Part shown: positions 1 to 64,000 of the stretch, piece after piece | Layout of the letters: every line of letters starts with the position of its first letter | How positions within the stretch are numbered: the first letter of the stretch is position 1 | NCBI GenBank assembly: GCA_903913885.1 | Contig: CAIWMX010000002.1 | Coordinates: forward strand, 1,862-65,861 | DNA from: an uncultured Bacteroidales bacterium | Lineage (GTDB): Bacteria > Bacteroidota > Bacteroidia > Bacteroidales > FEN-979 | DNA length: 64,000 nt | Direction of reading: 5' to 3' | Notes under the pieces: generated by a model | Databases searched by the model: none | Told to the model about the DNA's origin: nothing | Seen by the model: the letters and a program-made list of their open reading frames with translations, nothing else | Translations under genes and position numbers: made by a program

Positions 1-1
1 C

Positions 2-3000
2 CAGACGACTCAAACCGCAACCGGGTTAATTGCCGGAACCTATTCGGTAACCGTTACAGACAGTTTTGGTTGTAAAGGGACTTCAAGTACCGTCATCACG
101 GAACCTGCACAGGTATTAACAGCCACTGCGTCACAGTCGCAGTCGGTACTGTGCAAGGGAGGCAACGGTGGTATCGCTACGGTCACTGCTTCCGGCGGCA
201 CGCCTGCATATTCGTATGTCTGGAATACACTCCCGGTTCAGAGCACGCAAGCTGCAACCGGCCTGATAGCCGGGACTTATACGGTAACGGTAACTGACGT
301 GCATTTCTGTACGACAACTGCCACCACAGTGATAACCGAACCTTCGGCCGCCCTCGCCGCCACCATTACAGCACATACGGATGTGTTGTGCCATGGTGGA
401 AACAATGGCAGCCTGGAAGTGAGTGTGTCGGGAGGTACCCCCGGGTATATATATTTGTGGAATACAACTCCGGCCCAGACAACAGCAGCTGTAAACGGGC
501 TCACTCAGGGCACTTATGTGGTAACAGTTACAGATACTCATTCGTGTACAACAACCGCAACCGCCGTGATCACTGAACCTGCTGCCGCACTGGCCGCTTC
601 CATCAGCACACAAAATAATGTATTGTGTCATGGTGGAAACAATGGCACAGCAACAGTCAGTGTGTCAGGAGGAACACAGGCTTACGCTTACCTGTGGAGC
701 AACTCCCAGACAAATGCTACAGCGTCTGATCTGACAGTGGGTACATATACAGTCACCGTGACAGATGCCCATTCCTGCACCACCACAACCAGCGCTACGA
801 TCACGGAACCTGCAAGCGCATTATCAGCCATTGCCGTACAAACACATTCCGTGTTGTGCAAGGGTAATAATGATGGCATTGCATCGGTCACTGCTTCTGG
901 CGGCACACCCGGATATAGTTACCGCTGGAATGACGCGGCAGCTCAAACTGGCAATATTGCCACGGGTCTTGTAGCCGGCACTTATACGGTTACGGTTACG
1001 GATTCGCACTCCTGCACGACAACAGCTTCCACAATTATTACAGAGCCTTCGGCCGTGCTTGCAGCCTCAATTTCCGCGCATACAGATGTTGCATGCCACG
1101 GTGAAAACAATGGCAGCCTTTCAGTGAGCGCTTCAGGCGGCACCCCGGGATATGCCTACTTATGGAATACCACTCCGTCGCAAACAGCCTCTGTTGCAAC
1201 GGGTCTTATCCATGGCACCTATACCGTGACAGTAACTGATACACATTCATGTCAGACAACTGCGACCGCTGTGATTACTGAACCTTCAGCTTCACTTGAA
1301 GCCGCCATAGGCGCACAAACAAATGTGCTGTGCCACGGCGGAAACAATGGAAGTGCAACGGTGTCAGTCTCTGGAGGTACTTTAGCCTATACCTACCTGT
1401 GGAACAATGCTCAGACATCGGCCACAGCTTCATCTCTCACAGCAGGCACCTACACGGTTACTGTGACAGATGCCCATTCATGTGCAACAACAGCAACTGC
1501 AACGATAACCGAACCGGGGGCCTTGTCTATTGACGGCACGATCACACCAGTTACCTGTTATACATATAGTAACGGTGCTGTCAATGTTATCTACTCGGGT
1601 GGCGTAACGCCGTATGCATACCTGTGGAACAACGGGGCAACGACGGGAAGTATCGGCGGACTTATTGCCGGGACTTACAGCGTAATTTTAACTGATGCTC
1701 ATTCATGCACCCTGTCACAAAGCTGGATCGTTACCCAGCCGGCTGCATGGTCGGTCGATATTACCGGGCCTGATGCTATCTGCTGCAATCCTGCAGGAAC
1801 ACCTGCACAATATTGTGCAAATGTCAGTGGAGCTTACTCACAGCCGCTCACATACCAGTGGGACATCCAGGGAGGCTCCATCGTCTCCGGGGCGAATACT
1901 TCCTGCATCAATGTGATCTGGAGTTGTTGCGGACAGGGTTCTGTAACCGTTGTTGTAACAAAGGCAGGCGGATGTCAGCTGACTACTGTAAAGACCATTA
2001 CAACCAGTCCGACACCTGCGCCTGTGATTACAGGACAGGTACAGGTCACTCCCGGCCAATCTGCAACCCAGTATTGCACGCCGTTTGTTTCCGGACACCT
2101 CTATTCATGGTCGGTGGTCGGGGGTAGTGTCACTGCAGGACAAGGAACAAGTTGTATCTCTGTTGTGTGGGGATCATACCCGTCATGCGGCTGCGGTTCA
2201 GTATCCGTGTCTGAAACGTCGAATGGATGTACAGGTACTGCAACCTTCCCTGTTACAATCATCCCGCCGGCTGTTGTGAAGATCTCCGGTTTTGTATCAT
2301 ACGATAACACCAGTATGACCAAAATGAATGGCGTAACCATTCAACTCCGGAACTCCTCTAACATGATAGTGGGAACAACTGTGACCAGCAACAACCCTGT
2401 AACCAACCAGCCTGGTTATTATGCCTTCATGGATATTCCGAATGATACCTACCACCTGAGTGGCAGTTATAACGGAACCTGGGGCGGCAATAACGCAACC
2501 GACGCACTTATCGTACAGCTTAGCATCGTAGGATCATATTCGTTAAGCGGACTGAGGGCCATTGTGGCTGATGTAAACGCAAGCTCGACCATCACGGCAC
2601 TGGATGCCCTCTATATTAAACTGAGGACGGTTGGATCGATTAGCTCTTACCCGGCCGGTGACTGGAAAGTAGCAGATTCAACGGTTATCCTGTCAGGACC
2701 AGCCTTACCGATCGATCTGAAGGTGCTTTGCTATGGCGACGTCAATGGTTCCTATATCCCTGTTGGCTTTAAGGAAACAACTTTCCTTTCAGTTATTGAA
2801 GATGGTGTGATGACAGTCCCTGTTGGGGAGCCGTTTATTTACAACATCCACAGCAGCAGGGAAGCTGACCTTGGGGCCATGACCCTGTTTATGGGTTATG
2901 ACGCTGATCGTTTCGAAATAGTCGATGTTGCCAGTGCGCTCGATGGTTTGAAATACTCCATCGGCAACGGTAAGATCGCTATTGCATGGGCAGATACAAA

Positions 3001-3460
3001 ACCATTAAAAGTCAAGGCCGATGATCTTGTGTTGAGCCTCAATATGCGTGTAAAGGAAAAATTGACAGAACCGGCGCGCGTGTTTGACATCAAGGCCGGC
3101 AGCGAATTTGCCGATATCCTTGCCAAACCGTATACCGACTATAACCTGAAGATGCCAAACCTGATGACACCTGATGGTACAGGTGGAATCACTCTGTTCA
3201 ATTACCCCAACCCGTTTGCCAACACGACGAGCATCTCCTATACGCTGCCACAGGATGGGCACTCCAGACTTGTATTGACCGATCTCTACGGCAATGTGAT
3301 CCGTACATTGGTCGACCGACAGGATAAGGCCGGCACCCATACGCTCGCAGTTGATCCTTCCGAACTGAACATGGCCGCCGGAGTTTACCTCTATAAACTG
3401 GTATTCGACAGCCCATCAGACACCTATGTAAAGGTCAATAAGATGGTCTTTACGCGATAA
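2..3460 (+). CDS. Large T9SS type A cargo surface protein, 5' partial: SprB repeats, Ig-like domains, carboxypeptidase-regulatory-like domain, dockerin-like, cohesin-like and type A CTD
   Basis: The frame of the 299..3460 ORF is open from base 2 (QTTQTATGLIAGTYSVTVTDSFGC), so the gene starts upstream of the window. It has about seven ~78-aa repeats (VLCHGGNNG..VSGGT..Y.Y.W..L..GTYTVTVTD..SC..ITEP) of SprB type, a dockerin-like ADVNASSTITALDAL, and a C-terminal NYPNPF...GVYLYKL...KMVFTR type A sorting domain. Confidence 0.9.
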   Translation, partial: QTTQTATGLIAGTYSVTVTDSFGCKGTSSTVITEPAQVLTATASQSQSVLCKGGNGGIATVTASGGTPAYSYVWNTLPVQSTQAATGLIAGTYTVTVTDVHFCTTTATTVITEPSAALAATITAHTDVLCHGGNNGSLEVSVSGGTPGYIYLWNTTPAQTTAAVNGLTQGTYVVTVTDTHSCTTTATAVITEPAAALAASISTQNNVLCHGGNNGTATVSVSGGTQAYAYLWSNSQTNATASDLTVGTYTVTVTDAHSCTTTTSATITEPASALSAIAVQTHSVLCKGNNDGIASVTASGGTPGYSYRWNDAAAQTGNIATGLVAGTYTVTVTDSHSCTTTASTIITEPSAVLAASISAHTDVACHGENNGSLSVSASGGTPGYAYLWNTTPSQTASVATGLIHGTYTVTVTDTHSCQTTATAVITEPSASLEAAIGAQTNVLCHGGNNGSATVSVSGGTLAYTYLWNNAQTSATASSLTAGTYTVTVTDAHSCATTATATITEPGALSIDGTITPVTCYTYSNGAVNVIYSGGVTPYAYLWNNGATTGSIGGLIAGTYSVILTDAHSCTLSQSWIVTQPAAWSVDITGPDAICCNPAGTPAQYCANVSGAYSQPLTYQWDIQGGSIVSGANTSCINVIWSCCGQGSVTVVVTKAGGCQLTTVKTITTSPTPAPVITGQVQVTPGQSATQYCTPFVSGHLYSWSVVGGSVTAGQGTSCISVVWGSYPSCGCGSVSVSETSNGCTGTATFPVTIIPPAVVKISGFVSYDNTSMTKMNGVTIQLRNSSNMIVGTTVTSNNPVTNQPGYYAFMDIPNDTYHLSGSYNGTWGGNNATDALIVQLSIVGSYSLSGLRAIVADVNASSTITALDALYIKLRTVGSISSYPAGDWKVADSTVILSGPALPIDLKVLCYGDVNGSYIPVGFKETTFLSVIEDGVMTVPVGEPFIYNIHSSREADLGAMTLFMGYDADRFEIVDVASALDGLKYSIGNGKIAIAWADTKPLKVKADDLVLSLNMRVKEKLTEPARVFDIKAGSEFADILAKPYTDYNLKMPNLMTPDGTGGITLFNYPNPFANTTSISYTLPQDGHSRLVLTDLYGNVIRTLVDRQDKAGTHTLAVDPSELNMAAGVYLYKLVFDSPSDTYVKVNKMVFTR

Positions 3461-3495
3461 CTTGCGGGGAACTTTGGTCATCCCCGTTTAAACTG

Positions 3496-3544
3496 CAACC
3501 CGGCAGAACTGGTCGATTTTATCCAGACTGCCGGGTTGTTTTTT
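3496..3544 (+). terminator. Rho-independent terminator
   Basis: CAACCCGGCAG (3496-3506) pairs with CTGCCGGGTTG (3528-3538), with an inner CTGG/CCAG pair, followed by a T run 36 nt after the stop codon. Confidence 0.85.
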
Positions 3545-3594
3545 GGCGCAAAATCAAGGCCGCTAAAAATATTTTATACTAAGTGTTGCATAAT

Positions 3595-3616
3595 ATAAGT
3601 ATACATATTATATTTG
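3595..3616 (+). promoter_or_regulatory. Bacteroidota sigma-A -7 element (TATATTTG) next to a near-palindrome ATAAGTATACATAT, a candidate MarR operator
   Basis: TAnnTTTG at 3609-3616. A 14-bp palindrome with one mismatched pair lies at 3595-3608, upstream of an SRPBCC-MarR operon. Confidence 0.55.
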
Positions 3617-3646
3617 CAGAATAATATAAACTTAACTTATAACCTT

Positions 3647-4066
3647 ATGTGGCACAAAACATATTCAACAGAAACGAATGAAGTATCAGGTCTTCAGGTA
3701 TGGACCGTATTAACCAACATCAACAATTGGGGTGACTGGGATGATGAAATTGAATGGATGGAACTGAAGGGAGAATGCAAAATTAATGCCGAATTCTACC
3801 TTAAGCCAAAGGGAGGGCCCAAAACAAAACTGACCGTTACCCAATTCGAAAAACCAGTGATATTTGCAGATGTCGCGCATTTGCCCCTGGCCAAAATGCA
3901 CACGATCCATACCCTGAAACAAAGCCCGACCGGATTGACAATCCAGGTTGATATTAAAATTACCGGATTGCTGGCTTTCCTATGGAGCAGGGTGATTGGC
4001 CAGAAGCAAATTGACGGGGGCGAGGCACAAAACCGGCGACTCATTGCAAAAGCGAAAACAGTATGA
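3647..4066 (+). CDS. SRPBCC / polyketide cyclase-dehydrase family protein
   Basis: VWTVLTNINNWGDWD motif and size. ATG at 3647 (MWHKTYS) is preferred over the TTG at 3614, which overlaps the promoter. Confidence 0.8.
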   Translation: MWHKTYSTETNEVSGLQVWTVLTNINNWGDWDDEIEWMELKGECKINAEFYLKPKGGPKTKLTVTQFEKPVIFADVAHLPLAKMHTIHTLKQSPTGLTIQVDIKITGLLAFLWSRVIGQKQIDGGEAQNRRLIAKAKTV

Positions 4067-4527
4067 AACGGGGAAAAAGTAGTTTTCAGGTTGAAAAGGC
4101 TGAAGACAGTCCCGGTTTTTTATTGTGGCAGGTGACAAATTTATGGCAGCGTGAAATTAAAAAGGCGCTGGAGCAATATGGGCTGACACATGCCCAGTTC
4201 GTATTGCTCGCCAGCACACACTGGTTAACATTGAACCGGGAGGAACTTACGCAAACGGCGCTTTCCACGCATACGAAAATTGATCAGATGACTACCTCCA
4301 CCGTGCTGCGTACGCTACAGAACAGAGGATTCCTGAATCGGGAGGAACATTCAACCGATACCAGAGCCAAAACAGTCACGTTGACGGCCAAAGGACTTGA
4401 AATAACAAAAAAGGCAGTTAAGACGGTCGAAAAATTTGACAACGATTTTTTTCAAACATTGGGAGCCCGGTCCGGCGAATTCAACGAAATACTCCTGGCA
4501 TTGCTGACCGGAAATACGGGAACATGA
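4063..4527 (+). CDS. MarR family transcriptional regulator
   Basis: GFLLWQVTNLWQR, LTHAQFVLL, a winged-helix DTRAKTVTLT, 154 aa, and an ATGA overlap with the upstream gene. Confidence 0.92.
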   Translation: MKRGKSSFQVEKAEDSPGFLLWQVTNLWQREIKKALEQYGLTHAQFVLLASTHWLTLNREELTQTALSTHTKIDQMTTSTVLRTLQNRGFLNREEHSTDTRAKTVTLTAKGLEITKKAVKTVEKFDNDFFQTLGARSGEFNEILLALLTGNTGT

Positions 4528-4599
4528 TTTTCTTCGAAGGATAATCAGCGGATTACCGGAAAAGATTTTTATTTTTGATTTCTTTTAAGCTAATTCCCT

Positions 4600-7575
4600 A
4601 TGTCCGGATCACAGAATGTTCTCAATCCCAAGAAATACTATTTCATTGATACCTCCTTCAACCTGCTGATGAAACGAAGGATATACCAGATCCTGCTTAT
4701 CTCCAGCACCTATGATTCATTCATGCTCGAGGAGGATGGCCGCATCGATGAAACCATCTTCATGGAGTATGTATCGCTTAACCTTCGCTATCCCCCGCAA
4801 TTCATTAAGGTGACGTCTGAAGAGGAAGCCTTTGAAGTGCTGGAGGACAAACGGATCGAACTGGTCATATCCATGCTGAACATCGAAAAGACTGACACGT
4901 TCGATATTGCCATGCGGATCAAAAAGCAGTACCCGAAAATCCCCATTGTCGTATTGACACCATTTTCGCGGGAAGTCAACCTGAAACTTGCCGAAAAGGA
5001 CCTGAGCGCGATTGACTACGTGTTCAGCTGGCTTGGCAATGCCGGCATCCTCCTGGCGATCATCAAACTGATCGAGGATAAAATGAACATCGACCAGGAT
5101 GTGAAGGAGGGCGTTCAGGCTATCCTGCTGGTTGAAGATTCAATCAGATTTTACTCATCCTACCTTCCCAATATTTATAAGATCCTGCTGAAACAATCCA
5201 AAACCTTCATGGCCGAAGGGTTGAACGAGCATAACAAGATGCTCAGGATGCGCGGACGCACAAAGATCCTCCTGGCCACCAACTACGAGGAGGCGGTGAA
5301 CATGTGGGAAAAATACAAAAATAACCTGCTTGGCATCATAACCGATATTTCGTTCATGAGGGCAGGGGAGACGGATAAGCAAGCCGGGATCAGGTTTGTT
5401 GAAAAGGTTCGGGCCGAGGATGAATACATGCCCATCCTGTTTCAATCAACAGATACTGAGTATGAATCGCTTGCCAGGGAAATGAAGGTTGGATTCCTAA
5501 ATAAGAATTCAAAGACCCTGTCGATAGAACTCAGGAACTACATCACCGAATATTTTTCGTTTGGTGATTTTATCTTCATCGATCCCCGGAATGGCCGCGA
5601 AATCACCCGCGCGGTTGACCTGAAATCGATGCAGGATAAGATTTTCGAGATTCCCGACGACTCGCTGCTCTATCACATGCAGCGCAATCACTTTTCAAAA
5701 TGGCTCAATGCAAGGGCGTTATTCCCCATTGCAGAGATGTTCAGGGAAGTGTCGGTCAACGCTTTTGCCAACGACATGGATGAGGCGAAAAGATACCTTT
5801 TCGACGCTATCACGGCGTTCCGCATCAACAAGGCCAAAGGGGTGATCGCTGATTTCGACCGCGACCGGTATGATGAGTATCTTCAGTTTGCACGCATCGG
5901 CGAAGGTTCCATCGGCGGTAAAGCCCGGGGGCTTGCTTTTCTTGATTCCCTGATCAAGCGAAACCGGCTGACCGACCACTATGAGGATGTGGTGATCACC
6001 ATACCGCGCACGGTGGTGCTTGGCACCGATATCTTCGACGAATTCATGGAGGAGAACAACCTGTTCGAATTCGCCATGTCCGATCGCAGCGACAAGGAAA
6101 TCCTTGCCCGGTTTGTCAAATCGCGCCTGCCCTTCAGGATACACGAAGACCTTTACCGTTTCATCTCCTGCATCAACAACCCGATCGCCATCAGGTCTTC
6201 GAGCCTGCTCGAAGATTCACATTACCAGCCGTTTGCAGGTATTTATTCCACCTACATGATCCCGAACATCAAGTTTAACGACCGGCTGATGATCGACAAA
6301 CTGAGCGAGGCGATAAAAAGTGTTTATGCCTCTGCCTACTTCAAAGACAGCAAATCATACATGGCGGCCACCCTCAACATGATCGACGAGGAAAAGATGG
6401 GCATTGTGTTGCAGGAGGTTACCGGCCAGAGGTATGACGACCGTTTTTACCCTGCCATATCAGGTGTTGCCCGTTCAATTAATTTTTACCCGCTTGCTCC
6501 GGAGAAGGCCGAAGATGGTATTGCGAATATAGCCTTCGGATTGGGAAAATATATCGTTGACGGGGGCAATGGGATCAGGTTTTCACCAAAATACCCGAAA
6601 AAGATCCTGCAACTATCAACCCCGGAACTTGCCCTTACCGATACCCAGAAATTCTTTTTTGCGCTCGATCTCCGACCCGAAAGTTTTTCGCCCGACACCG
6701 ATGACACGGTAAACCTGATGAAACTTCGTATAAAAGATGCTGAAAATGACCCCGTTCTTAAACTTGTTGCATCTACTTTTGATTATGAAAGCCATCAGCT
6801 GAAAGACGGTACTCTGGCTAGTGGGAAACGCCTCATTACTTTTGCACCTTTGCTCCAGCATGGAACATTTCCGCTGGCCGAGATTCTGGCCCAGGTCCTG
6901 GAGATCGGTCAACGGGAAATGAACAAACCGGTTGAAATTGAATTTGCTGTCAACCTCGATATGCCCAAAGGGCAGCCGAAAGTATTCAGCCTGCTCCAGA
7001 TTCGCCCCATTGCCGGGCGGGATGTGACAATCAGCATCAACCCCGACATTATCATGAAAGATAAAACCCTGATGATTTCAAATTCAGCTCTCGGCAATGG
7101 CATCATCAAAGGAATATACGACTTCGTTTATGTTAAGCCAGAAGTGTTCAGTGCCGCGCATAGCTTGGAAATTGCCTTGCGGCTCGAGAAACTGAATGAA
7201 AAATTTCTTGAGGAAAAAAAATTCTATATTCTGGTGGGTCCTGGACGGTGGGGAACGAGCGACCCTGCACTGGGGATTCCAGTCAAATGGCCAGCCATAA
7301 GCGCCGCCCGCATCATTGTGGAATCAGGGCTCGACCACTACCGCATCGATCCCAGCCAGGGCACACACTTCTTCCAGAACCTGACTTCATTCAGGGTAGG
7401 CTATTTTACCATCAACCCCTTTATCAATGACGGTTTTTATGATATCGGCTACTTAAATAGTAAGCCGGCTTGCAGTGAGGATGAGTTTATCCGCCATGTA
7501 CGGTTTGATTCACCAATGCGCATCGAAATTGACGGGAAAAAGAATTTTGGGGTGGTATACAAGCCGGAGTTGTGA
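4600..7575 (+). CDS. PEP/pyruvate-binding (PPDK_N ATP-grasp) domain protein with N-terminal receiver-like domains
   Basis: IGGKARGL, AIRSSSLLED..FAGIY and EIEFAV..LLQIRP motifs. Receiver-like segments ILLISSTYD and ILLVEDS. Matches the ~990-aa Bacteroidales 'PEP synthase-like' family. Confidence 0.85.
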   Translation: MSGSQNVLNPKKYYFIDTSFNLLMKRRIYQILLISSTYDSFMLEEDGRIDETIFMEYVSLNLRYPPQFIKVTSEEEAFEVLEDKRIELVISMLNIEKTDTFDIAMRIKKQYPKIPIVVLTPFSREVNLKLAEKDLSAIDYVFSWLGNAGILLAIIKLIEDKMNIDQDVKEGVQAILLVEDSIRFYSSYLPNIYKILLKQSKTFMAEGLNEHNKMLRMRGRTKILLATNYEEAVNMWEKYKNNLLGIITDISFMRAGETDKQAGIRFVEKVRAEDEYMPILFQSTDTEYESLAREMKVGFLNKNSKTLSIELRNYITEYFSFGDFIFIDPRNGREITRAVDLKSMQDKIFEIPDDSLLYHMQRNHFSKWLNARALFPIAEMFREVSVNAFANDMDEAKRYLFDAITAFRINKAKGVIADFDRDRYDEYLQFARIGEGSIGGKARGLAFLDSLIKRNRLTDHYEDVVITIPRTVVLGTDIFDEFMEENNLFEFAMSDRSDKEILARFVKSRLPFRIHEDLYRFISCINNPIAIRSSSLLEDSHYQPFAGIYSTYMIPNIKFNDRLMIDKLSEAIKSVYASAYFKDSKSYMAATLNMIDEEKMGIVLQEVTGQRYDDRFYPAISGVARSINFYPLAPEKAEDGIANIAFGLGKYIVDGGNGIRFSPKYPKKILQLSTPELALTDTQKFFFALDLRPESFSPDTDDTVNLMKLRIKDAENDPVLKLVASTFDYESHQLKDGTLASGKRLITFAPLLQHGTFPLAEILAQVLEIGQREMNKPVEIEFAVNLDMPKGQPKVFSLLQIRPIAGRDVTISINPDIIMKDKTLMISNSALGNGIIKGIYDFVYVKPEVFSAAHSLEIALRLEKLNEKFLEEKKFYILVGPGRWGTSDPALGIPVKWPAISAARIIVESGLDHYRIDPSQGTHFFQNLTSFRVGYFTINPFINDGFYDIGYLNSKPACSEDEFIRHVRFDSPMRIEIDGKKNFGVVYKPEL

Positions 7576-8164
7576 GGTAGCGAAACACAAGTCTGCAACA
7601 CAGCAAATGTAACCCTTATAGATAGTTTCCCGTTTAACATGATCGATACCGGTCTGATTCAACATCAAAACAGACCAGGAACGGCGATATGTAAACAAAT
7701 TCACTAGTTGTCCGGGAAATGCCAGGTTGTCAAATATTTTTATGGCGTTCCCAACACATCATTTTCGCAACATGTTAGGAAGTCACGTGAAGTTACACGG
7801 TATTTATTACTAAGTTGCGAAATTGTTTTTATTAAAACCAAATATATATAAATGTTGTAAGCATTATACAATCAGTGTTTTATCTTTACAAAATGATTTT
7901 TTTGTCCTGTTTTTTTACGATCTTTGCAAAAAATTATTAAAATAATTTGAGTTTATCCCTGGTTGAGACAACTTTGTGTAAAATTAAAATGTTTACTTTG
8001 TCAATGATCAGTTCTGTTTTTTTACTAGTCCTGTTAAAACATTTGGATGCAGTCAGCTGCCAGATGATAATAAGATGTTGCGGTTCAGGGCATGGAAAGC
8101 GAAGCAGGGCTGGAATTCCGCCAGTTTACTGGCAGTTGAAGGGTTTAATTGATTGTTATTGCCC

Positions 8165-8182
8165 TGTGAAACTTGTTTCACA
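8165..8182. promoter_or_regulatory. Inverted repeat TGTGAAAC-TT-GTTTCACA, a candidate operator upstream of the giant adhesin gene
   Basis: Perfectly complementary 8-bp arms about 50 bp upstream of the ATG at 8232, within a ~650-bp AT-rich intergenic region. Confidence 0.45.
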
Positions 8183-8231
8183 ACAGTAAATTGTTTATTT
8201 TCACATCGGATCTATGATAACATATGTAATT

Positions 8232-11200
8232 ATGAAACGATATCTTCTAATTTTTACTGTTTTTTTCCTGGTAGCGTTCACCACCAGCCGCGGCCATGCA
8301 CAAACCCTGTTTGCCTCGTCGACAACTTACTGCGAGGGATCAAACGGGGTTACCTTCGGGGTTAACAATTCTGTTGCAGGAAATTCATACACGCTGCAGC
8401 AACTGCTAACCAGCTGGACAGATGTTGAGACCATCACAAGCGTTGCCGGGGGAACAGTTTCATTTCTCGGGCAATATTTATCAGGATCATACAGGTTAAA
8501 GCTTACGGTGATAACAATTAATATTACGCAGACCAATCTTCCCGAAAACGTATATAATGTCACAGGGGGCGGGGGGTATTGCAGCAATACGGTAATCTAT
8601 CCCAGCATTGGGTTAAGCGGAAGTCAGACGGGGTCTTCCGGCGTTATATACAAACTGTATAAGGATGGTTTATTTTATAACAACATCTGGGCTCCGGGTA
8701 CTGGTGGACCAATTGCATTTGGACAATTTTCAGCCCCTGGCGTTTACACGGTAAAAGCTGAAAGAAACGGTTGCCTGCGTGATATGTCAGGCAGTAAAAC
8801 GATCACGATTTATACAGCTCCAACTGTGAGTTTCACGACAACCAACCTCCTTCCTCCCAATCAATGCGGTGCCGTCTCCTTCACACCGTCAATATCCTAT
8901 TCACCTCCTGGGTCTGTAACACCTTATGTCTACAACTGGACCTTTGGGGCCAGCAGCAATCCCATCAGTTCAACATCCGCTGCCCCAACCTGCCAGTTTC
9001 CGGCCTATGGCACGGGAACCCAGTCATTCCCGGTTACCTTGCTCGTAACCGATAACAATGGCTGTCATGGCTCCTCGTCCAGCAACGTTACCGTACAGCA
9101 GCGGCCGGATGCAACGGTTGAATCGCAGAACGGATTCTGGAATAACTGCAATGCAGCTCCAAACGCATCGCAGATCGTTACCATTGTCAACAAATCTGTC
9201 ACCGCCGCTACTAACACAGGGTATACTGTCAATTGGAATGACCCGCTGGCGCCAGGCGTTTTATCCTTTACGCCAGCCCAGTTTCCCTATAATGGCACAT
9301 TAACTCATACCTATACCCAAAAAGGGACGTTCCTCCTCACAATAACAGCCAGCGGCCCCCCTACGACCTGTGTTGATACCAAAATATTTCCGTTATTCAA
9401 CGGATCAACGCCAACCGGGGGAATTACCTATGGACCCGGTATCCTGGAAGGGTGCAAACCTCATAATATTACTTTTTGGTTATCCGGTGATGCACAATAT
9501 AATGCGCCGACAACTTTTTATTATTTCAATTTTGGCGACGGCAGCGCTCCTCTTACGTTTACACAGGAGACGATGCCCCCCCTCGATCCTGATGGCAAAT
9601 ATCATATTACACATAGTTACAATGCGATATCTTGCCTGTTACCGGGAAACTCATTCACCCTGACTAATTATATTAAAAACCCCTGCGATTCGATTTCAAA
9701 CAATATTGGCGGGATAAAAATTTCGAAAAAATCCTCATCTGACTTTTTACGGACTGAATTCCCAAGCGACCCTATTTATGTGTGCGCCGGCGTTCCCCGT
9801 GTCTATACCAACAATACCGACATGGGGTGTATCATTTATGGCGGACAATCCTATAACACCACGACCTATCAATGGGACTTCTTTAACGACGGCACCATTG
9901 AAAGTCTCGTAAAGGATCCAACCTTTACTTTTCCTAACCCGGGACTGTATTATGTCAAACTCGACTCCTATACGGGTGAGTCGATTCCCGGGAACTGCGG
10001 CGACAGTGTGATCATACGCCAGGTGTGCGTGCAGGCGGTCCCTGTTGCCGATTTCACCATTCCTGCGACACTATGCGTCAATACACCCTTTATTCCTGTT
10101 AATAACAGCACTTCGGGACCGGCTTGCGCTCTTCCTCATTATGCCTGGGCCGTATCACCCAACTCTGGATATACTTTTGTTGGTGGAACGAATGTAAACA
10201 GTTTTCAGCCAACCTTTAATTTTACAGTGCCGGGAGCTTATGCCATCACGCTCATCCTGACCGTTAACTCAGGCCTATCAACCTGTAACACGGTTACCGA
10301 CCAGCAAATCATCATCATCAAGGGCCCCCCTTCAATAACAGTAAATCAGCCACCACCCATCACATTATGCGGCCCGGGAAATGTCAGTATGGCCACGCTG
10401 GTTTCATATAATGCAAACATGGGGGTGATCACCGATTACCTCTGGACAGTTTCGCCTCCGACTGCTGTCATTTCTGACCCCACCATTCCTTTTCCAACCA
10501 TCACCATTCCGGGAAATATTTCACAGACCTACACCTTGACAGTTTCCGTTGCAAACGAATGCGGCACCACTTTGTCGGCCCCGGTCACCATTGATGTAAC
10601 CCAGACCATAAGCAACAATGTCATCACCTATCCGCCACCCGGCCTCACGGATGTTTGCAGCGGGATGACAATCAGCGACATTGTCGGGAATGTCCCCTCA
10701 GGAGGCAACGGCTTGTTTACGTATCAGTGGTTTATTGACGATGGGAGCGGGTGGACACTCATCAACGGGTCAACAGGGGGTACTTTACATTATACACTAC
10801 CCCTGACCGCGGACCCTACGAAATTCAAGCGCAGGGCAACATCGGGCAGTTGCACGGCAGAGTCAAACCAGATGGTTTTTACCATTTATCCAGCGATTCA
10901 GAACAATACGATTTCAGCACCGCTGAACCTGTGCAGTGGGGCAACACCGGCTATTGTTACCGGTTCGACACCGACACAGGGCAATGGAACGTATACCTAC
11001 GAATGGCAGCAAAGTACAGATTCCCCGGCATTTGTTACATGGGTGGATGCACCAGCACCGTTTAACCAGGTAAATTACACCCCGGGGGCATTGACCCAAA
11101 CTACGAGATACAAACGAATCGTTCATTCCGGCGTTTGTGACCTGGCGAGCAATGTTGTTGAATACACGGTTTACCCTGTGCCGGCTGTTTCCAGTGCTCC

Positions 11201-14200
11201 CATGTTGACGATTTGTTCAGATGTCGCATTAAACTATCAGATAACAAGTACAATAACCGGGACAACTTATGCATGGACCGTAACGGATCTTTCGGGCGGT
11301 GCGATTACCGGCTGGAACAATTATCCGGGCGGAGCTGTGTCGATCATTCCGGATGTACTTACAAACAATTCATTGGTTAATAAAACCATCCAGTATACGA
11401 TCACGCCAACGGGGCCGGCACCTGCATTTTGTATCGGGACACCCTTCATTTTAACCGTCACCGTCCGGCCGAAAATAACCAGTACTTACACTGACCAGAG
11501 TATTAATGTCGGGACAAGCACTATTATTACGGGTGCCGTTTCCGGCGGAACAACTGCATATACCTATTCCTGGGCACCCGTCAACATGTTGTTGCCTGGT
11601 GAGAGTTCCCAGGCCAATCCGCATACTGTGATTTTAAATTCATCACAAACCTATACAGTAACAGTTACTGATGGGGCAGGATGCCAGTTTGTAAAGACCA
11701 TAACAGTATCCACCAACGGTTTGCCAATTACGGTTTTACTGACTGCCAACGACCCGGATCTGAAGATTTGCGAAGGCACCATAATCACCCTTACAGCAAC
11801 TGCATCAGGCGGGGGAGGAGGGGGCATCCCCGGGAATTATTCCTATGTGTGGTCAGGATTGCCGGGATTGGTTACCTACATTCAGCCATGGATCGTTCAG
11901 TTTATTCCGGCAAACCTGGGTGGTAATAATTACAGTGTGGTTGTCGGTGACGGATTTACTACGACCATGGCAAGTATTGTGATAACCGTGAACAAAATAC
12001 CAACGGTTACCAGTGCCGTACTGAAGCAGATTTGTTCAGGCGAGGATGTGAATTATACCCCTACAGCCGATGTTCCGGGAACAACCTTTACCTGGGTGAG
12101 AAGTACCAATCCGTGCGTTACGGCACCCGGGGCCAATACAGGAACCGGGCCGATAAGTAATGTACTGGCCAATATCTGCAACACAGTTGAAAGCATCACC
12201 TACACCATCACACCGACCGGTCCGGCGCCAACCCTCTGCATCGGGACACCCCTGGTACTTACCGTGGATGTCATGCCGGTTGCAGCCATTACGAATGCTT
12301 CAAATACCCAGGCTGTCAATGCAGGTTTGCCTACTGTTGCGGTAACATTCACCTCCAACGTAAGCGGTGTGAATTTTCACTGGCAGTTCGCCAGCGTCTC
12401 CTGTCCCGGTTATTTCGGAACCTACCTGACAAGCGGCAACACCTCCGTGATTCCTTCACAAACTTTTACGATATTGCCGGGCGGGCCACCCTCCTGCCAG
12501 ATATGCTACACGGTGAATGCCTATATTATTTTACCCGGGGGCAAAGAGTGCTGGGGGCCGTCATTTACATACTGTTATACTGTCAACCTGCAGCCAGCAA
12601 CGTACAACCTCATTTGCCCTGCACCGCCCTGCGAGGGATCCATCGTGTCGGTTACCCTGGCAGGCTCTGATGTTGGTGTGAATTACCAGCTATACAGGGA
12701 TGGAGGGCTGCTCGCCGGTTCTTCGCAACCCGGATGCAATTGTCCGATCGTTTGGAACGGGATCACATCCGGGGGGACCTATTCCGTTATCGGGACCAAC
12801 AGCAGTAACGGGGTATCGATACCCATGAACAACGTTTGCGTGGTATCCTACAACCCCAATCCGGTGGCAAATTACGTGCTGAGCTCAACAGGTGTTTGTC
12901 TCGGCGACATCATCACACTCAATGGCAGTCAGCCCAATATTAACTATGAACTTTTTCTCAATAACGGATCAACCTGGGAGATTCATCCCGGTCCGGGAGC
13001 GTTGAATTTTACACAAACGAACTCCCCCGGGACTTACACTGTCAGGGCCACCAATATTCTGACAGGATGTTTTTCCTGGATAAACGGCAGTGTCTTGATC
13101 ACACCAAACCCTGTGGAGTATTTCTTTGATCCGTCAGGCGATCTGTGTGTTGGCGATAATCTGAACCTGGCAAATTCGCAAACAGGTGTGCTGTATGAAT
13201 TATGGTGTACCCCATTCACCGGGCCGGGACCAGTCTTTATTAAATCACTCGCCGGATCAGGGTCACCTATATCCTTTGGCAGTCAAACCATTCCCGGAAC
13301 GTACTTTGTACATGCCATCAAAATCAGTACCCTTTGCGATGTTTATTTCACGGACCATAAGATTTTCTGGGCAAACCCGCAGTTGTTCAATGTAACACCC
13401 CAGCCAAGCGGAATACCCAATTGCGGCATGACCACCATCGGGCTGAGCAGTTCGGAACCCGGCTATCATTACTGGGTATACCAGCTTGATGCCTTTGGAG
13501 CCCCGTTGGGTTTTCCATACCCGTTTTTTACAGAGAAAATTGGGACAGGAAGTGCACTTGTATTCGGATCAACGGATGATCCGGGCGAATATGTGGTAAT
13601 TGCCTGGAATCCTGCGAACCTCTGTCAATCCAGGATGAATGGAAGCGTCATCATTCACCTTAACCCTACAAAATACCAGATGGATCCAATAGGCGGACCG
13701 CTCTGTGTTGACCAGGGCGTAGGCCAGGAGATAAAATTATTAAATTCGGATGCGGGAATCAATTATACCCTGAATCCGGTTGGAGTTATTAAAGCAGGCG
13801 GGGCTGTCCCGTTGAGCTTCGGGGTACAGACCCAGCCGGGAACTTATACGGTAAGCGCCGTGAACCCCCTGTCAGGGTGTACTTCACAAATGTTGGGAAG
13901 CCTTGATCTGGAGTTGAATCCAACACAATTTACGATGTACCCTCCGACCGATTTTTGTCCGGGAGAGTATGATATATGGATCAGCGGTTCTCAGCTGAAT
14001 GTTACCTATACGTTGCATACGCCAAATACGGCCCCGATTGCAAAAGTGGGAACTTCAGGTCCCCTGCATTGGGGCTACCTGTATTATCCGGGTACGTATT
14101 ATATTGTTGCAGAATATACAGCAAGTTCAACATGCTCCATTGTCCTGGGTACCGTCCACATAAATCCAAGACCCAACGTTTTTCAAATAAAATTCCAGGC

Positions 14201-17200
14201 TGGAGCGTGTGAGCAGGCTGTAATCGGACTGAACGGCTCACAAGCAGGTGCTACGTATGAACTGTTGCATGCTGATGGTAGCAGCCTGACCCCGCCGGTA
14301 TTTAACCCGCCCGCCATTACCCCGCCTGCTTCTTTTTATTTTGCATCCGCTCAGCCTGCCGGAAGCTATGTTGTTAAAGCGACCAATCAATTCGGCTGTG
14401 ATACCGTCATGAACGGCACGGCTGTTGTATTTCCGCTACCGGTGCCAACCATCAGCGGACCCGCTCCCGTATGTGTGGGAGTCCCTGGTCAGGTTTACAT
14501 TACTGAGTCGGGAATGACAAATTACAACTGGCTTATTTCGTCAGGAGGCTTGGTAACAGCAGGAGGCACTGCCACGAGCAATTCGGTTACCATCACATGG
14601 AATACGGTAGGAACACATACCGTCAGTGTCAATTACCTGAACGGGAATGCCTGTACGGCTTTAACCGCTACGGTACTCAATGTCACAGTTAATCCTGCAG
14701 GCCAGGTGAACGATCCACCCGATCAGATGCTTTGTAACGGGATCATGACTCTTCCCGTTGTCTTTACTACCACCAATCCTGGTACAACAACGTATACCTG
14801 GACGAATGATCAATCCTCCATCGGCCTGGCATCTTCGGGAAGCGGCGATATAGGTTCCTTTGCAGCTATAAATACGGGAAGTTCCCCGGTCATTGCGACC
14901 ATCACTGTCACGCCAAACTCCTCCAGCGGAGGAATCACCTGTGCCGGAATACCCCAGTCCTTTACCATCTCAGTAACCCCGACAGCACAAGTCAACGACC
15001 CGGCTGACCAGATTTTATGCAATGGGGATATCACAACCCCGGTAATTTTTTCTACGAACAATACAGGAGGGACGACAACCTATTCGTGGTCGAATGATCA
15101 TCCCTCGATCGGGCTTGCATTGTCAGGGACCGGCAATATTCCCGGGTTTGCAGCCACCAACCCGGGAAGTTCGCCCGTCGTAGCCACCATTGTCGTTACA
15201 CCGCATTTCTCCTATGGCGGGATAACCTGCAACGGTCCAACCCAGTCGTTCACCATAACGGTAAACCCGGGCGGACAGGTAAATGATCCGCCGGACCAGG
15301 TGTTATGTAACACCCAGATGACAACTCCTGTCGCCTTCAGCACCGGGAACACAGGCGGAACTACGACCTATTCCTGGACGAACGACCAGCCCGGCATCGG
15401 TCTTGCTGCTGCTGGTACTGGTGACATTGCGTCGTTTGCTGCCCTGAACCCGGGTATCGCCCCGGTAACAGCCACCATTTCAGTCACGCCTCACTACGCG
15501 AACGGCGGGATTACATGCAACGGCACTGCCCAATCATTTACGATTACCGTAAATCCCACCGGTCAGGTCAACGATCCGGTAGACCAGGTGTTATGCAATG
15601 GCGAGCAAAGCGCCGCCGTGATCTTCGGGACAAATAATACCGGAGGAGCTACCACCTATTCCTGGACGAATTCCAATACCAGTATTGGCCTGGCATCCAA
15701 TGGCACAGGGAATATATCCGCATTTGTTGTTGCCAATCCGGGTACATCTCCGGTTGTCGCAAACCTCACAGTGACCCCGCATTTCACCAATGCAGGCATC
15801 ACATGTGTCGGACCGGCGCAAGCCTTCAGCATTACGGTAAATCCGACAGGCCAGGTTAACAATACGCCAAACCAGGTTTTATGTAACGGTGGCCTGACAA
15901 CTGCAATTTTCTTTACCACCACCAATACAGCAGGAACGACAACCTATTCCTGGACCAACAGTGCGACCAGCATCGGCCTTGCTTCATCCGGAACAGGCGA
16001 TATTCTGGCATTCAATGCCTTTAACACCGGTACGGCACCAGTGATTGCCACCATTGTTGTTACCCCTCAATATACGATTGGAGGTAAAACCTGCGGTGGC
16101 CCTGCACAATCCTTCACCATCACCGTGAACCCGGCTGGTCAGGTAAATCTTCCTCCCAGCCAGGTATTATGCAATGGCGACCTTGCAACAGCTGTGATCT
16201 TCAGCACGAATAATTCGGGAGGAACCACAACCTATACTTGGACGAACACCGCCTCACCCATCGGGATCGTAGCTGCAGGGACAGGAAATATTGCCGCGTT
16301 TACGGCCACTAATACTGGAACATCCCCTATCATTGCCTCCATTGCAGTTACTCCCCATTTCTCAAATGGTGGAATTGCATGCATTGGCACAACCCAGACC
16401 TTTACAATTACTGTTAACCCAACCGCTCAGGTGACCGATCCGCCCGACCAGGTTCTATGCAATGGCGACCTGACAATACCGGTTAATTTTAATACCAACA
16501 ATACCGGGGGGACTACTACCTATACTTGGATCAACTCTACTACAGGAATCGGCCTGGCTGCCAATGGCACCGGGAACATCCCGGCATTTGTTGCTGCAAA
16601 CGCCGGGACTTCGCCGGATATAGCCACTATTGTTGTCACACCGCACTTCACCAATGCCGGGATTACCTGCAGCGGACCAACGCAAACCTTTACCATCACG
16701 GTTAACCCGGGCGCACAGGTGAATGATCCCCCCGACCAGATACTCTGCAACGGAGCTATGACTGCACCCGTTGTCTTTACCACCACCAACGGTGGCGGGA
16801 CCACGTATAACTGGACCAATGATCATCCATCGATCGGGCTGGGAGCCAGCGGAAGCGGAAACATAGCCTCCTTTGCTGCTATCAATGCAGGCGGTTCACC
16901 AGTTGTTGCAACGATAACGGTTACCCCGCAGTTCTCTGGTGGAGGTATAAATTGTACAGGTCCGGCACAGTCTTTCACCATCACGGTGAATCCAACCGGA
17001 CAGGTGAACGACCCGCCCGACCAGACCTTGTGCAATGGCGATATCACAGCACCCGTAACCTTTACGACCAGCAACACGGGGGGCACGACAACGTATACAT
17101 GGACGAACGACCATCCATCCATCGGGCTGGCATCGCCAGGAAGCGGTAATATTGCAGCTTTCACGGCCATAAACACGGGAAGTGTTCCAATCGTGGCGAC

Positions 17201-20200
17201 GATTATCGTTACCCCTCATTTTGCCAATGGCGGCGTCCCCTGCGACGGGCCAAGCCAGTCGTTTACCATGACGGTGAATCCGGGAGGACAGGTAAATGAC
17301 CCTGCGGACCAGATTTTGTGCAATGGTAATCAGACCACAGCTGTGAATTTCAGCACCGTAAACACAGGGGGGGCAACAACCTATTCATGGACAAACGATC
17401 AGGCATCCATTGGCCTGGCCTCCAACGGAAACGGAGATATCGCAGCCTTTACTGCCGTTAATACAGGCAATGCCCCTGTCGTTGCAACCATCGTCGTCAC
17501 CCCCCACTACTCAAACGGGAGCATTGTATGCAGTGGCGCCTCGCAATCTTATACCTATACAGTGAATCCAACAGGGCAGGTCAACGATCCTGCCAGCCAG
17601 GTCCTATGCAACGGCGATCAGAGTGCTGCCGTGATATTCACCACCAGTAACAGCGGAGGAACCACAACATATAGCTGGGTAAATACAAATACCGGCATCG
17701 GGCTTGCCGCCAGTGGCACAGGCGACATCTCCATGTTCGTTGTCACCAATCCGGGGATATCACCTGTAGTTGCCTCCATCACGGTGACCCCGCATTTCAC
17801 CAATGCAGGGATCACCTGTGACGGGCCATTGAAGTCGTTTACCATAACCGTAAACCCGACAGGACAGGTCAACGATCCGCCTGACCAGGTTTTGTGTAAC
17901 GGAGACCTGACTGCCGCGGTAATCTTTTCAACCAACAATACATCAGGCACGACAACTTATTCGTGGACAAATTCCAACACCTCCGTTGGCCTGGCATCAT
18001 CAGGTACTGGAAACATCCTGGCATTCAGCACTATTAATGTCGGCACACTGCCGGTAACCGCCACGATCATTGTTACGCCTCACTTCACCAATGCGGGTAA
18101 AACCTGTATTGGCCCGGGACAAACCTTCAGCATCACCGTGAACCCGGGAGGCCAGGTAAATCTTCCTCCAAGCCAGGTTTTGTGCAATGGCGACGTTGCT
18201 ACAGCTGTGATCTTCAGCACCAATAATGCGGGAGGAACTACCACCTATACTTGGACGAACACCTCTTCCAGCATAGGACTGGCAGCTTCCGGCACAGGGA
18301 ATATCCCTTCGTTTACTGTCTCCAATACAGGGTCAGCACCTGTTATTGCGACCATTACAGTGACCCCGCATTTCTCCGGCGGAGGTGTTAATTGCAACGG
18401 TTCGGCACAGACATTTACCATCACGGTGAACCCAACCGGCCAGGTGAACGATCCCTCCGATCAGGTTTTATGCACAGGAGCATCTACGTTACCGGTCGTT
18501 TTTATCACCAACAATACCGGGGGCACAACGACATACACATGGGTCAACTCGACCACGGGCATTGGCCTGGCTGCCAGCGGCAGCGGCGATATTCCGGCAT
18601 TTGTTGCAACAAACGCAGGTTCTGCCCCAGTTGTAGCCACCATTGATGTTACCCCGCACTTCACCAACGCAGGGATTACCTGTAACGGTCCAACGCAAAA
18701 TTTCACCATCACGGTTAACCCGGGCGGCCAGGTGAACGATCCCCCGGATCAGATCCTCTGCAATGGAGCAATGACTGCTCCTGTCGTTTTCACCACCACC
18801 AATGGTGGCGGCACAACATATACCTGGACCAACGACCATCCGTCGATCGGGCTGTCAGCCGCCGGAAACGGCGATATTGGCTCCTTTGCCGCAATCAATC
18901 CTGGCGGTTCCCCGGTGATTGCCATCATCACGGTCACTCCTCACTTCACAAGCGGGGGAGTCAGCTGCGCCGGTCCCACGCAGTCCTTGACCATCACGGT
19001 GAACCCGACCGGGCAGGTAAATGACCCGCCCGACCAGATCTTATGCAATGGCGACGTCACCAATCCTGTCCTCTTTACAACCAGCAACACGGGTGGAACG
19101 ACGACCTATACCTGGACAAATGACCATCCCTCCATCGGGCTTGCATCGCCCGGAAGCGGTAATATTGCCGCCTTCACTGCCGTCAACGCCGGCAGCTTGC
19201 CCATTGTTGCCACGATTGTCGTTACCCCGCATTTTACCAGCGGCGGCATCACCTGCGACGGTCCGGTTCAGACGTTCACCATGACTGTGAATCCGGGCGG
19301 ACAAGTAAATGATCCTCCTGACCAGGTTTTATGCAATGGCAGCCAGACTGCTGCAGTAAACTTCAGCACCATCAACACCGGGGGCACGACAACCTATTCA
19401 TGGACCAATGATCATCCGGCTATTGGGCTTCCCGCCCTTGGCATCGGTGATATTGCCGCTTTTACAGGTACCAATCCCGGCACTTCCCCGGTAATTGCCA
19501 CTATTGTTGTCACCCCTCACTACACAAACGGTGGCATTGCGTGCACTGGAACCTCCCAGTCATTTACAATAACAGTAAACCCGACCGGGCAGGTCAACGA
19601 TCCGGCCGACCAGGTGTTATGCAACGGCGATCAGAGTGCCGCCGTAATTTACGCCACAGTCAACACGGGAGGAACAACAACCTACACATGGACAAACTCA
19701 AATACCGTTATTGGTCTTGCTTCCAGTGGCATTGGCGACATCTCCATGTTTATTGCCACCAACCCGGGAACATCTCCTGTAGTTAGCTCCATCACGGTAA
19801 CCCCCCATTTCACCAATGCAGGCGTTACCTGCGACGGGCCAGCTCAAACCTTCACCCTTACGGTTAATCCAACCGGGCAGGTCAATGATCCGCCCGATCA
19901 GGTTTTATGCAACGGAGACCTGACGGCTGTCGTAATCTTTACCACCAACAATACAGTTGGCACGACAACCTATACCTGGACAAATTCAAGCACCAGTATT
20001 GGCCTGGCATCGTCAGGCACGGGAAACATCCTGGCATTCAGTGCCGTGAACAATGGCACACTGCCGGTGACAGCCACCGTTGTAGTTACGCCGCACTTCA
20101 CCAACGCAGGTAAAACCTGTAATGGTCCATCACAATTCTTCACGATTACGGTGAACCCGGGAGGACAGGTAAATCTTCCTCCAAGCCAGGTTTTGTGCAA

Positions 20201-23200
20201 TGGCGACAATGCGGTTGCCGTGATTTTCAGCACCAACAATACCGGAGGAACCACGACCTATACATGGACGAATACTTCCTCAGGCATAGGGCTTGCCGCT
20301 TCAGGGACCGGAAATATACCTGCATTCACGGTTACAAATACAGGAACATCCCCCATAATCGCCACCATTGTGGTAACACCACATTTCTCCGGCGGGGGAG
20401 TTAATTGTCCGGGTCCAGCACAAACCTTTACCATTACCGTAAACCCGACCGGCCAGGTAGCCGATCCGGCCGACCAGGTTCTGTGTACCGGGGCAATGAC
20501 AATCCCTGTCATTTTTATCACCAACAATACCGTGGGTACAACGACATACACCTGGGTCAACTCGACCACGGGTATTGGCCTGGCTGCCACCGGCACTGGG
20601 AACATTCCGGCATTTGCTGCTGTAAACGCTGGTTCATCGCCGGTGCTGGCAACCGTTGTCGTTACGCCGCATTACAGCAATGCAGGGATCACCTGCGACG
20701 GGCCCTCACAGACCTTCACCATCACCGTGAACCCGGGCGGACAGGTCAACGATCCTCCTGACCAAATCCTGTGCAACGGGGAGATGACAGCACCGGTTGT
20801 CTTCACCACCAATAATACCGGAGGGACGACCTATACGTGGACCAACGACCATCCTTCGATCGGGCTGGCTGCCACCGGCAGCGGGGATATCAGCTCCTTT
20901 GCCGTAATCAACCCTGGCGGCTCCCCTGTGATTGCCATCATCACGGTCACGCCTCATTACACAAGCGGGGGAGTCACCTGTGCCGGTCTCACGCAATCCT
21001 TCACCATCACAGTGAACCCAACGGGTCAGGTTAATGACCCGCCCGACCAGATCTTATGCAATGGCGACATCACCAATCCTGTCATTTTTGCAACCAGCAA
21101 TACGGGAGGAACAACAACATATACATGGACGAATGACCATCCCTCCATCGGGCTGGCATCACCCGGAAGCGGCAATATTGCAGCCTTTACGGCCATCAAC
21201 ACAGGCAGTTCTCCTGTCATTGCCACGATTGTCGTCACCCCGCATTTCACCAGCGGAGGCATCACCTGCGACGGTCCAGGCCAGTCATTTACCATCACTG
21301 TGAACCCGGGCGGCCAGGTTAATGATCCTGCCGACCAGGTTTTATGCAACGGCAACCAGACAACTGCCGTAACCTTCAGTACCATAAACACCGGGGGAAC
21401 GACCACCTATTCTTGGACGAATGATCATCCGGCCATTGGGCTTGCAGCCCTTGGCAACGGGGACATTGCTGCCTTTACTGCAACCAACCCCGGCACTGCC
21501 CCGGTCATTGCGACTATTGTGGTTACGCCTCATTACTCAAACGGAGGCATAGTTTGCAATGGACCTTCCCAGTCATTTACGATAACGGTAAATCCAACCG
21601 GGCAGGTTAACGATCCGCCCGACCAGGTGTTATGCAACGGCGATCAAAGCGCAGCCGTGATCTTTGCCTCGGTCAACACTGGGGGAACAACAACCTACAC
21701 GTGGGTTAACTCAAACACAAGTATTGGCCTTGCTTCCAATGGAACAGGGGATATTTCCATCTTCGTTGTCACCAACCCGGGAACATCCCCAGTAGTTGGC
21801 ACCGTCGCGGTAACCCCCCATTTCAACAATGCAGGTGTCACATGCGACGGACCAGTTCAAACCTTCACCATAACGGTAAATCCAACCGGGCAGGTCAACG
21901 ATCCGCCTGACCAGGTATTGTGTAATGGAGACCTGACCGCTGCTGTAGTCTTTTCAACCAACAACACAGCTGGCACAGCAACTTATACCTGGACGAATTC
22001 CAATACCACGATTGGTCTGGCATCAACCGGCACGGGCAATATCCTGGCATTCAGCGCTGTGAACAATGGTACACTGCCGGTTACGGCCACCGTTGTCGTT
22101 ACGCCGCACTTTACCAATGCGGGTAAGACCTGCATTGGCCCGACACAATCCTTCACTATCACTGTGAACCCGGGCGGACAGGTAAATCTTCCTCCCAGCC
22201 AGGTTTTATGCAATGGCGACAATGCCGCTGCCGTGATCTTCAGCACCAACAATACGGGAGGAACCACGACCTATACCTGGACGAATACTGGTTCAAGCAT
22301 CGGGCTTGCAGCTTCCGGGAGCGGCAATATACCTGCATTTCCTGTCACAAATACAGGAACTTCACCCATAGTCGCCACCATTGTGGTAACCCCTCATTTC
22401 TCCGGCACGGGAGTTAATTGTCCCGGCCAACCCCAAACCTTTACCATTACCGTGAACCCGACCGGCCAGGTTACTGATCCGCCAGACCAGGTATTGTGCA
22501 CCGGGGCCCTGACGATCCCGGTCATCTTTATCACGAACAACACAGGGGGCACAACCACGTACACCTGGGTCAATTCCGGCACAGGCATTGGCCTGGCTGC
22601 CACCGGCACCGGGAACATTCCGGCATTTGTTGTGTCGAACCCGGGTACAACGCCGGTTTTGGCTACCATTGTCGTTACACCGCATTTCAGCAACGCAGGG
22701 ATCACTTGTGACGGACCCACCCAAACTTTCACCATCACAGTTAACCCGGGTGGACAGGTGAATGATCCTCCCGACCAGATCCTGTGCAATGGGGGGGCGA
22801 CTACACAGGTTGTCTTCACCACCAATAATGCAGGCGGGACAACCTATACATGGACCAACGACCATCCGTCGATCGGGCTTCCTGCTTTCGGCAACGGGGA
22901 TATCAGCTCATTTACCGCGATCAATGCCGGCGGTTCCCCTGTGATTGCGATCATCACGGTTACACCGCAATACACCAGCGGAGGAGTCAGCTGTGCCGGT
23001 CCAACCCAGTCCTTCACCATCACAGTGAATCCGACCGCACAGGTGAACAATCCTGTGGATCAGATCTTATGCAATGGCATTGTCACCGCACCGGTAGTCT
23101 TCACGACCAGCAACACGGGAGGAACGACCACCTATACCTGGACGAATGATACTCCCGCGATCGGGCTGGCATCGCCCGGAAGCGGTAATATTCCAGGGTT

Positions 23201-26200
23201 TGCGACAATCAATACCGGGAATTCCCCTATAGTTGCCACCATTGTCGTTACCCCGCATTTCACCAATGGCGGCATCACCTGCGACGGTCCTGTCAAGTCG
23301 TTTACCATGACGGTTAACCCTGACGGACAGGTCAATGATCCTCCCGACCAGGTCTTATGCAACGGAAACCCTACGGCTGCAGTAAACTTCAGTACTGTCA
23401 ACATCGGGGGAACAACCACCTATACATGGACGAATGATCATCCGTCAATTGGTCTGGCTTCTCTTGGCAACGGGAACATAGCCTCCTTTAATGCCATTAA
23501 CCCGGGCTTTACCCCAGTCATTGCTACGATCGTGGTCACGCCGCATTTTACCAATGGCGGCGTTCCCTGTACCGGCCCTGCTCAGTCCTTTACCATTACG
23601 GTGAATCCAACCGGGCAGGTTAGCGATCCTCCCGACCAGGTGCTGTGCAACGGCGATCAGAGTGCAGCTGTGATCTTCGCCACGATTAACACCGGGGGAA
23701 CTACAACCTACACATGGACGAACTCCAGCACCAGTATAGGCCTTGCCTCCGGTGGCACAGGGGATATCTCCATGTTTATTGTCACCAATCCCGGAACATC
23801 TCCTGTTGTTGCCACCATCATCGTAACCCCGCATTTTAACAATGCAGGTGTCACCTGTGACGGACCTGCACAAACGTTCAGCATTACGGTAAACCCAACA
23901 GGAGAGGTAAACAGTGTTCCTGACCAGGTTCTCTGTAACGGGGAGCTGACTGCCAGTGTAGTCTTTACCACCAATAATACAGCCGGAACCACGACTTATT
24001 CATGGACAAACAGCAACAACAGCATTGGTCTTGCCTCATCAGGAACGGGTAATATTTTGGCATTCAATGCTGTGAACAACGGTACACTGCCGGTGACAGC
24101 CACCATTGTCGTGACACCGCACTATACCAATGCCGGTAAGACCTGCGTTGGCCCCACACAATCCTTTACTATCACGGTAAACCCGGGAGGCCAGGTAAAT
24201 CTACCTCCCAGCCAGGTTTTATGCAATGGCGACATTTCCGCGGCCGTGGTCTTCAGCACGAACAATACAGGAGGTACCACGACCTTTACCTGGACGAATA
24301 CCTCTTCGAGTATCGGACTGGCCGCTTCCGGGGCTGGGAACATTCCGGCATTTACGGTTGTCAATACAGGGTCTGCACCTGTGATAGCGTCTATTGTGGT
24401 GACCCCGCATTTTTCAGGTGCCAGCGTTAATTGTGATGGCCTAACCCAGACCTTTACCATTACAGTGAACCCGACCGGCCAGGTGGCCGATCCGCCCGAC
24501 CAGGTTTTGTGCAACGGCAACCTTGCTGTGCCTATCATCTTTAATACGAATAATAGCGGGGGGACGACCACCTATACCTGGGTCAACTCCACCACGGGTA
24601 TCGGCCTGGCTGCCACAGGCGCCGGGAATATCCCGGCTTTTGTTGTCACGAATGCCGGTACGTCACCCGTGGTAGCCACCATTGTCGTTACACCGCACTT
24701 CACCAACGCAGGAACCACCTGTGGCGGCCCATCGCAAACATTCACCATCACTGTTAACCCCGGCGGACAGGTAAACGACCCGTCAGACCAGATCCTGTGT
24801 AATGGCGAGAATACTGCACCGGTTGTCTTCACCACCAATAATACCGGAGGAACGACCTATACCTGGACCAACGACCATCCATCGATAGGGCTGCTGCCTG
24901 CCGGAAACGGCGACATCGGCTCGTTTACTGCCATCAATGTCGGAGGTTCCCCTGTGGTTGCCATTATCACGGTCACGCCTCACTATTCCGGAGGAGGAGT
25001 AAGTTGTCCCGGACCTACCCAGTCATTCACCATCACCGTGAACCCGACCGGGCAGGTAAACGACCCTGTAGATCAGATACTATGCAATGGCAACGTCGCA
25101 GCACCCGTGGTCTTCACGACCAACAACACAGGAGGAACGACTACCTATACGTGGACGAATGACCGTCCCTCGATCGGGCTGGCATCGCCCGGAAGCGGTA
25201 ATATTCCGGGGTTCCCGGTCATCAATAATGGAATTTCTCCCATTGTTGCCACCATTGTAGTTACGCCGCATTTCACCAACGGAGGTATCACCTGTGACGG
25301 CCCAAGCCAATCGTTTACCATGACGGTGAACCCTGATGCTGAGGTCAATGATCCTCCCGATCAGGTTTTATGCAATGGCAATCAGACAGCTGCCGTGATT
25401 TTCAGTACCACCATCGTAGGAGGAACAACGACCTATTCGTGGACGAATGATCATCCTTCCATTGGGCTGGCATCCCTGGGCAACGGGGACATCGCGTCAT
25501 TTACCGCCGTCAACAACGGCGTTAGTCCGGTCATTGCCACCATCGTGGTCAAGCCGCATTTCTCCAATGCCGGCATCACGTGTGATGGACCCTCGCAAAC
25601 GTTCACTATTACCGTGAATCCAACCGGGCAGGTCAATGATCCGCCCGACCAGGTTTTATGCAACGGCGATCAGGCAGCAGCCGTGATCTTCAGCACAAAC
25701 AATAATGGGGGAACAACTACGTACTCCTGGACAAATACAAATACCAGCATCGGCCTTGCCACCAGCGGAAATGGAGATATATCCGCGTTTTTCGTTACGA
25801 ACCCAGGAACCTCTCCCGAAGTTGCTACCATTGTTGTGACCCCGCATTTCATCAACGCCGGCCTCACCTGCGACGGAGCGGCACAAACTTTCACCATCAC
25901 CGTAAACCCGACAGGGCAGGTCAACAATACGCCTGACCAGGTGTTGTGCAATGGCGACCTGACCGCGGCGGTGGTATTTTCAACTGTCAACACAGGAGGA
26001 TTGACAACTTATTCATGGACAAATTCTGCACCCGGTATCGGAATCCCTGCGGCAGGTACAGGCAATATCATTGCCTTTGCTGCAGTCAATAACGGGCAAT
26101 CGCCTGTCGTTGCCACCTTGGTCGTAACCCCGCACTTTATCAATGCAGGCAAGACCTGCATTGGCCCTTCTCAATCCTTCACGATCACCGTGAACCCGAC

Positions 26201-29200
26201 AGGCCAGGTCGACCTTCCTCCCAGCCAGGTTTTGTGCAATGGCGACATTGCTGCCGGTGTGGTCTTCACCACCTTAAATACCGGCGGTATCACAACCTAT
26301 ACATGGACAAACTCCGCCCCGGGAATCGGGCTTCCAGGTTCAGGAAGCGGGAATATATCAGCATTTACCACTGTTAACGCAGGAACCTCGCCCGTAGTTG
26401 CAACCATTGTAGTTACACCTCACTTCTCTAACGGAGGGCTTATTTGCATTGGCCCGGCGAAGACCTTCACCATTACGGTGAACCCGACAGGCCAGGTGAC
26501 TGATCCTGCCGACCAGGTATTGTGCAACGGGATACTAACATTGCCCGTCGTCTTTATTACCAACAATACCGGGGGAACGACCAGTTATACATGGACCAAT
26601 TCTGCACCGGGCATCGGACTGGCTGCCAATGGCGGCGGGAACATACCGGCATTCCTGGCAAACAACCCGGGAACATCGCCCGTAGTAGCCACTATTGTTG
26701 TCACACCTTCCTTTGTCAATGCCGGGGTGACCTGTAGCGGCCCTTCGCAAACCTTCACTATCACAGTCAACCCGGGCGGACAGGTTAATGATCCTGTCGA
26801 CCAGGCAATTTGTCATAATGCCATGACAAGTGCCGTTGTTTTTACCACCGTCAACACGGGAGGCACGACTACCTATTCATGGACCAATTCGGCCACGAGC
26901 ATCGGACTGGCAGCCACAGGAACAGGATCGATTCCTGCTTTTATGGCTAATAATCCCGGGACAATCCCTGTAATTGCCAACATTGTTGTCACACCGCACT
27001 TTAGCGGCTCAGGATGGACTTGCGACGGCCCGACACAGTCCTTCACCATCACGGTGAATCCCTTGCCAACTCCCGTAATTACGGGTCAGCTGACTGTATG
27101 TGAGAATGTTTCGTATGTATATACCACAGAGCCCGGGATGTCAAACTACACCTGGAATATTTCTTCTGGCGGAACGATTACCTCCGGGGGAACTACCTTA
27201 GACAATACAATTGGTATTTCGTGGGGTACCCTGGGGTTGAAGACGGTTTCAGTTAATTATAACGATCAGAACGGATGCCGTGGCTCCATGGCTACAACAG
27301 TGACCGTGGATGTTATCGCGCCGCCTGTGCCCGTTATCACCGAAGGTCCTTCCGTGATTTGCGAAAACAACCCGGGTACCTATAAAACACAACCTGGAAT
27401 GACCAATTATATCTGGTCGGTTTCGCCTGGTGGTGTGATGGGGCCAGGCGGAACTACAGTCGACAATTTTGTCACGGTTCACTGGAGCGTACCCGGCTAT
27501 CACTGGGTAAGCATCAATTTTACCGGTCCTGCCGGTTGCCCCGCATCACAACCCACAATTTTCCCGGTCAATGTCATACCACAGCCAACCCCGACCGTTA
27601 CCGGGCTGAACTCTGTATGCGTTGGTGATGCAGGCGTTGTGTATACAACAGAAGCAGGTAATTCAGCTTATGTTTGGACCATTTCATCGGGTGGTTCCAT
27701 CTCAGGCGGACTGCAGTCAAATTCAATAACAGTGACATGGAATACAGCCGGACCGCAACAGGTGACTGTCAACTATTCGACGATTTTCAACTGCACAGCG
27801 TTAAACCCGACGGTATACCCGGTCATGGTTAATCCAAGGCCCGTGCCAATACTCTTCGGCGCTGTGACGGTTTGCGCCGGAACTAAAGGCGTAGTCTATA
27901 CAACTGATCCGGGTAAATCGGGTTATGTGTGGACCATTACAGGCGGTGGATCCGTTGTTGGCGGAGGTGGTGCTTCTGACCACACCGTCACCATTGACTG
28001 GAATACGGCAGGGCCTCAAACAGTCAGCGTTTCCTACACGGATATTTACGGTTGTGATGCAGCGATACCAACCATTCTGCAGGTGCAGGTAAACCCCTTG
28101 CCAGTTCCGACCATCATGGGATCAGATCCGGTTTGTGCCGGATCCACCAGTACTTATTCGACCGAACCGGGCAAGAGTGGTTATATTTGGACAATCACCG
28201 GAGGAACAGGGATTTCGGTGTCCAATACCATATCGGTAACCTGGGGATCGGGAGCTACAGGCAGTGTCAGTGTCAATTATTCTGATCCTGGGACAAACTG
28301 CACTGCAGTATTACCAACCCAGAAGGTAATAACGATCAAACCGTTGCCGGTGCCTGTCATTTCAGGACCCATCCAGGCCTGTTTGAATTCCGGCAACAAT
28401 ATTTACACCACCGATGCCGGTAAGTCCAATTATGTATGGGCCGTTTCAGCCGGTGGGTTAATAACATCCGGTACGGGCACGAACTCAATCCATGTAACAT
28501 GGAGTTCTGTTGGAAGCAAAACAGTATCCGTTGCATACGCTGATGCTGATAATTGCGTTTCACTCCCGACCGTGTATAATGTTGTGGTCAGTCCGTTGCC
28601 GGTGCCATCATTCCCGGTCATTGCCGGTGAAAATAATGCGGTGCCCTGTTTAAACCAGGTATCCGTTTATTCCACGCAAACCGGCATGCAGAATTACATA
28701 TGGACGGTATCGGCAGGAGGCTCGGTTTCAGCCAATGGCACTTCGGCTGATCCTAACGTAACGGTTACCTGGAATTCGGTGGGACAGCAAAATGTCTCAG
28801 TCAGCTATACTGATCCGGTTACAGGTTGCGAGTCGGCAGGTTCAACGATCTTCCCGGTCGTTGTCCAGCCGCTTCCCGTACCCTCGATTACTGGTTCGGC
28901 TTCCGAATGTGTTAACTCAAGTGGCAACGTCTATACAACCGAGCCCGGTAAGTCGGGTTACGCGTGGACCATCGTCGGAGGATCCATCACCTCCGGGTTG
29001 GGGACGAATGTCGTCACAGTTACCTGGACGATACCGGGATTGCAGCAACTTTGCGTAAACTATAATAGCGGCGGGGGCTGTGATGCAGCGCCTCCCGGAG
29101 GTTGCTTCAATGTAACGGTCTCGGTGATCCCGGTTCCCATCATCACGGGTCCGGCCATGGCTTGTGTCTTTGCCAGCAACACCTATTCCACGGAACCCGG

Positions 29201-32200
29201 AAAGACAGGGTACAGCTGGAACATATCCGCCGGAGGAGTCATCACCGGCGGTGCTGGGACGAACATCATCACCGTTACTTGGAATACCCCCGGCACCAAA
29301 ACAGTGTCGGTAACCTATGCCAACGGGAACAGCTGCGTTTCACTGCCCACGGTCTACAACGTAACGGTTAACCCGTTGCCGGTGCCTTCATTCCCGGTTA
29401 TTACCGGTCAAAACAACCCGGCTCCCTGCTTAAACAAGAGCGAGGTATATGCTACCCAGACCGGAATGCAGAATTACCAGTGGATTGTATCCCCCGGTGG
29501 AACTATTACAGCCAATGGCAACTCAGCTGATCCTACTGTGACTGTATTATGGAATTCAGCAGGCAGTCAGAACGTTTCCGTCAGGTATAACGATCCTGCA
29601 ACAGGATGCACATCTGCCGCATCCACGGTCTTCCCGGTTGTGGTTCAGCTGCTTCCGCTCCCGACGATCATTGGCCCGGCTACGGCCTGTACCGGTTCGA
29701 CCGGGAACATGTATATCACACAGATCGGTAAGACCAACTATGCCTGGACCATCGTCGGCGGCAATATTACTTCCGGTTCCGGGACAAATATTATCACGGT
29801 AACCTGGACGACTACCGGGTTGCAGCATGTCTGTGTTACCTACACGGATCCCAACGGATGTGATGCTGCGCTGCCTGGCGGCTGTTTCAACGTGGATGTT
29901 CAGGCATTGCCTGCCCCTGTCATTTCAGGCCCCAATTCAGTGTGCCTTGGTGATACCAAAACCTATAACACGCAGGGCGGCATGACGGGTTACGCGTGGA
30001 CTGTATCAGCCGGAGGAGTCATTCAGTCAGGAACAGGCACGAGCACGGTGAATGTTCTTTGGCAAACTGCCGGTTCACAAACCATTACGGTCAATTATAC
30101 CAGCAGCGGCAATTGCCAGGCGGCATCTGCCACAACCTTCAATGTAACGGTGAACGATTTGCCGGTGGCGGCATTCTCAGCCGACACTGTTTGCCTGGGA
30201 AGTGTTACAAGCTTTACCGACCAGTCAACTTCCGCTTCCGGAACCATAATTTCACATGCATGGAATTTCGGCGACGGTGGAACCTCCCCCGGTATTAACC
30301 CAACCCACCTTTTTTCAAGCTCGGGCATACAAAGTGTCACCCTGACGGTGGGGACTATCTATGGATGTACGAAAACCGTTGCAAAACAGGTACTGGTACT
30401 TGACCGGCCCGTCGCCTTATTCAGCCATTCCCAGTCGGGTTGTGCGGGAGATTCCATTCAGTTCTATGATCTGTCCACTACACCCCATGGTTATATCAAG
30501 CAGTGGGACTGGAATTTTGGCGATGGCACACCGGTAGTTTCGGTCACAGTGCCCGGCTACCAGGATGTCAAGCATAAATTCAGCAACGGCGGGAATTATA
30601 ATGTAAAACTAACGATAACCACCTCCGACAATTGCATGGATTCAGTGGTTGTCCAGGTTCCAATTGCATTCCGCCCGATTGCCAACTGCAGTGCAGGTTA
30701 CAATGCCTGTCCGAAAACACCAGTCCAGTTCACCGACCTTTCCCAACCGAATGGCGGGGCTGCAATCACTACCTGGTACTGGAATTTCGGCGATCCCGGA
30801 TCTGGCATTAATAATAACTCGTACGCTCAGAATCCGACGCATTCATTCACCTCCGGAGGTACTTATTATGTCAGGCTGACGGTGACCAATGCAAACGGAT
30901 GCAGCGACACCCTGGATGTACCCAAAACCGTGGTTGTAAACGATGCACCGTTGGCGGCCTTCACGGCAGATACCGCCTGCATGATGAGCGCAACCCAGTT
31001 TACGGATGCCTCGACGACTGTCTCAGGAACTATTGCTTCCTGGCGGTGGACGTTTGGAGATCCTTCCAGTGGGATCAATGATTCTTCGGTACTTCAGAAC
31101 CCGACCCATACATACAATACCCCCGGTACGTATAACGTGAAACTGGTTGTGACAAATTCACACCAGTGTGCCGGCGATACGACGAAGCAGGTCAATGTGA
31201 ATCCCAAGCCGGTTGCTGATTTCCAATTTTCAGTTGCCTGCATGCATGACTCAACGCAGTTTACTGATTTGTCCATTGCGCCTAACAACACCATCAGTTC
31301 ATGGTTGTGGAAATTCGGGGACAACGGGACTTCGACCCTGCAGAACCCAAAGCATGCATATCAAACAGCAGGAACCTTCAATGTTACGCTGATCGTCACC
31401 AACCTGTTTGGATGCAGCGATTCGATGACTCAGGCTGTGACCGTCCATTACAAGCCGCTGGCGGCGTTCAACTATTCAAGTTTTTACTGCCCTGCCAGGA
31501 AAGTGGATTTCCAGGACGTCTCCACCGCATTTGGTGGGGCCAGCGTCAGCAGCCGCCTGTGGATATTTGAACCAGGGTACACGTCGAATATTCCCAACCC
31601 TACCCATACGTTCACGGTATCAGATACAACCTATGCGGTAACCCTGATTATAACAGATAACCTCGGATGTTCCGATACCATTGTCGACAGTGTACATGTC
31701 AAACCTGCATTTGGGGTGGCTTTTAATTATGATACTGTTTGTTTTGGCGACTCCACCCATTTCCAGGCGATCAATAAAGCACTGGGCGATACCCTCTACA
31801 CGCCGCGATGGGTATTTGGAGATCCTGCATCAGGCCAGTATAATTATTCGTCAAAGCTTTTGCCAACCCATAAGTTTACGGCACCCGGAACCTACATCGT
31901 CTGGTTAAAGGCATGGAATACGAATGACTGTGTTGATAGTATTTCGCATATCGTTAAAGTCGTGGCGCTGCCGGCACCTGCATTTACATATACCACGGTT
32001 CCATGCGATTCGGTGGTACATTTTGCCGAAAATTCGACTGCCGGGTTCGGTACCATTGCCAGCTGGAAATGGAAATGGGGCGACGGAACGCCGCCGCTGG
32101 TGATAATTGCGCCGGCCACTGCTAATGCAACACATACCTATTCATTGCCAGGATCTTACCAGGTATGGCTCATCGTTACGAATACACACGGATGCCAGGA

Positions 32201-33584
32201 CTCGATTGCAAAAATCGTAAACCGGACCTGTATGACAGCATCCTTTACCATTGGCGGAACCTTGCATTGCAGCGACGTACCGATTACCTTCACTGATTTA
32301 TCATCACCCTCATCGGTGATTACAAAACGGCAATGGAAATTCGGCGACGGGAGTGCTCCTGTGACCAATCCGCCGGCACCTGTAAGGCATACCTATACGT
32401 TACCCGACTACCTGCCGGTGACCGACACTGTGACGCTGACCATCTGGAACATAAACAATGATTCGACCGTTATTTCCAAACTGATCACCCTGAAACCGAA
32501 CGCGCCGGTCCAGGTAGCATCTGCCGCTTCCTGTATCAACGACTCCGTCTCCTTCCACGTGATTACTGATTCCACTTATCTTGGGATCACCTCCTTCATA
32601 TGGAAATTCAACGATACGCTCGTGCAGCCGCCAAACACGGATACTACAACCGTGGTTTGGAACCCGAAATACAAGTACCCGCGGAAAGGTAAGTATATGG
32701 CAACCCTGAGGGTCACAAACCTATACGGGTGCATGCATTCCGACACGAGCATGGTAACCATCGGGTTGCCCCCGGTTGCCGCGTTTAAAGTTCCGGATCC
32801 GGTATGTGCAAGGCAATTTTTCACGGTTACCGATGCTTCTAAGCCCCAGAAAGGATCTGTCATAACCTCGCGGAGGTGGAACTTTAACAATGAAATAACA
32901 CTTACTACCAAGAATCCGGAGTACAGGTTCTGGTATGCGGGAACTTACCCTATTTCATTGATTATCCAGGATACCAATCACTGTTATGACACAGCTGTTC
33001 AGAATATCAGGGTTTTACCGCTGCCGATAGGCAAGTTCACCCTGACGGAAAATTACGACAAGAAGCCCGGGCAGGTTAAATTCAACAACTTTACCGATGC
33101 CTCCAGTTTCTATTGGGACTTTGGAAACTTCAAGCACTCCACCCTGCGTGATCCCATAACGGATTATCTCGAAGATGGGACCTACACGGTCAAACTGATC
33201 TCGTCGGACACCATCGGATGTGCGGATACGACCTTTTACCTTTATAAAGTTCTTTTCAAAGGGCTGTATGTTCCCAATGCATTCTCACCGACCAGTTCGA
33301 TTCTGGGTATCAGACTCTTCCAGCCTGTCGGGGCAAATCTCGGGCTCTATCATGTCCAGGTTTTCGACTCCTGGGGACATTTGATGTGGGAATCTACGGC
33401 CCTCGATGATAAAGGCGTCCCGACAGAAGGTTGGGATGGCACCTTTGAAGGCAACCTTATGCCGCAGGGGAATTATCTCTGGAAAATCAATGCCAGGTTC
33501 AAGGATGATTCGCAATGGGGCGGATCGGACATTGGTGTCGGAACATCAACAGGAACAATGGGAACCGTGGTTTTAATCAGGTAA
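8232..33584 (+). CDS. Giant (~8,450 aa) PKD/Ig-like repeat surface protein with T9SS type B (gliding-motility-associated) CTD
   Basis: An uninterrupted 25.3-kb ORF with a Sec signal (MKRYLLIFTVFFLVAFTTSRGHA-Q) and PKD motifs WNFGDG. It ends YVPNAFSP..FDSWG..GWDGTFEG..PQGNYLW..GTVVLIR and is followed by a PorP/SprF gene. An alternative ATG lies at 8214. Confidence 0.95.
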   Translation: MKRYLLIFTVFFLVAFTTSRGHAQTLFASSTTYCEGSNGVTFGVNNSVAGNSYTLQQLLTSWTDVETITSVAGGTVSFLGQYLSGSYRLKLTVITINITQTNLPENVYNVTGGGGYCSNTVIYPSIGLSGSQTGSSGVIYKLYKDGLFYNNIWAPGTGGPIAFGQFSAPGVYTVKAERNGCLRDMSGSKTITIYTAPTVSFTTTNLLPPNQCGAVSFTPSISYSPPGSVTPYVYNWTFGASSNPISSTSAAPTCQFPAYGTGTQSFPVTLLVTDNNGCHGSSSSNVTVQQRPDATVESQNGFWNNCNAAPNASQIVTIVNKSVTAATNTGYTVNWNDPLAPGVLSFTPAQFPYNGTLTHTYTQKGTFLLTITASGPPTTCVDTKIFPLFNGSTPTGGITYGPGILEGCKPHNITFWLSGDAQYNAPTTFYYFNFGDGSAPLTFTQETMPPLDPDGKYHITHSYNAISCLLPGNSFTLTNYIKNPCDSISNNIGGIKISKKSSSDFLRTEFPSDPIYVCAGVPRVYTNNTDMGCIIYGGQSYNTTTYQWDFFNDGTIESLVKDPTFTFPNPGLYYVKLDSYTGESIPGNCGDSVIIRQVCVQAVPVADFTIPATLCVNTPFIPVNNSTSGPACALPHYAWAVSPNSGYTFVGGTNVNSFQPTFNFTVPGAYAITLILTVNSGLSTCNTVTDQQIIIIKGPPSITVNQPPPITLCGPGNVSMATLVSYNANMGVITDYLWTVSPPTAVISDPTIPFPTITIPGNISQTYTLTVSVANECGTTLSAPVTIDVTQTISNNVITYPPPGLTDVCSGMTISDIVGNVPSGGNGLFTYQWFIDDGSGWTLINGSTGGTLHYTLPLTADPTKFKRRATSGSCTAESNQMVFTIYPAIQNNTISAPLNLCSGATPAIVTGSTPTQGNGTYTYEWQQSTDSPAFVTWVDAPAPFNQVNYTPGALTQTTRYKRIVHSGVCDLASNVVEYTVYPVPAVSSAPMLTICSDVALNYQITSTITGTTYAWTVTDLSGGAITGWNNYPGGAVSIIPDVLTNNSLVNKTIQYTITPTGPAPAFCIGTPFILTVTVRPKITSTYTDQSINVGTSTIITGAVSGGTTAYTYSWAPVNMLLPGESSQANPHTVILNSSQTYTVTVTDGAGCQFVKTITVSTNGLPITVLLTANDPDLKICEGTIITLTATASGGGGGGIPGNYSYVWSGLPGLVTYIQPWIVQFIPANLGGNNYSVVVGDGFTTTMASIVITVNKIPTVTSAVLKQICSGEDVNYTPTADVPGTTFTWVRSTNPCVTAPGANTGTGPISNVLANICNTVESITYTITPTGPAPTLCIGTPLVLTVDVMPVAAITNASNTQAVNAGLPTVAVTFTSNVSGVNFHWQFASVSCPGYFGTYLTSGNTSVIPSQTFTILPGGPPSCQICYTVNAYIILPGGKECWGPSFTYCYTVNLQPATYNLICPAPPCEGSIVSVTLAGSDVGVNYQLYRDGGLLAGSSQPGCNCPIVWNGITSGGTYSVIGTNSSNGVSIPMNNVCVVSYNPNPVANYVLSSTGVCLGDIITLNGSQPNINYELFLNNGSTWEIHPGPGALNFTQTNSPGTYTVRATNILTGCFSWINGSVLITPNPVEYFFDPSGDLCVGDNLNLANSQTGVLYELWCTPFTGPGPVFIKSLAGSGSPISFGSQTIPGTYFVHAIKISTLCDVYFTDHKIFWANPQLFNVTPQPSGIPNCGMTTIGLSSSEPGYHYWVYQLDAFGAPLGFPYPFFTEKIGTGSALVFGSTDDPGEYVVIAWNPANLCQSRMNGSVIIHLNPTKYQMDPIGGPLCVDQGVGQEIKLLNSDAGINYTLNPVGVIKAGGAVPLSFGVQTQPGTYTVSAVNPLSGCTSQMLGSLDLELNPTQFTMYPPTDFCPGEYDIWISGSQLNVTYTLHTPNTAPIAKVGTSGPLHWGYLYYPGTYYIVAEYTASSTCSIVLGTVHINPRPNVFQIKFQAGACEQAVIGLNGSQAGATYELLHADGSSLTPPVFNPPAITPPASFYFASAQPAGSYVVKATNQFGCDTVMNGTAVVFPLPVPTISGPAPVCVGVPGQVYITESGMTNYNWLISSGGLVTAGGTATSNSVTITWNTVGTHTVSVNYLNGNACTALTATVLNVTVNPAGQVNDPPDQMLCNGIMTLPVVFTTTNPGTTTYTWTNDQSSIGLASSGSGDIGSFAAINTGSSPVIATITVTPNSSSGGITCAGIPQSFTISVTPTAQVNDPADQILCNGDITTPVIFSTNNTGGTTTYSWSNDHPSIGLALSGTGNIPGFAATNPGSSPVVATIVVTPHFSYGGITCNGPTQSFTITVNPGGQVNDPPDQVLCNTQMTTPVAFSTGNTGGTTTYSWTNDQPGIGLAAAGTGDIASFAALNPGIAPVTATISVTPHYANGGITCNGTAQSFTITVNPTGQVNDPVDQVLCNGEQSAAVIFGTNNTGGATTYSWTNSNTSIGLASNGTGNISAFVVANPGTSPVVANLTVTPHFTNAGITCVGPAQAFSITVNPTGQVNNTPNQVLCNGGLTTAIFFTTTNTAGTTTYSWTNSATSIGLASSGTGDILAFNAFNTGTAPVIATIVVTPQYTIGGKTCGGPAQSFTITVNPAGQVNLPPSQVLCNGDLATAVIFSTNNSGGTTTYTWTNTASPIGIVAAGTGNIAAFTATNTGTSPIIASIAVTPHFSNGGIACIGTTQTFTITVNPTAQVTDPPDQVLCNGDLTIPVNFNTNNTGGTTTYTWINSTTGIGLAANGTGNIPAFVAANAGTSPDIATIVVTPHFTNAGITCSGPTQTFTITVNPGAQVNDPPDQILCNGAMTAPVVFTTTNGGGTTYNWTNDHPSIGLGASGSGNIASFAAINAGGSPVVATITVTPQFSGGGINCTGPAQSFTITVNPTGQVNDPPDQTLCNGDITAPVTFTTSNTGGTTTYTWTNDHPSIGLASPGSGNIAAFTAINTGSVPIVATIIVTPHFANGGVPCDGPSQSFTMTVNPGGQVNDPADQILCNGNQTTAVNFSTVNTGGATTYSWTNDQASIGLASNGNGDIAAFTAVNTGNAPVVATIVVTPHYSNGSIVCSGASQSYTYTVNPTGQVNDPASQVLCNGDQSAAVIFTTSNSGGTTTYSWVNTNTGIGLAASGTGDISMFVVTNPGISPVVASITVTPHFTNAGITCDGPLKSFTITVNPTGQVNDPPDQVLCNGDLTAAVIFSTNNTSGTTTYSWTNSNTSVGLASSGTGNILAFSTINVGTLPVTATIIVTPHFTNAGKTCIGPGQTFSITVNPGGQVNLPPSQVLCNGDVATAVIFSTNNAGGTTTYTWTNTSSSIGLAASGTGNIPSFTVSNTGSAPVIATITVTPHFSGGGVNCNGSAQTFTITVNPTGQVNDPSDQVLCTGASTLPVVFITNNTGGTTTYTWVNSTTGIGLAASGSGDIPAFVATNAGSAPVVATIDVTPHFTNAGITCNGPTQNFTITVNPGGQVNDPPDQILCNGAMTAPVVFTTTNGGGTTYTWTNDHPSIGLSAAGNGDIGSFAAINPGGSPVIAIITVTPHFTSGGVSCAGPTQSLTITVNPTGQVNDPPDQILCNGDVTNPVLFTTSNTGGTTTYTWTNDHPSIGLASPGSGNIAAFTAVNAGSLPIVATIVVTPHFTSGGITCDGPVQTFTMTVNPGGQVNDPPDQVLCNGSQTAAVNFSTINTGGTTTYSWTNDHPAIGLPALGIGDIAAFTGTNPGTSPVIATIVVTPHYTNGGIACTGTSQSFTITVNPTGQVNDPADQVLCNGDQSAAVIYATVNTGGTTTYTWTNSNTVIGLASSGIGDISMFIATNPGTSPVVSSITVTPHFTNAGVTCDGPAQTFTLTVNPTGQVNDPPDQVLCNGDLTAVVIFTTNNTVGTTTYTWTNSSTSIGLASSGTGNILAFSAVNNGTLPVTATVVVTPHFTNAGKTCNGPSQFFTITVNPGGQVNLPPSQVLCNGDNAVAVIFSTNNTGGTTTYTWTNTSSGIGLAASGTGNIPAFTVTNTGTSPIIATIVVTPHFSGGGVNCPGPAQTFTITVNPTGQVADPADQVLCTGAMTIPVIFITNNTVGTTTYTWVNSTTGIGLAATGTGNIPAFAAVNAGSSPVLATVVVTPHYSNAGITCDGPSQTFTITVNPGGQVNDPPDQILCNGEMTAPVVFTTNNTGGTTYTWTNDHPSIGLAATGSGDISSFAVINPGGSPVIAIITVTPHYTSGGVTCAGLTQSFTITVNPTGQVNDPPDQILCNGDITNPVIFATSNTGGTTTYTWTNDHPSIGLASPGSGNIAAFTAINTGSSPVIATIVVTPHFTSGGITCDGPGQSFTITVNPGGQVNDPADQVLCNGNQTTAVTFSTINTGGTTTYSWTNDHPAIGLAALGNGDIAAFTATNPGTAPVIATIVVTPHYSNGGIVCNGPSQSFTITVNPTGQVNDPPDQVLCNGDQSAAVIFASVNTGGTTTYTWVNSNTSIGLASNGTGDISIFVVTNPGTSPVVGTVAVTPHFNNAGVTCDGPVQTFTITVNPTGQVNDPPDQVLCNGDLTAAVVFSTNNTAGTATYTWTNSNTTIGLASTGTGNILAFSAVNNGTLPVTATVVVTPHFTNAGKTCIGPTQSFTITVNPGGQVNLPPSQVLCNGDNAAAVIFSTNNTGGTTTYTWTNTGSSIGLAASGSGNIPAFPVTNTGTSPIVATIVVTPHFSGTGVNCPGQPQTFTITVNPTGQVTDPPDQVLCTGALTIPVIFITNNTGGTTTYTWVNSGTGIGLAATGTGNIPAFVVSNPGTTPVLATIVVTPHFSNAGITCDGPTQTFTITVNPGGQVNDPPDQILCNGGATTQVVFTTNNAGGTTYTWTNDHPSIGLPAFGNGDISSFTAINAGGSPVIAIITVTPQYTSGGVSCAGPTQSFTITVNPTAQVNNPVDQILCNGIVTAPVVFTTSNTGGTTTYTWTNDTPAIGLASPGSGNIPGFATINTGNSPIVATIVVTPHFTNGGITCDGPVKSFTMTVNPDGQVNDPPDQVLCNGNPTAAVNFSTVNIGGTTTYTWTNDHPSIGLASLGNGNIASFNAINPGFTPVIATIVVTPHFTNGGVPCTGPAQSFTITVNPTGQVSDPPDQVLCNGDQSAAVIFATINTGGTTTYTWTNSSTSIGLASGGTGDISMFIVTNPGTSPVVATIIVTPHFNNAGVTCDGPAQTFSITVNPTGEVNSVPDQVLCNGELTASVVFTTNNTAGTTTYSWTNSNNSIGLASSGTGNILAFNAVNNGTLPVTATIVVTPHYTNAGKTCVGPTQSFTITVNPGGQVNLPPSQVLCNGDISAAVVFSTNNTGGTTTFTWTNTSSSIGLAASGAGNIPAFTVVNTGSAPVIASIVVTPHFSGASVNCDGLTQTFTITVNPTGQVADPPDQVLCNGNLAVPIIFNTNNSGGTTTYTWVNSTTGIGLAATGAGNIPAFVVTNAGTSPVVATIVVTPHFTNAGTTCGGPSQTFTITVNPGGQVNDPSDQILCNGENTAPVVFTTNNTGGTTYTWTNDHPSIGLLPAGNGDIGSFTAINVGGSPVVAIITVTPHYSGGGVSCPGPTQSFTITVNPTGQVNDPVDQILCNGNVAAPVVFTTNNTGGTTTYTWTNDRPSIGLASPGSGNIPGFPVINNGISPIVATIVVTPHFTNGGITCDGPSQSFTMTVNPDAEVNDPPDQVLCNGNQTAAVIFSTTIVGGTTTYSWTNDHPSIGLASLGNGDIASFTAVNNGVSPVIATIVVKPHFSNAGITCDGPSQTFTITVNPTGQVNDPPDQVLCNGDQAAAVIFSTNNNGGTTTYSWTNTNTSIGLATSGNGDISAFFVTNPGTSPEVATIVVTPHFINAGLTCDGAAQTFTITVNPTGQVNNTPDQVLCNGDLTAAVVFSTVNTGGLTTYSWTNSAPGIGIPAAGTGNIIAFAAVNNGQSPVVATLVVTPHFINAGKTCIGPSQSFTITVNPTGQVDLPPSQVLCNGDIAAGVVFTTLNTGGITTYTWTNSAPGIGLPGSGSGNISAFTTVNAGTSPVVATIVVTPHFSNGGLICIGPAKTFTITVNPTGQVTDPADQVLCNGILTLPVVFITNNTGGTTSYTWTNSAPGIGLAANGGGNIPAFLANNPGTSPVVATIVVTPSFVNAGVTCSGPSQTFTITVNPGGQVNDPVDQAICHNAMTSAVVFTTVNTGGTTTYSWTNSATSIGLAATGTGSIPAFMANNPGTIPVIANIVVTPHFSGSGWTCDGPTQSFTITVNPLPTPVITGQLTVCENVSYVYTTEPGMSNYTWNISSGGTITSGGTTLDNTIGISWGTLGLKTVSVNYNDQNGCRGSMATTVTVDVIAPPVPVITEGPSVICENNPGTYKTQPGMTNYIWSVSPGGVMGPGGTTVDNFVTVHWSVPGYHWVSINFTGPAGCPASQPTIFPVNVIPQPTPTVTGLNSVCVGDAGVVYTTEAGNSAYVWTISSGGSISGGLQSNSITVTWNTAGPQQVTVNYSTIFNCTALNPTVYPVMVNPRPVPILFGAVTVCAGTKGVVYTTDPGKSGYVWTITGGGSVVGGGGASDHTVTIDWNTAGPQTVSVSYTDIYGCDAAIPTILQVQVNPLPVPTIMGSDPVCAGSTSTYSTEPGKSGYIWTITGGTGISVSNTISVTWGSGATGSVSVNYSDPGTNCTAVLPTQKVITIKPLPVPVISGPIQACLNSGNNIYTTDAGKSNYVWAVSAGGLITSGTGTNSIHVTWSSVGSKTVSVAYADADNCVSLPTVYNVVVSPLPVPSFPVIAGENNAVPCLNQVSVYSTQTGMQNYIWTVSAGGSVSANGTSADPNVTVTWNSVGQQNVSVSYTDPVTGCESAGSTIFPVVVQPLPVPSITGSASECVNSSGNVYTTEPGKSGYAWTIVGGSITSGLGTNVVTVTWTIPGLQQLCVNYNSGGGCDAAPPGGCFNVTVSVIPVPIITGPAMACVFASNTYSTEPGKTGYSWNISAGGVITGGAGTNIITVTWNTPGTKTVSVTYANGNSCVSLPTVYNVTVNPLPVPSFPVITGQNNPAPCLNKSEVYATQTGMQNYQWIVSPGGTITANGNSADPTVTVLWNSAGSQNVSVRYNDPATGCTSAASTVFPVVVQLLPLPTIIGPATACTGSTGNMYITQIGKTNYAWTIVGGNITSGSGTNIITVTWTTTGLQHVCVTYTDPNGCDAALPGGCFNVDVQALPAPVISGPNSVCLGDTKTYNTQGGMTGYAWTVSAGGVIQSGTGTSTVNVLWQTAGSQTITVNYTSSGNCQAASATTFNVTVNDLPVAAFSADTVCLGSVTSFTDQSTSASGTIISHAWNFGDGGTSPGINPTHLFSSSGIQSVTLTVGTIYGCTKTVAKQVLVLDRPVALFSHSQSGCAGDSIQFYDLSTTPHGYIKQWDWNFGDGTPVVSVTVPGYQDVKHKFSNGGNYNVKLTITTSDNCMDSVVVQVPIAFRPIANCSAGYNACPKTPVQFTDLSQPNGGAAITTWYWNFGDPGSGINNNSYAQNPTHSFTSGGTYYVRLTVTNANGCSDTLDVPKTVVVNDAPLAAFTADTACMMSATQFTDASTTVSGTIASWRWTFGDPSSGINDSSVLQNPTHTYNTPGTYNVKLVVTNSHQCAGDTTKQVNVNPKPVADFQFSVACMHDSTQFTDLSIAPNNTISSWLWKFGDNGTSTLQNPKHAYQTAGTFNVTLIVTNLFGCSDSMTQAVTVHYKPLAAFNYSSFYCPARKVDFQDVSTAFGGASVSSRLWIFEPGYTSNIPNPTHTFTVSDTTYAVTLIITDNLGCSDTIVDSVHVKPAFGVAFNYDTVCFGDSTHFQAINKALGDTLYTPRWVFGDPASGQYNYSSKLLPTHKFTAPGTYIVWLKAWNTNDCVDSISHIVKVVALPAPAFTYTTVPCDSVVHFAENSTAGFGTIASWKWKWGDGTPPLVIIAPATANATHTYSLPGSYQVWLIVTNTHGCQDSIAKIVNRTCMTASFTIGGTLHCSDVPITFTDLSSPSSVITKRQWKFGDGSAPVTNPPAPVRHTYTLPDYLPVTDTVTLTIWNINNDSTVISKLITLKPNAPVQVASAASCINDSVSFHVITDSTYLGITSFIWKFNDTLVQPPNTDTTTVVWNPKYKYPRKGKYMATLRVTNLYGCMHSDTSMVTIGLPPVAAFKVPDPVCARQFFTVTDASKPQKGSVITSRRWNFNNEITLTTKNPEYRFWYAGTYPISLIIQDTNHCYDTAVQNIRVLPLPIGKFTLTENYDKKPGQVKFNNFTDASSFYWDFGNFKHSTLRDPITDYLEDGTYTVKLISSDTIGCADTTFYLYKVLFKGLYVPNAFSPTSSILGIRLFQPVGANLGLYHVQVFDSWGHLMWESTALDDKGVPTEGWDGTFEGNLMPQGNYLWKINARFKDDSQWGGSDIGVGTSTGTMGTVVLIR
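14697..27062 (+). repeat. Intragenic array of 43 Ig/PKD-like domains (288 bp, every seventh 285 bp) arranged as 6 x 7-domain super-repeats plus one
   Basis: Unit consensus GQVNDPPDQVLCNG..F.T.NTGGTTTY.WTN...IGLA..G.G.I..F...N.G..P..ATI.VTPHF...G..C.GP.Q.FTITVNP. The QV(N/D)LPPSQ variant recurs at 16141, 18154, 20167, 22180, 24193 and 26206, a 2,013-bp spacing. Confidence 0.95.
27063..30158 (+). repeat. Twelve tandem ~85-aa Ig-like domains of a second class, including a duplicated 3-domain block with a 780-bp period
   Basis: Units P.P.I.G...C....Y.T..G...Y.W....G.I..G.......V.W...G...VSV.Y...C. The segment CVSLPTVYNV..PLPVPSFPVI occurs at 28554 and 29334. Confidence 0.85.
30159..33260 (+). 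repeat. About 12 tandem canonical PKD domains preceding the type B CTD
   Basis: Repeated P.A.F....C....F.D.S......W.W.FGD......NP.H.Y...G.Y.V.L.V.N..GC.D motifs. Confidence 0.85.
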
Positions 33585-33602
33585 TTGCTAACAACTGTCG
33601 CA

Positions 33603-34703
33603 ATGAAAAACAGAAAAAAAATTACGGTCATTTTGATTGTGAGCCTGTTTGGAATAATTCCCGGTGTTTATTGCCAGGATATGAATTACACCCAGTATTT
33701 CAGCACGCCGGTATATTATAACCCTGCCTATACCGGAATCAGCAGCGGGTTGCGGGCCAGGTTCCTTTTTCGCGACCAGTGGCCAACGCTGCCAAATCCC
33801 TTTAAATCGTACTATTTTTCTGCCGACCTGGGAGATCGCAATCTCCCGGGTTCCGGCGGGATTGGCCTGATGATAAACCAGGATACACCGGGGGCCGGAT
33901 TGATCAAGAATTTCGGGGCTGCACTCACGGTCGGGGTTCGCATACCGCTTAACAGTTTTATGGTCAGCCAGCTGGGTATCAAAGCCGGGCTCATGCAGCG
34001 AACTGTTAACTGGGGTGACCTTGTTTTTCCTGACCAGCTCAGCGGCAAATACGGGAATATCTACCAGACTTTATTTACGCCACCTGATGCAAATAAGCGG
34101 GTTGTTCCCGACTTTGGCGTGGGAGGTGTTTTACAGTTTGCCAACCCGCAGGGAAATATCAGCGGTAATATCGGATTGGGCGTCGACCACATCTTTCAAC
34201 CCGACGTGAGTTTCCTTTCATCAGGGTCTTCCCAGTATCCGCGAAAGTGGGTTGGACAATTTGATCTGATCATCACGGCGGGCCCTGGAGGAAGTTCTTC
34301 TTCGTCGCTGAGCAGCGGAACCAATGATCCGCTGAAAGTGAATATCGGTGGCATCTACCAGAGCCAGGCCAGCCTTAATTCATTGCAGGTTGGGCTCAAC
34401 TTGCTGAAATATAATGTTTACGTGGGATGCTGGTACAAATCAACCATGACCGGCACGGTGAACACAGCCGTTGCGCTTGTTGCAGGCTACCGCTACTCTT
34501 TCTATGAGGATATGAACCTGAAATTCATGTACAGCTATGACCTGCAGGTATCCGGGGCACTGCTGGGAACAGGCGGAGCGCACGAGATCAGCCTGATCCT
34601 TGAATTTGATAAACTGCAGATTTTTGGCGGTGGGGGCGGAGGCGGATTTATGCCGCGCGGCCGCAAGGGAGGAGGGGAGATAGAATGTTCTCCATTCTAT
34701 TGA
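33603..34703 (+). CDS. PorP/SprF family T9SS outer-membrane beta-barrel protein
   Basis: QD..YTQY...P.YYNPAYTG, RDQW and YSYD..S....G.GGAHEISL motifs. Lies 18 bp downstream of a type B CTD gene. Confidence 0.93.
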   Translation: MKNRKKITVILIVSLFGIIPGVYCQDMNYTQYFSTPVYYNPAYTGISSGLRARFLFRDQWPTLPNPFKSYYFSADLGDRNLPGSGGIGLMINQDTPGAGLIKNFGAALTVGVRIPLNSFMVSQLGIKAGLMQRTVNWGDLVFPDQLSGKYGNIYQTLFTPPDANKRVVPDFGVGGVLQFANPQGNISGNIGLGVDHIFQPDVSFLSSGSSQYPRKWVGQFDLIITAGPGGSSSSSLSSGTNDPLKVNIGGIYQSQASLNSLQVGLNLLKYNVYVGCWYKSTMTGTVNTAVALVAGYRYSFYEDMNLKFMYSYDLQVSGALLGTGGAHEISLILEFDKLQIFGGGGGGGFMPRGRKGGGEIECSPFY

Positions 34704-34775
34704 GAATGATCAAAAAGTTATCAACATACCCTTTACCTTTCATACCTGAACCCGATAAAGCAGAAATTCTGCTTT

Positions 34776-35339
34776 ATGAAAACAACATTAATGGAACCGG
34801 GAAAGTACTATCATGTGTACAACCGGGCAAAGAACGGCGATCCGCTGTTTGAAAGTGAGGAAGCATTTCGCTTTTTCCTGAAACTCTACCAAACGCATAT
34901 CTGTCCCATCGCGGAAACCTATGCATACTGCCTGCTCAGCGACCACCTGCATTTTTTGATCCGAATCCGCGATGAAGCGGAGGGCAGCCTTTACAAACCC
35001 TTTGCCTTGCTGTTCAATGCCTATTCAAAAGGCTATAACCATCACAATCTCAAGGAGGGCAAACTGTTTAAATTTAAGCTGAAACGCAAGGAAATCAGGT
35101 CCACACCCTTTTTCCTGGAAATGATCAGGTATGTCAACCAGAATCCATGGCGCCACGGGGTAACTGAGCATCCGGCGAACTACCGGTTTTCCTCGTTCCG
35201 CGCGACCATGACCACCGGGCCGACCATGGTTGCCAAAGAACTGGTCCAGTCCTACTTTGGCACGCGGGAAAACCTGACAACCAATCTCCTCACCCAGGTC
35301 GACGAAACCATGATCAAACCCCTTTTGCTGGAAGACTGA
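34776..35339 (+). mobile_element. REP-associated tyrosine transposase-like (RAYT, IS200/IS605 Y1 HUH family)
   Basis: YYHVYNR, YAYCLL.DHLHFLI (HUH), YVNQNP..HG and Y.FSS motifs, with an adjacent REP-like hairpin and array. Confidence 0.85.
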
Positions 35340-35378
35340 AAATTCCCTGAAAACCCTAAAAGCATGGTACCCCCTGCT

Positions 35379-35556
35379 CCCCTCTCCCTGGGGAGAGGGG
35401 CCGGGGGTGAGGCATTGCTGGCCGGGTAGAGGGGCCGGGGGTGAGGCATTGCTGGCAGAGTAGAGGGGCCGGGGGTGAGGCATTGCTGGCCGGGTAGAGG
35501 GACCGGCGGTGAGGCATTGCTGGCCGGGTAGAGGGGCCGGGGGTGAGGCATTGCTG
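35379..35556 (+). repeat. REP-like hairpin CCCCTCTCCC-TG-GGGAGAGGGG followed by a tandem array of five 34-bp G-rich units
   Basis: Unit AGAGGGGCCGGGGGTGAGGCATTGCTGGCCGGGT. CATTGCTG occurs at 35413, 35447, 35481, 35515 and 35549. Confidence 0.92.
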
Positions 35557-35612
35557 ACTAGGGTGAGCTATGACGGGTGAAGTATTAATGGTATTAAGTA
35601 ACAGCGAAACCG

Positions 35613-35620
35613 TACCTTTG
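35613..35620 (+). promoter_or_regulatory. Bacteroidota -7 promoter element TACCTTTG for rlmF
   Basis: Exact TAnnTTTG match ending 26 bp before the ATG at 35646. Confidence 0.6.
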
Positions 35621-35645
35621 AATGGTTTTTTACCAAAAACTATTT

Positions 35646-36617
35646 ATGCTTCAGGAAAAAAGAGAACATCCAAAAGAGAAAGCAAGGTTGCATCCCCGCA
35701 ACAGGCATCGTGAACGCTATGATTTCAAAAAACTGGTTGAAAGTTGTCCCGAATTGTCGGCCTTCGTCAGGATGAATGTTTATGATGACGAATCCATCGA
35801 TTTTTCCGATCCGGAAGCGGTTAAGATGCTGAATAAGGCACTGCTGAAGCACTTTTACGATATCGAAAACTGGGATATTCCTCCTGGTTACCTGTGCCCC
35901 CCGATCCCCGGCAGGGCCGATTACATCCATCACATGGCGGACCTGTTGTGCGGTGGGAATTTTGGCAAAATCCCTCAGGGGCCCGGAATAAAATGTCTTG
36001 ACATCGGTGTCGGCGCGAATTGTGTCTATCCTATCATAGGTAACAAGGAATACGGGTGGTCGTTTATTGGTTCTGATATTGATCCCGTTGCCATCGAATC
36101 TGCAAAAAAAATCATTGAATTGAATCCTTTTCTCCGGGATAAGATCGAGATCAGGCTGCAGCCCCAGCCAAATGATATTTTCTTTGGCGTGCTTCAAAAG
36201 GATGAAATAGTTGACCTGGTGGTCTGCAACCCTCCTTTCCATACATCCCTGGCAGAAGCCCAATCAGGCACCCTGCGCAAATTGAACAACCTGAACCAGG
36301 AGAAGATCACAAAACCAACCCTGAACTTTGGGGGACAGGAAAATGAGTTGTGGTGCAAAGGAGGCGAAGAAAAATTCGTACGCGACATGGTTCGCCAGAG
36401 TAAGTTCTTCTCCACTGCCAGTTTCTGGTTTTCTGCTTTGATATCAAAGCAATCCCACCTGAGGAATGTCAATGAGGCGTTGTCCAAAGCCGGGGTCGCT
36501 GAAGTGAAAACCATCCCGGTAGGCCAGGGCAACAAGTCGGGGCGCATTGTCGCCTGGAGCTTCCTGACCCGGGAAGATCAGAAGATCTGGGCTGAAACAA
36601 GGTGGAGGACGAAATGA
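35646..36617 (+). CDS. rlmF: 23S rRNA (adenine1618-N6)-methyltransferase
   Basis: LHPRNRH, LCPPIPGRADYIH, LDIGVGANCVYP, CNPPFH and NFGGQ..ELWC.GGE motifs. Confidence 0.96.
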   Translation: MLQEKREHPKEKARLHPRNRHRERYDFKKLVESCPELSAFVRMNVYDDESIDFSDPEAVKMLNKALLKHFYDIENWDIPPGYLCPPIPGRADYIHHMADLLCGGNFGKIPQGPGIKCLDIGVGANCVYPIIGNKEYGWSFIGSDIDPVAIESAKKIIELNPFLRDKIEIRLQPQPNDIFFGVLQKDEIVDLVVCNPPFHTSLAEAQSGTLRKLNNLNQEKITKPTLNFGGQENELWCKGGEEKFVRDMVRQSKFFSTASFWFSALISKQSHLRNVNEALSKAGVAEVKTIPVGQGNKSGRIVAWSFLTREDQKIWAETRWRTK

Positions 36618-39296
36618 TTACCGGGATTTCACGAGGGTAATGCATTGGTATACAAGTCGGGAATCGCAGCATAACAGGTAACTCCCTGCCGGACATCCTG
36701 ACAGGTCTGCCCGAACCATTGTTTTGCCCGGTTGCACGTAAATAGGACGTGTATAAACAATTTTTCCCGTGTAGTCGGTTATGGTCAGTTTCGCCCGGCA
36801 GTCAAAAGGCGAATCAATGTTGATGACGAACTCCCCTTTTGGCGCAGGATTCGGATACGCAGCCATTGTTATCCCAGGAATACCAGGCGTTTCAGCCAGG
36901 CCATTCGCCGCCTCCAGTCTGAAGTTTCCCTTGCCTGAAAAGGTAACCGTATTGAGGTGCCTGGCGGCATCATAGGAAATGGAGGTCACCAGTCCGGATA
37001 CCACTTTCAGGGCACGATCTGAAAACAACGCAACAATTCCTGCACCTGAAACAAAGCCGGAATAAGCTCCGTCGGCTGTTTTTTCAAAAGCCACATCCAG
37101 TTTATGATTGATACCGATTATTGGCTGTTTACCGTAAACCAGTGAATCCCCGTTTTGGATGAAGGCACCGGAAAATGATCCGTCAGGATGGGTGATAAAC
37201 AGGTTGAGGTTCCCGTTGTATCTGAGGGAATCCTGCAGCCCGGTTGCTATGGCAGGTAACGACACTGGAAGAGCGTTGTATTGTGCGAAAAAATATCCGA
37301 CCTGCAGACTGTCACTGATCCGGTTGCCAACCGCACCGTACCAGGCTCCCATGGTCGTGACAACCGGGTGAGATTGTACCCAGGGATACAGCACTGTAAG
37401 AAAAAGCATGTTGCCGGCGTTTTTAACGGTGACCTGCGTTTTGGTATAATGCCGGTAACTATTGTCAATCGCCAGTGAATCGGTTGCCATGGTAAATTCA
37501 GCCGGGGCATGGTCATTCTGAACCATCGCGAAAAGGTGAACGGAATCACGCTGGTATGAAAATCGTGAATTTGTAAAATCCGGATAAAAAGCTCCTGTCG
37601 CTGCGGAGGGCAAAGCGCCTGCAAGCCCGTTGCCTTGAAGCTGGAACGTATAGTCGTTGGTTGCTGTAGAGGTGATGAAATCACCAAGCATGAAATACCT
37701 GTGATTGATAAACAGGGTCTTACGGGTGATACTTGCGCCGAAATAGGAGGTTCTGATTTCACCATAATCGAGAAGGGAAGTGCTGAAACAGTTTTCAATA
37801 TAGGCGGTATTCGTTGCGGTATTCACAAATTCGCCATTTGGCGGGTTAGGCCCGTTCCCGTTAACCAGGACCAGGTTGTGGTCGGTGGGTTTGTTCTCAA
37901 CACTGCTCTGTGCTGCCCCGGGATACCCGGGATCCAGTGCAAGCAACTGACCGCCTGCGAACATGGAAAAACTGCCGGCGTCTCCCTGGTGGTGCGACTT
38001 GGCGCCTGTTAGTGCGATGCCATGCTGTGCAATGAAATGCATATAAATGGCGCCTGTACCCCATGATGAACGGAATACCAGGCTGCCTGCCTCAGGCAAT
38101 GGCTGGAACAGGCTGTCGGTGATCGCACCATGTCCAACGTTCGCTGCAATATACTGGGTGCGGATAAATGAATCATTGGGAGTAAATCCAGGGTTTACCA
38201 GGTTAAAAGCCGGCTTTCCGGACAAGGCCGTGATGGTGGTTCCAAAACCCACCTGGCAGTCATGAATGGCGGGCAGTGAACCATCCGGCATCCTGATCTT
38301 GTTTATCCAATCATATAAAAAATCATACCGCTGATCGTACCAGGGATTCGGGATCTGGCGGGCCAGGGAGTTGAAGGAGTAGGAGCTGTTCCCCATCGGA
38401 AGGAAATTTCCCATGGCGCGGATGAAAGGAAAGGCATTCTGAAATGCATAATTGAAGTAAGCTGGTCCTTCGGCATACCCGGCCAGGGTGTCGGGTTCCG
38501 ATACCCTGGGATAGGTTCCTCCCTGCATCCACAGTGTGTTGTCGAGATTCCACATCCCGGCGTTGATCCAGTTTTGAGGCTGAAAATCAGCATCAGTGCT
38601 TTGGTTGTCGTTCAGTACCACGGCAGCAAGGCCAAGCGCCGAGGCAGTCATAATGCTGTGGTTGTTGACCTGGAAACTGAAGAAATGAACCGGCAGCACC
38701 ACGATCGTATAGGTATCCATGGCACGATGATAGAGGTTGGCGGTGAACCGGGTCAATGAATCCCTTGCCCGGGCGAGGCTGTCGGGATGAAGTCCTGCAC
38801 CCCGCAGGAGATCGTATGCAACCAGGTAGCTGATCAGTTCCTTCGACCGGTGCTGCCATTCCTGGTAAAACACCCATCCCTGCTGAAACCCGACATTGGT
38901 ATTCATATTCTCAAGCAATCCCCTGCTTTTTCTGATCAGGGAATCATTTTCGGCAACAGTCAAAGGTGAAATTATGCCATTCGCGGCTTTCCTGTCCATC
39001 AGCAAGCAAAAGGCACCCTCTTTGGCGATCATGGCACGGGTGATCCGGTCTTCGTCCGTTGAATTCCCGGAAGGAATTTCGCTGACTGCATTTGTCCAGG
39101 CAGATTGGTATAGTGGCAGGATTTCCGGGTTGCCCAGTGTTGCCCGCACAACCGGCACGGCAAGGCTGTCGAGCAGGGTTCGTGGAAAACTCAGATCGGC
39201 TCCGGTCGGGTTCCAGCTTCCCTGGCTAAAAACAGGGAGTGGAAGAAAATGAAGTAAAATAAGCGTTGTTAGCAATCCTGCCGTGATTTTTTTCAT
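36618..39296 (-). CDS. Heparinase II/III-like polysaccharide lyase family protein with T9SS type A CTD
   Basis: Signal peptide from MKKITAGLL (ATG at 39296). Motifs NNHSI, GYAEGPAYFNY, MPDG.LP..HD, SHHQGD.GSF, LDPGY, DHNLVLVNG and a C-terminal YPNP...GSYLL. The longer ORF-track start overlaps the divergent gene. Confidence 0.75.
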   Translation of the reverse strand: MKKITAGLLTTLILLHFLPLPVFSQGSWNPTGADLSFPRTLLDSLAVPVVRATLGNPEILPLYQSAWTNAVSEIPSGNSTDEDRITRAMIAKEGAFCLLMDRKAANGIISPLTVAENDSLIRKSRGLLENMNTNVGFQQGWVFYQEWQHRSKELISYLVAYDLLRGAGLHPDSLARARDSLTRFTANLYHRAMDTYTIVVLPVHFFSFQVNNHSIMTASALGLAAVVLNDNQSTDADFQPQNWINAGMWNLDNTLWMQGGTYPRVSEPDTLAGYAEGPAYFNYAFQNAFPFIRAMGNFLPMGNSSYSFNSLARQIPNPWYDQRYDFLYDWINKIRMPDGSLPAIHDCQVGFGTTITALSGKPAFNLVNPGFTPNDSFIRTQYIAANVGHGAITDSLFQPLPEAGSLVFRSSWGTGAIYMHFIAQHGIALTGAKSHHQGDAGSFSMFAGGQLLALDPGYPGAAQSSVENKPTDHNLVLVNGNGPNPPNGEFVNTATNTAYIENCFSTSLLDYGEIRTSYFGASITRKTLFINHRYFMLGDFITSTATNDYTFQLQGNGLAGALPSAATGAFYPDFTNSRFSYQRDSVHLFAMVQNDHAPAEFTMATDSLAIDNSYRHYTKTQVTVKNAGNMLFLTVLYPWVQSHPVVTTMGAWYGAVGNRISDSLQVGYFFAQYNALPVSLPAIATGLQDSLRYNGNLNLFITHPDGSFSGAFIQNGDSLVYGKQPIIGINHKLDVAFEKTADGAYSGFVSGAGIVALFSDRALKVVSGLVTSISYDAARHLNTVTFSGKGNFRLEAANGLAETPGIPGITMAAYPNPAPKGEFVINIDSPFDCRAKLTITDYTGKIVYTRPIYVQPGKTMVRADLSGCPAGSYLLCCDSRLVYQCITLVKSR

Positions 39297-39434
39297 TCTA
39301 TAAAGGTACATTTTTTTATTGCAGGAAATCGAATGGGTCAGATTGGTGAGCATCGGGGATTTGTTAAAAAATGGAACAAACATCACATCAGTCCCTCGCA
39401 AAAATGTGCTATTTTTAACCAAAATACAACACCT

Positions 39435-40727
39435 ATGAAAATTGCCGGTTACACTGCCATCCTGATCATGGCTTTGCTGTATTTCCAGGTAAACCGGGCA
39501 TGGTGCCAGGAGTCGTTCACGATTTCCGGTGTTGTTAAAGATGCGGTAATGGATAAGGAATTGCCCTTCGCACTCATTTCTGTCCAAAACAGTACCATCG
39601 GCACGGTCACCAACGATGATGGATTGTTTCAACTCAGCCTTCCCGGGAAATTTTCAGGCGATACGTTGCTTGTGGGATACATGGGATATATTACGGCAAA
39701 GCTGAAAATGCCCGCTCATCCGGAACCGGGGCTTGCAATCAGGCTGATACCCAGGGTTTTTCAATTGTCTGAGGTAGAGATTGTTGCTCTTTCTCCCGAA
39801 GAGGTGATCAGGCAGGTGGTAGCCCATATCCCTGCCAATTATGGCGAGGATACGCTGATTCTCACTGCCTTTATCCGTTCAAGGAAATTCTTTGGGAAAA
39901 AGCTCGCTGAATATACTGAAGCCATCATTGAGGATATGAAGACCGGTTATGGATTGGTCGACAGAAAAAAAGAGAACGACCGGCACCAGCATTCGAACCT
40001 GCCGTTTTTACTTAAAGGAAGGGTAATCTCCGATACCAGTCTTGTCAACGCACTGGGCGACCCCGGGAAAAGCGCCGGGTGCCTTGGATGTAATTTTATC
40101 AATGATTTTGTGGAATTCTATCATCACACGGTTCTTGATGAGCAGCTGTTTAAATCTTATAATTTCCGGATGGAGGAGGTAATCAGGCCTGAGGGCGGGA
40201 AAATCTTCCACATCTGGTTCGACCAGAAAAAGGGAATAAAGGAGACGCTGTGGAAAGGAGAACTGTTCATCAATGCATCCGATTTTGCCTTGTTGAAGAT
40301 CACACAGAAACCCAGTTTTGAAGCCTATGACCAGTTCGAAAAACAAAAATTTAACCGTGCCTTTTCGATTGCCGGAACCCCGGGCTGGTACGAGGAAATG
40401 CCCCTGATGGACTGGACAACCACCTATTCGGCCCGGAGTGGCAGGTATTACCTCAATACCATCCGGATCGAAAACTGGCTTACCTTCAGGAACCCAACAA
40501 CAAGGAAGGAGGTTAAATTTTCACACAGGAACGAGGTAGTGATCACCGATGCCAGCCATGATCCGGAAAAGATCAGGAACTTCAGGGGAGATAAGTCCAT
40601 TGGTGTTAACCAACGCTGGGACCAGCTTGTAGGCACCCGTGACGACCGGTTTTGGTCAGAATACAACTATTTACCGGTGGAAGCTAAACTGCAGCAGCAG
40701 CTGAATGAAATGAATGCCAGCAAATAA
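39435..40727 (+). CDS. Carboxypeptidase-regulatory-like domain-containing exported protein
   Basis: Signal peptide, then ISGVVKD..ELPFA.I.....IGTVTNDDG.F.L...YMGY..LSEVEI. The C-terminal FWSEYNYLP is typical of Bacteroidota CarboxypepD_reg-like proteins. Confidence 0.8.
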   Translation: MKIAGYTAILIMALLYFQVNRAWCQESFTISGVVKDAVMDKELPFALISVQNSTIGTVTNDDGLFQLSLPGKFSGDTLLVGYMGYITAKLKMPAHPEPGLAIRLIPRVFQLSEVEIVALSPEEVIRQVVAHIPANYGEDTLILTAFIRSRKFFGKKLAEYTEAIIEDMKTGYGLVDRKKENDRHQHSNLPFLLKGRVISDTSLVNALGDPGKSAGCLGCNFINDFVEFYHHTVLDEQLFKSYNFRMEEVIRPEGGKIFHIWFDQKKGIKETLWKGELFINASDFALLKITQKPSFEAYDQFEKQKFNRAFSIAGTPGWYEEMPLMDWTTTYSARSGRYYLNTIRIENWLTFRNPTTRKEVKFSHRNEVVITDASHDPEKIRNFRGDKSIGVNQRWDQLVGTRDDRFWSEYNYLPVEAKLQQQLNEMNASK

Positions 40728-40730
40728 GTG

Positions 40731-40778
40731 AATGCAAACAATGTAAACAATGTAAACAATACAGACAATGCAAACAAT
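40731..40778 (+). repeat. 9-bp tandem array (AATGYAAAC-type, 5 units)
   Basis: aatgcaaac aatgtaaac aatgtaaac aatacagac aatgcaaac aat, separated from the stop ending at 40727 by 3 nt. Confidence 0.9.
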
Positions 40779-40891
40779 TTAGTGGTGTTAATCCTTAAGA
40801 CATCAATTAATAACTGAGTAGCCCCATTTTACACTTTGTAAACACATTTAACCTTTACCAGGATGGAGAAGGACAACATTAACTTGTTGTT

Positions 40892-41789
40892 TTAATGCTG
40901 TGTAACGATTTTCCGGGTATAATTGTCTCCGGGTGTTTGAACCCCGAAGTTGTACAAACCAGAAGGCAATGAGGAGATGTCGATCGTGTTTTCCGTTGAG
41001 GCAGGAAATGATTTCCTGTAAACCGCTATTCCTTGCATGGTGTAAACTGTTACTGTTCCTTTAACCGGCGGCGAGAGTTTGAAGGTGATGTGACCGTTGG
41101 ACGGGTTGGGTGTAATTTGAAGTTCGTTACGGGCGGATGCTGTTTTCTCTTCTGTTCCAACAACTTAGACACATCCCTCATAGATATCCACCCCCGGGCA
41201 TTTCACGGGCACTGAACCCATAGGTTTTCTGTTTCACAGAGACCAGACCCGACAAATAGGTTTTACTCCATTCCACCTGACCGGAGGCGTTCAATTTGAT
41301 CACCAGCATTCAAACTGTGGTACTATTATCCGACTGGACTCCGGCCAGGATGAACCCATGATCTGATGTCATTTGCAGCGAACTGATGGACGCTGAGGAT
41401 CCGGGGTAACTGCGGGTCCACACAGTATCTCCGGCTGTAGTGATCTTTACCATGTATAGATCTCCATACGTTTGGTTAAAACCCTTCGTTCCAGCCAGTA
41501 CAAAGCAAGAATCCTGTGAGGCGGTGACGCATGATAACTGTGACATGTATGGGCCGATCTTTCTGATCCAGGAAATATCTCCGGCCCCATCCACTTTCAT
41601 AGCCATTCCGATATAGTCCTTGGTTCCTGCAAGAATGTAATGGTTATCAAGGGTCTTTGTAATGCTGTATGCCTGGGTGGAACCAATGGGGGTATAATAT
41701 ACCGTGGTGAACGGCGTTTGCTGAGCGTGTGTTATGCAGATATAAGTAACAAGTAAAAGAACTGTAAGAAATAAGGATCTGGGGTACAT
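40892..41789 (-). pseudogene. Decayed T9SS type A cargo gene (beta-propeller-like N-terminus, orphan CTD)
   Basis: The ORF 41789-41310 has a signal peptide and K.D..G...W.R blades. After an in-frame TGA it continues MLVIKLNASGQVEWSKTY...GGGYL to a second TGA. In another frame, GCV*VVGTEE..ITPNPSNG..YTMQG..IDISSLPSGLY..RKIVTQH* ends at 40892. Confidence 0.8.
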
Positions 41790-41949
41790 TTGAAAAAAAA
41801 ATTTGTGCCATCCAAGTTAACAAAAATGGCAAGTATTGGGCTCAAAAATAACCAAATATTACATCGGTTACAAGAGGCCGGAATTCCGGGCGAGCGAAGG
41901 CGAGAATGAGTCCCCAAAAAAATATCCTTTTCCCCCAAAACCTTTCCAG

Positions 41950-42048
41950 TTCCACATTGTATTCATTACCTGGATTGTTTGCATTGCCTGCATTGCCTGC
42001 ATTGATTGCATTGATTGCATTGCCTGCATTGCCTGCATTGTCTGCATT
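41950..42048 (-). repeat. 9-bp tandem array (AATGCAnnC; 8 good and 3 degenerate units)
   Basis: Minus strand reads aatgcagac aatgcaggc aatgcaggc aatgcaatc aatgcaatc aatgcaggc aatgcaggc aatgcaaac aatccaggt aatgaatac aatgtggaa, separated from the stop at 42052 by 3 nt. Confidence 0.93.
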
Positions 42049-42051
42049 CTC

Positions 42052-42768
42052 CTAAAGGTCCATATTGTACTGGATCACCATCTCCATGCTACCCAGCTCC
42101 AGGGCCACCAGGTTTCCGTAACCGTCTTTGCCGGAGAGGTAAGGGCCGTTGTCAAGGTCGATGAACTTGTAGATCTTGTTTTTAACGGCAAGAGTGATCA
42201 GTTCCATGTTGACAGGCACATGGCCATGGATGATGCGCCGGCCCCCGATCTTGTCCGGTTTTATTTCGTAATCGCGCAGCCAGAGCATGGCGCGTTGGTC
42301 CTGGTAGGGATTGTCATTTTTAAAGTTCAGCCCGGCATGGACCAGCACAAACCGGTCAAGTTCAATGTAATGGGGGAGGTTACGCATCCATTCGATATAA
42401 TCGGGCGGTACGTCGCGGATGTGTGAAACGCCGAAACTGGCGAGGGTAGGTTTGCCGCCAATTTCAAGCCAGGATTTATGCTTTTTATTGCCGAAATTGT
42501 ACCACCAGGCATTCAACGATTTCTTTTCCGCATCGTACAGTTCCACCATGAAATCCTCATGGTTGCCCTTCAGCGCGGTGATATGGTATCCCTCATTCTT
42601 TAACGATCTGATAAAATCGATCACTCCCTTTGAATCGGGGCCCCGGTCAACATAGTCGCCAAGGAAATAGATCTCATCGTCGTAAGAGGGCCTGATCAGT
42701 TCCGTGACCATCGACCTGACGGTTTTCACATACCCGTGAATGTCGGGAATTACCCAGCGTTTTGGCAT
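42052..42768 (-). CDS. Metallophosphoesterase / Ser-Thr protein phosphatase (PPP family)
   Basis: DIHG, GDYVDRG, GNHE, VHAG and HGH motifs. Confidence 0.92.
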   Translation of the reverse strand: MPKRWVIPDIHGYVKTVRSMVTELIRPSYDDEIYFLGDYVDRGPDSKGVIDFIRSLKNEGYHITALKGNHEDFMVELYDAEKKSLNAWWYNFGNKKHKSWLEIGGKPTLASFGVSHIRDVPPDYIEWMRNLPHYIELDRFVLVHAGLNFKNDNPYQDQRAMLWLRDYEIKPDKIGGRRIIHGHVPVNMELITLAVKNKIYKFIDLDNGPYLSGKDGYGNLVALELGSMEMVIQYNMDL

Positions 42769-42771
42769 AAG

Positions 42772-43518
42772 TTATTTTTTCTTCCCCTGGTTGGCGACCT
42801 CGTCCATCAGTTTTTTAATGACTTCAGGATCGCCGAGGAAGTAGTCTTTCTGCAGGTTCATCTGGTCGTCGAACTCAAAAACGTAGGGGATGCCGGTTGG
42901 CAGGTTTATTCCGATGATATCCTGGTCGGAGATGTTTTTCAGGTATTTTAAAATGCCCCGAAGGCTGTTGCCGTGAGCAGCAACCACTACCTGCTTATGT
43001 TTGAGCAGCGCCGGTTCCATCTCATTTTTCCAGTAGGGAACAATGCGCTCCACGGTATCTTTCAGCGCTTCCGTTGCCGGGATATCGTTCTGATCGAGGT
43101 CGCGGTAGCGGTGATCGAAACGGGGATGCCTCGGGTCGTCCAACTCCAGCGCGGGTGGACGCACGTCATAACTTCTGCGCCAGATCAGAACCTGCTCATC
43201 ACCATATTTCTCAGCGGTTTCCGATTTGTTCAATCCCTGTAAAACCCCGTAATGCTTCTCGTTCAGGCGCCAGCTCTTTTCAACGGGGATCCATTGAAGA
43301 TCCATTTGTTCAAGGACCAGCCACAGCGTGCGAAGGGCCCGCGTGAGATAACTGGTGTAGGCAATTTTAAATTCGAAGCCTGCTTCTTTCAGCACTTTTC
43401 CTGCTTCCATGGCTTCGCGGATTCCTCGTTCCGACAGGTCAACATCGGTCCATCCTGTAAAGCGGTTTTCTTTGTTCCAGGCGCTCTCACCATGGCGTAT
43501 CAATACGAGTTTGTTCAT
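42772..43518 (-). CDS. gpmA: 2,3-bisphosphoglycerate-dependent phosphoglycerate mutase
   Basis: LIRHGES.WN.ENRFTGW.DV, LNEKHYG.LQG, WRRSYD and AHGNSLR motifs. ATG at 43518. Confidence 0.97.
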
Positions 43519-43542
43519 GTTTACGGGTTTTTTGTCAGACCG

Positions 43543-43579
43543 CAAAAATACAAAAATGTCTCTATTTTTCCTACCTTTG
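43543..43579. promoter_or_regulatory. Back-to-back Bacteroidota -7 elements for the divergent gpmA and DUF2723 genes
   Basis: TATTTTTG on the minus strand (43550-43543) and TACCTTTG on the plus strand (43572-43579). Confidence 0.6.
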
Positions 43580-43601
43580 CCTCACTTCAACTCCAGGTTT
43601 C

Positions 43602-46600
43602 ATGAACAGTTATAAAAAGATCAACAACATCCTTGGCTGGGCGGTGTTTTTTATTGCCTCCGTCGTTTATATTCTCACGTCTGAACCCACGATGAGCTAC
43701 TGGGATTGCGGGGAGTATATTTCCACTGCGTTCAAACTTGAGGTTGGACATCCGCCGGGAGCCCCTCTGTTCCAGATGATCGGTCGTTTTTTCTCGCTGT
43801 TTGCATTCGGGAATCTCGCGCATGTTGCAAGGATGGTAAACACCATGTCGGCCCTTGCCAGCGGTTTCACCATCCTGTTCCTTTTCTGGACCATCACCAT
43901 GATCGCGAAAAAAATCGTCGTCCGCCAGGATGGAATGACAAAGCACAACATGTATACCATCATGGGGGCAGGGCTGGTTGGTTCACTGGCCTATACCTTC
44001 ACTGATTCTTTCTGGTTCTCAGCCGTTGAAGGCGAGGTTTACGCCATGTCGTCATTCTTTACCGCCATTGTGGTTTGGGCGATCTTCAAATGGGAGGAGC
44101 ATGCCGATGAAAAACACGCCTACCGCTGGCTAATCCTGATTGCCTACCTGATGGGACTTTCAATCGGGGTGCACCTTCTCAACCTGCTTGCTATCCCAGC
44201 CATAACCTTTGTCTACTATTTTAAAAAATATCCGAAACCGGGCTGGATGGGCATCGCCATTACATCCGTTCTGTCGATCGTGATCCTGGCAATCGTCATG
44301 TATCTTATCATTCCATGGATCATCAAACTTGCCGGGCTTTTTGAACTTTTCTTCGTCAATTCGGTTGGCCTCCCGTTTAATTTCGGCACGATCATCTACC
44401 TGATTTTCATGCTCGGGTTGATCATCTGGGGTCTCTATTATACGCATAAAAAGGACAAGCCTGTCTGGAACGCAATCGTGCTGGCCATCACTTTCATTGT
44501 GATCGGATATTCCTCCTTTTTGATGCTGGTAATCCGCAGCAATGCCGACACTCCGCTGGATGAGAACAATCCTGAAAACGCCATGTACCTCCTGGCTTAT
44601 CTTAACCGTGAACAGTATGGCGACTGGCCGCTTGTATCCGGTCAATACTACAATGCACCAGTGGTTGACCGCACAGATGGGAACCCGGTTTATGTCAAGG
44701 ATTTAAAGTCGGGCAAATACGTGATCACCGATAAGCGTGAAAAGGTGATTCCTGTTTACGACAGTCGTTTTACAACAATTTTCCCGCGTATGTGGGACCA
44801 GTCGGAATCGCGTTTTGAAGGCGAATATATCCGGTGGGGACATATCAAGGGAGTACCGGTTGAACTTCAGTCGGGCGAACACACTGAAACCCGTAATATT
44901 CCTACCTTTTCCGAGAACCTGGCCTTCTTCTGGAACTATCAGCTGGTACATATGTATTACCGCTATTTTATGTGGAATTTTGCCGGCAAACAAAATGACA
45001 TCCAGGGCCAGGGCAATAAAATCGACGGGAACTGGAAAAGCGGGATCAGATTCTTCGACAGTATCAGGCTTGGCCCGCAGGATATTCCTGAAAGCCGCAA
45101 AAATAAAGGCGACAACAGCTTCTATTTCCTTCCACTGCTGCTCGGGCTAATCGGGATTTACTTTACCGTCCGCCACGATAAACAGAATGCCTGGGTCATC
45201 TTCCTCCTGTTCTTCATGACAGGGATTGCCATCGTCCTGTACCTTAATTCACATGCACCACAACCCCGTGAGCGCGATTATTCCTTTGCCGGGTCATTCT
45301 ATGCCTTTGCCATGTGGATTGGCCTGGGGATTGTACAACTCGTGAGGTGGCTTGAAAAATATACCGGAAAGAATGTCGCCCTGGCGATATCCATGGTTTT
45401 CGGCCTGGGGGTGGTCTCCCTGATGGCCCAGCAGGGCTGGGATGATCACGATCGTTCAGACCGCTACACTTCGCTGGCTGTGGCCGAGAATTACCTGAAC
45501 TCGTGCGGCCCGAATGCCATCCTGTTCACCAACGGAGATAACGACACCTTCCCTGTCTGGTATGCCCAGGAGGTGGAAGGAATACGCACCGACGTCCGCG
45601 TGGTAAATCTCAGCCTGCTGAACACAGAATGGTACATCGACCAGATGAAAAGGAAAGCCTACGATTCAGATCCTGTGCCGTTCTCGATGACAAAAGACAA
45701 ATACCGGCAGGGAACACATGATGTGACATACCTTATCGAAGATGAAGGACTTAAAAATACCTACATTGATGTAAAGGACCTCTTCGGCATCATTGCCACG
45801 GATGACAGCAAATTGAAAATGAACACGTCGCAGATCGGCATGATCGATTATTTCCCAACCAAGAAATTCATGGTCACCTACGATCCGGCAACGATCATAA
45901 AATCAGGCGTGGTTCCCCGCGGGCTTGAAAACCGGCTCGATACCTTACGATGGGAGATCAAAGCACAGGCAGTTGAAAAGGCAAGCCTGATGATCATGGA
46001 TTTGCTTGCCACGAATAACTGGAAACGTCCGGTATATTTTGTTATGACTACAGGGACCTCTACATATATTGGGCTCGAGAAGTACTTCCATCTTACAGGA
46101 CTGGCATACCAGCTGCTCCCGGTAAAGGCAAAGGAAGGGGATGGCCAGGTAGGGGAGGTCAATACAACAGTGATGTACGACAACGTCATGAATAAGTTCA
46201 AATGGGGCAATTTCAACAAGCCGGGCGTGTATGTCGACGAAACCAATGCCAGGATGGTGATGAATCTGCGTGGCCTTTTTGGCCGACTTGCCGATGCATT
46301 GGTCATGGAAGGAAAAAGCGACTCGGCAAAACGCGTAATCGACCGCTGTTTTGAAGTTTTCCCGGAAACCGTGGTGGATTATGATTTCTTCACGGTTCCG
46401 CTGATCAATGACTATTATAAGATCGGGCAAACGGAGAAAGCCAATGCCGCGGCGGTAAAACTCTCGAAAAGCATGACCAGTCAGCTGGCTTATTTCTTTT
46501 CGTTTCCCGACGCCGATCTGAAACCGATGGATATGAACATCCAGGAGGCTGTTTATACAATCCAGCGGTTGAGCGTCGCACTCAAGGATGCAAAGCAGGA

Positions 46601-46685
46601 GAAACTTGCAGCAGAAACGGAAGCGACGCTCAAAAAGTATTACGACCTCTACGTTGAAAAGGTATATCAGCCTGCCAACCAATGA
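43602..46685 (+). CDS. DUF2723 multi-pass membrane protein (GT-C fold, TMEM260-like glycosyltransferase)
   Basis: WDCGEYI...KLEVGHPPGAPLF, FWFSAVEGEVYA, GVHLLNLL, QPRERDY and GDNDTFP.WY.QEVEG.RTDV motifs. Confidence 0.9.
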   Translation: MNSYKKINNILGWAVFFIASVVYILTSEPTMSYWDCGEYISTAFKLEVGHPPGAPLFQMIGRFFSLFAFGNLAHVARMVNTMSALASGFTILFLFWTITMIAKKIVVRQDGMTKHNMYTIMGAGLVGSLAYTFTDSFWFSAVEGEVYAMSSFFTAIVVWAIFKWEEHADEKHAYRWLILIAYLMGLSIGVHLLNLLAIPAITFVYYFKKYPKPGWMGIAITSVLSIVILAIVMYLIIPWIIKLAGLFELFFVNSVGLPFNFGTIIYLIFMLGLIIWGLYYTHKKDKPVWNAIVLAITFIVIGYSSFLMLVIRSNADTPLDENNPENAMYLLAYLNREQYGDWPLVSGQYYNAPVVDRTDGNPVYVKDLKSGKYVITDKREKVIPVYDSRFTTIFPRMWDQSESRFEGEYIRWGHIKGVPVELQSGEHTETRNIPTFSENLAFFWNYQLVHMYYRYFMWNFAGKQNDIQGQGNKIDGNWKSGIRFFDSIRLGPQDIPESRKNKGDNSFYFLPLLLGLIGIYFTVRHDKQNAWVIFLLFFMTGIAIVLYLNSHAPQPRERDYSFAGSFYAFAMWIGLGIVQLVRWLEKYTGKNVALAISMVFGLGVVSLMAQQGWDDHDRSDRYTSLAVAENYLNSCGPNAILFTNGDNDTFPVWYAQEVEGIRTDVRVVNLSLLNTEWYIDQMKRKAYDSDPVPFSMTKDKYRQGTHDVTYLIEDEGLKNTYIDVKDLFGIIATDDSKLKMNTSQIGMIDYFPTKKFMVTYDPATIIKSGVVPRGLENRLDTLRWEIKAQAVEKASLMIMDLLATNNWKRPVYFVMTTGTSTYIGLEKYFHLTGLAYQLLPVKAKEGDGQVGEVNTTVMYDNVMNKFKWGNFNKPGVYVDETNARMVMNLRGLFGRLADALVMEGKSDSAKRVIDRCFEVFPETVVDYDFFTVPLINDYYKIGQTEKANAAAVKLSKSMTSQLAYFFSFPDADLKPMDMNIQEAVYTIQRLSVALKDAKQEKLAAETEATLKKYYDLYVEKVYQPANQ

Positions 46686-47323
46686 GTTTTGTGCGCCCGC
46701 CCTTTTTCTTCAGGTGGCTGAGCCCTGAATATCTTGTTTGCGACCTTCCCGGTGATGAGAAGGTTATCTACCTCACTTTTGATGATGGACCCATCCCGGA
46801 GGCAACCCCGGAAGTGCTTGCGATTCTGAAGGGGTTCAGTGCCGTTGCTACATTCTTCATGGTGGGCGATAATGTCAGGAAGTATCCAATTTTATTTGAA
46901 CAGGTGAAGCAGGAAGGGCATGCCATCGGGAACCACACCTTTCATCACCTTAACGGATGGAAAACCTCGCCGGGCTTGTATCTTGAAGATGTGAACCGAT
47001 GTGGCGAACTTGTCGGATCCAGGCTGTTCAGACCTCCTTACGGGCGATTTACGCCGACACAGTTTTTCCTCCTCCGGCACACCTATCGTTTCATACTCTG
47101 GTCGGTGCTTACCAACGATTTTAACAAAGGCATCACCGCTGAAAAGTGCCTGGTCAATGCCATTTCAGCGTCCCGGCCGGGTTCGGTCGTCGTATTCCAC
47201 GACAACCTCAAGTCGGTTGACAAGGTCAGGTACGCCCTGCCCCGTTTCCTGGAACATTTTTCGGGGTTGGGGTTCCGCTTTGCGGCGATTGATCAGAGCA
47301 TGCCTTCATCTGCAAAGCTGTAG
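46682..47323 (+). CDS. Polysaccharide deacetylase (CE4/NodB family)
   Basis: LTFDDGP, GNHTFHH, FRPPYG and VVFHD motifs. Confidence 0.93.
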   Translation: MSFVRPPFFFRWLSPEYLVCDLPGDEKVIYLTFDDGPIPEATPEVLAILKGFSAVATFFMVGDNVRKYPILFEQVKQEGHAIGNHTFHHLNGWKTSPGLYLEDVNRCGELVGSRLFRPPYGRFTPTQFFLLRHTYRFILWSVLTNDFNKGITAEKCLVNAISASRPGSVVVFHDNLKSVDKVRYALPRFLEHFSGLGFRFAAIDQSMPSSAKL

Positions 47324-47991
47324 AAGGTGTCTTCTCCGATGATGAGATGGTCGAGTACGGCTATATCGAGCAGGGCGCCGGCGTCGCAGATTTTTTTTGT
47401 TATTCGTTCATCCGCTTCGCTGGGGGTTACTACGCCCGACGGGTGGTTATGGCCCAGGATGATCGCGGAGGCATGATGGTCGAGGCTGATCTTGAAAATT
47501 TTCTTTGGATCCACCACAGTTCCTGAAATCCCCCCTTCACTGATATTGCATTTTTGCAATACCTTGTTTGCCCTGTTGAGCAGGATGATCCAGAACTCTT
47601 CATAGGGCCGGTCGCCCATGGTACTCCTGAATATCTCATACGCATCCCGGCTGCGGGAAATCTTTTCACGGGTAAGCACGTCCGATTCATTCCTGCGGCG
47701 GCCCAGTTCAAGCGCTGCCAGGATGGCAATGGCCCGTGCCTGGCCGATACCCCTGATGGCAACCAGGTTGCTGATGCTCATTTTCGACAACTCTGCAAGG
47801 TTGAACCTTGCATGCATTAACACGGTTTTTGCCAGGTCAACGGCCGATTCGCTGCGGGTGCCCGAAACCAGCAGGATTGCGAGCAGTTCTGCGTCGCTCA
47901 GGCTGAGGCGGCCTTTCATCAAAAATTTTTCGCGGGGCCGGTCATCTTCAGCCCAGTTCCTGATCGGTGTGCGGTTTGTGTACTCGTCCAT
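47293..47991 (-). CDS. radC: RadC family JAB-domain protein
   Basis: DRPREK...G...LSDAELLAILL, EEFW, HNHPSG...PS.AD and LDHLII motifs. ATG at 47991. Confidence 0.95.
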   Translation of the reverse strand: MDEYTNRTPIRNWAEDDRPREKFLMKGRLSLSDAELLAILLVSGTRSESAVDLAKTVLMHARFNLAELSKMSISNLVAIRGIGQARAIAILAALELGRRRNESDVLTREKISRSRDAYEIFRSTMGDRPYEEFWIILLNRANKVLQKCNISEGGISGTVVDPKKIFKISLDHHASAIILGHNHPSGVVTPSEADERITKKICDAGALLDIAVLDHLIIGEDTFYSFADEGML

Positions 47992-48169
47992 GGCTTTTTT
48001 ATTGTTTAATCGGGAAAAATGGAAAAGGTAATACGAAAAAGTGGGGGATTTTATCAACAATTCACTTTGATGGTGACACTAAAATGCATGGGACCCGCGT
48101 TATATCCGGTAAAGGAAGATCCCGGAGTTTTTTCGGACCATGTCATAAACCACCTTTGCAATCTGGCCA

Positions 48170-48931
48170 TTGATTGGAAAAAAAATCTTTGAACTTGATC
48201 GCGTTGATTCGACCAATGCGTTCGCAAACCAACTGCTGCTGTCAGGGCAGACGGGCGACGGGGATGTTGTATGGGCGCATGAGCAGTATGCCGGCAGGGG
48301 CCAGCACGACCATGCCTGGGTGAGCGAAGCCGGTCTGAACCTTACGCTGACCGTGATCTTCCGGCCCCTGTTTCTGGCTCCCGACCGCCAGTTTCTGCTC
48401 AACAAGGTTATTTCGCTGGCAGTAGTCGATTATCTTAACACTGCCATCGCCTCCGTAAACGAGACTGGACAACCCGGACTCACCATAAAGTGGCCCAACG
48501 ATATTTATATCGGTAACCTTAAAATTGCCGGCATATTGATAGAAAACAGGATCATGGGATCTTCTGTCGAAGTTTCCATGGCTGGAATTGGGATCAATAT
48601 CAACCAGCTGTCTTTTTCTTCCGAAATTCCAAACCCCGTTTCGCTGATCCAGGTAATTCATCGCGAAACGGTGTTGAAAGAGGCGCTCCTGTCGCTCTGC
48701 CACATGATTGAGCAGCGCTATGAAGCCCTAAAAGCCAACAGGACCGACAGTATTGACCTTCAGTTTGATCAGCTGCTTCTGGGTTTCGGAAAGTGGAGGG
48801 ATTTTACCTGCAGCGAGGGCAAACTTGAAGGAAAGATCAAAGGAGTTAACCAGTTCGGACAATTGCTCCTCGAACTGCGGAACGGAGAAGTTCAGGAGTT
48901 CAACCATCGGGAAGTTGAATTTTTGAAATAA
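48170..48931 (+). CDS. birA: Biotin--[acetyl-CoA-carboxylase] ligase (no HTH domain)
   Basis: DSTN, Q.AGRGQ, KWPNDI..KIAGILIE and GIGININQ motifs. Confidence 0.93.
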   Translation: MIGKKIFELDRVDSTNAFANQLLLSGQTGDGDVVWAHEQYAGRGQHDHAWVSEAGLNLTLTVIFRPLFLAPDRQFLLNKVISLAVVDYLNTAIASVNETGQPGLTIKWPNDIYIGNLKIAGILIENRIMGSSVEVSMAGIGININQLSFSSEIPNPVSLIQVIHRETVLKEALLSLCHMIEQRYEALKANRTDSIDLQFDQLLLGFGKWRDFTCSEGKLEGKIKGVNQFGQLLLELRNGEVQEFNHREVEFLK

Positions 48932-49007
48932 TGCAAACAATGCAGGCAATGCAAAGAATGCAGAAATGCAGGAAATTGGGGAAATTGGGGAAATGACAAC
49001 AATGAAA
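48930..49007 (+). repeat. 9-bp periodic array (AATGCAnnn drifting to AATTGGGGA)
   Basis: aatgcaaac aatgcaggc aatgcaaag aatgcaga aatgcagga aattgggga aattgggga aatgacaac aatgaaa. The first unit overlaps the birA stop codon. Confidence 0.85.
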
Positions 49008-49046
49008 AATTACGGGTAAATCAGGCATAAACCGCAAGCAAACTTA

Positions 49047-49078
49047 TCCACCCGTCCACCTGTCCACCTGTCCAACCG
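49047..49078 (-). repeat. 8-bp tandem array (TCCACCTG on the plus strand, 4 units)
   Basis: tccacccg tccacctg tccacctg tccaaccg, about 10 nt downstream of the stop of the minus-strand gene at 49088. Confidence 0.8.
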
Positions 49079-49087
49079 TTTCCCCGT

Positions 49088-49849
49088 TCACTTATTATAC
49101 CTCTTCCCAAACATCATACTCACATAGAGCGTCAGCAAATAGCTTTGTTTTGGGTTGTAGGCCATGATCGCGACCGGGATGGGGGAGTAGTCGAACGTAC
49201 CACCGACTTCAAGGGAGCTGATCAGGTGGTTTTTTGAGCCAAAGTCAAAATCCAGCCCGGTTTTGGCATACACGCCGGGATGAAAGCCTAACTGGTTCAA
49301 GCCTGACAGAAAAGATCCCCTGCCAAAGATGTCAAAGATCTGTTGGGTGTCGGGATTATACTTTTCTTCAATGAACTGGTCGGGCGCATTGTCGCTTTTG
49401 TAAATGATATATAAAAACACCGGTTTGGTGATCGCAAGCGAAAACCCGCCAAAGTAGAGCCAGCTGACCTGAACACCACCCCAGTAAGGTTTCCGGTTAA
49501 GGATGTGCTGCTGGCCTAATCCCCCCCGGAGGAACCACACATAATTAAGTTTTCCGTAAAAGAAGGAGCGGGAGTCGGAATAATTGAGGTTTATGCTTCT
49601 ATATTCCTTGGATGATTTATAGGTTGAAAACTCGACTTCCCACATGAACTGCCGCAATGCCGTGATGTTGCGCCCCTTCCTGAATTTCAACCCCCAGCCG
49701 TTTGTGTGAAGCATCCCGCCAACACTCCACTGGTTTTCAAGCAGGATGTTTTCGGGGGTCGTATCCCGCACTGCCTCAGATTGGGCATGCGCATAAAATC
49801 CGCCGGCGGTAAGAACCAAAAAAAGCAGCAGGAGGACAATTCGCTTCAT
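49088..49849 (-). CDS. Conserved hypothetical exported protein, probable outer-membrane beta-barrel
   Basis: Signal peptide MKRIVLLLLFLVLTAGGFYAHA, alternating aromatic/Gly strands, and a C-terminal LYVSMMFGKRY. A -7 element TACCTTTG lies at 49915-49908. Confidence 0.7.
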   Translation of the reverse strand: MKRIVLLLLFLVLTAGGFYAHAQSEAVRDTTPENILLENQWSVGGMLHTNGWGLKFRKGRNITALRQFMWEVEFSTYKSSKEYRSINLNYSDSRSFFYGKLNYVWFLRGGLGQQHILNRKPYWGGVQVSWLYFGGFSLAITKPVFLYIIYKSDNAPDQFIEEKYNPDTQQIFDIFGRGSFLSGLNQLGFHPGVYAKTGLDFDFGSKNHLISSLEVGGTFDYSPIPVAIMAYNPKQSYLLTLYVSMMFGKRYNK

Positions 49850-49920
49850 TACAACCATCAATGGAATGCTGTGTGACAATTGATCCCGGAATTACTGAAA
49901 TCCAACACAAAGGTACAAAA

Positions 49921-49958
49921 GAAAAAAGAAATGGGAGGCCGATGTGGCATCCCATTTC
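49921..49958 (-). terminator. Rho-independent terminator of the small lipoprotein gene
   Basis: Stem GAAATGGGAGGCC / GGCATCCCATTTC, with an A run at 49922-49927 that reads as a U-tract on the minus strand. Confidence 0.75.
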
Positions 49959-49984
49959 ATAAAAAATCAAATGGAAAAGCTCTT

Positions 49985-50107
49985 TCAGTGACGCTCGATT
50001 TGGTATCTTTGTTTTTCACCATATGCAGCACAATGATTGTTTGATGTGCAGGAAGAAACGATACCTATAAGGACAGTTGCCAATAAGATAAAAAGTATTT
50101 TTTTCAT
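49985..50107 (-). CDS. 40-aa small lipoprotein
   Basis: MKKILFILLATVLIGIVSS-CTSNNHCAAYGEKQRYQIERH has a lipobox-like VSSC, its own -7 element (TAATTTTG, 50147-50140) and its own terminator. Confidence 0.8.
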   Translation of the reverse strand: MKKILFILLATVLIGIVSSCTSNNHCAAYGEKQRYQIERH

Positions 50108-50221
50108 GGTGTCTGCTTCTGATGTTTTTGAATACGGTGCAAAATTACTGTTATATAAGCTAATGAACAAATAATTTCATAATTTATTGCTTAAAGTTAT
50201 TAACGTTAAATAGTTTATAAA

Positions 50222-50905
50222 ATGATGCAAAAAGTTAACCCGGTGATTGAAGAGAGTTGGAAAGCGGTGCTGGGTGAAGAATTTGAGCAGGCCTACTTTT
50301 TAAACTTAAAGGCATTTTTGCTCGAAGAAAAACAAAAATGCCGGATTTTTCCCCCGGGTAAATTGATATTCAACGCCTTTGATCACACACCCTTTGACAA
50401 GGTGAAGGTTGTTTTGTTAGGGCAGGACCCCTACCACGGTCCGGGACAGGCACATGGCTTGTGTTTCTCGGTTCCTGGTGGAATTCAAAAACCACCGTCT
50501 CTGCTGAATATTTTCAAGGAACTTCAGTCCGACCTTGGATTTGAACCTCCGTCACAAGGTGATCTTACCAAGTGGGCCGACCAGGGCGTGTTGCTTTTAA
50601 ATGCAACATTGACAGTGAGGGAAAACCAGGCTGGATCCCATCAAAATCACGGCTGGGAAACTTTTACTGATGCCGCAATCAAACAGTTGTCGCTGCGCCG
50701 AAGTGGCCTTGTGTTTGTCCTGTGGGGAAATTATGCCATGGCGAAAAGGTCGCTGATCGACACATCGCGCCATTTTATCCTTACTGCGGTGCATCCTTCG
50801 CCCTTGTCGGCGCACCGGGGTTTTTTCGGTTGCCGTCATTTTTCACAGATCAACAATTTATTGCGCCAGCAGGGCGTTAATGAGATTGACTGGAACCTTT
50901 CATGA
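50222..50905 (+). CDS. ung: Uracil-DNA glycosylase (family 1)
   Basis: GQDPYH, AHGLCFSV, PPSL.NI, GVLLLN and HPSPLS motifs. Confidence 0.97.
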   Translation: MMQKVNPVIEESWKAVLGEEFEQAYFLNLKAFLLEEKQKCRIFPPGKLIFNAFDHTPFDKVKVVLLGQDPYHGPGQAHGLCFSVPGGIQKPPSLLNIFKELQSDLGFEPPSQGDLTKWADQGVLLLNATLTVRENQAGSHQNHGWETFTDAAIKQLSLRRSGLVFVLWGNYAMAKRSLIDTSRHFILTAVHPSPLSAHRGFFGCRHFSQINNLLRQQGVNEIDWNLS

Positions 50906-51699
50906 AAAATCTCTGTTGTTTGGCTGTTTTCCTGGCCATGTTCGCTGGTTGTGAAAAGAAACCTGATACGGTATATCATGGTTACGGAAAATTGCAAATT
51001 GCCTTCCATCATGCGGCTGAAGGCAACCCACTGCAGTTTGATACCATGATCTATCATTCAGCGGCAATGTACAACTACAAAGTAGCCGACCTGCAGTACA
51101 TCATTTCCGGTGTAACCCTTTACCGTAATGGGGGAGAATTTGTTTTACCCGGCACTGGTGGCGGAATCCATTATGTGGATGCAAGGATACCTTCTACCCG
51201 GCTGTGGGTTACAGACCAGTCAATTGCACCGGGAACCTTTGATTCACTATCCTTCACTTTCGGACTGAATGCGGCTGAAAACTTGTCAAACCGTTTTCCC
51301 GATCCGCCCCTGCGCGATATGGCCTGGCCCGACATTCTCGGTGGCGGTTATCATTATATGAAGATGAACCTGGTGTATGGTAATTCTTCAGGGACGGTGA
51401 TCGAACCATTCATGTTTCACCTTGGAATTGGCCAGCTTTACAGTTCATCCCTTCCCAACCCCGATTCCATCACCGGGTACGTTCAGAACTTTTTCCGGGT
51501 TACGCTGTTGAAGCGGTTTATCATTGCCGGCAGCCGAATCAATACCATAAACTGCACCATGCAGGTTGATCATTGGTTTGACGGTCCCGAATCCTTTAAT
51601 TTTGATGACTACCCCGGGGGCATCATGCAGAGCCAGCCGGGGATGCAGAAAGCCTGTGCGAACGGGCGCAAGGCCTTTTCAGGAACAATCTCAAATTAA
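50902..51699 (+). CDS. MbnP-like lipoprotein (putative copper-binding partner of a di-heme enzyme)
   Basis: Lipobox FAGC, G.F..LSF.FG...N, M.W....GGYHYMK and F.FHLG motifs, directly upstream of a di-heme peroxidase. Confidence 0.7.
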   Translation: MKNLCCLAVFLAMFAGCEKKPDTVYHGYGKLQIAFHHAAEGNPLQFDTMIYHSAAMYNYKVADLQYIISGVTLYRNGGEFVLPGTGGGIHYVDARIPSTRLWVTDQSIAPGTFDSLSFTFGLNAAENLSNRFPDPPLRDMAWPDILGGGYHYMKMNLVYGNSSGTVIEPFMFHLGIGQLYSSSLPNPDSITGYVQNFFRVTLLKRFIIAGSRINTINCTMQVDHWFDGPESFNFDDYPGGIMQSQPGMQKACANGRKAFSGTISN

Positions 51700-51701
51700 C
51701 G

Positions 51702-52946
51702 ATGCCCTTGAAAAAACTGGTAATAAGCCGAATTCAATTCTTCAGAGGGAGAACCGTGAGCCGGGCATGCCTGATGTTCAAGGGTAAAACAGGGCGGCTG
51801 ACCTGTTTCATGGGATGGATGGCGTGGTTACTGATGATGTTAACTCCTGGCTGTAATAAAAATCCCGGGGAACCTGCAGCAGCCTTGCCAACACCTTATA
51901 CCATCACCATTCCGCGGTATTTCCCTGGTAACCTTGATATTCCAGCCGATAATCCGATGACGGTGGAAGGAGTGACACTTGGCCGCTATCTGTTCTATGA
52001 TGGCCGGTTATCGGGCCGCACGCAGCCTGATTCGCTCATGTGCTGTGCTACCTGTCATGTCCAGGCGCATTCGTTTGAATGCGGTATCGGCGACCCGAGG
52101 TTCCCCGACGGTCATCCTTACGGGCTGACCGGCATTTATACAGCCCATTTCATGATGCCGATGATCAACCTGGTGTGGACCAATCACGGGTACCTGTGGA
52201 ATGGCCTGGTTGCACCTGAAAACCCGCTGGCCGGTGTGAAAACACTGGAAGACCTGGCCTGGATCGTCATCACTTCCCCCAGTGAAATCCATGGGGATAC
52301 AGCGAAAGTGGCTGCCCTGTTCCAAACCATCCCGGGTTATCCTGCACTGTTTAAAAAGGCCTTTGGATCCGATCATGTAACGGTGAGGAACATGGGACGC
52401 GCCCTGGCGCAGTTCATCCGTACGTTGATCTCGGGTGATTCGCGGTTTGACCGTTTTTTGCGGGGAGAATACCAACTGACCAATGCAGAACGAAGCGGGT
52501 ATGTGCTTTTTATGACTGAGCAGGGCGGCGATTGCTTCCATTGCCATGGCGGTGACGGGAACCCGTTGTTTACGACGAACCTCTATTATAACAATGGAAA
52601 AGATTCCGTTTTTTCCGACCCGGGCGACCGGCGTTCTGTTACCGACAACCCGCTTGATCTGGGTGCATACAAGGCGCCAACCCTGAGAAACCTGGCTTTC
52701 AGGGCTCCATACATGCACGACGGCCGTTTTAAAACCCTGGATGAGGTACTGGCGTTCTACAACGCACAGCTTGTTTGGTCGCCCTCCATCAGCCCGCTGA
52801 TGCACCACATCGGCACCCATGGCGTTCACCTCACGCCGCCGCAGCTGTCCGACCTGAAAGCCTTCCTGCTGTCGTTGACCGACAGTTCGTTTGTATCCAA
52901 TCCTGCATTCTCAAAACCATCAAGTTTCCCCGACGGAAGCAAATGA
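51702..52946 (+). CDS. Di-heme cytochrome c peroxidase / MauG / MbnH family protein
   Basis: P.DNP.T.EGV.LGR.LFYD..LS, two CxxCH motifs (CATCH, CFHCH) and K.PTLRN....PYMHDGRF. The true start may be a downstream Met before LLMMLTPGC. Confidence 0.92.
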   Translation: MPLKKLVISRIQFFRGRTVSRACLMFKGKTGRLTCFMGWMAWLLMMLTPGCNKNPGEPAAALPTPYTITIPRYFPGNLDIPADNPMTVEGVTLGRYLFYDGRLSGRTQPDSLMCCATCHVQAHSFECGIGDPRFPDGHPYGLTGIYTAHFMMPMINLVWTNHGYLWNGLVAPENPLAGVKTLEDLAWIVITSPSEIHGDTAKVAALFQTIPGYPALFKKAFGSDHVTVRNMGRALAQFIRTLISGDSRFDRFLRGEYQLTNAERSGYVLFMTEQGGDCFHCHGGDGNPLFTTNLYYNNGKDSVFSDPGDRRSVTDNPLDLGAYKAPTLRNLAFRAPYMHDGRFKTLDEVLAFYNAQLVWSPSISPLMHHIGTHGVHLTPPQLSDLKAFLLSLTDSSFVSNPAFSKPSSFPDGSK

Positions 52947-53008
52947 AAATTTTATCTTTGCAACTCGCATTCTGAGGATTTCCGAACACTTCCTGAATTG
53001 ATGGCACC

Positions 53009-53824
53009 ATGATTGATTTCCCAAATTGTAAAATAAACCTGGGGCTGAACATCGTCAGCAAACGGGATGATGGGTACCATAACATTGAAACCGTTTTTTA
53101 CCCGCTTCCGCTCCGGGATGCACTCGAGATCATTCCGTCGTCTGACGGGCTGTTTGAGTTCAGTTCGTCGGGATTGCCTATCCCTGGCACACCTGAAAGT
53201 AACCTTTGTGTCAAAGCCTGGAATTTATTACAGGAGGAGTTCGGTCTGCCTGCCGTAAAGATGCACCTGCACAAGCTAATCCCCATGGGAGCGGGCCTTG
53301 GGGGCGGGTCCTCCGATGGGGCTTTCTCCCTGAAGATGCTCAATAACCTGTTTGACCTTGGCCTGGGAAACGGTCAGTTAATGGATTTTGCCCGCAAACT
53401 GGGCAGTGACTGTGCTTTTTTTATCGACAACCAGCCGTGCCATGCATTCGAAAAAGGCGACCGGTTTGAACCCATCCGGGTTGACCTTGCAGGTTTCGCG
53501 GTTGTTATCGCTGTACCCGGGGTGCATGTGAATACTGCGCTTGCCTATTCAGTGGTAACCCCTAAATTTCCGGCCAGGGAGGTGAATGAACTGGCCAGAC
53601 TGCCGGTTGGAAATTGGAAAGATTGGTTGGTCAATGATTTTGAGAAGCCGGTGTTCGAACAATTCCCTGTGATTGGAGAAATCAAAACATCCATGTATGA
53701 ATTGGGCGCGCTTTATGCCGCTATGAGCGGCAGTGGTTCGGCTGTTTACGGGATTTTCGATGTGCTGCCGGCTGATTATGGGGTTTTTCGGGGGTGCTTT
53801 GTATGGGTGTCTCCGGTACAATAA
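53009..53824 (+). CDS. ispE: 4-diphosphocytidyl-2-C-methyl-D-erythritol kinase
   Basis: KINLGL..RDDGYH..ET, K.IPMGAGLGGGSSD, LGSDC and MSGSGS motifs. A -7 element TATCTTTG lies at 52953-52960. Confidence 0.96.
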   Translation: MIDFPNCKINLGLNIVSKRDDGYHNIETVFYPLPLRDALEIIPSSDGLFEFSSSGLPIPGTPESNLCVKAWNLLQEEFGLPAVKMHLHKLIPMGAGLGGGSSDGAFSLKMLNNLFDLGLGNGQLMDFARKLGSDCAFFIDNQPCHAFEKGDRFEPIRVDLAGFAVVIAVPGVHVNTALAYSVVTPKFPAREVNELARLPVGNWKDWLVNDFEKPVFEQFPVIGEIKTSMYELGALYAAMSGSGSAVYGIFDVLPADYGVFRGCFVWVSPVQ

Positions 53825-53918
53825 CATTCACCAGCTATTTGATTGGAACTCCTACGGATTTCGGGGGAGGATGATAAATGGGGTGGATTGTTTCTGAACG
53901 GGTGCTGGATCGTGGCTT

Positions 53919-54998
53919 TTACTTAGGCGCGATCTTGATGAGGAAGAAGGCGATAACCCCGAAGATCAGGTTCGGGATCCAAACAGCGATCAGGGGAGGG
54001 AGGTCTCCGAAGGTGGCAAAGACTGTAAAAACCTGCATGAAGAGAATATAAATGAATGTCAGGGCCAGGCCCAGGCCCAGATGAAAGCCGATTCCGCCGC
54101 GCACTTTCCTGCTTGAGACTGAAACGCCGATCACCGTCAGGATAATCGTGGCAAAAGGAAAAGCGATCCGCTCGTACTTTTTTACTTTGTATTTGATCAC
54201 ATCGGGATCTCCACGCAACTCCTTGTCTTTTATATGTTTTCGGAGAACGGAGTAGTTCATGATCTTTACATCTTCGATGTTTTCAGTAAAATCAGCCGGA
54301 ATGAAAGGAAGTATGGTATCGAGTTTTTTCCCTTTTTTGATCGATTCCTTCATGTCTTTGATGCGCCGGATGTAATAGTTGCTGACCTGCCAGCGCGATC
54401 GCAGGCTGTCCCAACGGATCTCTTCCGAGCGGAGTTTGAGGGTTAATTCCCTGTTCTCAAATTTTTCAAGGGTGAATTTCCACCCCACACAGGAGTGTGT
54501 GTTGAAATTCTCCAGGTATATAAAGGTACCCGGACTGATCTGCTTATGGATATTCTGATCGCTGAATTCACTTCTGGGGGCATGAATATATTGATTTTCA
54601 AAGGCAAGCATACTCCGGTTGGTGATGGGGATGATAAAATTGGCAAGAATGAACGACAAAAGTCCGAGTGCCACCGCTGATATAAAATAAGGATAGAGCA
54701 TGCGCCAGAAGCTGATTCCGCTGCTGAGAATGGCGATGATCTCGGAATCTGAAGCCATTCGCGAGGTGAAGAAGATAACTGCAATGAAGGTGAGCAGGTA
54801 GCTGAACTCGTTGATAAAGTAGGGTACGAAATTGAGGTAATAAACAAAGATAATCGAACTGACCGGGGCCTCGCTGCGCAGGAAATCATCGATCTTTTCT
54901 GAAATATCGAAAACGATCACAATAAAGATCAGCAACACCAGGGTGAAGAAGAAGGTCCCCAGAAATTTTCTGATAATATATCGGTCGATCGTGCGCAT
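53919..54998 (-). CDS. lptG: LptF/LptG family LPS export permease (assignment to G rather than F is tentative)
   Basis: IDRYI, SEIIAILSSGIS..R...P, a 3+3 TM layout and AVWIPN. Downstream of tgt. Confidence 0.85.
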   Translation of the reverse strand: MRTIDRYIIRKFLGTFFFTLVLLIFIVIVFDISEKIDDFLRSEAPVSSIIFVYYLNFVPYFINEFSYLLTFIAVIFFTSRMASDSEIIAILSSGISFWRMLYPYFISAVALGLLSFILANFIIPITNRSMLAFENQYIHAPRSEFSDQNIHKQISPGTFIYLENFNTHSCVGWKFTLEKFENRELTLKLRSEEIRWDSLRSRWQVSNYYIRRIKDMKESIKKGKKLDTILPFIPADFTENIEDVKIMNYSVLRKHIKDKELRGDPDVIKYKVKKYERIAFPFATIILTVIGVSVSSRKVRGGIGFHLGLGLALTFIYILFMQVFTVFATFGDLPPLIAVWIPNLIFGVIAFFLIKIAPK

Positions 54999-55019
54999 GA
55001 TCAGGTTAACGTAAATTTT

Positions 55020-56150
55020 TTACAAACGTTGCATCAGTTGTTTCACCATTTTCTCTTTCCAGCCCGAAAAAGTTCCTTCCGATATCTGTTTTCTTGCTTC
55101 TTTCATCAGCCAGATATAGAATCCCAGGTTGTGCATGGTGGCAATCATCGGCCCGAGTATCTCTTTTGAAATAAACATATGCCTGAGGAATGCCAGGTTG
55201 TACTGCAGGTCGCAGAATACCTCTCCTTCAGCTTCCAGGGGAGAAAAATCGTCCTTCCACTTTTCATTTTTTATATTGATGATGCCGTTCCGGGTGAACA
55301 ACATCCCGTTCCGGCCATTGCGGGTAGGCATAACACAATCAAACATATCAACGCCGAGGGCAATGCTTTCAAGGATGTTTGCGGGAGTTCCTACTCCCAT
55401 CAGGTAGCGCGGCTTGTCGTCCGGCAGGATTTCGCACACCAGCCCGGTAATCTCATACATCATCCCGGCAGGTTCGCCAACGGACAAGCCGCCAATGGCA
55501 TTTCCCGTGGCGCCCTGGCCGGCAATAAACCTGGCCGATTCAACGCGCAAGGCAGGGTAAACGCTTCCCTGCACAATGGGGAACAGGCTTTGGCTATAGC
55601 CATGCGGGCATGCTGTTTCCTCAAAACGGGTGATACACCGGGACAGCCAATAGTGAGTCCGCTTCATCGACTTCCGGGCATATGCCTCGTCACAGGGGTA
55701 TGGCGTACATTCATCAAACGCCATGATGATGTCGGCGCCCAGTTCACGCTGCACATCGATGGCCTTTTCAGGCGTAAATATGTGTTTTGATCCGTCAATA
55801 TGCGATTGGAAAACCACGCCATCGTCGGTAAACTTGCGGATATCGCCCAGCGAATAAATCTGGTACCCGCCACTGTCGGTCAGAATAGGTTTGTTCCAGC
55901 CGTTAAATTTATGCAGTCCGCCAGCCCTGGAGATGATGTCAACACCTGGTCTCAGGTAAAGATGATAGGTGTTTGAGAGCATGATCTGGGCCCTGACTTC
56001 ATCCTGTAAATCCTTAATATGCAGTGCTTTTACAGCACCAGCTGTGCCAACGGGCATAAAAAAAGGACTTTCAATGGCCCCGTGATCGGTAACGAGCACG
56101 CCGGCCCGGGCTGAAGAGCCATTGTCGCGATGTTGAATGTCGAACTGCAA
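55020..56150 (-). CDS. tgt: Queuine tRNA-ribosyltransferase
   Basis: FMPVGT, NTYHLYLRPG, TDSGG.Q, MAFDEC, GGLSVGE, YLMGVG and DMFDCVMPTR motifs. Confidence 0.97.
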   Translation of the reverse strand: MQFDIQHRDNGSSARAGVLVTDHGAIESPFFMPVGTAGAVKALHIKDLQDEVRAQIMLSNTYHLYLRPGVDIISRAGGLHKFNGWNKPILTDSGGYQIYSLGDIRKFTDDGVVFQSHIDGSKHIFTPEKAIDVQRELGADIIMAFDECTPYPCDEAYARKSMKRTHYWLSRCITRFEETACPHGYSQSLFPIVQGSVYPALRVESARFIAGQGATGNAIGGLSVGEPAGMMYEITGLVCEILPDDKPRYLMGVGTPANILESIALGVDMFDCVMPTRNGRNGMLFTRNGIINIKNEKWKDDFSPLEAEGEVFCDLQYNLAFLRHMFISKEILGPMIATMHNLGFYIWLMKEARKQISEGTFSGWKEKMVKQLMQRL

Positions 56151-56364
56151 ATGGGTTATTTTAGAAAACTTCCGGCAAAGGTAAGCGTTCTTGGAATTTC
56201 TGCCAGCAAATTAAAAAGTATAATAAACCCCGGTAATTGCTCCAGTAGTAAAACAGCGTGGCGCTTTGCTCTGTTTTCAACCATCCTTTCAATTTATACA
56301 CAATACAGGGATTTGTATGGGCAGAATGAATATCTTTGCCTGATCAAATGCTAAAATTTGTTAA

Positions 56365-57498
56365 ATGATTGAACTTCTGGTCAATACGCAACTTATTCCA
56401 TTGGTGCTGCTGGGAATATTCGTCCTGACCTTTGTTCTGCAACAGGTTTTTTACTGGATTTTTTTCTGGAGGCTCGGCCGTTACAGGAATCGTGAAGCCG
56501 GAGAGCATTCCAAAGGGGTTTCAGTGGTCATTTGTGCACGCAACGAGTTTCATCACCTGAAAGAAAACCTCCCGCTTATCCTCGAGCAGGATTATCCCTT
56601 GTTTGAAGTTCTTGTTGTCAACCATTCTTCTGAGGATGATACCCAGTACCTGCTGACCGAACTGGCTGAAAAATATCCAAATCTGAAAAATATTGTCATA
56701 CAGCATGATCTCAATTTCTTCACAGGGAAAAAGTTTCCGCTTTCGATCGGGATCAAATCGGCAAAGTATGATCTTATCCTGCTTACAGATGCTGATTGCA
56801 AACCTGCATCCAAAAACTGGATTCGTCACATGCAATCGGCTTACACGTCGAAGGTTGAAGTGGTTCTCGGTTATGGGCCCTATTACCGGAGCAAGGGTTT
56901 GCTCAACAAACTGATCCGGTTTGATACGGTTCATATTGCCATCCAGTATCTTTCGTACGCGCTTGCAGGCATTCCTTATATGGGGGTTGGCAGGAACCTT
57001 TCGTATATGAAAGAGATATTTTACCGGAACAATGGGTTTATTTCGCATTACCGGATCAGGTCGGGCGATGATGACCTTTTTATCAACAGGGTTGCCAAAC
57101 GGTCCAATACAACGGTTATGGCCCATCCCGACAGCTTCACTTTTTCCGATCCCCAGAAAAGCCTGGCAAAATGGGTGCTACAGAAAAAACGGCATCTCCT
57201 CACAAGCAGCCATTATAAATTCAGGCACCAGCTAATGCTTTGGTTATATGCATTCACCCTGGTGGCGTTTTATTCCGTCTTTATTGTACTATTATCGTTG
57301 AACTGGTCGGTTTTTCCTGTACTCGGGCTATTCGTGTTAAGGCTTATATCGCAATACGTGGTTTTTGGGCGGTGTATGAAACAACTGAATGAACGGGATT
57401 TAATCCTCTTTCTCCCATTTTATGAAATATTGCTGATCCTGTTCAATGGGGGAATCATGATCTCTAATATTTTTCATAAACCCACCCGATGGAAATAG
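56365..57498 (+). CDS. Membrane GT2 family glycosyltransferase
   Basis: SVVICARNE, GKK, TDADC, SGDDDL and QKKRH motifs, with N- and C-terminal TM segments. Confidence 0.9.
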   Translation: MIELLVNTQLIPLVLLGIFVLTFVLQQVFYWIFFWRLGRYRNREAGEHSKGVSVVICARNEFHHLKENLPLILEQDYPLFEVLVVNHSSEDDTQYLLTELAEKYPNLKNIVIQHDLNFFTGKKFPLSIGIKSAKYDLILLTDADCKPASKNWIRHMQSAYTSKVEVVLGYGPYYRSKGLLNKLIRFDTVHIAIQYLSYALAGIPYMGVGRNLSYMKEIFYRNNGFISHYRIRSGDDDLFINRVAKRSNTTVMAHPDSFTFSDPQKSLAKWVLQKKRHLLTSSHYKFRHQLMLWLYAFTLVAFYSVFIVLLSLNWSVFPVLGLFVLRLISQYVVFGRCMKQLNERDLILFLPFYEILLILFNGGIMISNIFHKPTRWK

Positions 57499-58094
57499 CC
57501 GAGCATCTCACCGAAAAAGCACGACGCGACTATACCCTGGTGCGCCTGGCCCTTGATGATGGTGATCAGCAGGCTTATGCTGAATTGCTGAACAAATACC
57601 GCGATTCGCTCTATTTCATGATGCTCAAGATGACCAGCAATCCTACCGATGCAGAGGACCTTACCATTGAGGCTTTCGGTAAGGCCTTCAAGAACCTGAA
57701 ACAGTATTCGCCGGATTTTGCTTTCAGCACCTGGCTGTTCAAGATTGCCGCAAACAACTGCATCGATTTTTTACGCAAATCCAAAAGGATCCAGTTTGCC
57801 GACAATTTTGACGACGACAGTGATTCTTCGGATGTGCCTGCGAACATCCCGGCCCGGACCCTTGATCCGGAAGAAAGGATCATAGAAAAGCAGAAAATCC
57901 AGCTGATGCATGACGTGGTGGAAAAATTGAAGCCCCACTACCGGCACCTGATCGAACTGCAATATTTCAAGGAGTGGTCGTATGATGAAATTGCAACAGA
58001 GCTCAACCTGCCGCTGGGTACTGTGAAGGCGCAGTTATTCAGAGCGCGGGAATTTCTTTACCAGATATTGCGGAATTCGCAGGAGAAAATTTAA
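57489..58094 (+). CDS. ECF sigma-70 factor
   Basis: DAEDLT.E.F.KAF, FSTWLFKIA.N..IDF.RK and SY.EIA..L..PLGTVKA.LFRAR motifs. Confidence 0.93.
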   Translation: MEIAEHLTEKARRDYTLVRLALDDGDQQAYAELLNKYRDSLYFMMLKMTSNPTDAEDLTIEAFGKAFKNLKQYSPDFAFSTWLFKIAANNCIDFLRKSKRIQFADNFDDDSDSSDVPANIPARTLDPEERIIEKQKIQLMHDVVEKLKPHYRHLIELQYFKEWSYDEIATELNLPLGTVKAQLFRAREFLYQILRNSQEKI

Positions 58095-58109
58095 CCTAAC
58101 CCAGGATCC

Positions 58110-60110
58110 ATGGAAACAACCGATTTTAAAAAAGCCATCATGCAGGGTATTCCGGCGGGGTTGCCAGAATCACCGTCCTATGATGCCACAGTAAATCATG
58201 CCCCGGTGCGCAAGGATATCCTAACGCCGGATGAAAAAAAACTCGCTTTGAAAAATGCGTTACGGTATTTCGATGCGGAACATCACGCGGTTCTTGCTCC
58301 CGAATTCGCCGATGAGCTGGCAAAGTACGGTCGTATCTATATGTACCGTTTCAGACCGGCATACCCCATGCATGCCAGGAATATCCATGAATATCCTCAC
58401 AAGTCGCTGCAGGCTGCCGCCATTATGCTGATGATCCAGAACAACCTTGATCCTGCCGTGGCCCAGCACCCGCATGAACTGATAACCTATGGCGGAAATG
58501 GCTCGGTGTTCCAGAATTGGGCGCAGTACCTGCTAACCATGAAATATCTTTCCTCCATGACCCATGAACAAACGTTGGTCATGTATTCCGGCCATCCCAT
58601 GGGCCTTTTTCCATCGCATCCTGATGCTCCGCGCGTGGTGATAACCAATGGCATGATGATTCCCAACTATTCCAGGCCTGATGACTGGGAACGGTTCAAT
58701 GCACTCGGAGTTACCCAATACGGACAGATGACGGCGGGTTCATACATGTACATCGGTCCGCAGGGGATTGTTCACGGCACCACCATTACCATATTGAATG
58801 CAGCACGGAAGGTTACCGCCGACAAGATTGGAGGAACGGTGTTTGTGACATCAGGGTTGGGTGGCATGTCGGGCGCCCAGGCAAAGGCGGCGGTTATAGC
58901 CGGCGCCATTGGCGTAGTTGCAGAGATCAACCCGGCTGTCGTAAAAAAACGCCACGAACAGGGGTGGGTCGATGAGGTGTTTACCGACCTCGATGAGCTG
59001 CTGATCCGCATGATGCGGGCTGTTTGCAACAGGGAAGCGGTTTCCCTTGCCTACCAGGGCAACATTGTCGATTTATGGGAATATTTTGCTGAATGCAAAC
59101 TGCAGATCGAACTTGGGTCGGACCAAACCTCACTGCATAATCCATGGTCTGGCGGGTATTATCCTGCAGGCCTGTCCATTGAAGAATCAAATGAACTGAT
59201 GGTTAAAGATCCGGGGGCATTCAGGGCGGCGGTGCAGGCGTCGCTGCGCCGTCAGGTCGACGCCATCAATAAGATGACAGCCAATGGCATGTATTTCTGG
59301 GATTACGGCAATGCATTCCTTCTGGAAGCATCGAGGGCAGGCGCTGAAGTGATGAATGCCGATGGCACTTTCATCTATCCTTCGTATGTTCAGGATATCA
59401 TGGGACCGCTGTTCTTTGATTATGGCTTCGGGCCTTTCCGCTGGGTCTGCACGTCGGGAAACCCCCATGATCTGGAGGTCTCCGACCAGATTGCCGCTGA
59501 GGTTCTGGAGCAGATCGCACTTACATCCCCCAAAGAGATCGAGATGCAGATGCGCGACAACATTCACTGGATCCGCCAGGCGGGTAAAAACAGGCTGGTG
59601 GTTGGATCGCAGGCCCGCATCCTTTATGCCGACTGCGAAGGACGCACGAAGATCGCCTCTGCCTTTAACGATGCCATAAAGGATGGCCGCATTTCAGCTC
59701 CCGTCGTTATAGGCCGGGATCACCACGATGTATCCGGAACCGATTCACCTTACCGTGAAACCTCCAATATATACGACGGATCAGCTTTTACGGCCGATAT
59801 GGCCATCCAGAATGTGATCGGCGACAGTTTCCGGGGGGCTTCCTGGGTTTCGATCCATAACGGAGGCGGTGTGGGTTGGGGCGAGGTAATCAACGGAGGC
59901 TTTGGCCTGCTGCTTGATGGCTCACAGGATGCCGGCCGCCGGTTGCGGCTCATGCTGCACTGGGATGTGAATAACGGGATTGCACGCAGGGCGTGGGCCC
60001 GCAACGATGAAGCTGTTGTGGCTGTTAAAAGGGCCATGCAGCAGGAACCCCGGTTAACGGTAACACTGCCGAACCTTGTCGACGATACGCTGCTGAACGA
60101 TCGTTTCTAA
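58110..60110 (+). CDS. hutU: Urocanate hydratase (long, ~666-aa type)
   Basis: NNLDP.VA, GQMTAGS..YIGPQGIVHGT, GLGGMSGAQ, SDQTS.H, GPFRW, GRDHHD and HNGGGVG motifs. Confidence 0.96.
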   Translation: METTDFKKAIMQGIPAGLPESPSYDATVNHAPVRKDILTPDEKKLALKNALRYFDAEHHAVLAPEFADELAKYGRIYMYRFRPAYPMHARNIHEYPHKSLQAAAIMLMIQNNLDPAVAQHPHELITYGGNGSVFQNWAQYLLTMKYLSSMTHEQTLVMYSGHPMGLFPSHPDAPRVVITNGMMIPNYSRPDDWERFNALGVTQYGQMTAGSYMYIGPQGIVHGTTITILNAARKVTADKIGGTVFVTSGLGGMSGAQAKAAVIAGAIGVVAEINPAVVKKRHEQGWVDEVFTDLDELLIRMMRAVCNREAVSLAYQGNIVDLWEYFAECKLQIELGSDQTSLHNPWSGGYYPAGLSIEESNELMVKDPGAFRAAVQASLRRQVDAINKMTANGMYFWDYGNAFLLEASRAGAEVMNADGTFIYPSYVQDIMGPLFFDYGFGPFRWVCTSGNPHDLEVSDQIAAEVLEQIALTSPKEIEMQMRDNIHWIRQAGKNRLVVGSQARILYADCEGRTKIASAFNDAIKDGRISAPVVIGRDHHDVSGTDSPYRETSNIYDGSAFTADMAIQNVIGDSFRGASWVSIHNGGGVGWGEVINGGFGLLLDGSQDAGRRLRLMLHWDVNNGIARRAWARNDEAVVAVKRAMQQEPRLTVTLPNLVDDTLLNDRF

Positions 60111-60112
60111 GA

Positions 60113-61099
60113 TCAGAAGTTCTTGGTTGAAAGTACCTGTGTTTTAACGCTGGTGGAATCAGCCGGATTTTGCACTTCCTGCCTGATCACGCCAAATTGG
60201 TTGTTCAGCCACAGCCAGGCTATTCTTGTATAAGTACTGTCGCCCGAAACAACATGTTCGGTGTACCTGAACCGGTTGCACTTGAGGTTTCCGGCACCTG
60301 TAGTCACCATCACGTTTGTGTCGACCATCGTGACTGTCGTAGTGTCGGTTTGAAGGTATGAACTGTAAACCACGTTAATCTTGGCATCGATGGGGAAGGA
60401 GAAAGCCCTCAGGCTGAGTGCTGAGTCATTCAAAATGGAGAAAGTTGATGGAGAAACATTCCACTTAAGTGTCCTGGCCGCCCACGCCCACCCGCAGGTT
60501 TGTGTTGAAACGCCGAGGTAACCGTTGTTGGTGGGATTTGTATTGATCTGTTTCTGAACCTGGCATGAATCCCCGTTTTTCAACGTGGTCTTGTAAGTCC
60601 ATGAATTCCCTGTTTTTGCAAAACAATTGTAGCGGATTGAATCGGCCGATACTTGTTTTTGCGCCAGGATCCCGCTCCAGTCAACATATTCGCTTCCAAA
60701 AGCGCCGCATTCGTTGCCCGAGATGCGCACCTGGATTTTGCCGGCTTCCGAAAATACCGCGTAACCTCCAAGGTTCCACGTCTGGCAATTTGGATTTGAC
60801 GGATCATTGTTGGTGACCTTGAAGTACAAAGTGCCGTTGACGAACTGGAATTCATGGAAAACATGGATGTCGGTCATGAAGATTATCCCCGACAGGTAAT
60901 CAGGTGATTCACGGTATATCACGATATCTCCGGTCTCTTTCAACAACTTGTTATTTTTGAATGTAGAGATGGAGCCCCGCCAGGTGCCTATAAAATCGCT
61001 TTGTCCTTTTACAGTCGGATCGAAACTCGATTTCTTCTTGCATCCTGCAAAAGGGATTAGGATAACTGCGATGATTATAATCAGGAAGCATCTTGTCAT
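60113..61099 (-). CDS. Hypothetical lipoprotein
   Basis: Lipobox FAGC-KKK and a beta-rich sequence. The C-terminus contains V.T.AG...C...W.....G.IR. Confidence 0.75.
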   Translation of the reverse strand: MTRCFLIIIIAVILIPFAGCKKKSSFDPTVKGQSDFIGTWRGSISTFKNNKLLKETGDIVIYRESPDYLSGIIFMTDIHVFHEFQFVNGTLYFKVTNNDPSNPNCQTWNLGGYAVFSEAGKIQVRISGNECGAFGSEYVDWSGILAQKQVSADSIRYNCFAKTGNSWTYKTTLKNGDSCQVQKQINTNPTNNGYLGVSTQTCGWAWAARTLKWNVSPSTFSILNDSALSLRAFSFPIDAKINVVYSSYLQTDTTTVTMVDTNVMVTTGAGNLKCNRFRYTEHVVSGDSTYTRIAWLWLNNQFGVIRQEVQNPADSTSVKTQVLSTKNF

Positions 61100-61141
61100 A
61101 CAGATCAGAGTATTAATTGTTGAATGCAGTTAAACGTGAAA

Positions 61142-61849
61142 TTATTCAAAAAACGTATAGCTATATTTAAGAAAATAGTGGCGGCTGATGGATCGGCCCC
61201 TCCCGTCAATGAATACCTCAACTTCGTCGGCACGATCATCATTGTCATAAGTACGGTTAACGGTCATGTAAACATCCCCGTTTTCATCGAGTTCCTCTTC
61301 ACACACAACCTGTTCCTTATCATTATGGGTGAGCCTGGTTTGATTTGGCTGGGGAAAATCTTCGTCAGGATGGAGCACGGGTTCTCCCTCGCCATCCATA
61401 ATTTCATGTTTTACCAGGGTTCCCTCATCCCACTCGAAAGTCTCGGTCTGATCGACTTCTCCGTCATCCGTTGTCGTTATTTTTTTAACGAGTTTTTTTG
61501 ACTCATTGTACTCGAAGGTGGTTGTGTCAACCGAACCGTCCTGGTAGTTTTTAAGCGCACGGATAACCTGTCCTGATTCGTTCCGTTCAAACAGGGTCTC
61601 CTCAGCCAACTCATTTTCTTCAGGGAAATAGGATTCGCGCACGAGGTTGCCTTTCGCGTCATACCCGTAAGTGAACATGTCCTCGAAGTCTCCCTGGCGA
61701 TTGTACCTGATCTCCTTCAGCGGCTTTCCTTCATTATCAAATTCAGTGAAATGATGGGGATGGCCCTGAATATCCAACTCTTCATCATTCACATTCCGGA
61801 TAATGTAATCAAACTGGGTTATTGAAATACTCCTGATTTTTTTCTCCAT
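61142..61849 (-). CDS. Acidic hypothetical protein with YD/RHS-like beta-hairpin repeats
   Basis: Repeats FDNEGK, YDAKGN, RNESGQ, YNESKK, HNDKEQ and LDENGD. No signal peptide. Confidence 0.7.
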   Translation of the reverse strand: MEKKIRSISITQFDYIIRNVNDEELDIQGHPHHFTEFDNEGKPLKEIRYNRQGDFEDMFTYGYDAKGNLVRESYFPEENELAEETLFERNESGQVIRALKNYQDGSVDTTTFEYNESKKLVKKITTTDDGEVDQTETFEWDEGTLVKHEIMDGEGEPVLHPDEDFPQPNQTRLTHNDKEQVVCEEELDENGDVYMTVNRTYDNDDRADEVEVFIDGRGRSISRHYFLKYSYTFFE

Positions 61850-62160
61850 TCATAATGGGCGTTGCGGAAGACTTTGACCAAATAAAGCCATAAATTTACT
61901 GCAAATATTGTAATATAGACTGTATCTTAAGAAAAATGCCATACATTTTTCTGTTGAACGTTTCGTTTTCCCCTTGGTCGTCCTGGTTGTTGCCGTGAAT
62001 GCCTGTAAGCCGGAATCTTCTACTTGAACTTCAGCACACCTGATTTTTCGCTGCCATGCATCATTTTCCTTGCTTTTCAGGTGAAAATTGATTACTTTTC
62101 GGTTTGTTATTCAAATTAACAAGGTGATTCATCTTGTATTGTATCAGTTTCTGGTGTTGT

Positions 62161-62190
62161 ATTGTTGATAATGAAAAAGTTATTAACAAT
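62161..62190. promoter_or_regulatory. Inverted pair of DnaA-box-like motifs, ATTGTTGATAA-N8-TTATTAACAAT
   Basis: 11-bp arms with one mismatch, about 50 bp upstream of the ECF sigma gene. Confidence 0.45.
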
Positions 62191-62238
62191 TGCTTCACCT
62201 TTTCTGTTTTACCGGATTAAGCAACAGAAACAGTGCAT

Positions 62239-62844
62239 ATGTTGATTCATTATTCTGATGATATCATTGTCGACGGCTTGCGGCAGAAGAAAAGCAGTTG
62301 CATTGCCTACATGTACGAGGAATTTGGCCCGATAGTCAGGCACATGGTAAACCGCAACTCAGGCACATTACAGGACATGGAGGATCTTTTCCAGGATGCC
62401 ATCATCGTTTTATACAAGCGCAGCCTGGTGCAGCCATTCAACCTGGAATGCAGCCTGAAAACCTACTTCATCTCGATTTGTAAAAATATCTGGCTTCAGC
62501 GTCTTGAACGTAAATTCAGGTTGCTCTACCAGGAAGATTTTGAAGTGCAGGAATCGTTGGGGATCTATTTGATGGATGACGAGCAACTTAAAGAGGAAAA
62601 CCTGGAACAGCGGAGATTGTTTTATAAGAACCTGCAACTCCTGCCTACCGATTGCCAGCGCCTTATCAGGCTGTACTGCCTGAAGATCCCATTTAAGGAG
62701 ATTGCAAGGCTAATGAACTATAAAGACGAGATCTATGTGAAAACACGGAAATATTCGTGTAAGAATCTGTTAAGAAAAAAAATTATGAAAGATCCTGAAT
62801 GTTATCAATTTTTAGAATATGAAAGCCATGGTAATCACAAGTGA
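62239..62844 (+). CDS. ECF-type sigma-70 factor (Bacteroidota CHAT-associated type)
   Basis: NSG..QD.EDLFQDAII.LY, LKTYFISICKN.W, L..L...CQRLI.L and EIA..MNY......KT.KY.C...L motifs. Confidence 0.85.
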   Translation: MLIHYSDDIIVDGLRQKKSSCIAYMYEEFGPIVRHMVNRNSGTLQDMEDLFQDAIIVLYKRSLVQPFNLECSLKTYFISICKNIWLQRLERKFRLLYQEDFEVQESLGIYLMDDEQLKEENLEQRRLFYKNLQLLPTDCQRLIRLYCLKIPFKEIARLMNYKDEIYVKTRKYSCKNLLRKKIMKDPECYQFLEYESHGNHK

Positions 62845-63607
62845 TTGGATCGATCGCTATCATGATGGTGAACTCGGTGAACCCGAAAAGAGTTACTTTC
62901 TGAAGCAACTTGATAAAAATCAGTTGCTTCGGGCCGAAGTAAACATTGATGCTCGTTTAAACCGCCTGTTAAGTGACGGAGATATCCTGGAACTGATGGA
63001 TAAAGTAGAGGAAGTCGCCAGGAAAAGGAAGGAAGGAACCAGGCTGAGAAACCCCCTGCTGATCGCAGCAACATTAGTGTGTTTGTTCATCATGGGAACC
63101 CTGTTCTATTTTATAGAACAAAAACCGGTATCGATGCATACATTCAAACACCCCCAAATCACCAGGTCATTGCATAAGGTGGGAAAGGACCAGGTCGTGG
63201 TCGAAAAGTCAAAGGACAGGACAACGCCGGTGCAGGCGGTCAAACCTGCAGTTCCGCATGAACAGATGCAAATGCCGCTGCTGGCTGAAAATTATAGACC
63301 CATGGCTGAGTTTGAACTACTGGTGGGTTCGGTGACCCGGTCTACCGGGTTAAAACTGATTGCACCGGCAGCCCTGACTGTTGTAGCGGCAGGCACGCCC
63401 GTGAGGTTTAAATGGATTTCGCTTGCCAGTCAGCCTGCAGTGATTCTGATGTTAATGAATAACCATGGGCGCCTTGTCTGTGAAATTCAAACACTTCACA
63501 ATGATGAGTATACGTTGCAAACCCGGGGGATGCCTCCCGGTTTATATTACTGGAAAATCATGTATGAAGACGAATTGGTTACTATGGGGAAACTAACTTT
63601 AAAGTGA
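62819..63607 (+). CDS. Single-pass membrane anti-sigma-like protein with C-terminal Ig-like domain
   Basis: N-terminal IDRY..GEL...EK..F...L.....L..EV, a TM segment IAATLVCLFIMGTLFYF, and a C-terminal PGLYYWKI...GKL. Overlaps the sigma gene. Confidence 0.7.
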   Translation: MKAMVITSDWIDRYHDGELGEPEKSYFLKQLDKNQLLRAEVNIDARLNRLLSDGDILELMDKVEEVARKRKEGTRLRNPLLIAATLVCLFIMGTLFYFIEQKPVSMHTFKHPQITRSLHKVGKDQVVVEKSKDRTTPVQAVKPAVPHEQMQMPLLAENYRPMAEFELLVGSVTRSTGLKLIAPAALTVVAAGTPVRFKWISLASQPAVILMLMNNHGRLVCEIQTLHNDEYTLQTRGMPPGLYYWKIMYEDELVTMGKLTLK

Positions 63608-63624
63608 CCTATGACATTGAAAAT

Positions 63625-64000
63625 ATGAGGTCAAATTTTTTCCGGATCAAACTTTTCTTGTCGGGAATGTCCCTTTTTGTTCTGTTTTGTTCTGTTTGCG
63701 CGCAGGAATGCCATACAATTGCTCATTCAGAAAATATAAAGCAAAACCTGAGGCCTGATGAAGTGATGCTTGAATATTCAGTTTCCGATTCATTGGTTCT
63801 GGTAAACGCCATTACATTCGATTCAACCTTATATGCCAGTCAGTCTCTTAACCCGTTATTCTGGACTTCCCTGAAAACTTTTCGTAAGAAACTCAGATCG
63901 GCTGATCCAAATGAATTTTCGATCCTCGGCCAGGTGCTTTATCTCTACCTTGTCAGTCCCATCAAGGATTTCCTGTCGGGCAAGAGACGATTGATCATAA
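63625..64000 (+). CDS. CHAT (caspase-like) domain protein, 3' partial, with signal peptide
   Basis: Not in the ORF track because it has no stop in the window. It translates MRSNFFRIKLFLSGMSLFVLFCSVCAQ...IKQNLRPDEVMLEYSV...GQVLYLYLVSPIKDFLSGKRRLII, matching the typical entry into a CHAT domain. Confidence 0.75.
   Translation, partial: MRSNFFRIKLFLSGMSLFVLFCSVCAQECHTIAHSENIKQNLRPDEVMLEYSVSDSLVLVNAITFDSTLYASQSLNPLFWTSLKTFRKKLRSADPNEFSILGQVLYLYLVSPIKDFLSGKRRLII

What the first reader, a model, noticed from the sequence alone, without database searches (positions are those of the whole stretch)
14697..27062. Titin-like 7-domain super-repeat with an exact 2,013-bp period, six times over
Seen: the 43 domains cycle through seven distinguishable types. 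A is 95 aa, one residue short. B mostly has ASPGSG, C has QT.AV.F, D has DQSAAV/DIS.F, E has ILAF...GKTC, F has LPPSQ, and G has W.NSTTGIG. The F marker sits at 16141, 18154, 20167, 22180, 24193 and 26206, exactly 2,013 bp (671 aa) apart. Copies differ at many synonymous and non-synonymous sites yet show no net length change or domain loss. Established: higher-order Ig super-repeats act as molecular rulers in titin, whose A-band has 7- and 11-domain super-repeats. Inference: block duplication is the simplest origin, but the retained register suggests selection for a periodic surface (roughly 25-30 nm at ~4 nm per domain), such as a helical pitch or a periodic partner-binding site.
Basis: partly seen in the sequence, partly recalled or inferred. 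Interest (0 to 1): 0.8.

Follow-up and report, generated by a model that had tools for sequence, protein, structure and literature searches.

The report
Seven-domain block repeat in giant adhesin
A giant surface protein of an uncultured freshwater Bacteroidales bacterium has a stalk built from six old copies of a seven-domain block, a tidy but ordinary result of block duplication, not a conserved molecular ruler.

Summary
Window 14688-27053 encodes 43 tandem Ig-like domains of 95 or 96 aa. They form six copies of a seven-domain block with an exact 2,013-bp period, plus one odd domain. They lie inside one 8,456-aa ORF (8214-33584).

The ORF looks like a type IX secretion (T9SS) type-B cargo. 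A PorP/SprF gene starts one base after its stop codon. The best structural match of a two-domain model is the stem of GhpA, the Aureispira grappling-hook protein.

The block copies are old (dS 0.66-1.46) and under purifying selection (dN/dS about 0.1). The longest exact stretch shared by two copies is 42 nt, so this is not an assembly artefact.

The "titin-like ruler" reading is not supported:
- None of 119 relatives has a seven-domain period. Eight have periods of 3, 5 or 14.
- A congeneric giant protein has a five-domain period.
- The best ortholog candidate has 15 domains that form their own clade.
- The 96-aa domain length is also conserved in relatives with no super-repeat.

Keeping the register needs only a fold constraint plus recombination between the most similar, same-type domains, which adds or removes whole blocks.

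Verdict: lineage-specific block duplication that lengthened an adhesin stalk. Interest is modest.

The parts
8214..33584 (+). Single ORF of 8,456 aa (about 869 kDa): giant cell-surface protein
   Evidence: It is one of only two ORFs of 150 aa or more overlapping window 10000-32000; the other is a 167-aa ORF on the minus strand. Translation; mass.
8214..14687 (+). N-terminal 'head': hydrophobic signal-like start, then mixed PKD-like modules
   Evidence: Pfam PKD_5 91.8 bits, PKD_4 39.9, PKD 42.8 and PKD_6 26.7, all above their cut-offs. Collinear at 55.9% identity over 2,122 aa with P0064. No PDB sequence match at E<=0.001. The signal peptide is read from the sequence only.
14688..27053 (+). 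Array of 43 tandem 95/96-aa Ig-like (PKD-like) domains: six 7-domain blocks plus one
   Evidence: A two-domain AlphaFold2 model has pLDDT 98.0. All 43 domains have exactly two Cys.
14688..16700 (+). Block 1 (domains A1-G1)
   Evidence: 2,013-bp unit; 71-74% nt identity to the other blocks.
16701..18713 (+). Block 2
18714..20726 (+). Block 3
   Evidence: Closest pair is block 3 with block 4: 84.0% nt identity, dS 0.655.
20727..22739 (+). Block 4
22740..24752 (+). Block 5
24753..26765 (+). Block 6
26766..27053 (+). Domain 43: 96 aa, not a member of any of the seven types
   Evidence: Its nearest neighbour is a G-type domain at 71% identity. It lies outside the A clade.
27054..33300 (+). C-terminal stalk and base: about 10 PKD_6 and about 11 PKD/PKD_4 domains
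   Evidence: Pfam PKD_4 420.8 bits (11 stretches), PKD_6 228.8 bits (10 stretches), PKD 211.5 bits (9 stretches). phmmer match to the GhpA stem, E 9.3e-8.
33345..33497 (+). Weak match to the T9SS type-B C-terminal sorting domain
   Evidence: TIGR04131 26.6 bits, E 4.9e-6, below the 35-bit cut-off. Pfam CHU_C 21.8 bits, below the 27-bit cut-off.
33585..34703 (+). PorP/SprF-family outer-membrane protein gene; it starts one base after the giant ORF's stop codon
   Evidence: TIGR03519 177.8 bits (cut-off 90.55) and Pfam PorP_SprF 128.3 bits. Coordinates.

Best explanation
The region is the stalk of a giant fibrillar adhesin of the SprB/GhpA class. The protein is probably exported by the type IX secretion system and held on the outer membrane by the PorP/SprF-like protein encoded immediately downstream.

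The stalk is a rod of 43 disulfide-containing Ig-like domains. In this lineage it was lengthened by tandem duplication of a seven-domain block, through unequal recombination inside the array. The youngest copies lie in the middle of the array.

After duplication the copies diverged under purifying selection on each domain's fold.

The exact 2,013-bp register has two ordinary causes:
- The fold tolerates almost no indels.
- Recombination pairs the most similar sequences, which are same-type domains seven apart, so it can only add or remove whole blocks.

The copies now share at most 42 identical bases in a row, so the array is largely frozen.

Shown here: the architecture, the seven types, the age and selection figures, the fold, and the different periods in relatives. 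Inferred: export, anchoring, the stalk function and the recombination mechanism.
For: Gene class.
- PorP/SprF gene directly downstream, 177.8 bits against a 90.55 cut-off.
- Weak type-B C-terminal domain match, E 4.9e-6.
- SprA translocon in the same genome, 2,574 bits.
[quoted passage not shown] It describes sprB with sprF adjacent.

Fold.
- Two-domain model with pLDDT 98.0 and pTM 0.88.
- The top seven VIA rows are all GhpA stem fragments: Z 9.3-10.2, with the best at rmsd 3.0 over 161 residues.
- Foldseek's top hit is GhpA, E 7.2e-5.

Duplication history.
- Seven clades in the domain tree.
- Blocks 3 and 4 are closest (dS 0.655) and the edge blocks are most diverged (dS up to 1.46).
- This fits the general finding, read in the abstract of PMC1553488, that domain repeats often expand several domains at a time and in the middle of the array.

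Constraint.
- dN/dS between blocks is 0.090-0.128.
- It is 0.016-0.033 at columns invariant between types and 0.18-0.21 at columns that vary between types.

Lineage-specific period.
- 0 of 119 relatives has a lag-7 excess of 0.10 or more. Eight have periods of 3, 5 or 14.
- A same-genus 9,290-aa ORF has a five-domain period.
- 13 of 15 P0064 domains form their own clade, SH-aLRT 98.
- No domain of seven close relatives matches a window type by a margin above 0.042. Within the window, same-type domains exceed other-type domains by about 0.11-0.13.

Length constraint is general. 96-aa spacing dominates in relatives without a super-repeat, for example P0014 (17 of 19 spacings), P0064 (13 of 14) and P0104 (10 of 10).
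Against: - dN/dS of 0.18-0.21 at type-distinguishing columns shows that type identity is not drifting freely.
- No true ortholog with an assembled array was found. So conservation of the 6x7 layout within the species group could not be tested. The congeneric head orthologs G014:C176 and G060:C135 end at contig ends. In G014:C176 and G022:C124 the stretch after the head is not this domain.
- 26 of 119 relatives have counts divisible by 7, against about 17 expected. Most of these rows are 14-domain proteins of about 6,800-7,500 aa with one Pfam architecture. None shows a lag-7 signal.
- P0003 has a 14-domain period, which is a multiple of 7.
- P0064 has 15 domains and the window has 43. Both are one more than a multiple of 7.
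- The type-B C-terminal domain match is below the curated cut-off.
- Per-type trees disagree in detail, for example F2 with F5 and B1 with B5 and B6. So some exchange between copies may have occurred.
Confidence: 0.8

Rival explanations
1. One reading: the seven-domain period is kept by selection because the stalk presents a periodic surface of about 25-30 nm. The period would match a helical pitch, a lateral packing repeat in a multi-stranded stem, or a partner that binds every seventh domain.
For: - The register is exact over six copies despite dS of 0.66-1.46.
- Type-distinguishing columns are under purifying selection, dN/dS about 0.2.
- They cluster in a few stretches of the domain: columns 19-29, 42-44, 51-66 and 85-87.
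- The nearest solved structure, GhpA, is a multi-stranded stem with lateral contacts between Ig-like domains (passages read).
Against: - No relative shares the period: 0 of 119 with a lag-7 excess of 0.10 or more. The periods seen are 3, 5 and 14. A congener has period 5.
- The A-G types have no counterparts in the closest relatives.
- P0006 has a five-domain period of similar age and keeps its register just as well, with lag 5/10/15 identities of 0.73/0.70/0.66. Register retention is therefore not special to seven.
- In a parallel, in-register bundle like GhpA, each domain meets its own kind, so no internal period is needed (inference).
Confidence: 0.08
2. The array is much older than it looks. 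Same-type similarity is kept up by ongoing gene conversion between blocks (concerted evolution), not by shared descent from a few duplications.
For: - Tree topologies within types disagree with each other.
- In 150-nt sliding windows the nearest copy changes along the unit.
- Domains of P0064 and of the window each cluster by protein, as concerted evolution would produce.
Against: - The longest identical tract between any two blocks is 20-42 nt.
- dS is high for every pair of blocks, 0.66-1.46, so no recent conversion tracts are visible.
- Identity falls smoothly from the centre of the array to its edges.
Confidence: 0.07
3. The six copies are an assembly artefact, such as a mis-joined or over-expanded repeat in a metagenome assembly.
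For: - The genome is a 140-contig draft.
- One contig in run X6 joins 23157 to 25171, skipping exactly 2,013 bases. One contig in run X4 goes back 5,751 bases.
Against: - Blocks differ at 16-29% of bases and share at most 42 identical bases in a row, so reads place uniquely.
- All 30 bins of 13500-28500 are covered in 4 of 4 runs from 3 studies. The 32 listed pieces show 0 other letters; 120 more pieces were not shown.
- The two odd joints lie on shared stretches of 37 and 32 nt. 37 nt is exactly the longest shared stretch between blocks 5 and 6. My recollection that Logan assemblies use 31-mers would make these graph ambiguities.
- The reading frame stays open for 25 kb.
Confidence: 0.02

Closest known systems
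GhpA, grappling hook protein A of Aureispira sp. CCB-QB1 (PDB 9flw, 9flp, 9fly and others; bioRxiv 10.1101/2024.01.29.577165, passages read)
   Same: - Both are giant Bacteroidota proteins: GhpA has 5,898 aa and this protein has 8,456 aa.
- Both have an N-terminal head, a long stem of slightly varying Ig-like repeats (52 in GhpA), a C-terminal T9SS sorting domain and a PorP homolog gene downstream.
- GhpA is the best structural match of the two-domain model: Z 10.2, rmsd 3.0, 161 of 192 residues aligned, 19% identity.
- The C-terminal PKD_6 region matches the GhpA stem by sequence, E 9.3e-8.
   Different: - The 96-aa array domain has no sequence match to GhpA: a profile search of the PDB gave no GhpA row at E<=1.
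- GhpA has a PorE homolog after its PorP homolog. Here the two ORFs after the PorP-like gene show no such family.
- Heptamer formation and prey capture are not testable here.
[quoted passage not shown]
SprB with SprF of Flavobacterium johnsoniae (gliding adhesin and its cognate PorP-like protein; PMC9143113, passages read)
   Same: A highly repetitive giant type-B cargo (SprB is 669 kDa) with the PorP-like gene adjacent and no porE-like gene next to it. That paper postulates this layout for mobile adhesins.
   Different: The Pfam SprB repeat (PF13573) was not found in the three pieces scanned: aa 1-2161, 2162-2832 and 6284-8456. It is present in a different, neighbouring ORF at 299-3460. A role in gliding was not tested.
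Titin A-band and nebulin super-repeats
   Same: Domains at the same position in successive super-repeats resemble each other more than their neighbours: 0.77 against 0.64-0.67 identity. Nebulin also expanded in units of seven domains (abstract of PMC1553488).
   Different: The titin and nebulin periods are conserved across species and match a periodic partner filament; this is recalled knowledge, not checked here. In this family the period differs between relatives (3, 5, 7 or 14) or is absent. No partner is known.
Periscope proteins (PMC8201768, passages read)
   Same: A rod of tandem domains that projects a distal head from the cell surface. Its length is set by the number of repeats.
   Different: In the passages read, Periscope repeats are 'highly identical', with high DNA identity proposed to allow frequent gain and loss. 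Here the blocks are 71-84% identical in DNA and adjacent domains about 66% identical in protein.

Membership tests
T9SS type-B cargo protein | C-terminal type-B sorting domain (TIGR04131 / Pfam CHU_C) | tested here: inconclusive
   TIGR04131 26.6 bits against a 35 cut-off, E 4.9e-6. CHU_C 21.8 bits against 27. Most listed relatives carry precomputed PF13585.
T9SS type-B cargo protein | Cognate PorP/SprF-family gene next to it | tested here: met
   ORF 33585-34703 scores 177.8 bits on TIGR03519 against a 90.55 cut-off. It starts one base after the giant ORF's stop codon.
T9SS type-B cargo protein | T9SS machinery in the genome | tested here: met
   SprA (TIGR04189) at 2,574 bits in G000:C76. 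Only this one component was searched.
T9SS type-B cargo protein | N-terminal Sec signal peptide | not tested
   A hydrophobic N-terminus is visible in the translation. No signal-peptide predictor was run.
SprB family | SprB repeats (PF13573) | tested here: not met
   No PF13573 hit at E<=0.01 in aa 1-2161, 2162-2832 or 6284-8456. The other five blocks are close copies of the one scanned.
GhpA-like grappling hook | Stem of tandem Ig-like domains with GhpA-like fold and inter-domain geometry | tested here: met
   The top seven VIA rows are all GhpA, Z 9.3-10.2. Unrelated eukaryotic Ig tandems follow at Z of about 9, so the margin is small.
GhpA-like grappling hook | PorP and PorE homologs downstream | tested here: not met
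   The PorP homolog is present. The next two ORFs give a weak REP tyrosine transposase match (46.7 bits against 80) and RlmF; neither scan lists a PorE-like or OmpA family.
GhpA-like grappling hook | Heptameric hollow stem | not testable with these tools
   No oligomer prediction was run. The array is far above the size limit of the complex tool.
Titin-like ruler super-repeat | Position-specific domain types that recur with a fixed period | tested here: met
Titin-like ruler super-repeat | Period conserved in relatives | tested here: not met
   0 of 119 relatives has a lag-7 excess of 0.10 or more. A congener has period 5. P0064 has no period.
Titin-like ruler super-repeat | Partner structure with a matching period | not testable with these tools
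   None is known.
Periscope proteins | Tandem repeats that are highly identical in DNA | tested here: not met
   Blocks are 71.3-84.0% identical in DNA, with a longest shared exact string of 42 nt.
Periscope proteins | Repeat number varies between strains | tested here: inconclusive
   One contig in 1 of 4 runs skips exactly 2,013 bases at a shared 37-mer. This may be a variant or an assembly-graph artefact.
Pfam PKD-like domains (PKD_6 PF19408, PKD_5 PF19406) | Score above the gathering threshold | tested here: inconclusive
   Of the 43 array domains scanned singly at E<=10, 7 match PKD_6 (best E 6e-4) and 5 match PKD_5 (best E 0.0029). The member-1 table and the whole-block scan show no PKD family above cut-off.

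The most novel reading that the evidence does not exclude
The seven-domain period may be functional. The stalk may assemble into a multi-stranded or twisted stem like the GhpA grappling hook. The seven domain types would then give a 2,013-bp-encoded axial repeat of roughly 25-30 nm that sets a lateral stagger or binds a periodic partner. In that case the different periods of relatives (3, 5, 14) would mark different stem geometries, not accidents of duplication.
Probability: 0.07. Interest if true: 0.6.

Novelty: new member of a known kind. Interest (0 to 1): 0.3.

Why it matters
This is a clean bacterial example of multi-domain block duplication in a giant surface protein.

It offers three things:
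- The 96-aa stalk domain is not captured above threshold by Pfam or NCBIfam, although it is abundant. 244 giant proteins match it in the one protein search run here.
- It adds a case of a GhpA-like Ig stem outside the predatory Saprospiria.
- It shows that an exact register over 12 kb does not by itself indicate a ruler.

If the period did prove functional, it would be the first bacterial counterpart of the titin and nebulin rulers. The present evidence speaks against that.

Tried and rejected
- Tandem Repeats Finder gave 0 rows because its longest period is 500.
- A single-domain AlphaFold2 model built on the 43 window domains alone was poor (pLDDT 59.9), and I did not use it for fold search. 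A 150-row, two-domain alignment fixed this.
- A profile of the array domain against PDB sequences gave only two chance-level rows, E 0.096 and 0.4.
- The N-terminal head had no PDB sequence match at E<=0.001.
- The search for true orthologs with assembled arrays failed. Head matches in congeners G014:C176 and G060:C135 run to contig ends. In G014:C176 and G022:C124 the stretch after the head is another module. None of the five loci L024-L028 has an array-domain hit at E<=1e-3.
- Five further genomes, reached through PorP relatives, gave no array longer than about 16 domains in one ORF. One of them matches G018 place for place.
- Mapping relatives' domains onto types A-G gave margins of 0.042 or less, so there is no correspondence.
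- The earlier-findings tool was not open.
- Logan contigs are too short (0.6-3 kb over the array) to confirm the order of the blocks. They confirm only that every part is present and identical.
- Domain rise and a seven-domain model were not computed.
- Literature searches for 'super-repeat' with bacterial surface proteins, and for 'higher-order repeat' with giant or Bacteroidetes proteins, listed no paper whose title or abstract describes such a period in a T9SS adhesin. The one paper that holds 'super-repeat' with 'surface protein' and 'bacterium' is a Lactobacillus review, which I did not read.

Full report
**Observation.** The window holds one 8,456-aa ORF at 8214-33584 on the plus strand. 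DNA self-comparison over 14000-28000 peaks at lag 2013 (70.2% identity). The next peaks are at 4026 (66.8%) and 6039 (63.4%). The one-domain lag of 288 gives 57.1%. At protein level, lag 671 gives 77.6% and lag 96 gives 58.9%.

Identity at lag 2013 is 0.64-0.87 in every 300-nt bin from 14701 to 24900. It drops to 0.23-0.30 on both sides and is highest in the middle of the array.

Cutting at the recurring ...TITVNP boundary gives 43 domains at aa 2159-6280, which is nt 14688-27053. Six have 95 aa (d1, 8, 15, 22, 29, 36) and 37 have 96 aa. There is no other indel. The LPPSQ marker recurs at 16149 and then every 2,013 bases, six times.

Same-type domains average 0.77 identity, against 0.64-0.67 for all other offsets. 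42 of 43 domains have a same-type nearest neighbour. A DNA maximum-likelihood tree recovers the types. B, C, D, F and G are on starred branches, E has support 94/87, and the six 95-aa A domains have 100/94.

**The gene and its setting.** The head (aa 1-2158) carries PKD_5, PKD_4, PKD and PKD_6 matches. The part after the array carries about 10 PKD_6 and about 11 PKD/PKD_4 domains. The last 200 aa give a sub-threshold match to the T9SS type-B sorting domain (TIGR04131, 26.6 bits against 35, E 4.9e-6).

The next ORF (33585-34703) starts one base after the stop codon. It is a PorP/SprF-family protein at 177.8 bits against a 90.55 cut-off. The same genome encodes the SprA translocon at 2,574 bits.

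[quoted passage not shown] It proposes that PorP-like proteins anchor those proteins to the cell surface. It postulates that mobile adhesins such as SprB have a PorP-like partner but no PorE-like one. The two ORFs after the PorP-like gene show no PorE-like family.

PorP relatives at 49-84% identity lie in MAGs labelled Bacteroidales, Bacteroidota, Prolixibacteraceae or Draconibacterium. The DNA of the array occurs in freshwater and lake metagenomes: 10 runs from 4 studies hold half or more of the sampled words, and one of those runs may be the source of this DNA.

**The domain.** One whole block gave no Pfam or NCBIfam family at E<=0.01 other than a weak, sub-threshold DUF4847 row. Scanned one by one at E<=10, 7 of 43 domains touch PKD_6 (best E 6e-4) and 5 of 43 touch PKD_5.

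A first model built on 43 rows was poor, with pLDDT 59.9. A two-domain model (d18+d19) on a 150-row alignment, made with domain pairs from same-genus genomes, reached pLDDT 98.0 and pTM 0.88. It is all-beta.

Foldseek's best PDB match is GhpA, the grappling-hook protein of Aureispira, at E 7.2e-5. In the VIA re-alignment the top seven rows are all GhpA stem, neck or base fragments. Their Z scores are 9.3-10.2, and the best has rmsd 3.0 over 161 of 192 residues at 19% identity. Eukaryotic Ig tandems follow at Z of about 9. The PKD_6 part of the C-terminal region also matches the GhpA stem by sequence, E 9.3e-8.

In passages read, GhpA is a 5,898-aa T9SS substrate. [quoted passage not shown] PorP and PorE homolog genes lie downstream, and it forms a heptameric hollow stem.

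All 43 domains here have exactly two Cys. The array contains 0.2% Glu, 0.2% Lys and 0.0% Arg.

**Age and selection.** Between blocks, DNA identity is 71.3-84.0%, dN is 0.066-0.184, dS is 0.655-1.462 and dN/dS is 0.090-0.128 (Nei-Gojobori, 15 pairs). Blocks 3 and 4 are the closest pair and the edge blocks are the most diverged. The longest exact string shared by two blocks is 20-42 nt.

I defined 'type-varying' columns from one block and measured selection among the other five. This gives dN/dS of 0.18-0.21 at 52-61 varying columns, and 0.016-0.033 at 35-44 invariant columns. So type-specific residues are not neutral. That value is ordinary for variable positions of a folded domain. Sixteen columns carry more than 1 bit of type information; they are columns 19, 20, 23, 27, 29, 42-44, 51, 57, 58, 60, 62, 66, 85 and 87.

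**Relatives.** A search with one block found 244 giant proteins at E<=1e-3 among 601 scored. None except the window's own truncated copy, P0001, exceeds 67% identity. P0001 is identical over 6,326 aa and lies on a 37-kb contig.

I ran an HMM of the 43 domains over the 119 other listed proteins. They have 10-54 full domains. None has a lag-7 excess of 0.10 or more; the maximum is 0.05. Eight have clear higher-order periods: 5 domains in five proteins, 3 in two, and 14 in one.

Counts divisible by 7 occur in 26 of 119 proteins, against about 17 expected. Most of these rows are 14-domain proteins of about 6,800-7,500 aa with one Pfam architecture and no internal period.

In whole genomes, 21 of 24 same-genus genomes and 1 of 16 other genomes of the order carry the domain. 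A 9,290-aa ORF in G022 has a five-domain period of about 482 aa. Other congeners have 10-18 domains without a period.

P0064 is the only full-length protein with a collinear head (55.9% identity over 2,122 aa). It has 15 domains, and 13 of them form their own clade with SH-aLRT 98. No domain of seven close relatives matches a window type by a margin above 0.042.

Head orthologs in congeners run to contig ends (G014:C176, G060:C135) or are followed by a different module (G014:C176, G022:C124). So the 6x7 layout is known from one species-level lineage only.

**Assembly.** Contigs from four runs in three studies cover all 30 bins of 13500-28500, and the listed pieces show no differing letters. 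Two odd joints were seen. One skips exactly 2,013 bases and one goes back 5,751 bases. They lie on shared 37-nt and 32-nt stretches, so they may be graph ambiguities or rare variants. With 16-29% divergence between blocks, a collapse or over-expansion artefact is very unlikely.

**Reading.** All features fit lineage-specific tandem duplication of a seven-domain block, followed by divergence under fold constraint.
- The 96-aa length is equally conserved in relatives that have no super-repeat.
- Arrays with other periods keep their register equally well. P0006, for example, has lag 5/10/15 identities of 0.73/0.70/0.66.
- Unequal recombination pairs the most similar sequences, which are same-type domains. 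It therefore changes the array only in whole blocks (inference).
- Expansion by several domains at a time, and in the middle of the array, is the common pattern for domain repeats (abstract of PMC1553488).

The likely function of the array is to act as a stalk. It would project the 2,150-aa head far from the cell, by analogy with GhpA and fibrillar adhesins (inference).

**Verdict.** Block duplication as the origin is supported, and the ruler interpretation is not. This is a new member of a known kind, and interest is modest.

Noticed in passing
window 14688-27053 (aa 2159-6280): The 4,122-aa array has almost no charged residues except Asp: Glu 0.2%, Lys 0.2%, Arg 0.0%, Asp 3.5%. Thr is 17.7%. 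The recalled Bacteroidota O-glycosylation motif D-(S/T)-(A/I/L/M/T/V) occurs 0 times in the array but 26 times in the C-terminal 2,176 aa.
   Followed up: partly
window 299-3460 (+): A separate 1,053-aa ORF has six SprB repeats (PF13573, 191.8 bits) and a T9SS type-A sorting domain. It is a second T9SS surface protein, a few kb upstream of the giant gene.
   Followed up: no
window 34776-35339 (+): A 187-aa ORF just after the PorP-like gene gives a sub-threshold match to a REP-associated tyrosine transposase (46.7 bits against an 80-bit cut-off).
   Followed up: no
L011-L013 (G022:C111:25525-53394, minus strand): A same-genus genome encodes a 9,290-aa ORF whose stalk has a five-domain super-repeat of about 482 aa. 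In each unit, four domains score in full on the window's domain model and one does not.
   Followed up: partly
P0024, P0049, P0067, P0072, P0075, P0077, P0079, P0080, P0084-P0087, P0089, P0092, P0094, P0098, P0099 and similar: A group of proteins of about 6,800-7,500 aa, one of them labelled Flavobacteriaceae, all have a run of exactly 14 of these domains with no internal period. The count looks conserved within that clade.
   Followed up: no
window 23157-25171 in run X6; 25616 back to 19866 in run X4: One Logan contig joins across exactly one 2,013-bp unit at a shared 37-nt stretch. Another jumps back 5,751 bases at a shared 32-nt stretch. Each could be a real length variant or an assembly-graph artefact.
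   Followed up: partly
L024 (G014:C176) and L026 (G022:C124): Congeneric proteins share the window protein's head at 44-52% identity. After the head they continue with a different Ig-like module in place of the 96-aa array, which points to module shuffling in this family.
   Followed up: partly
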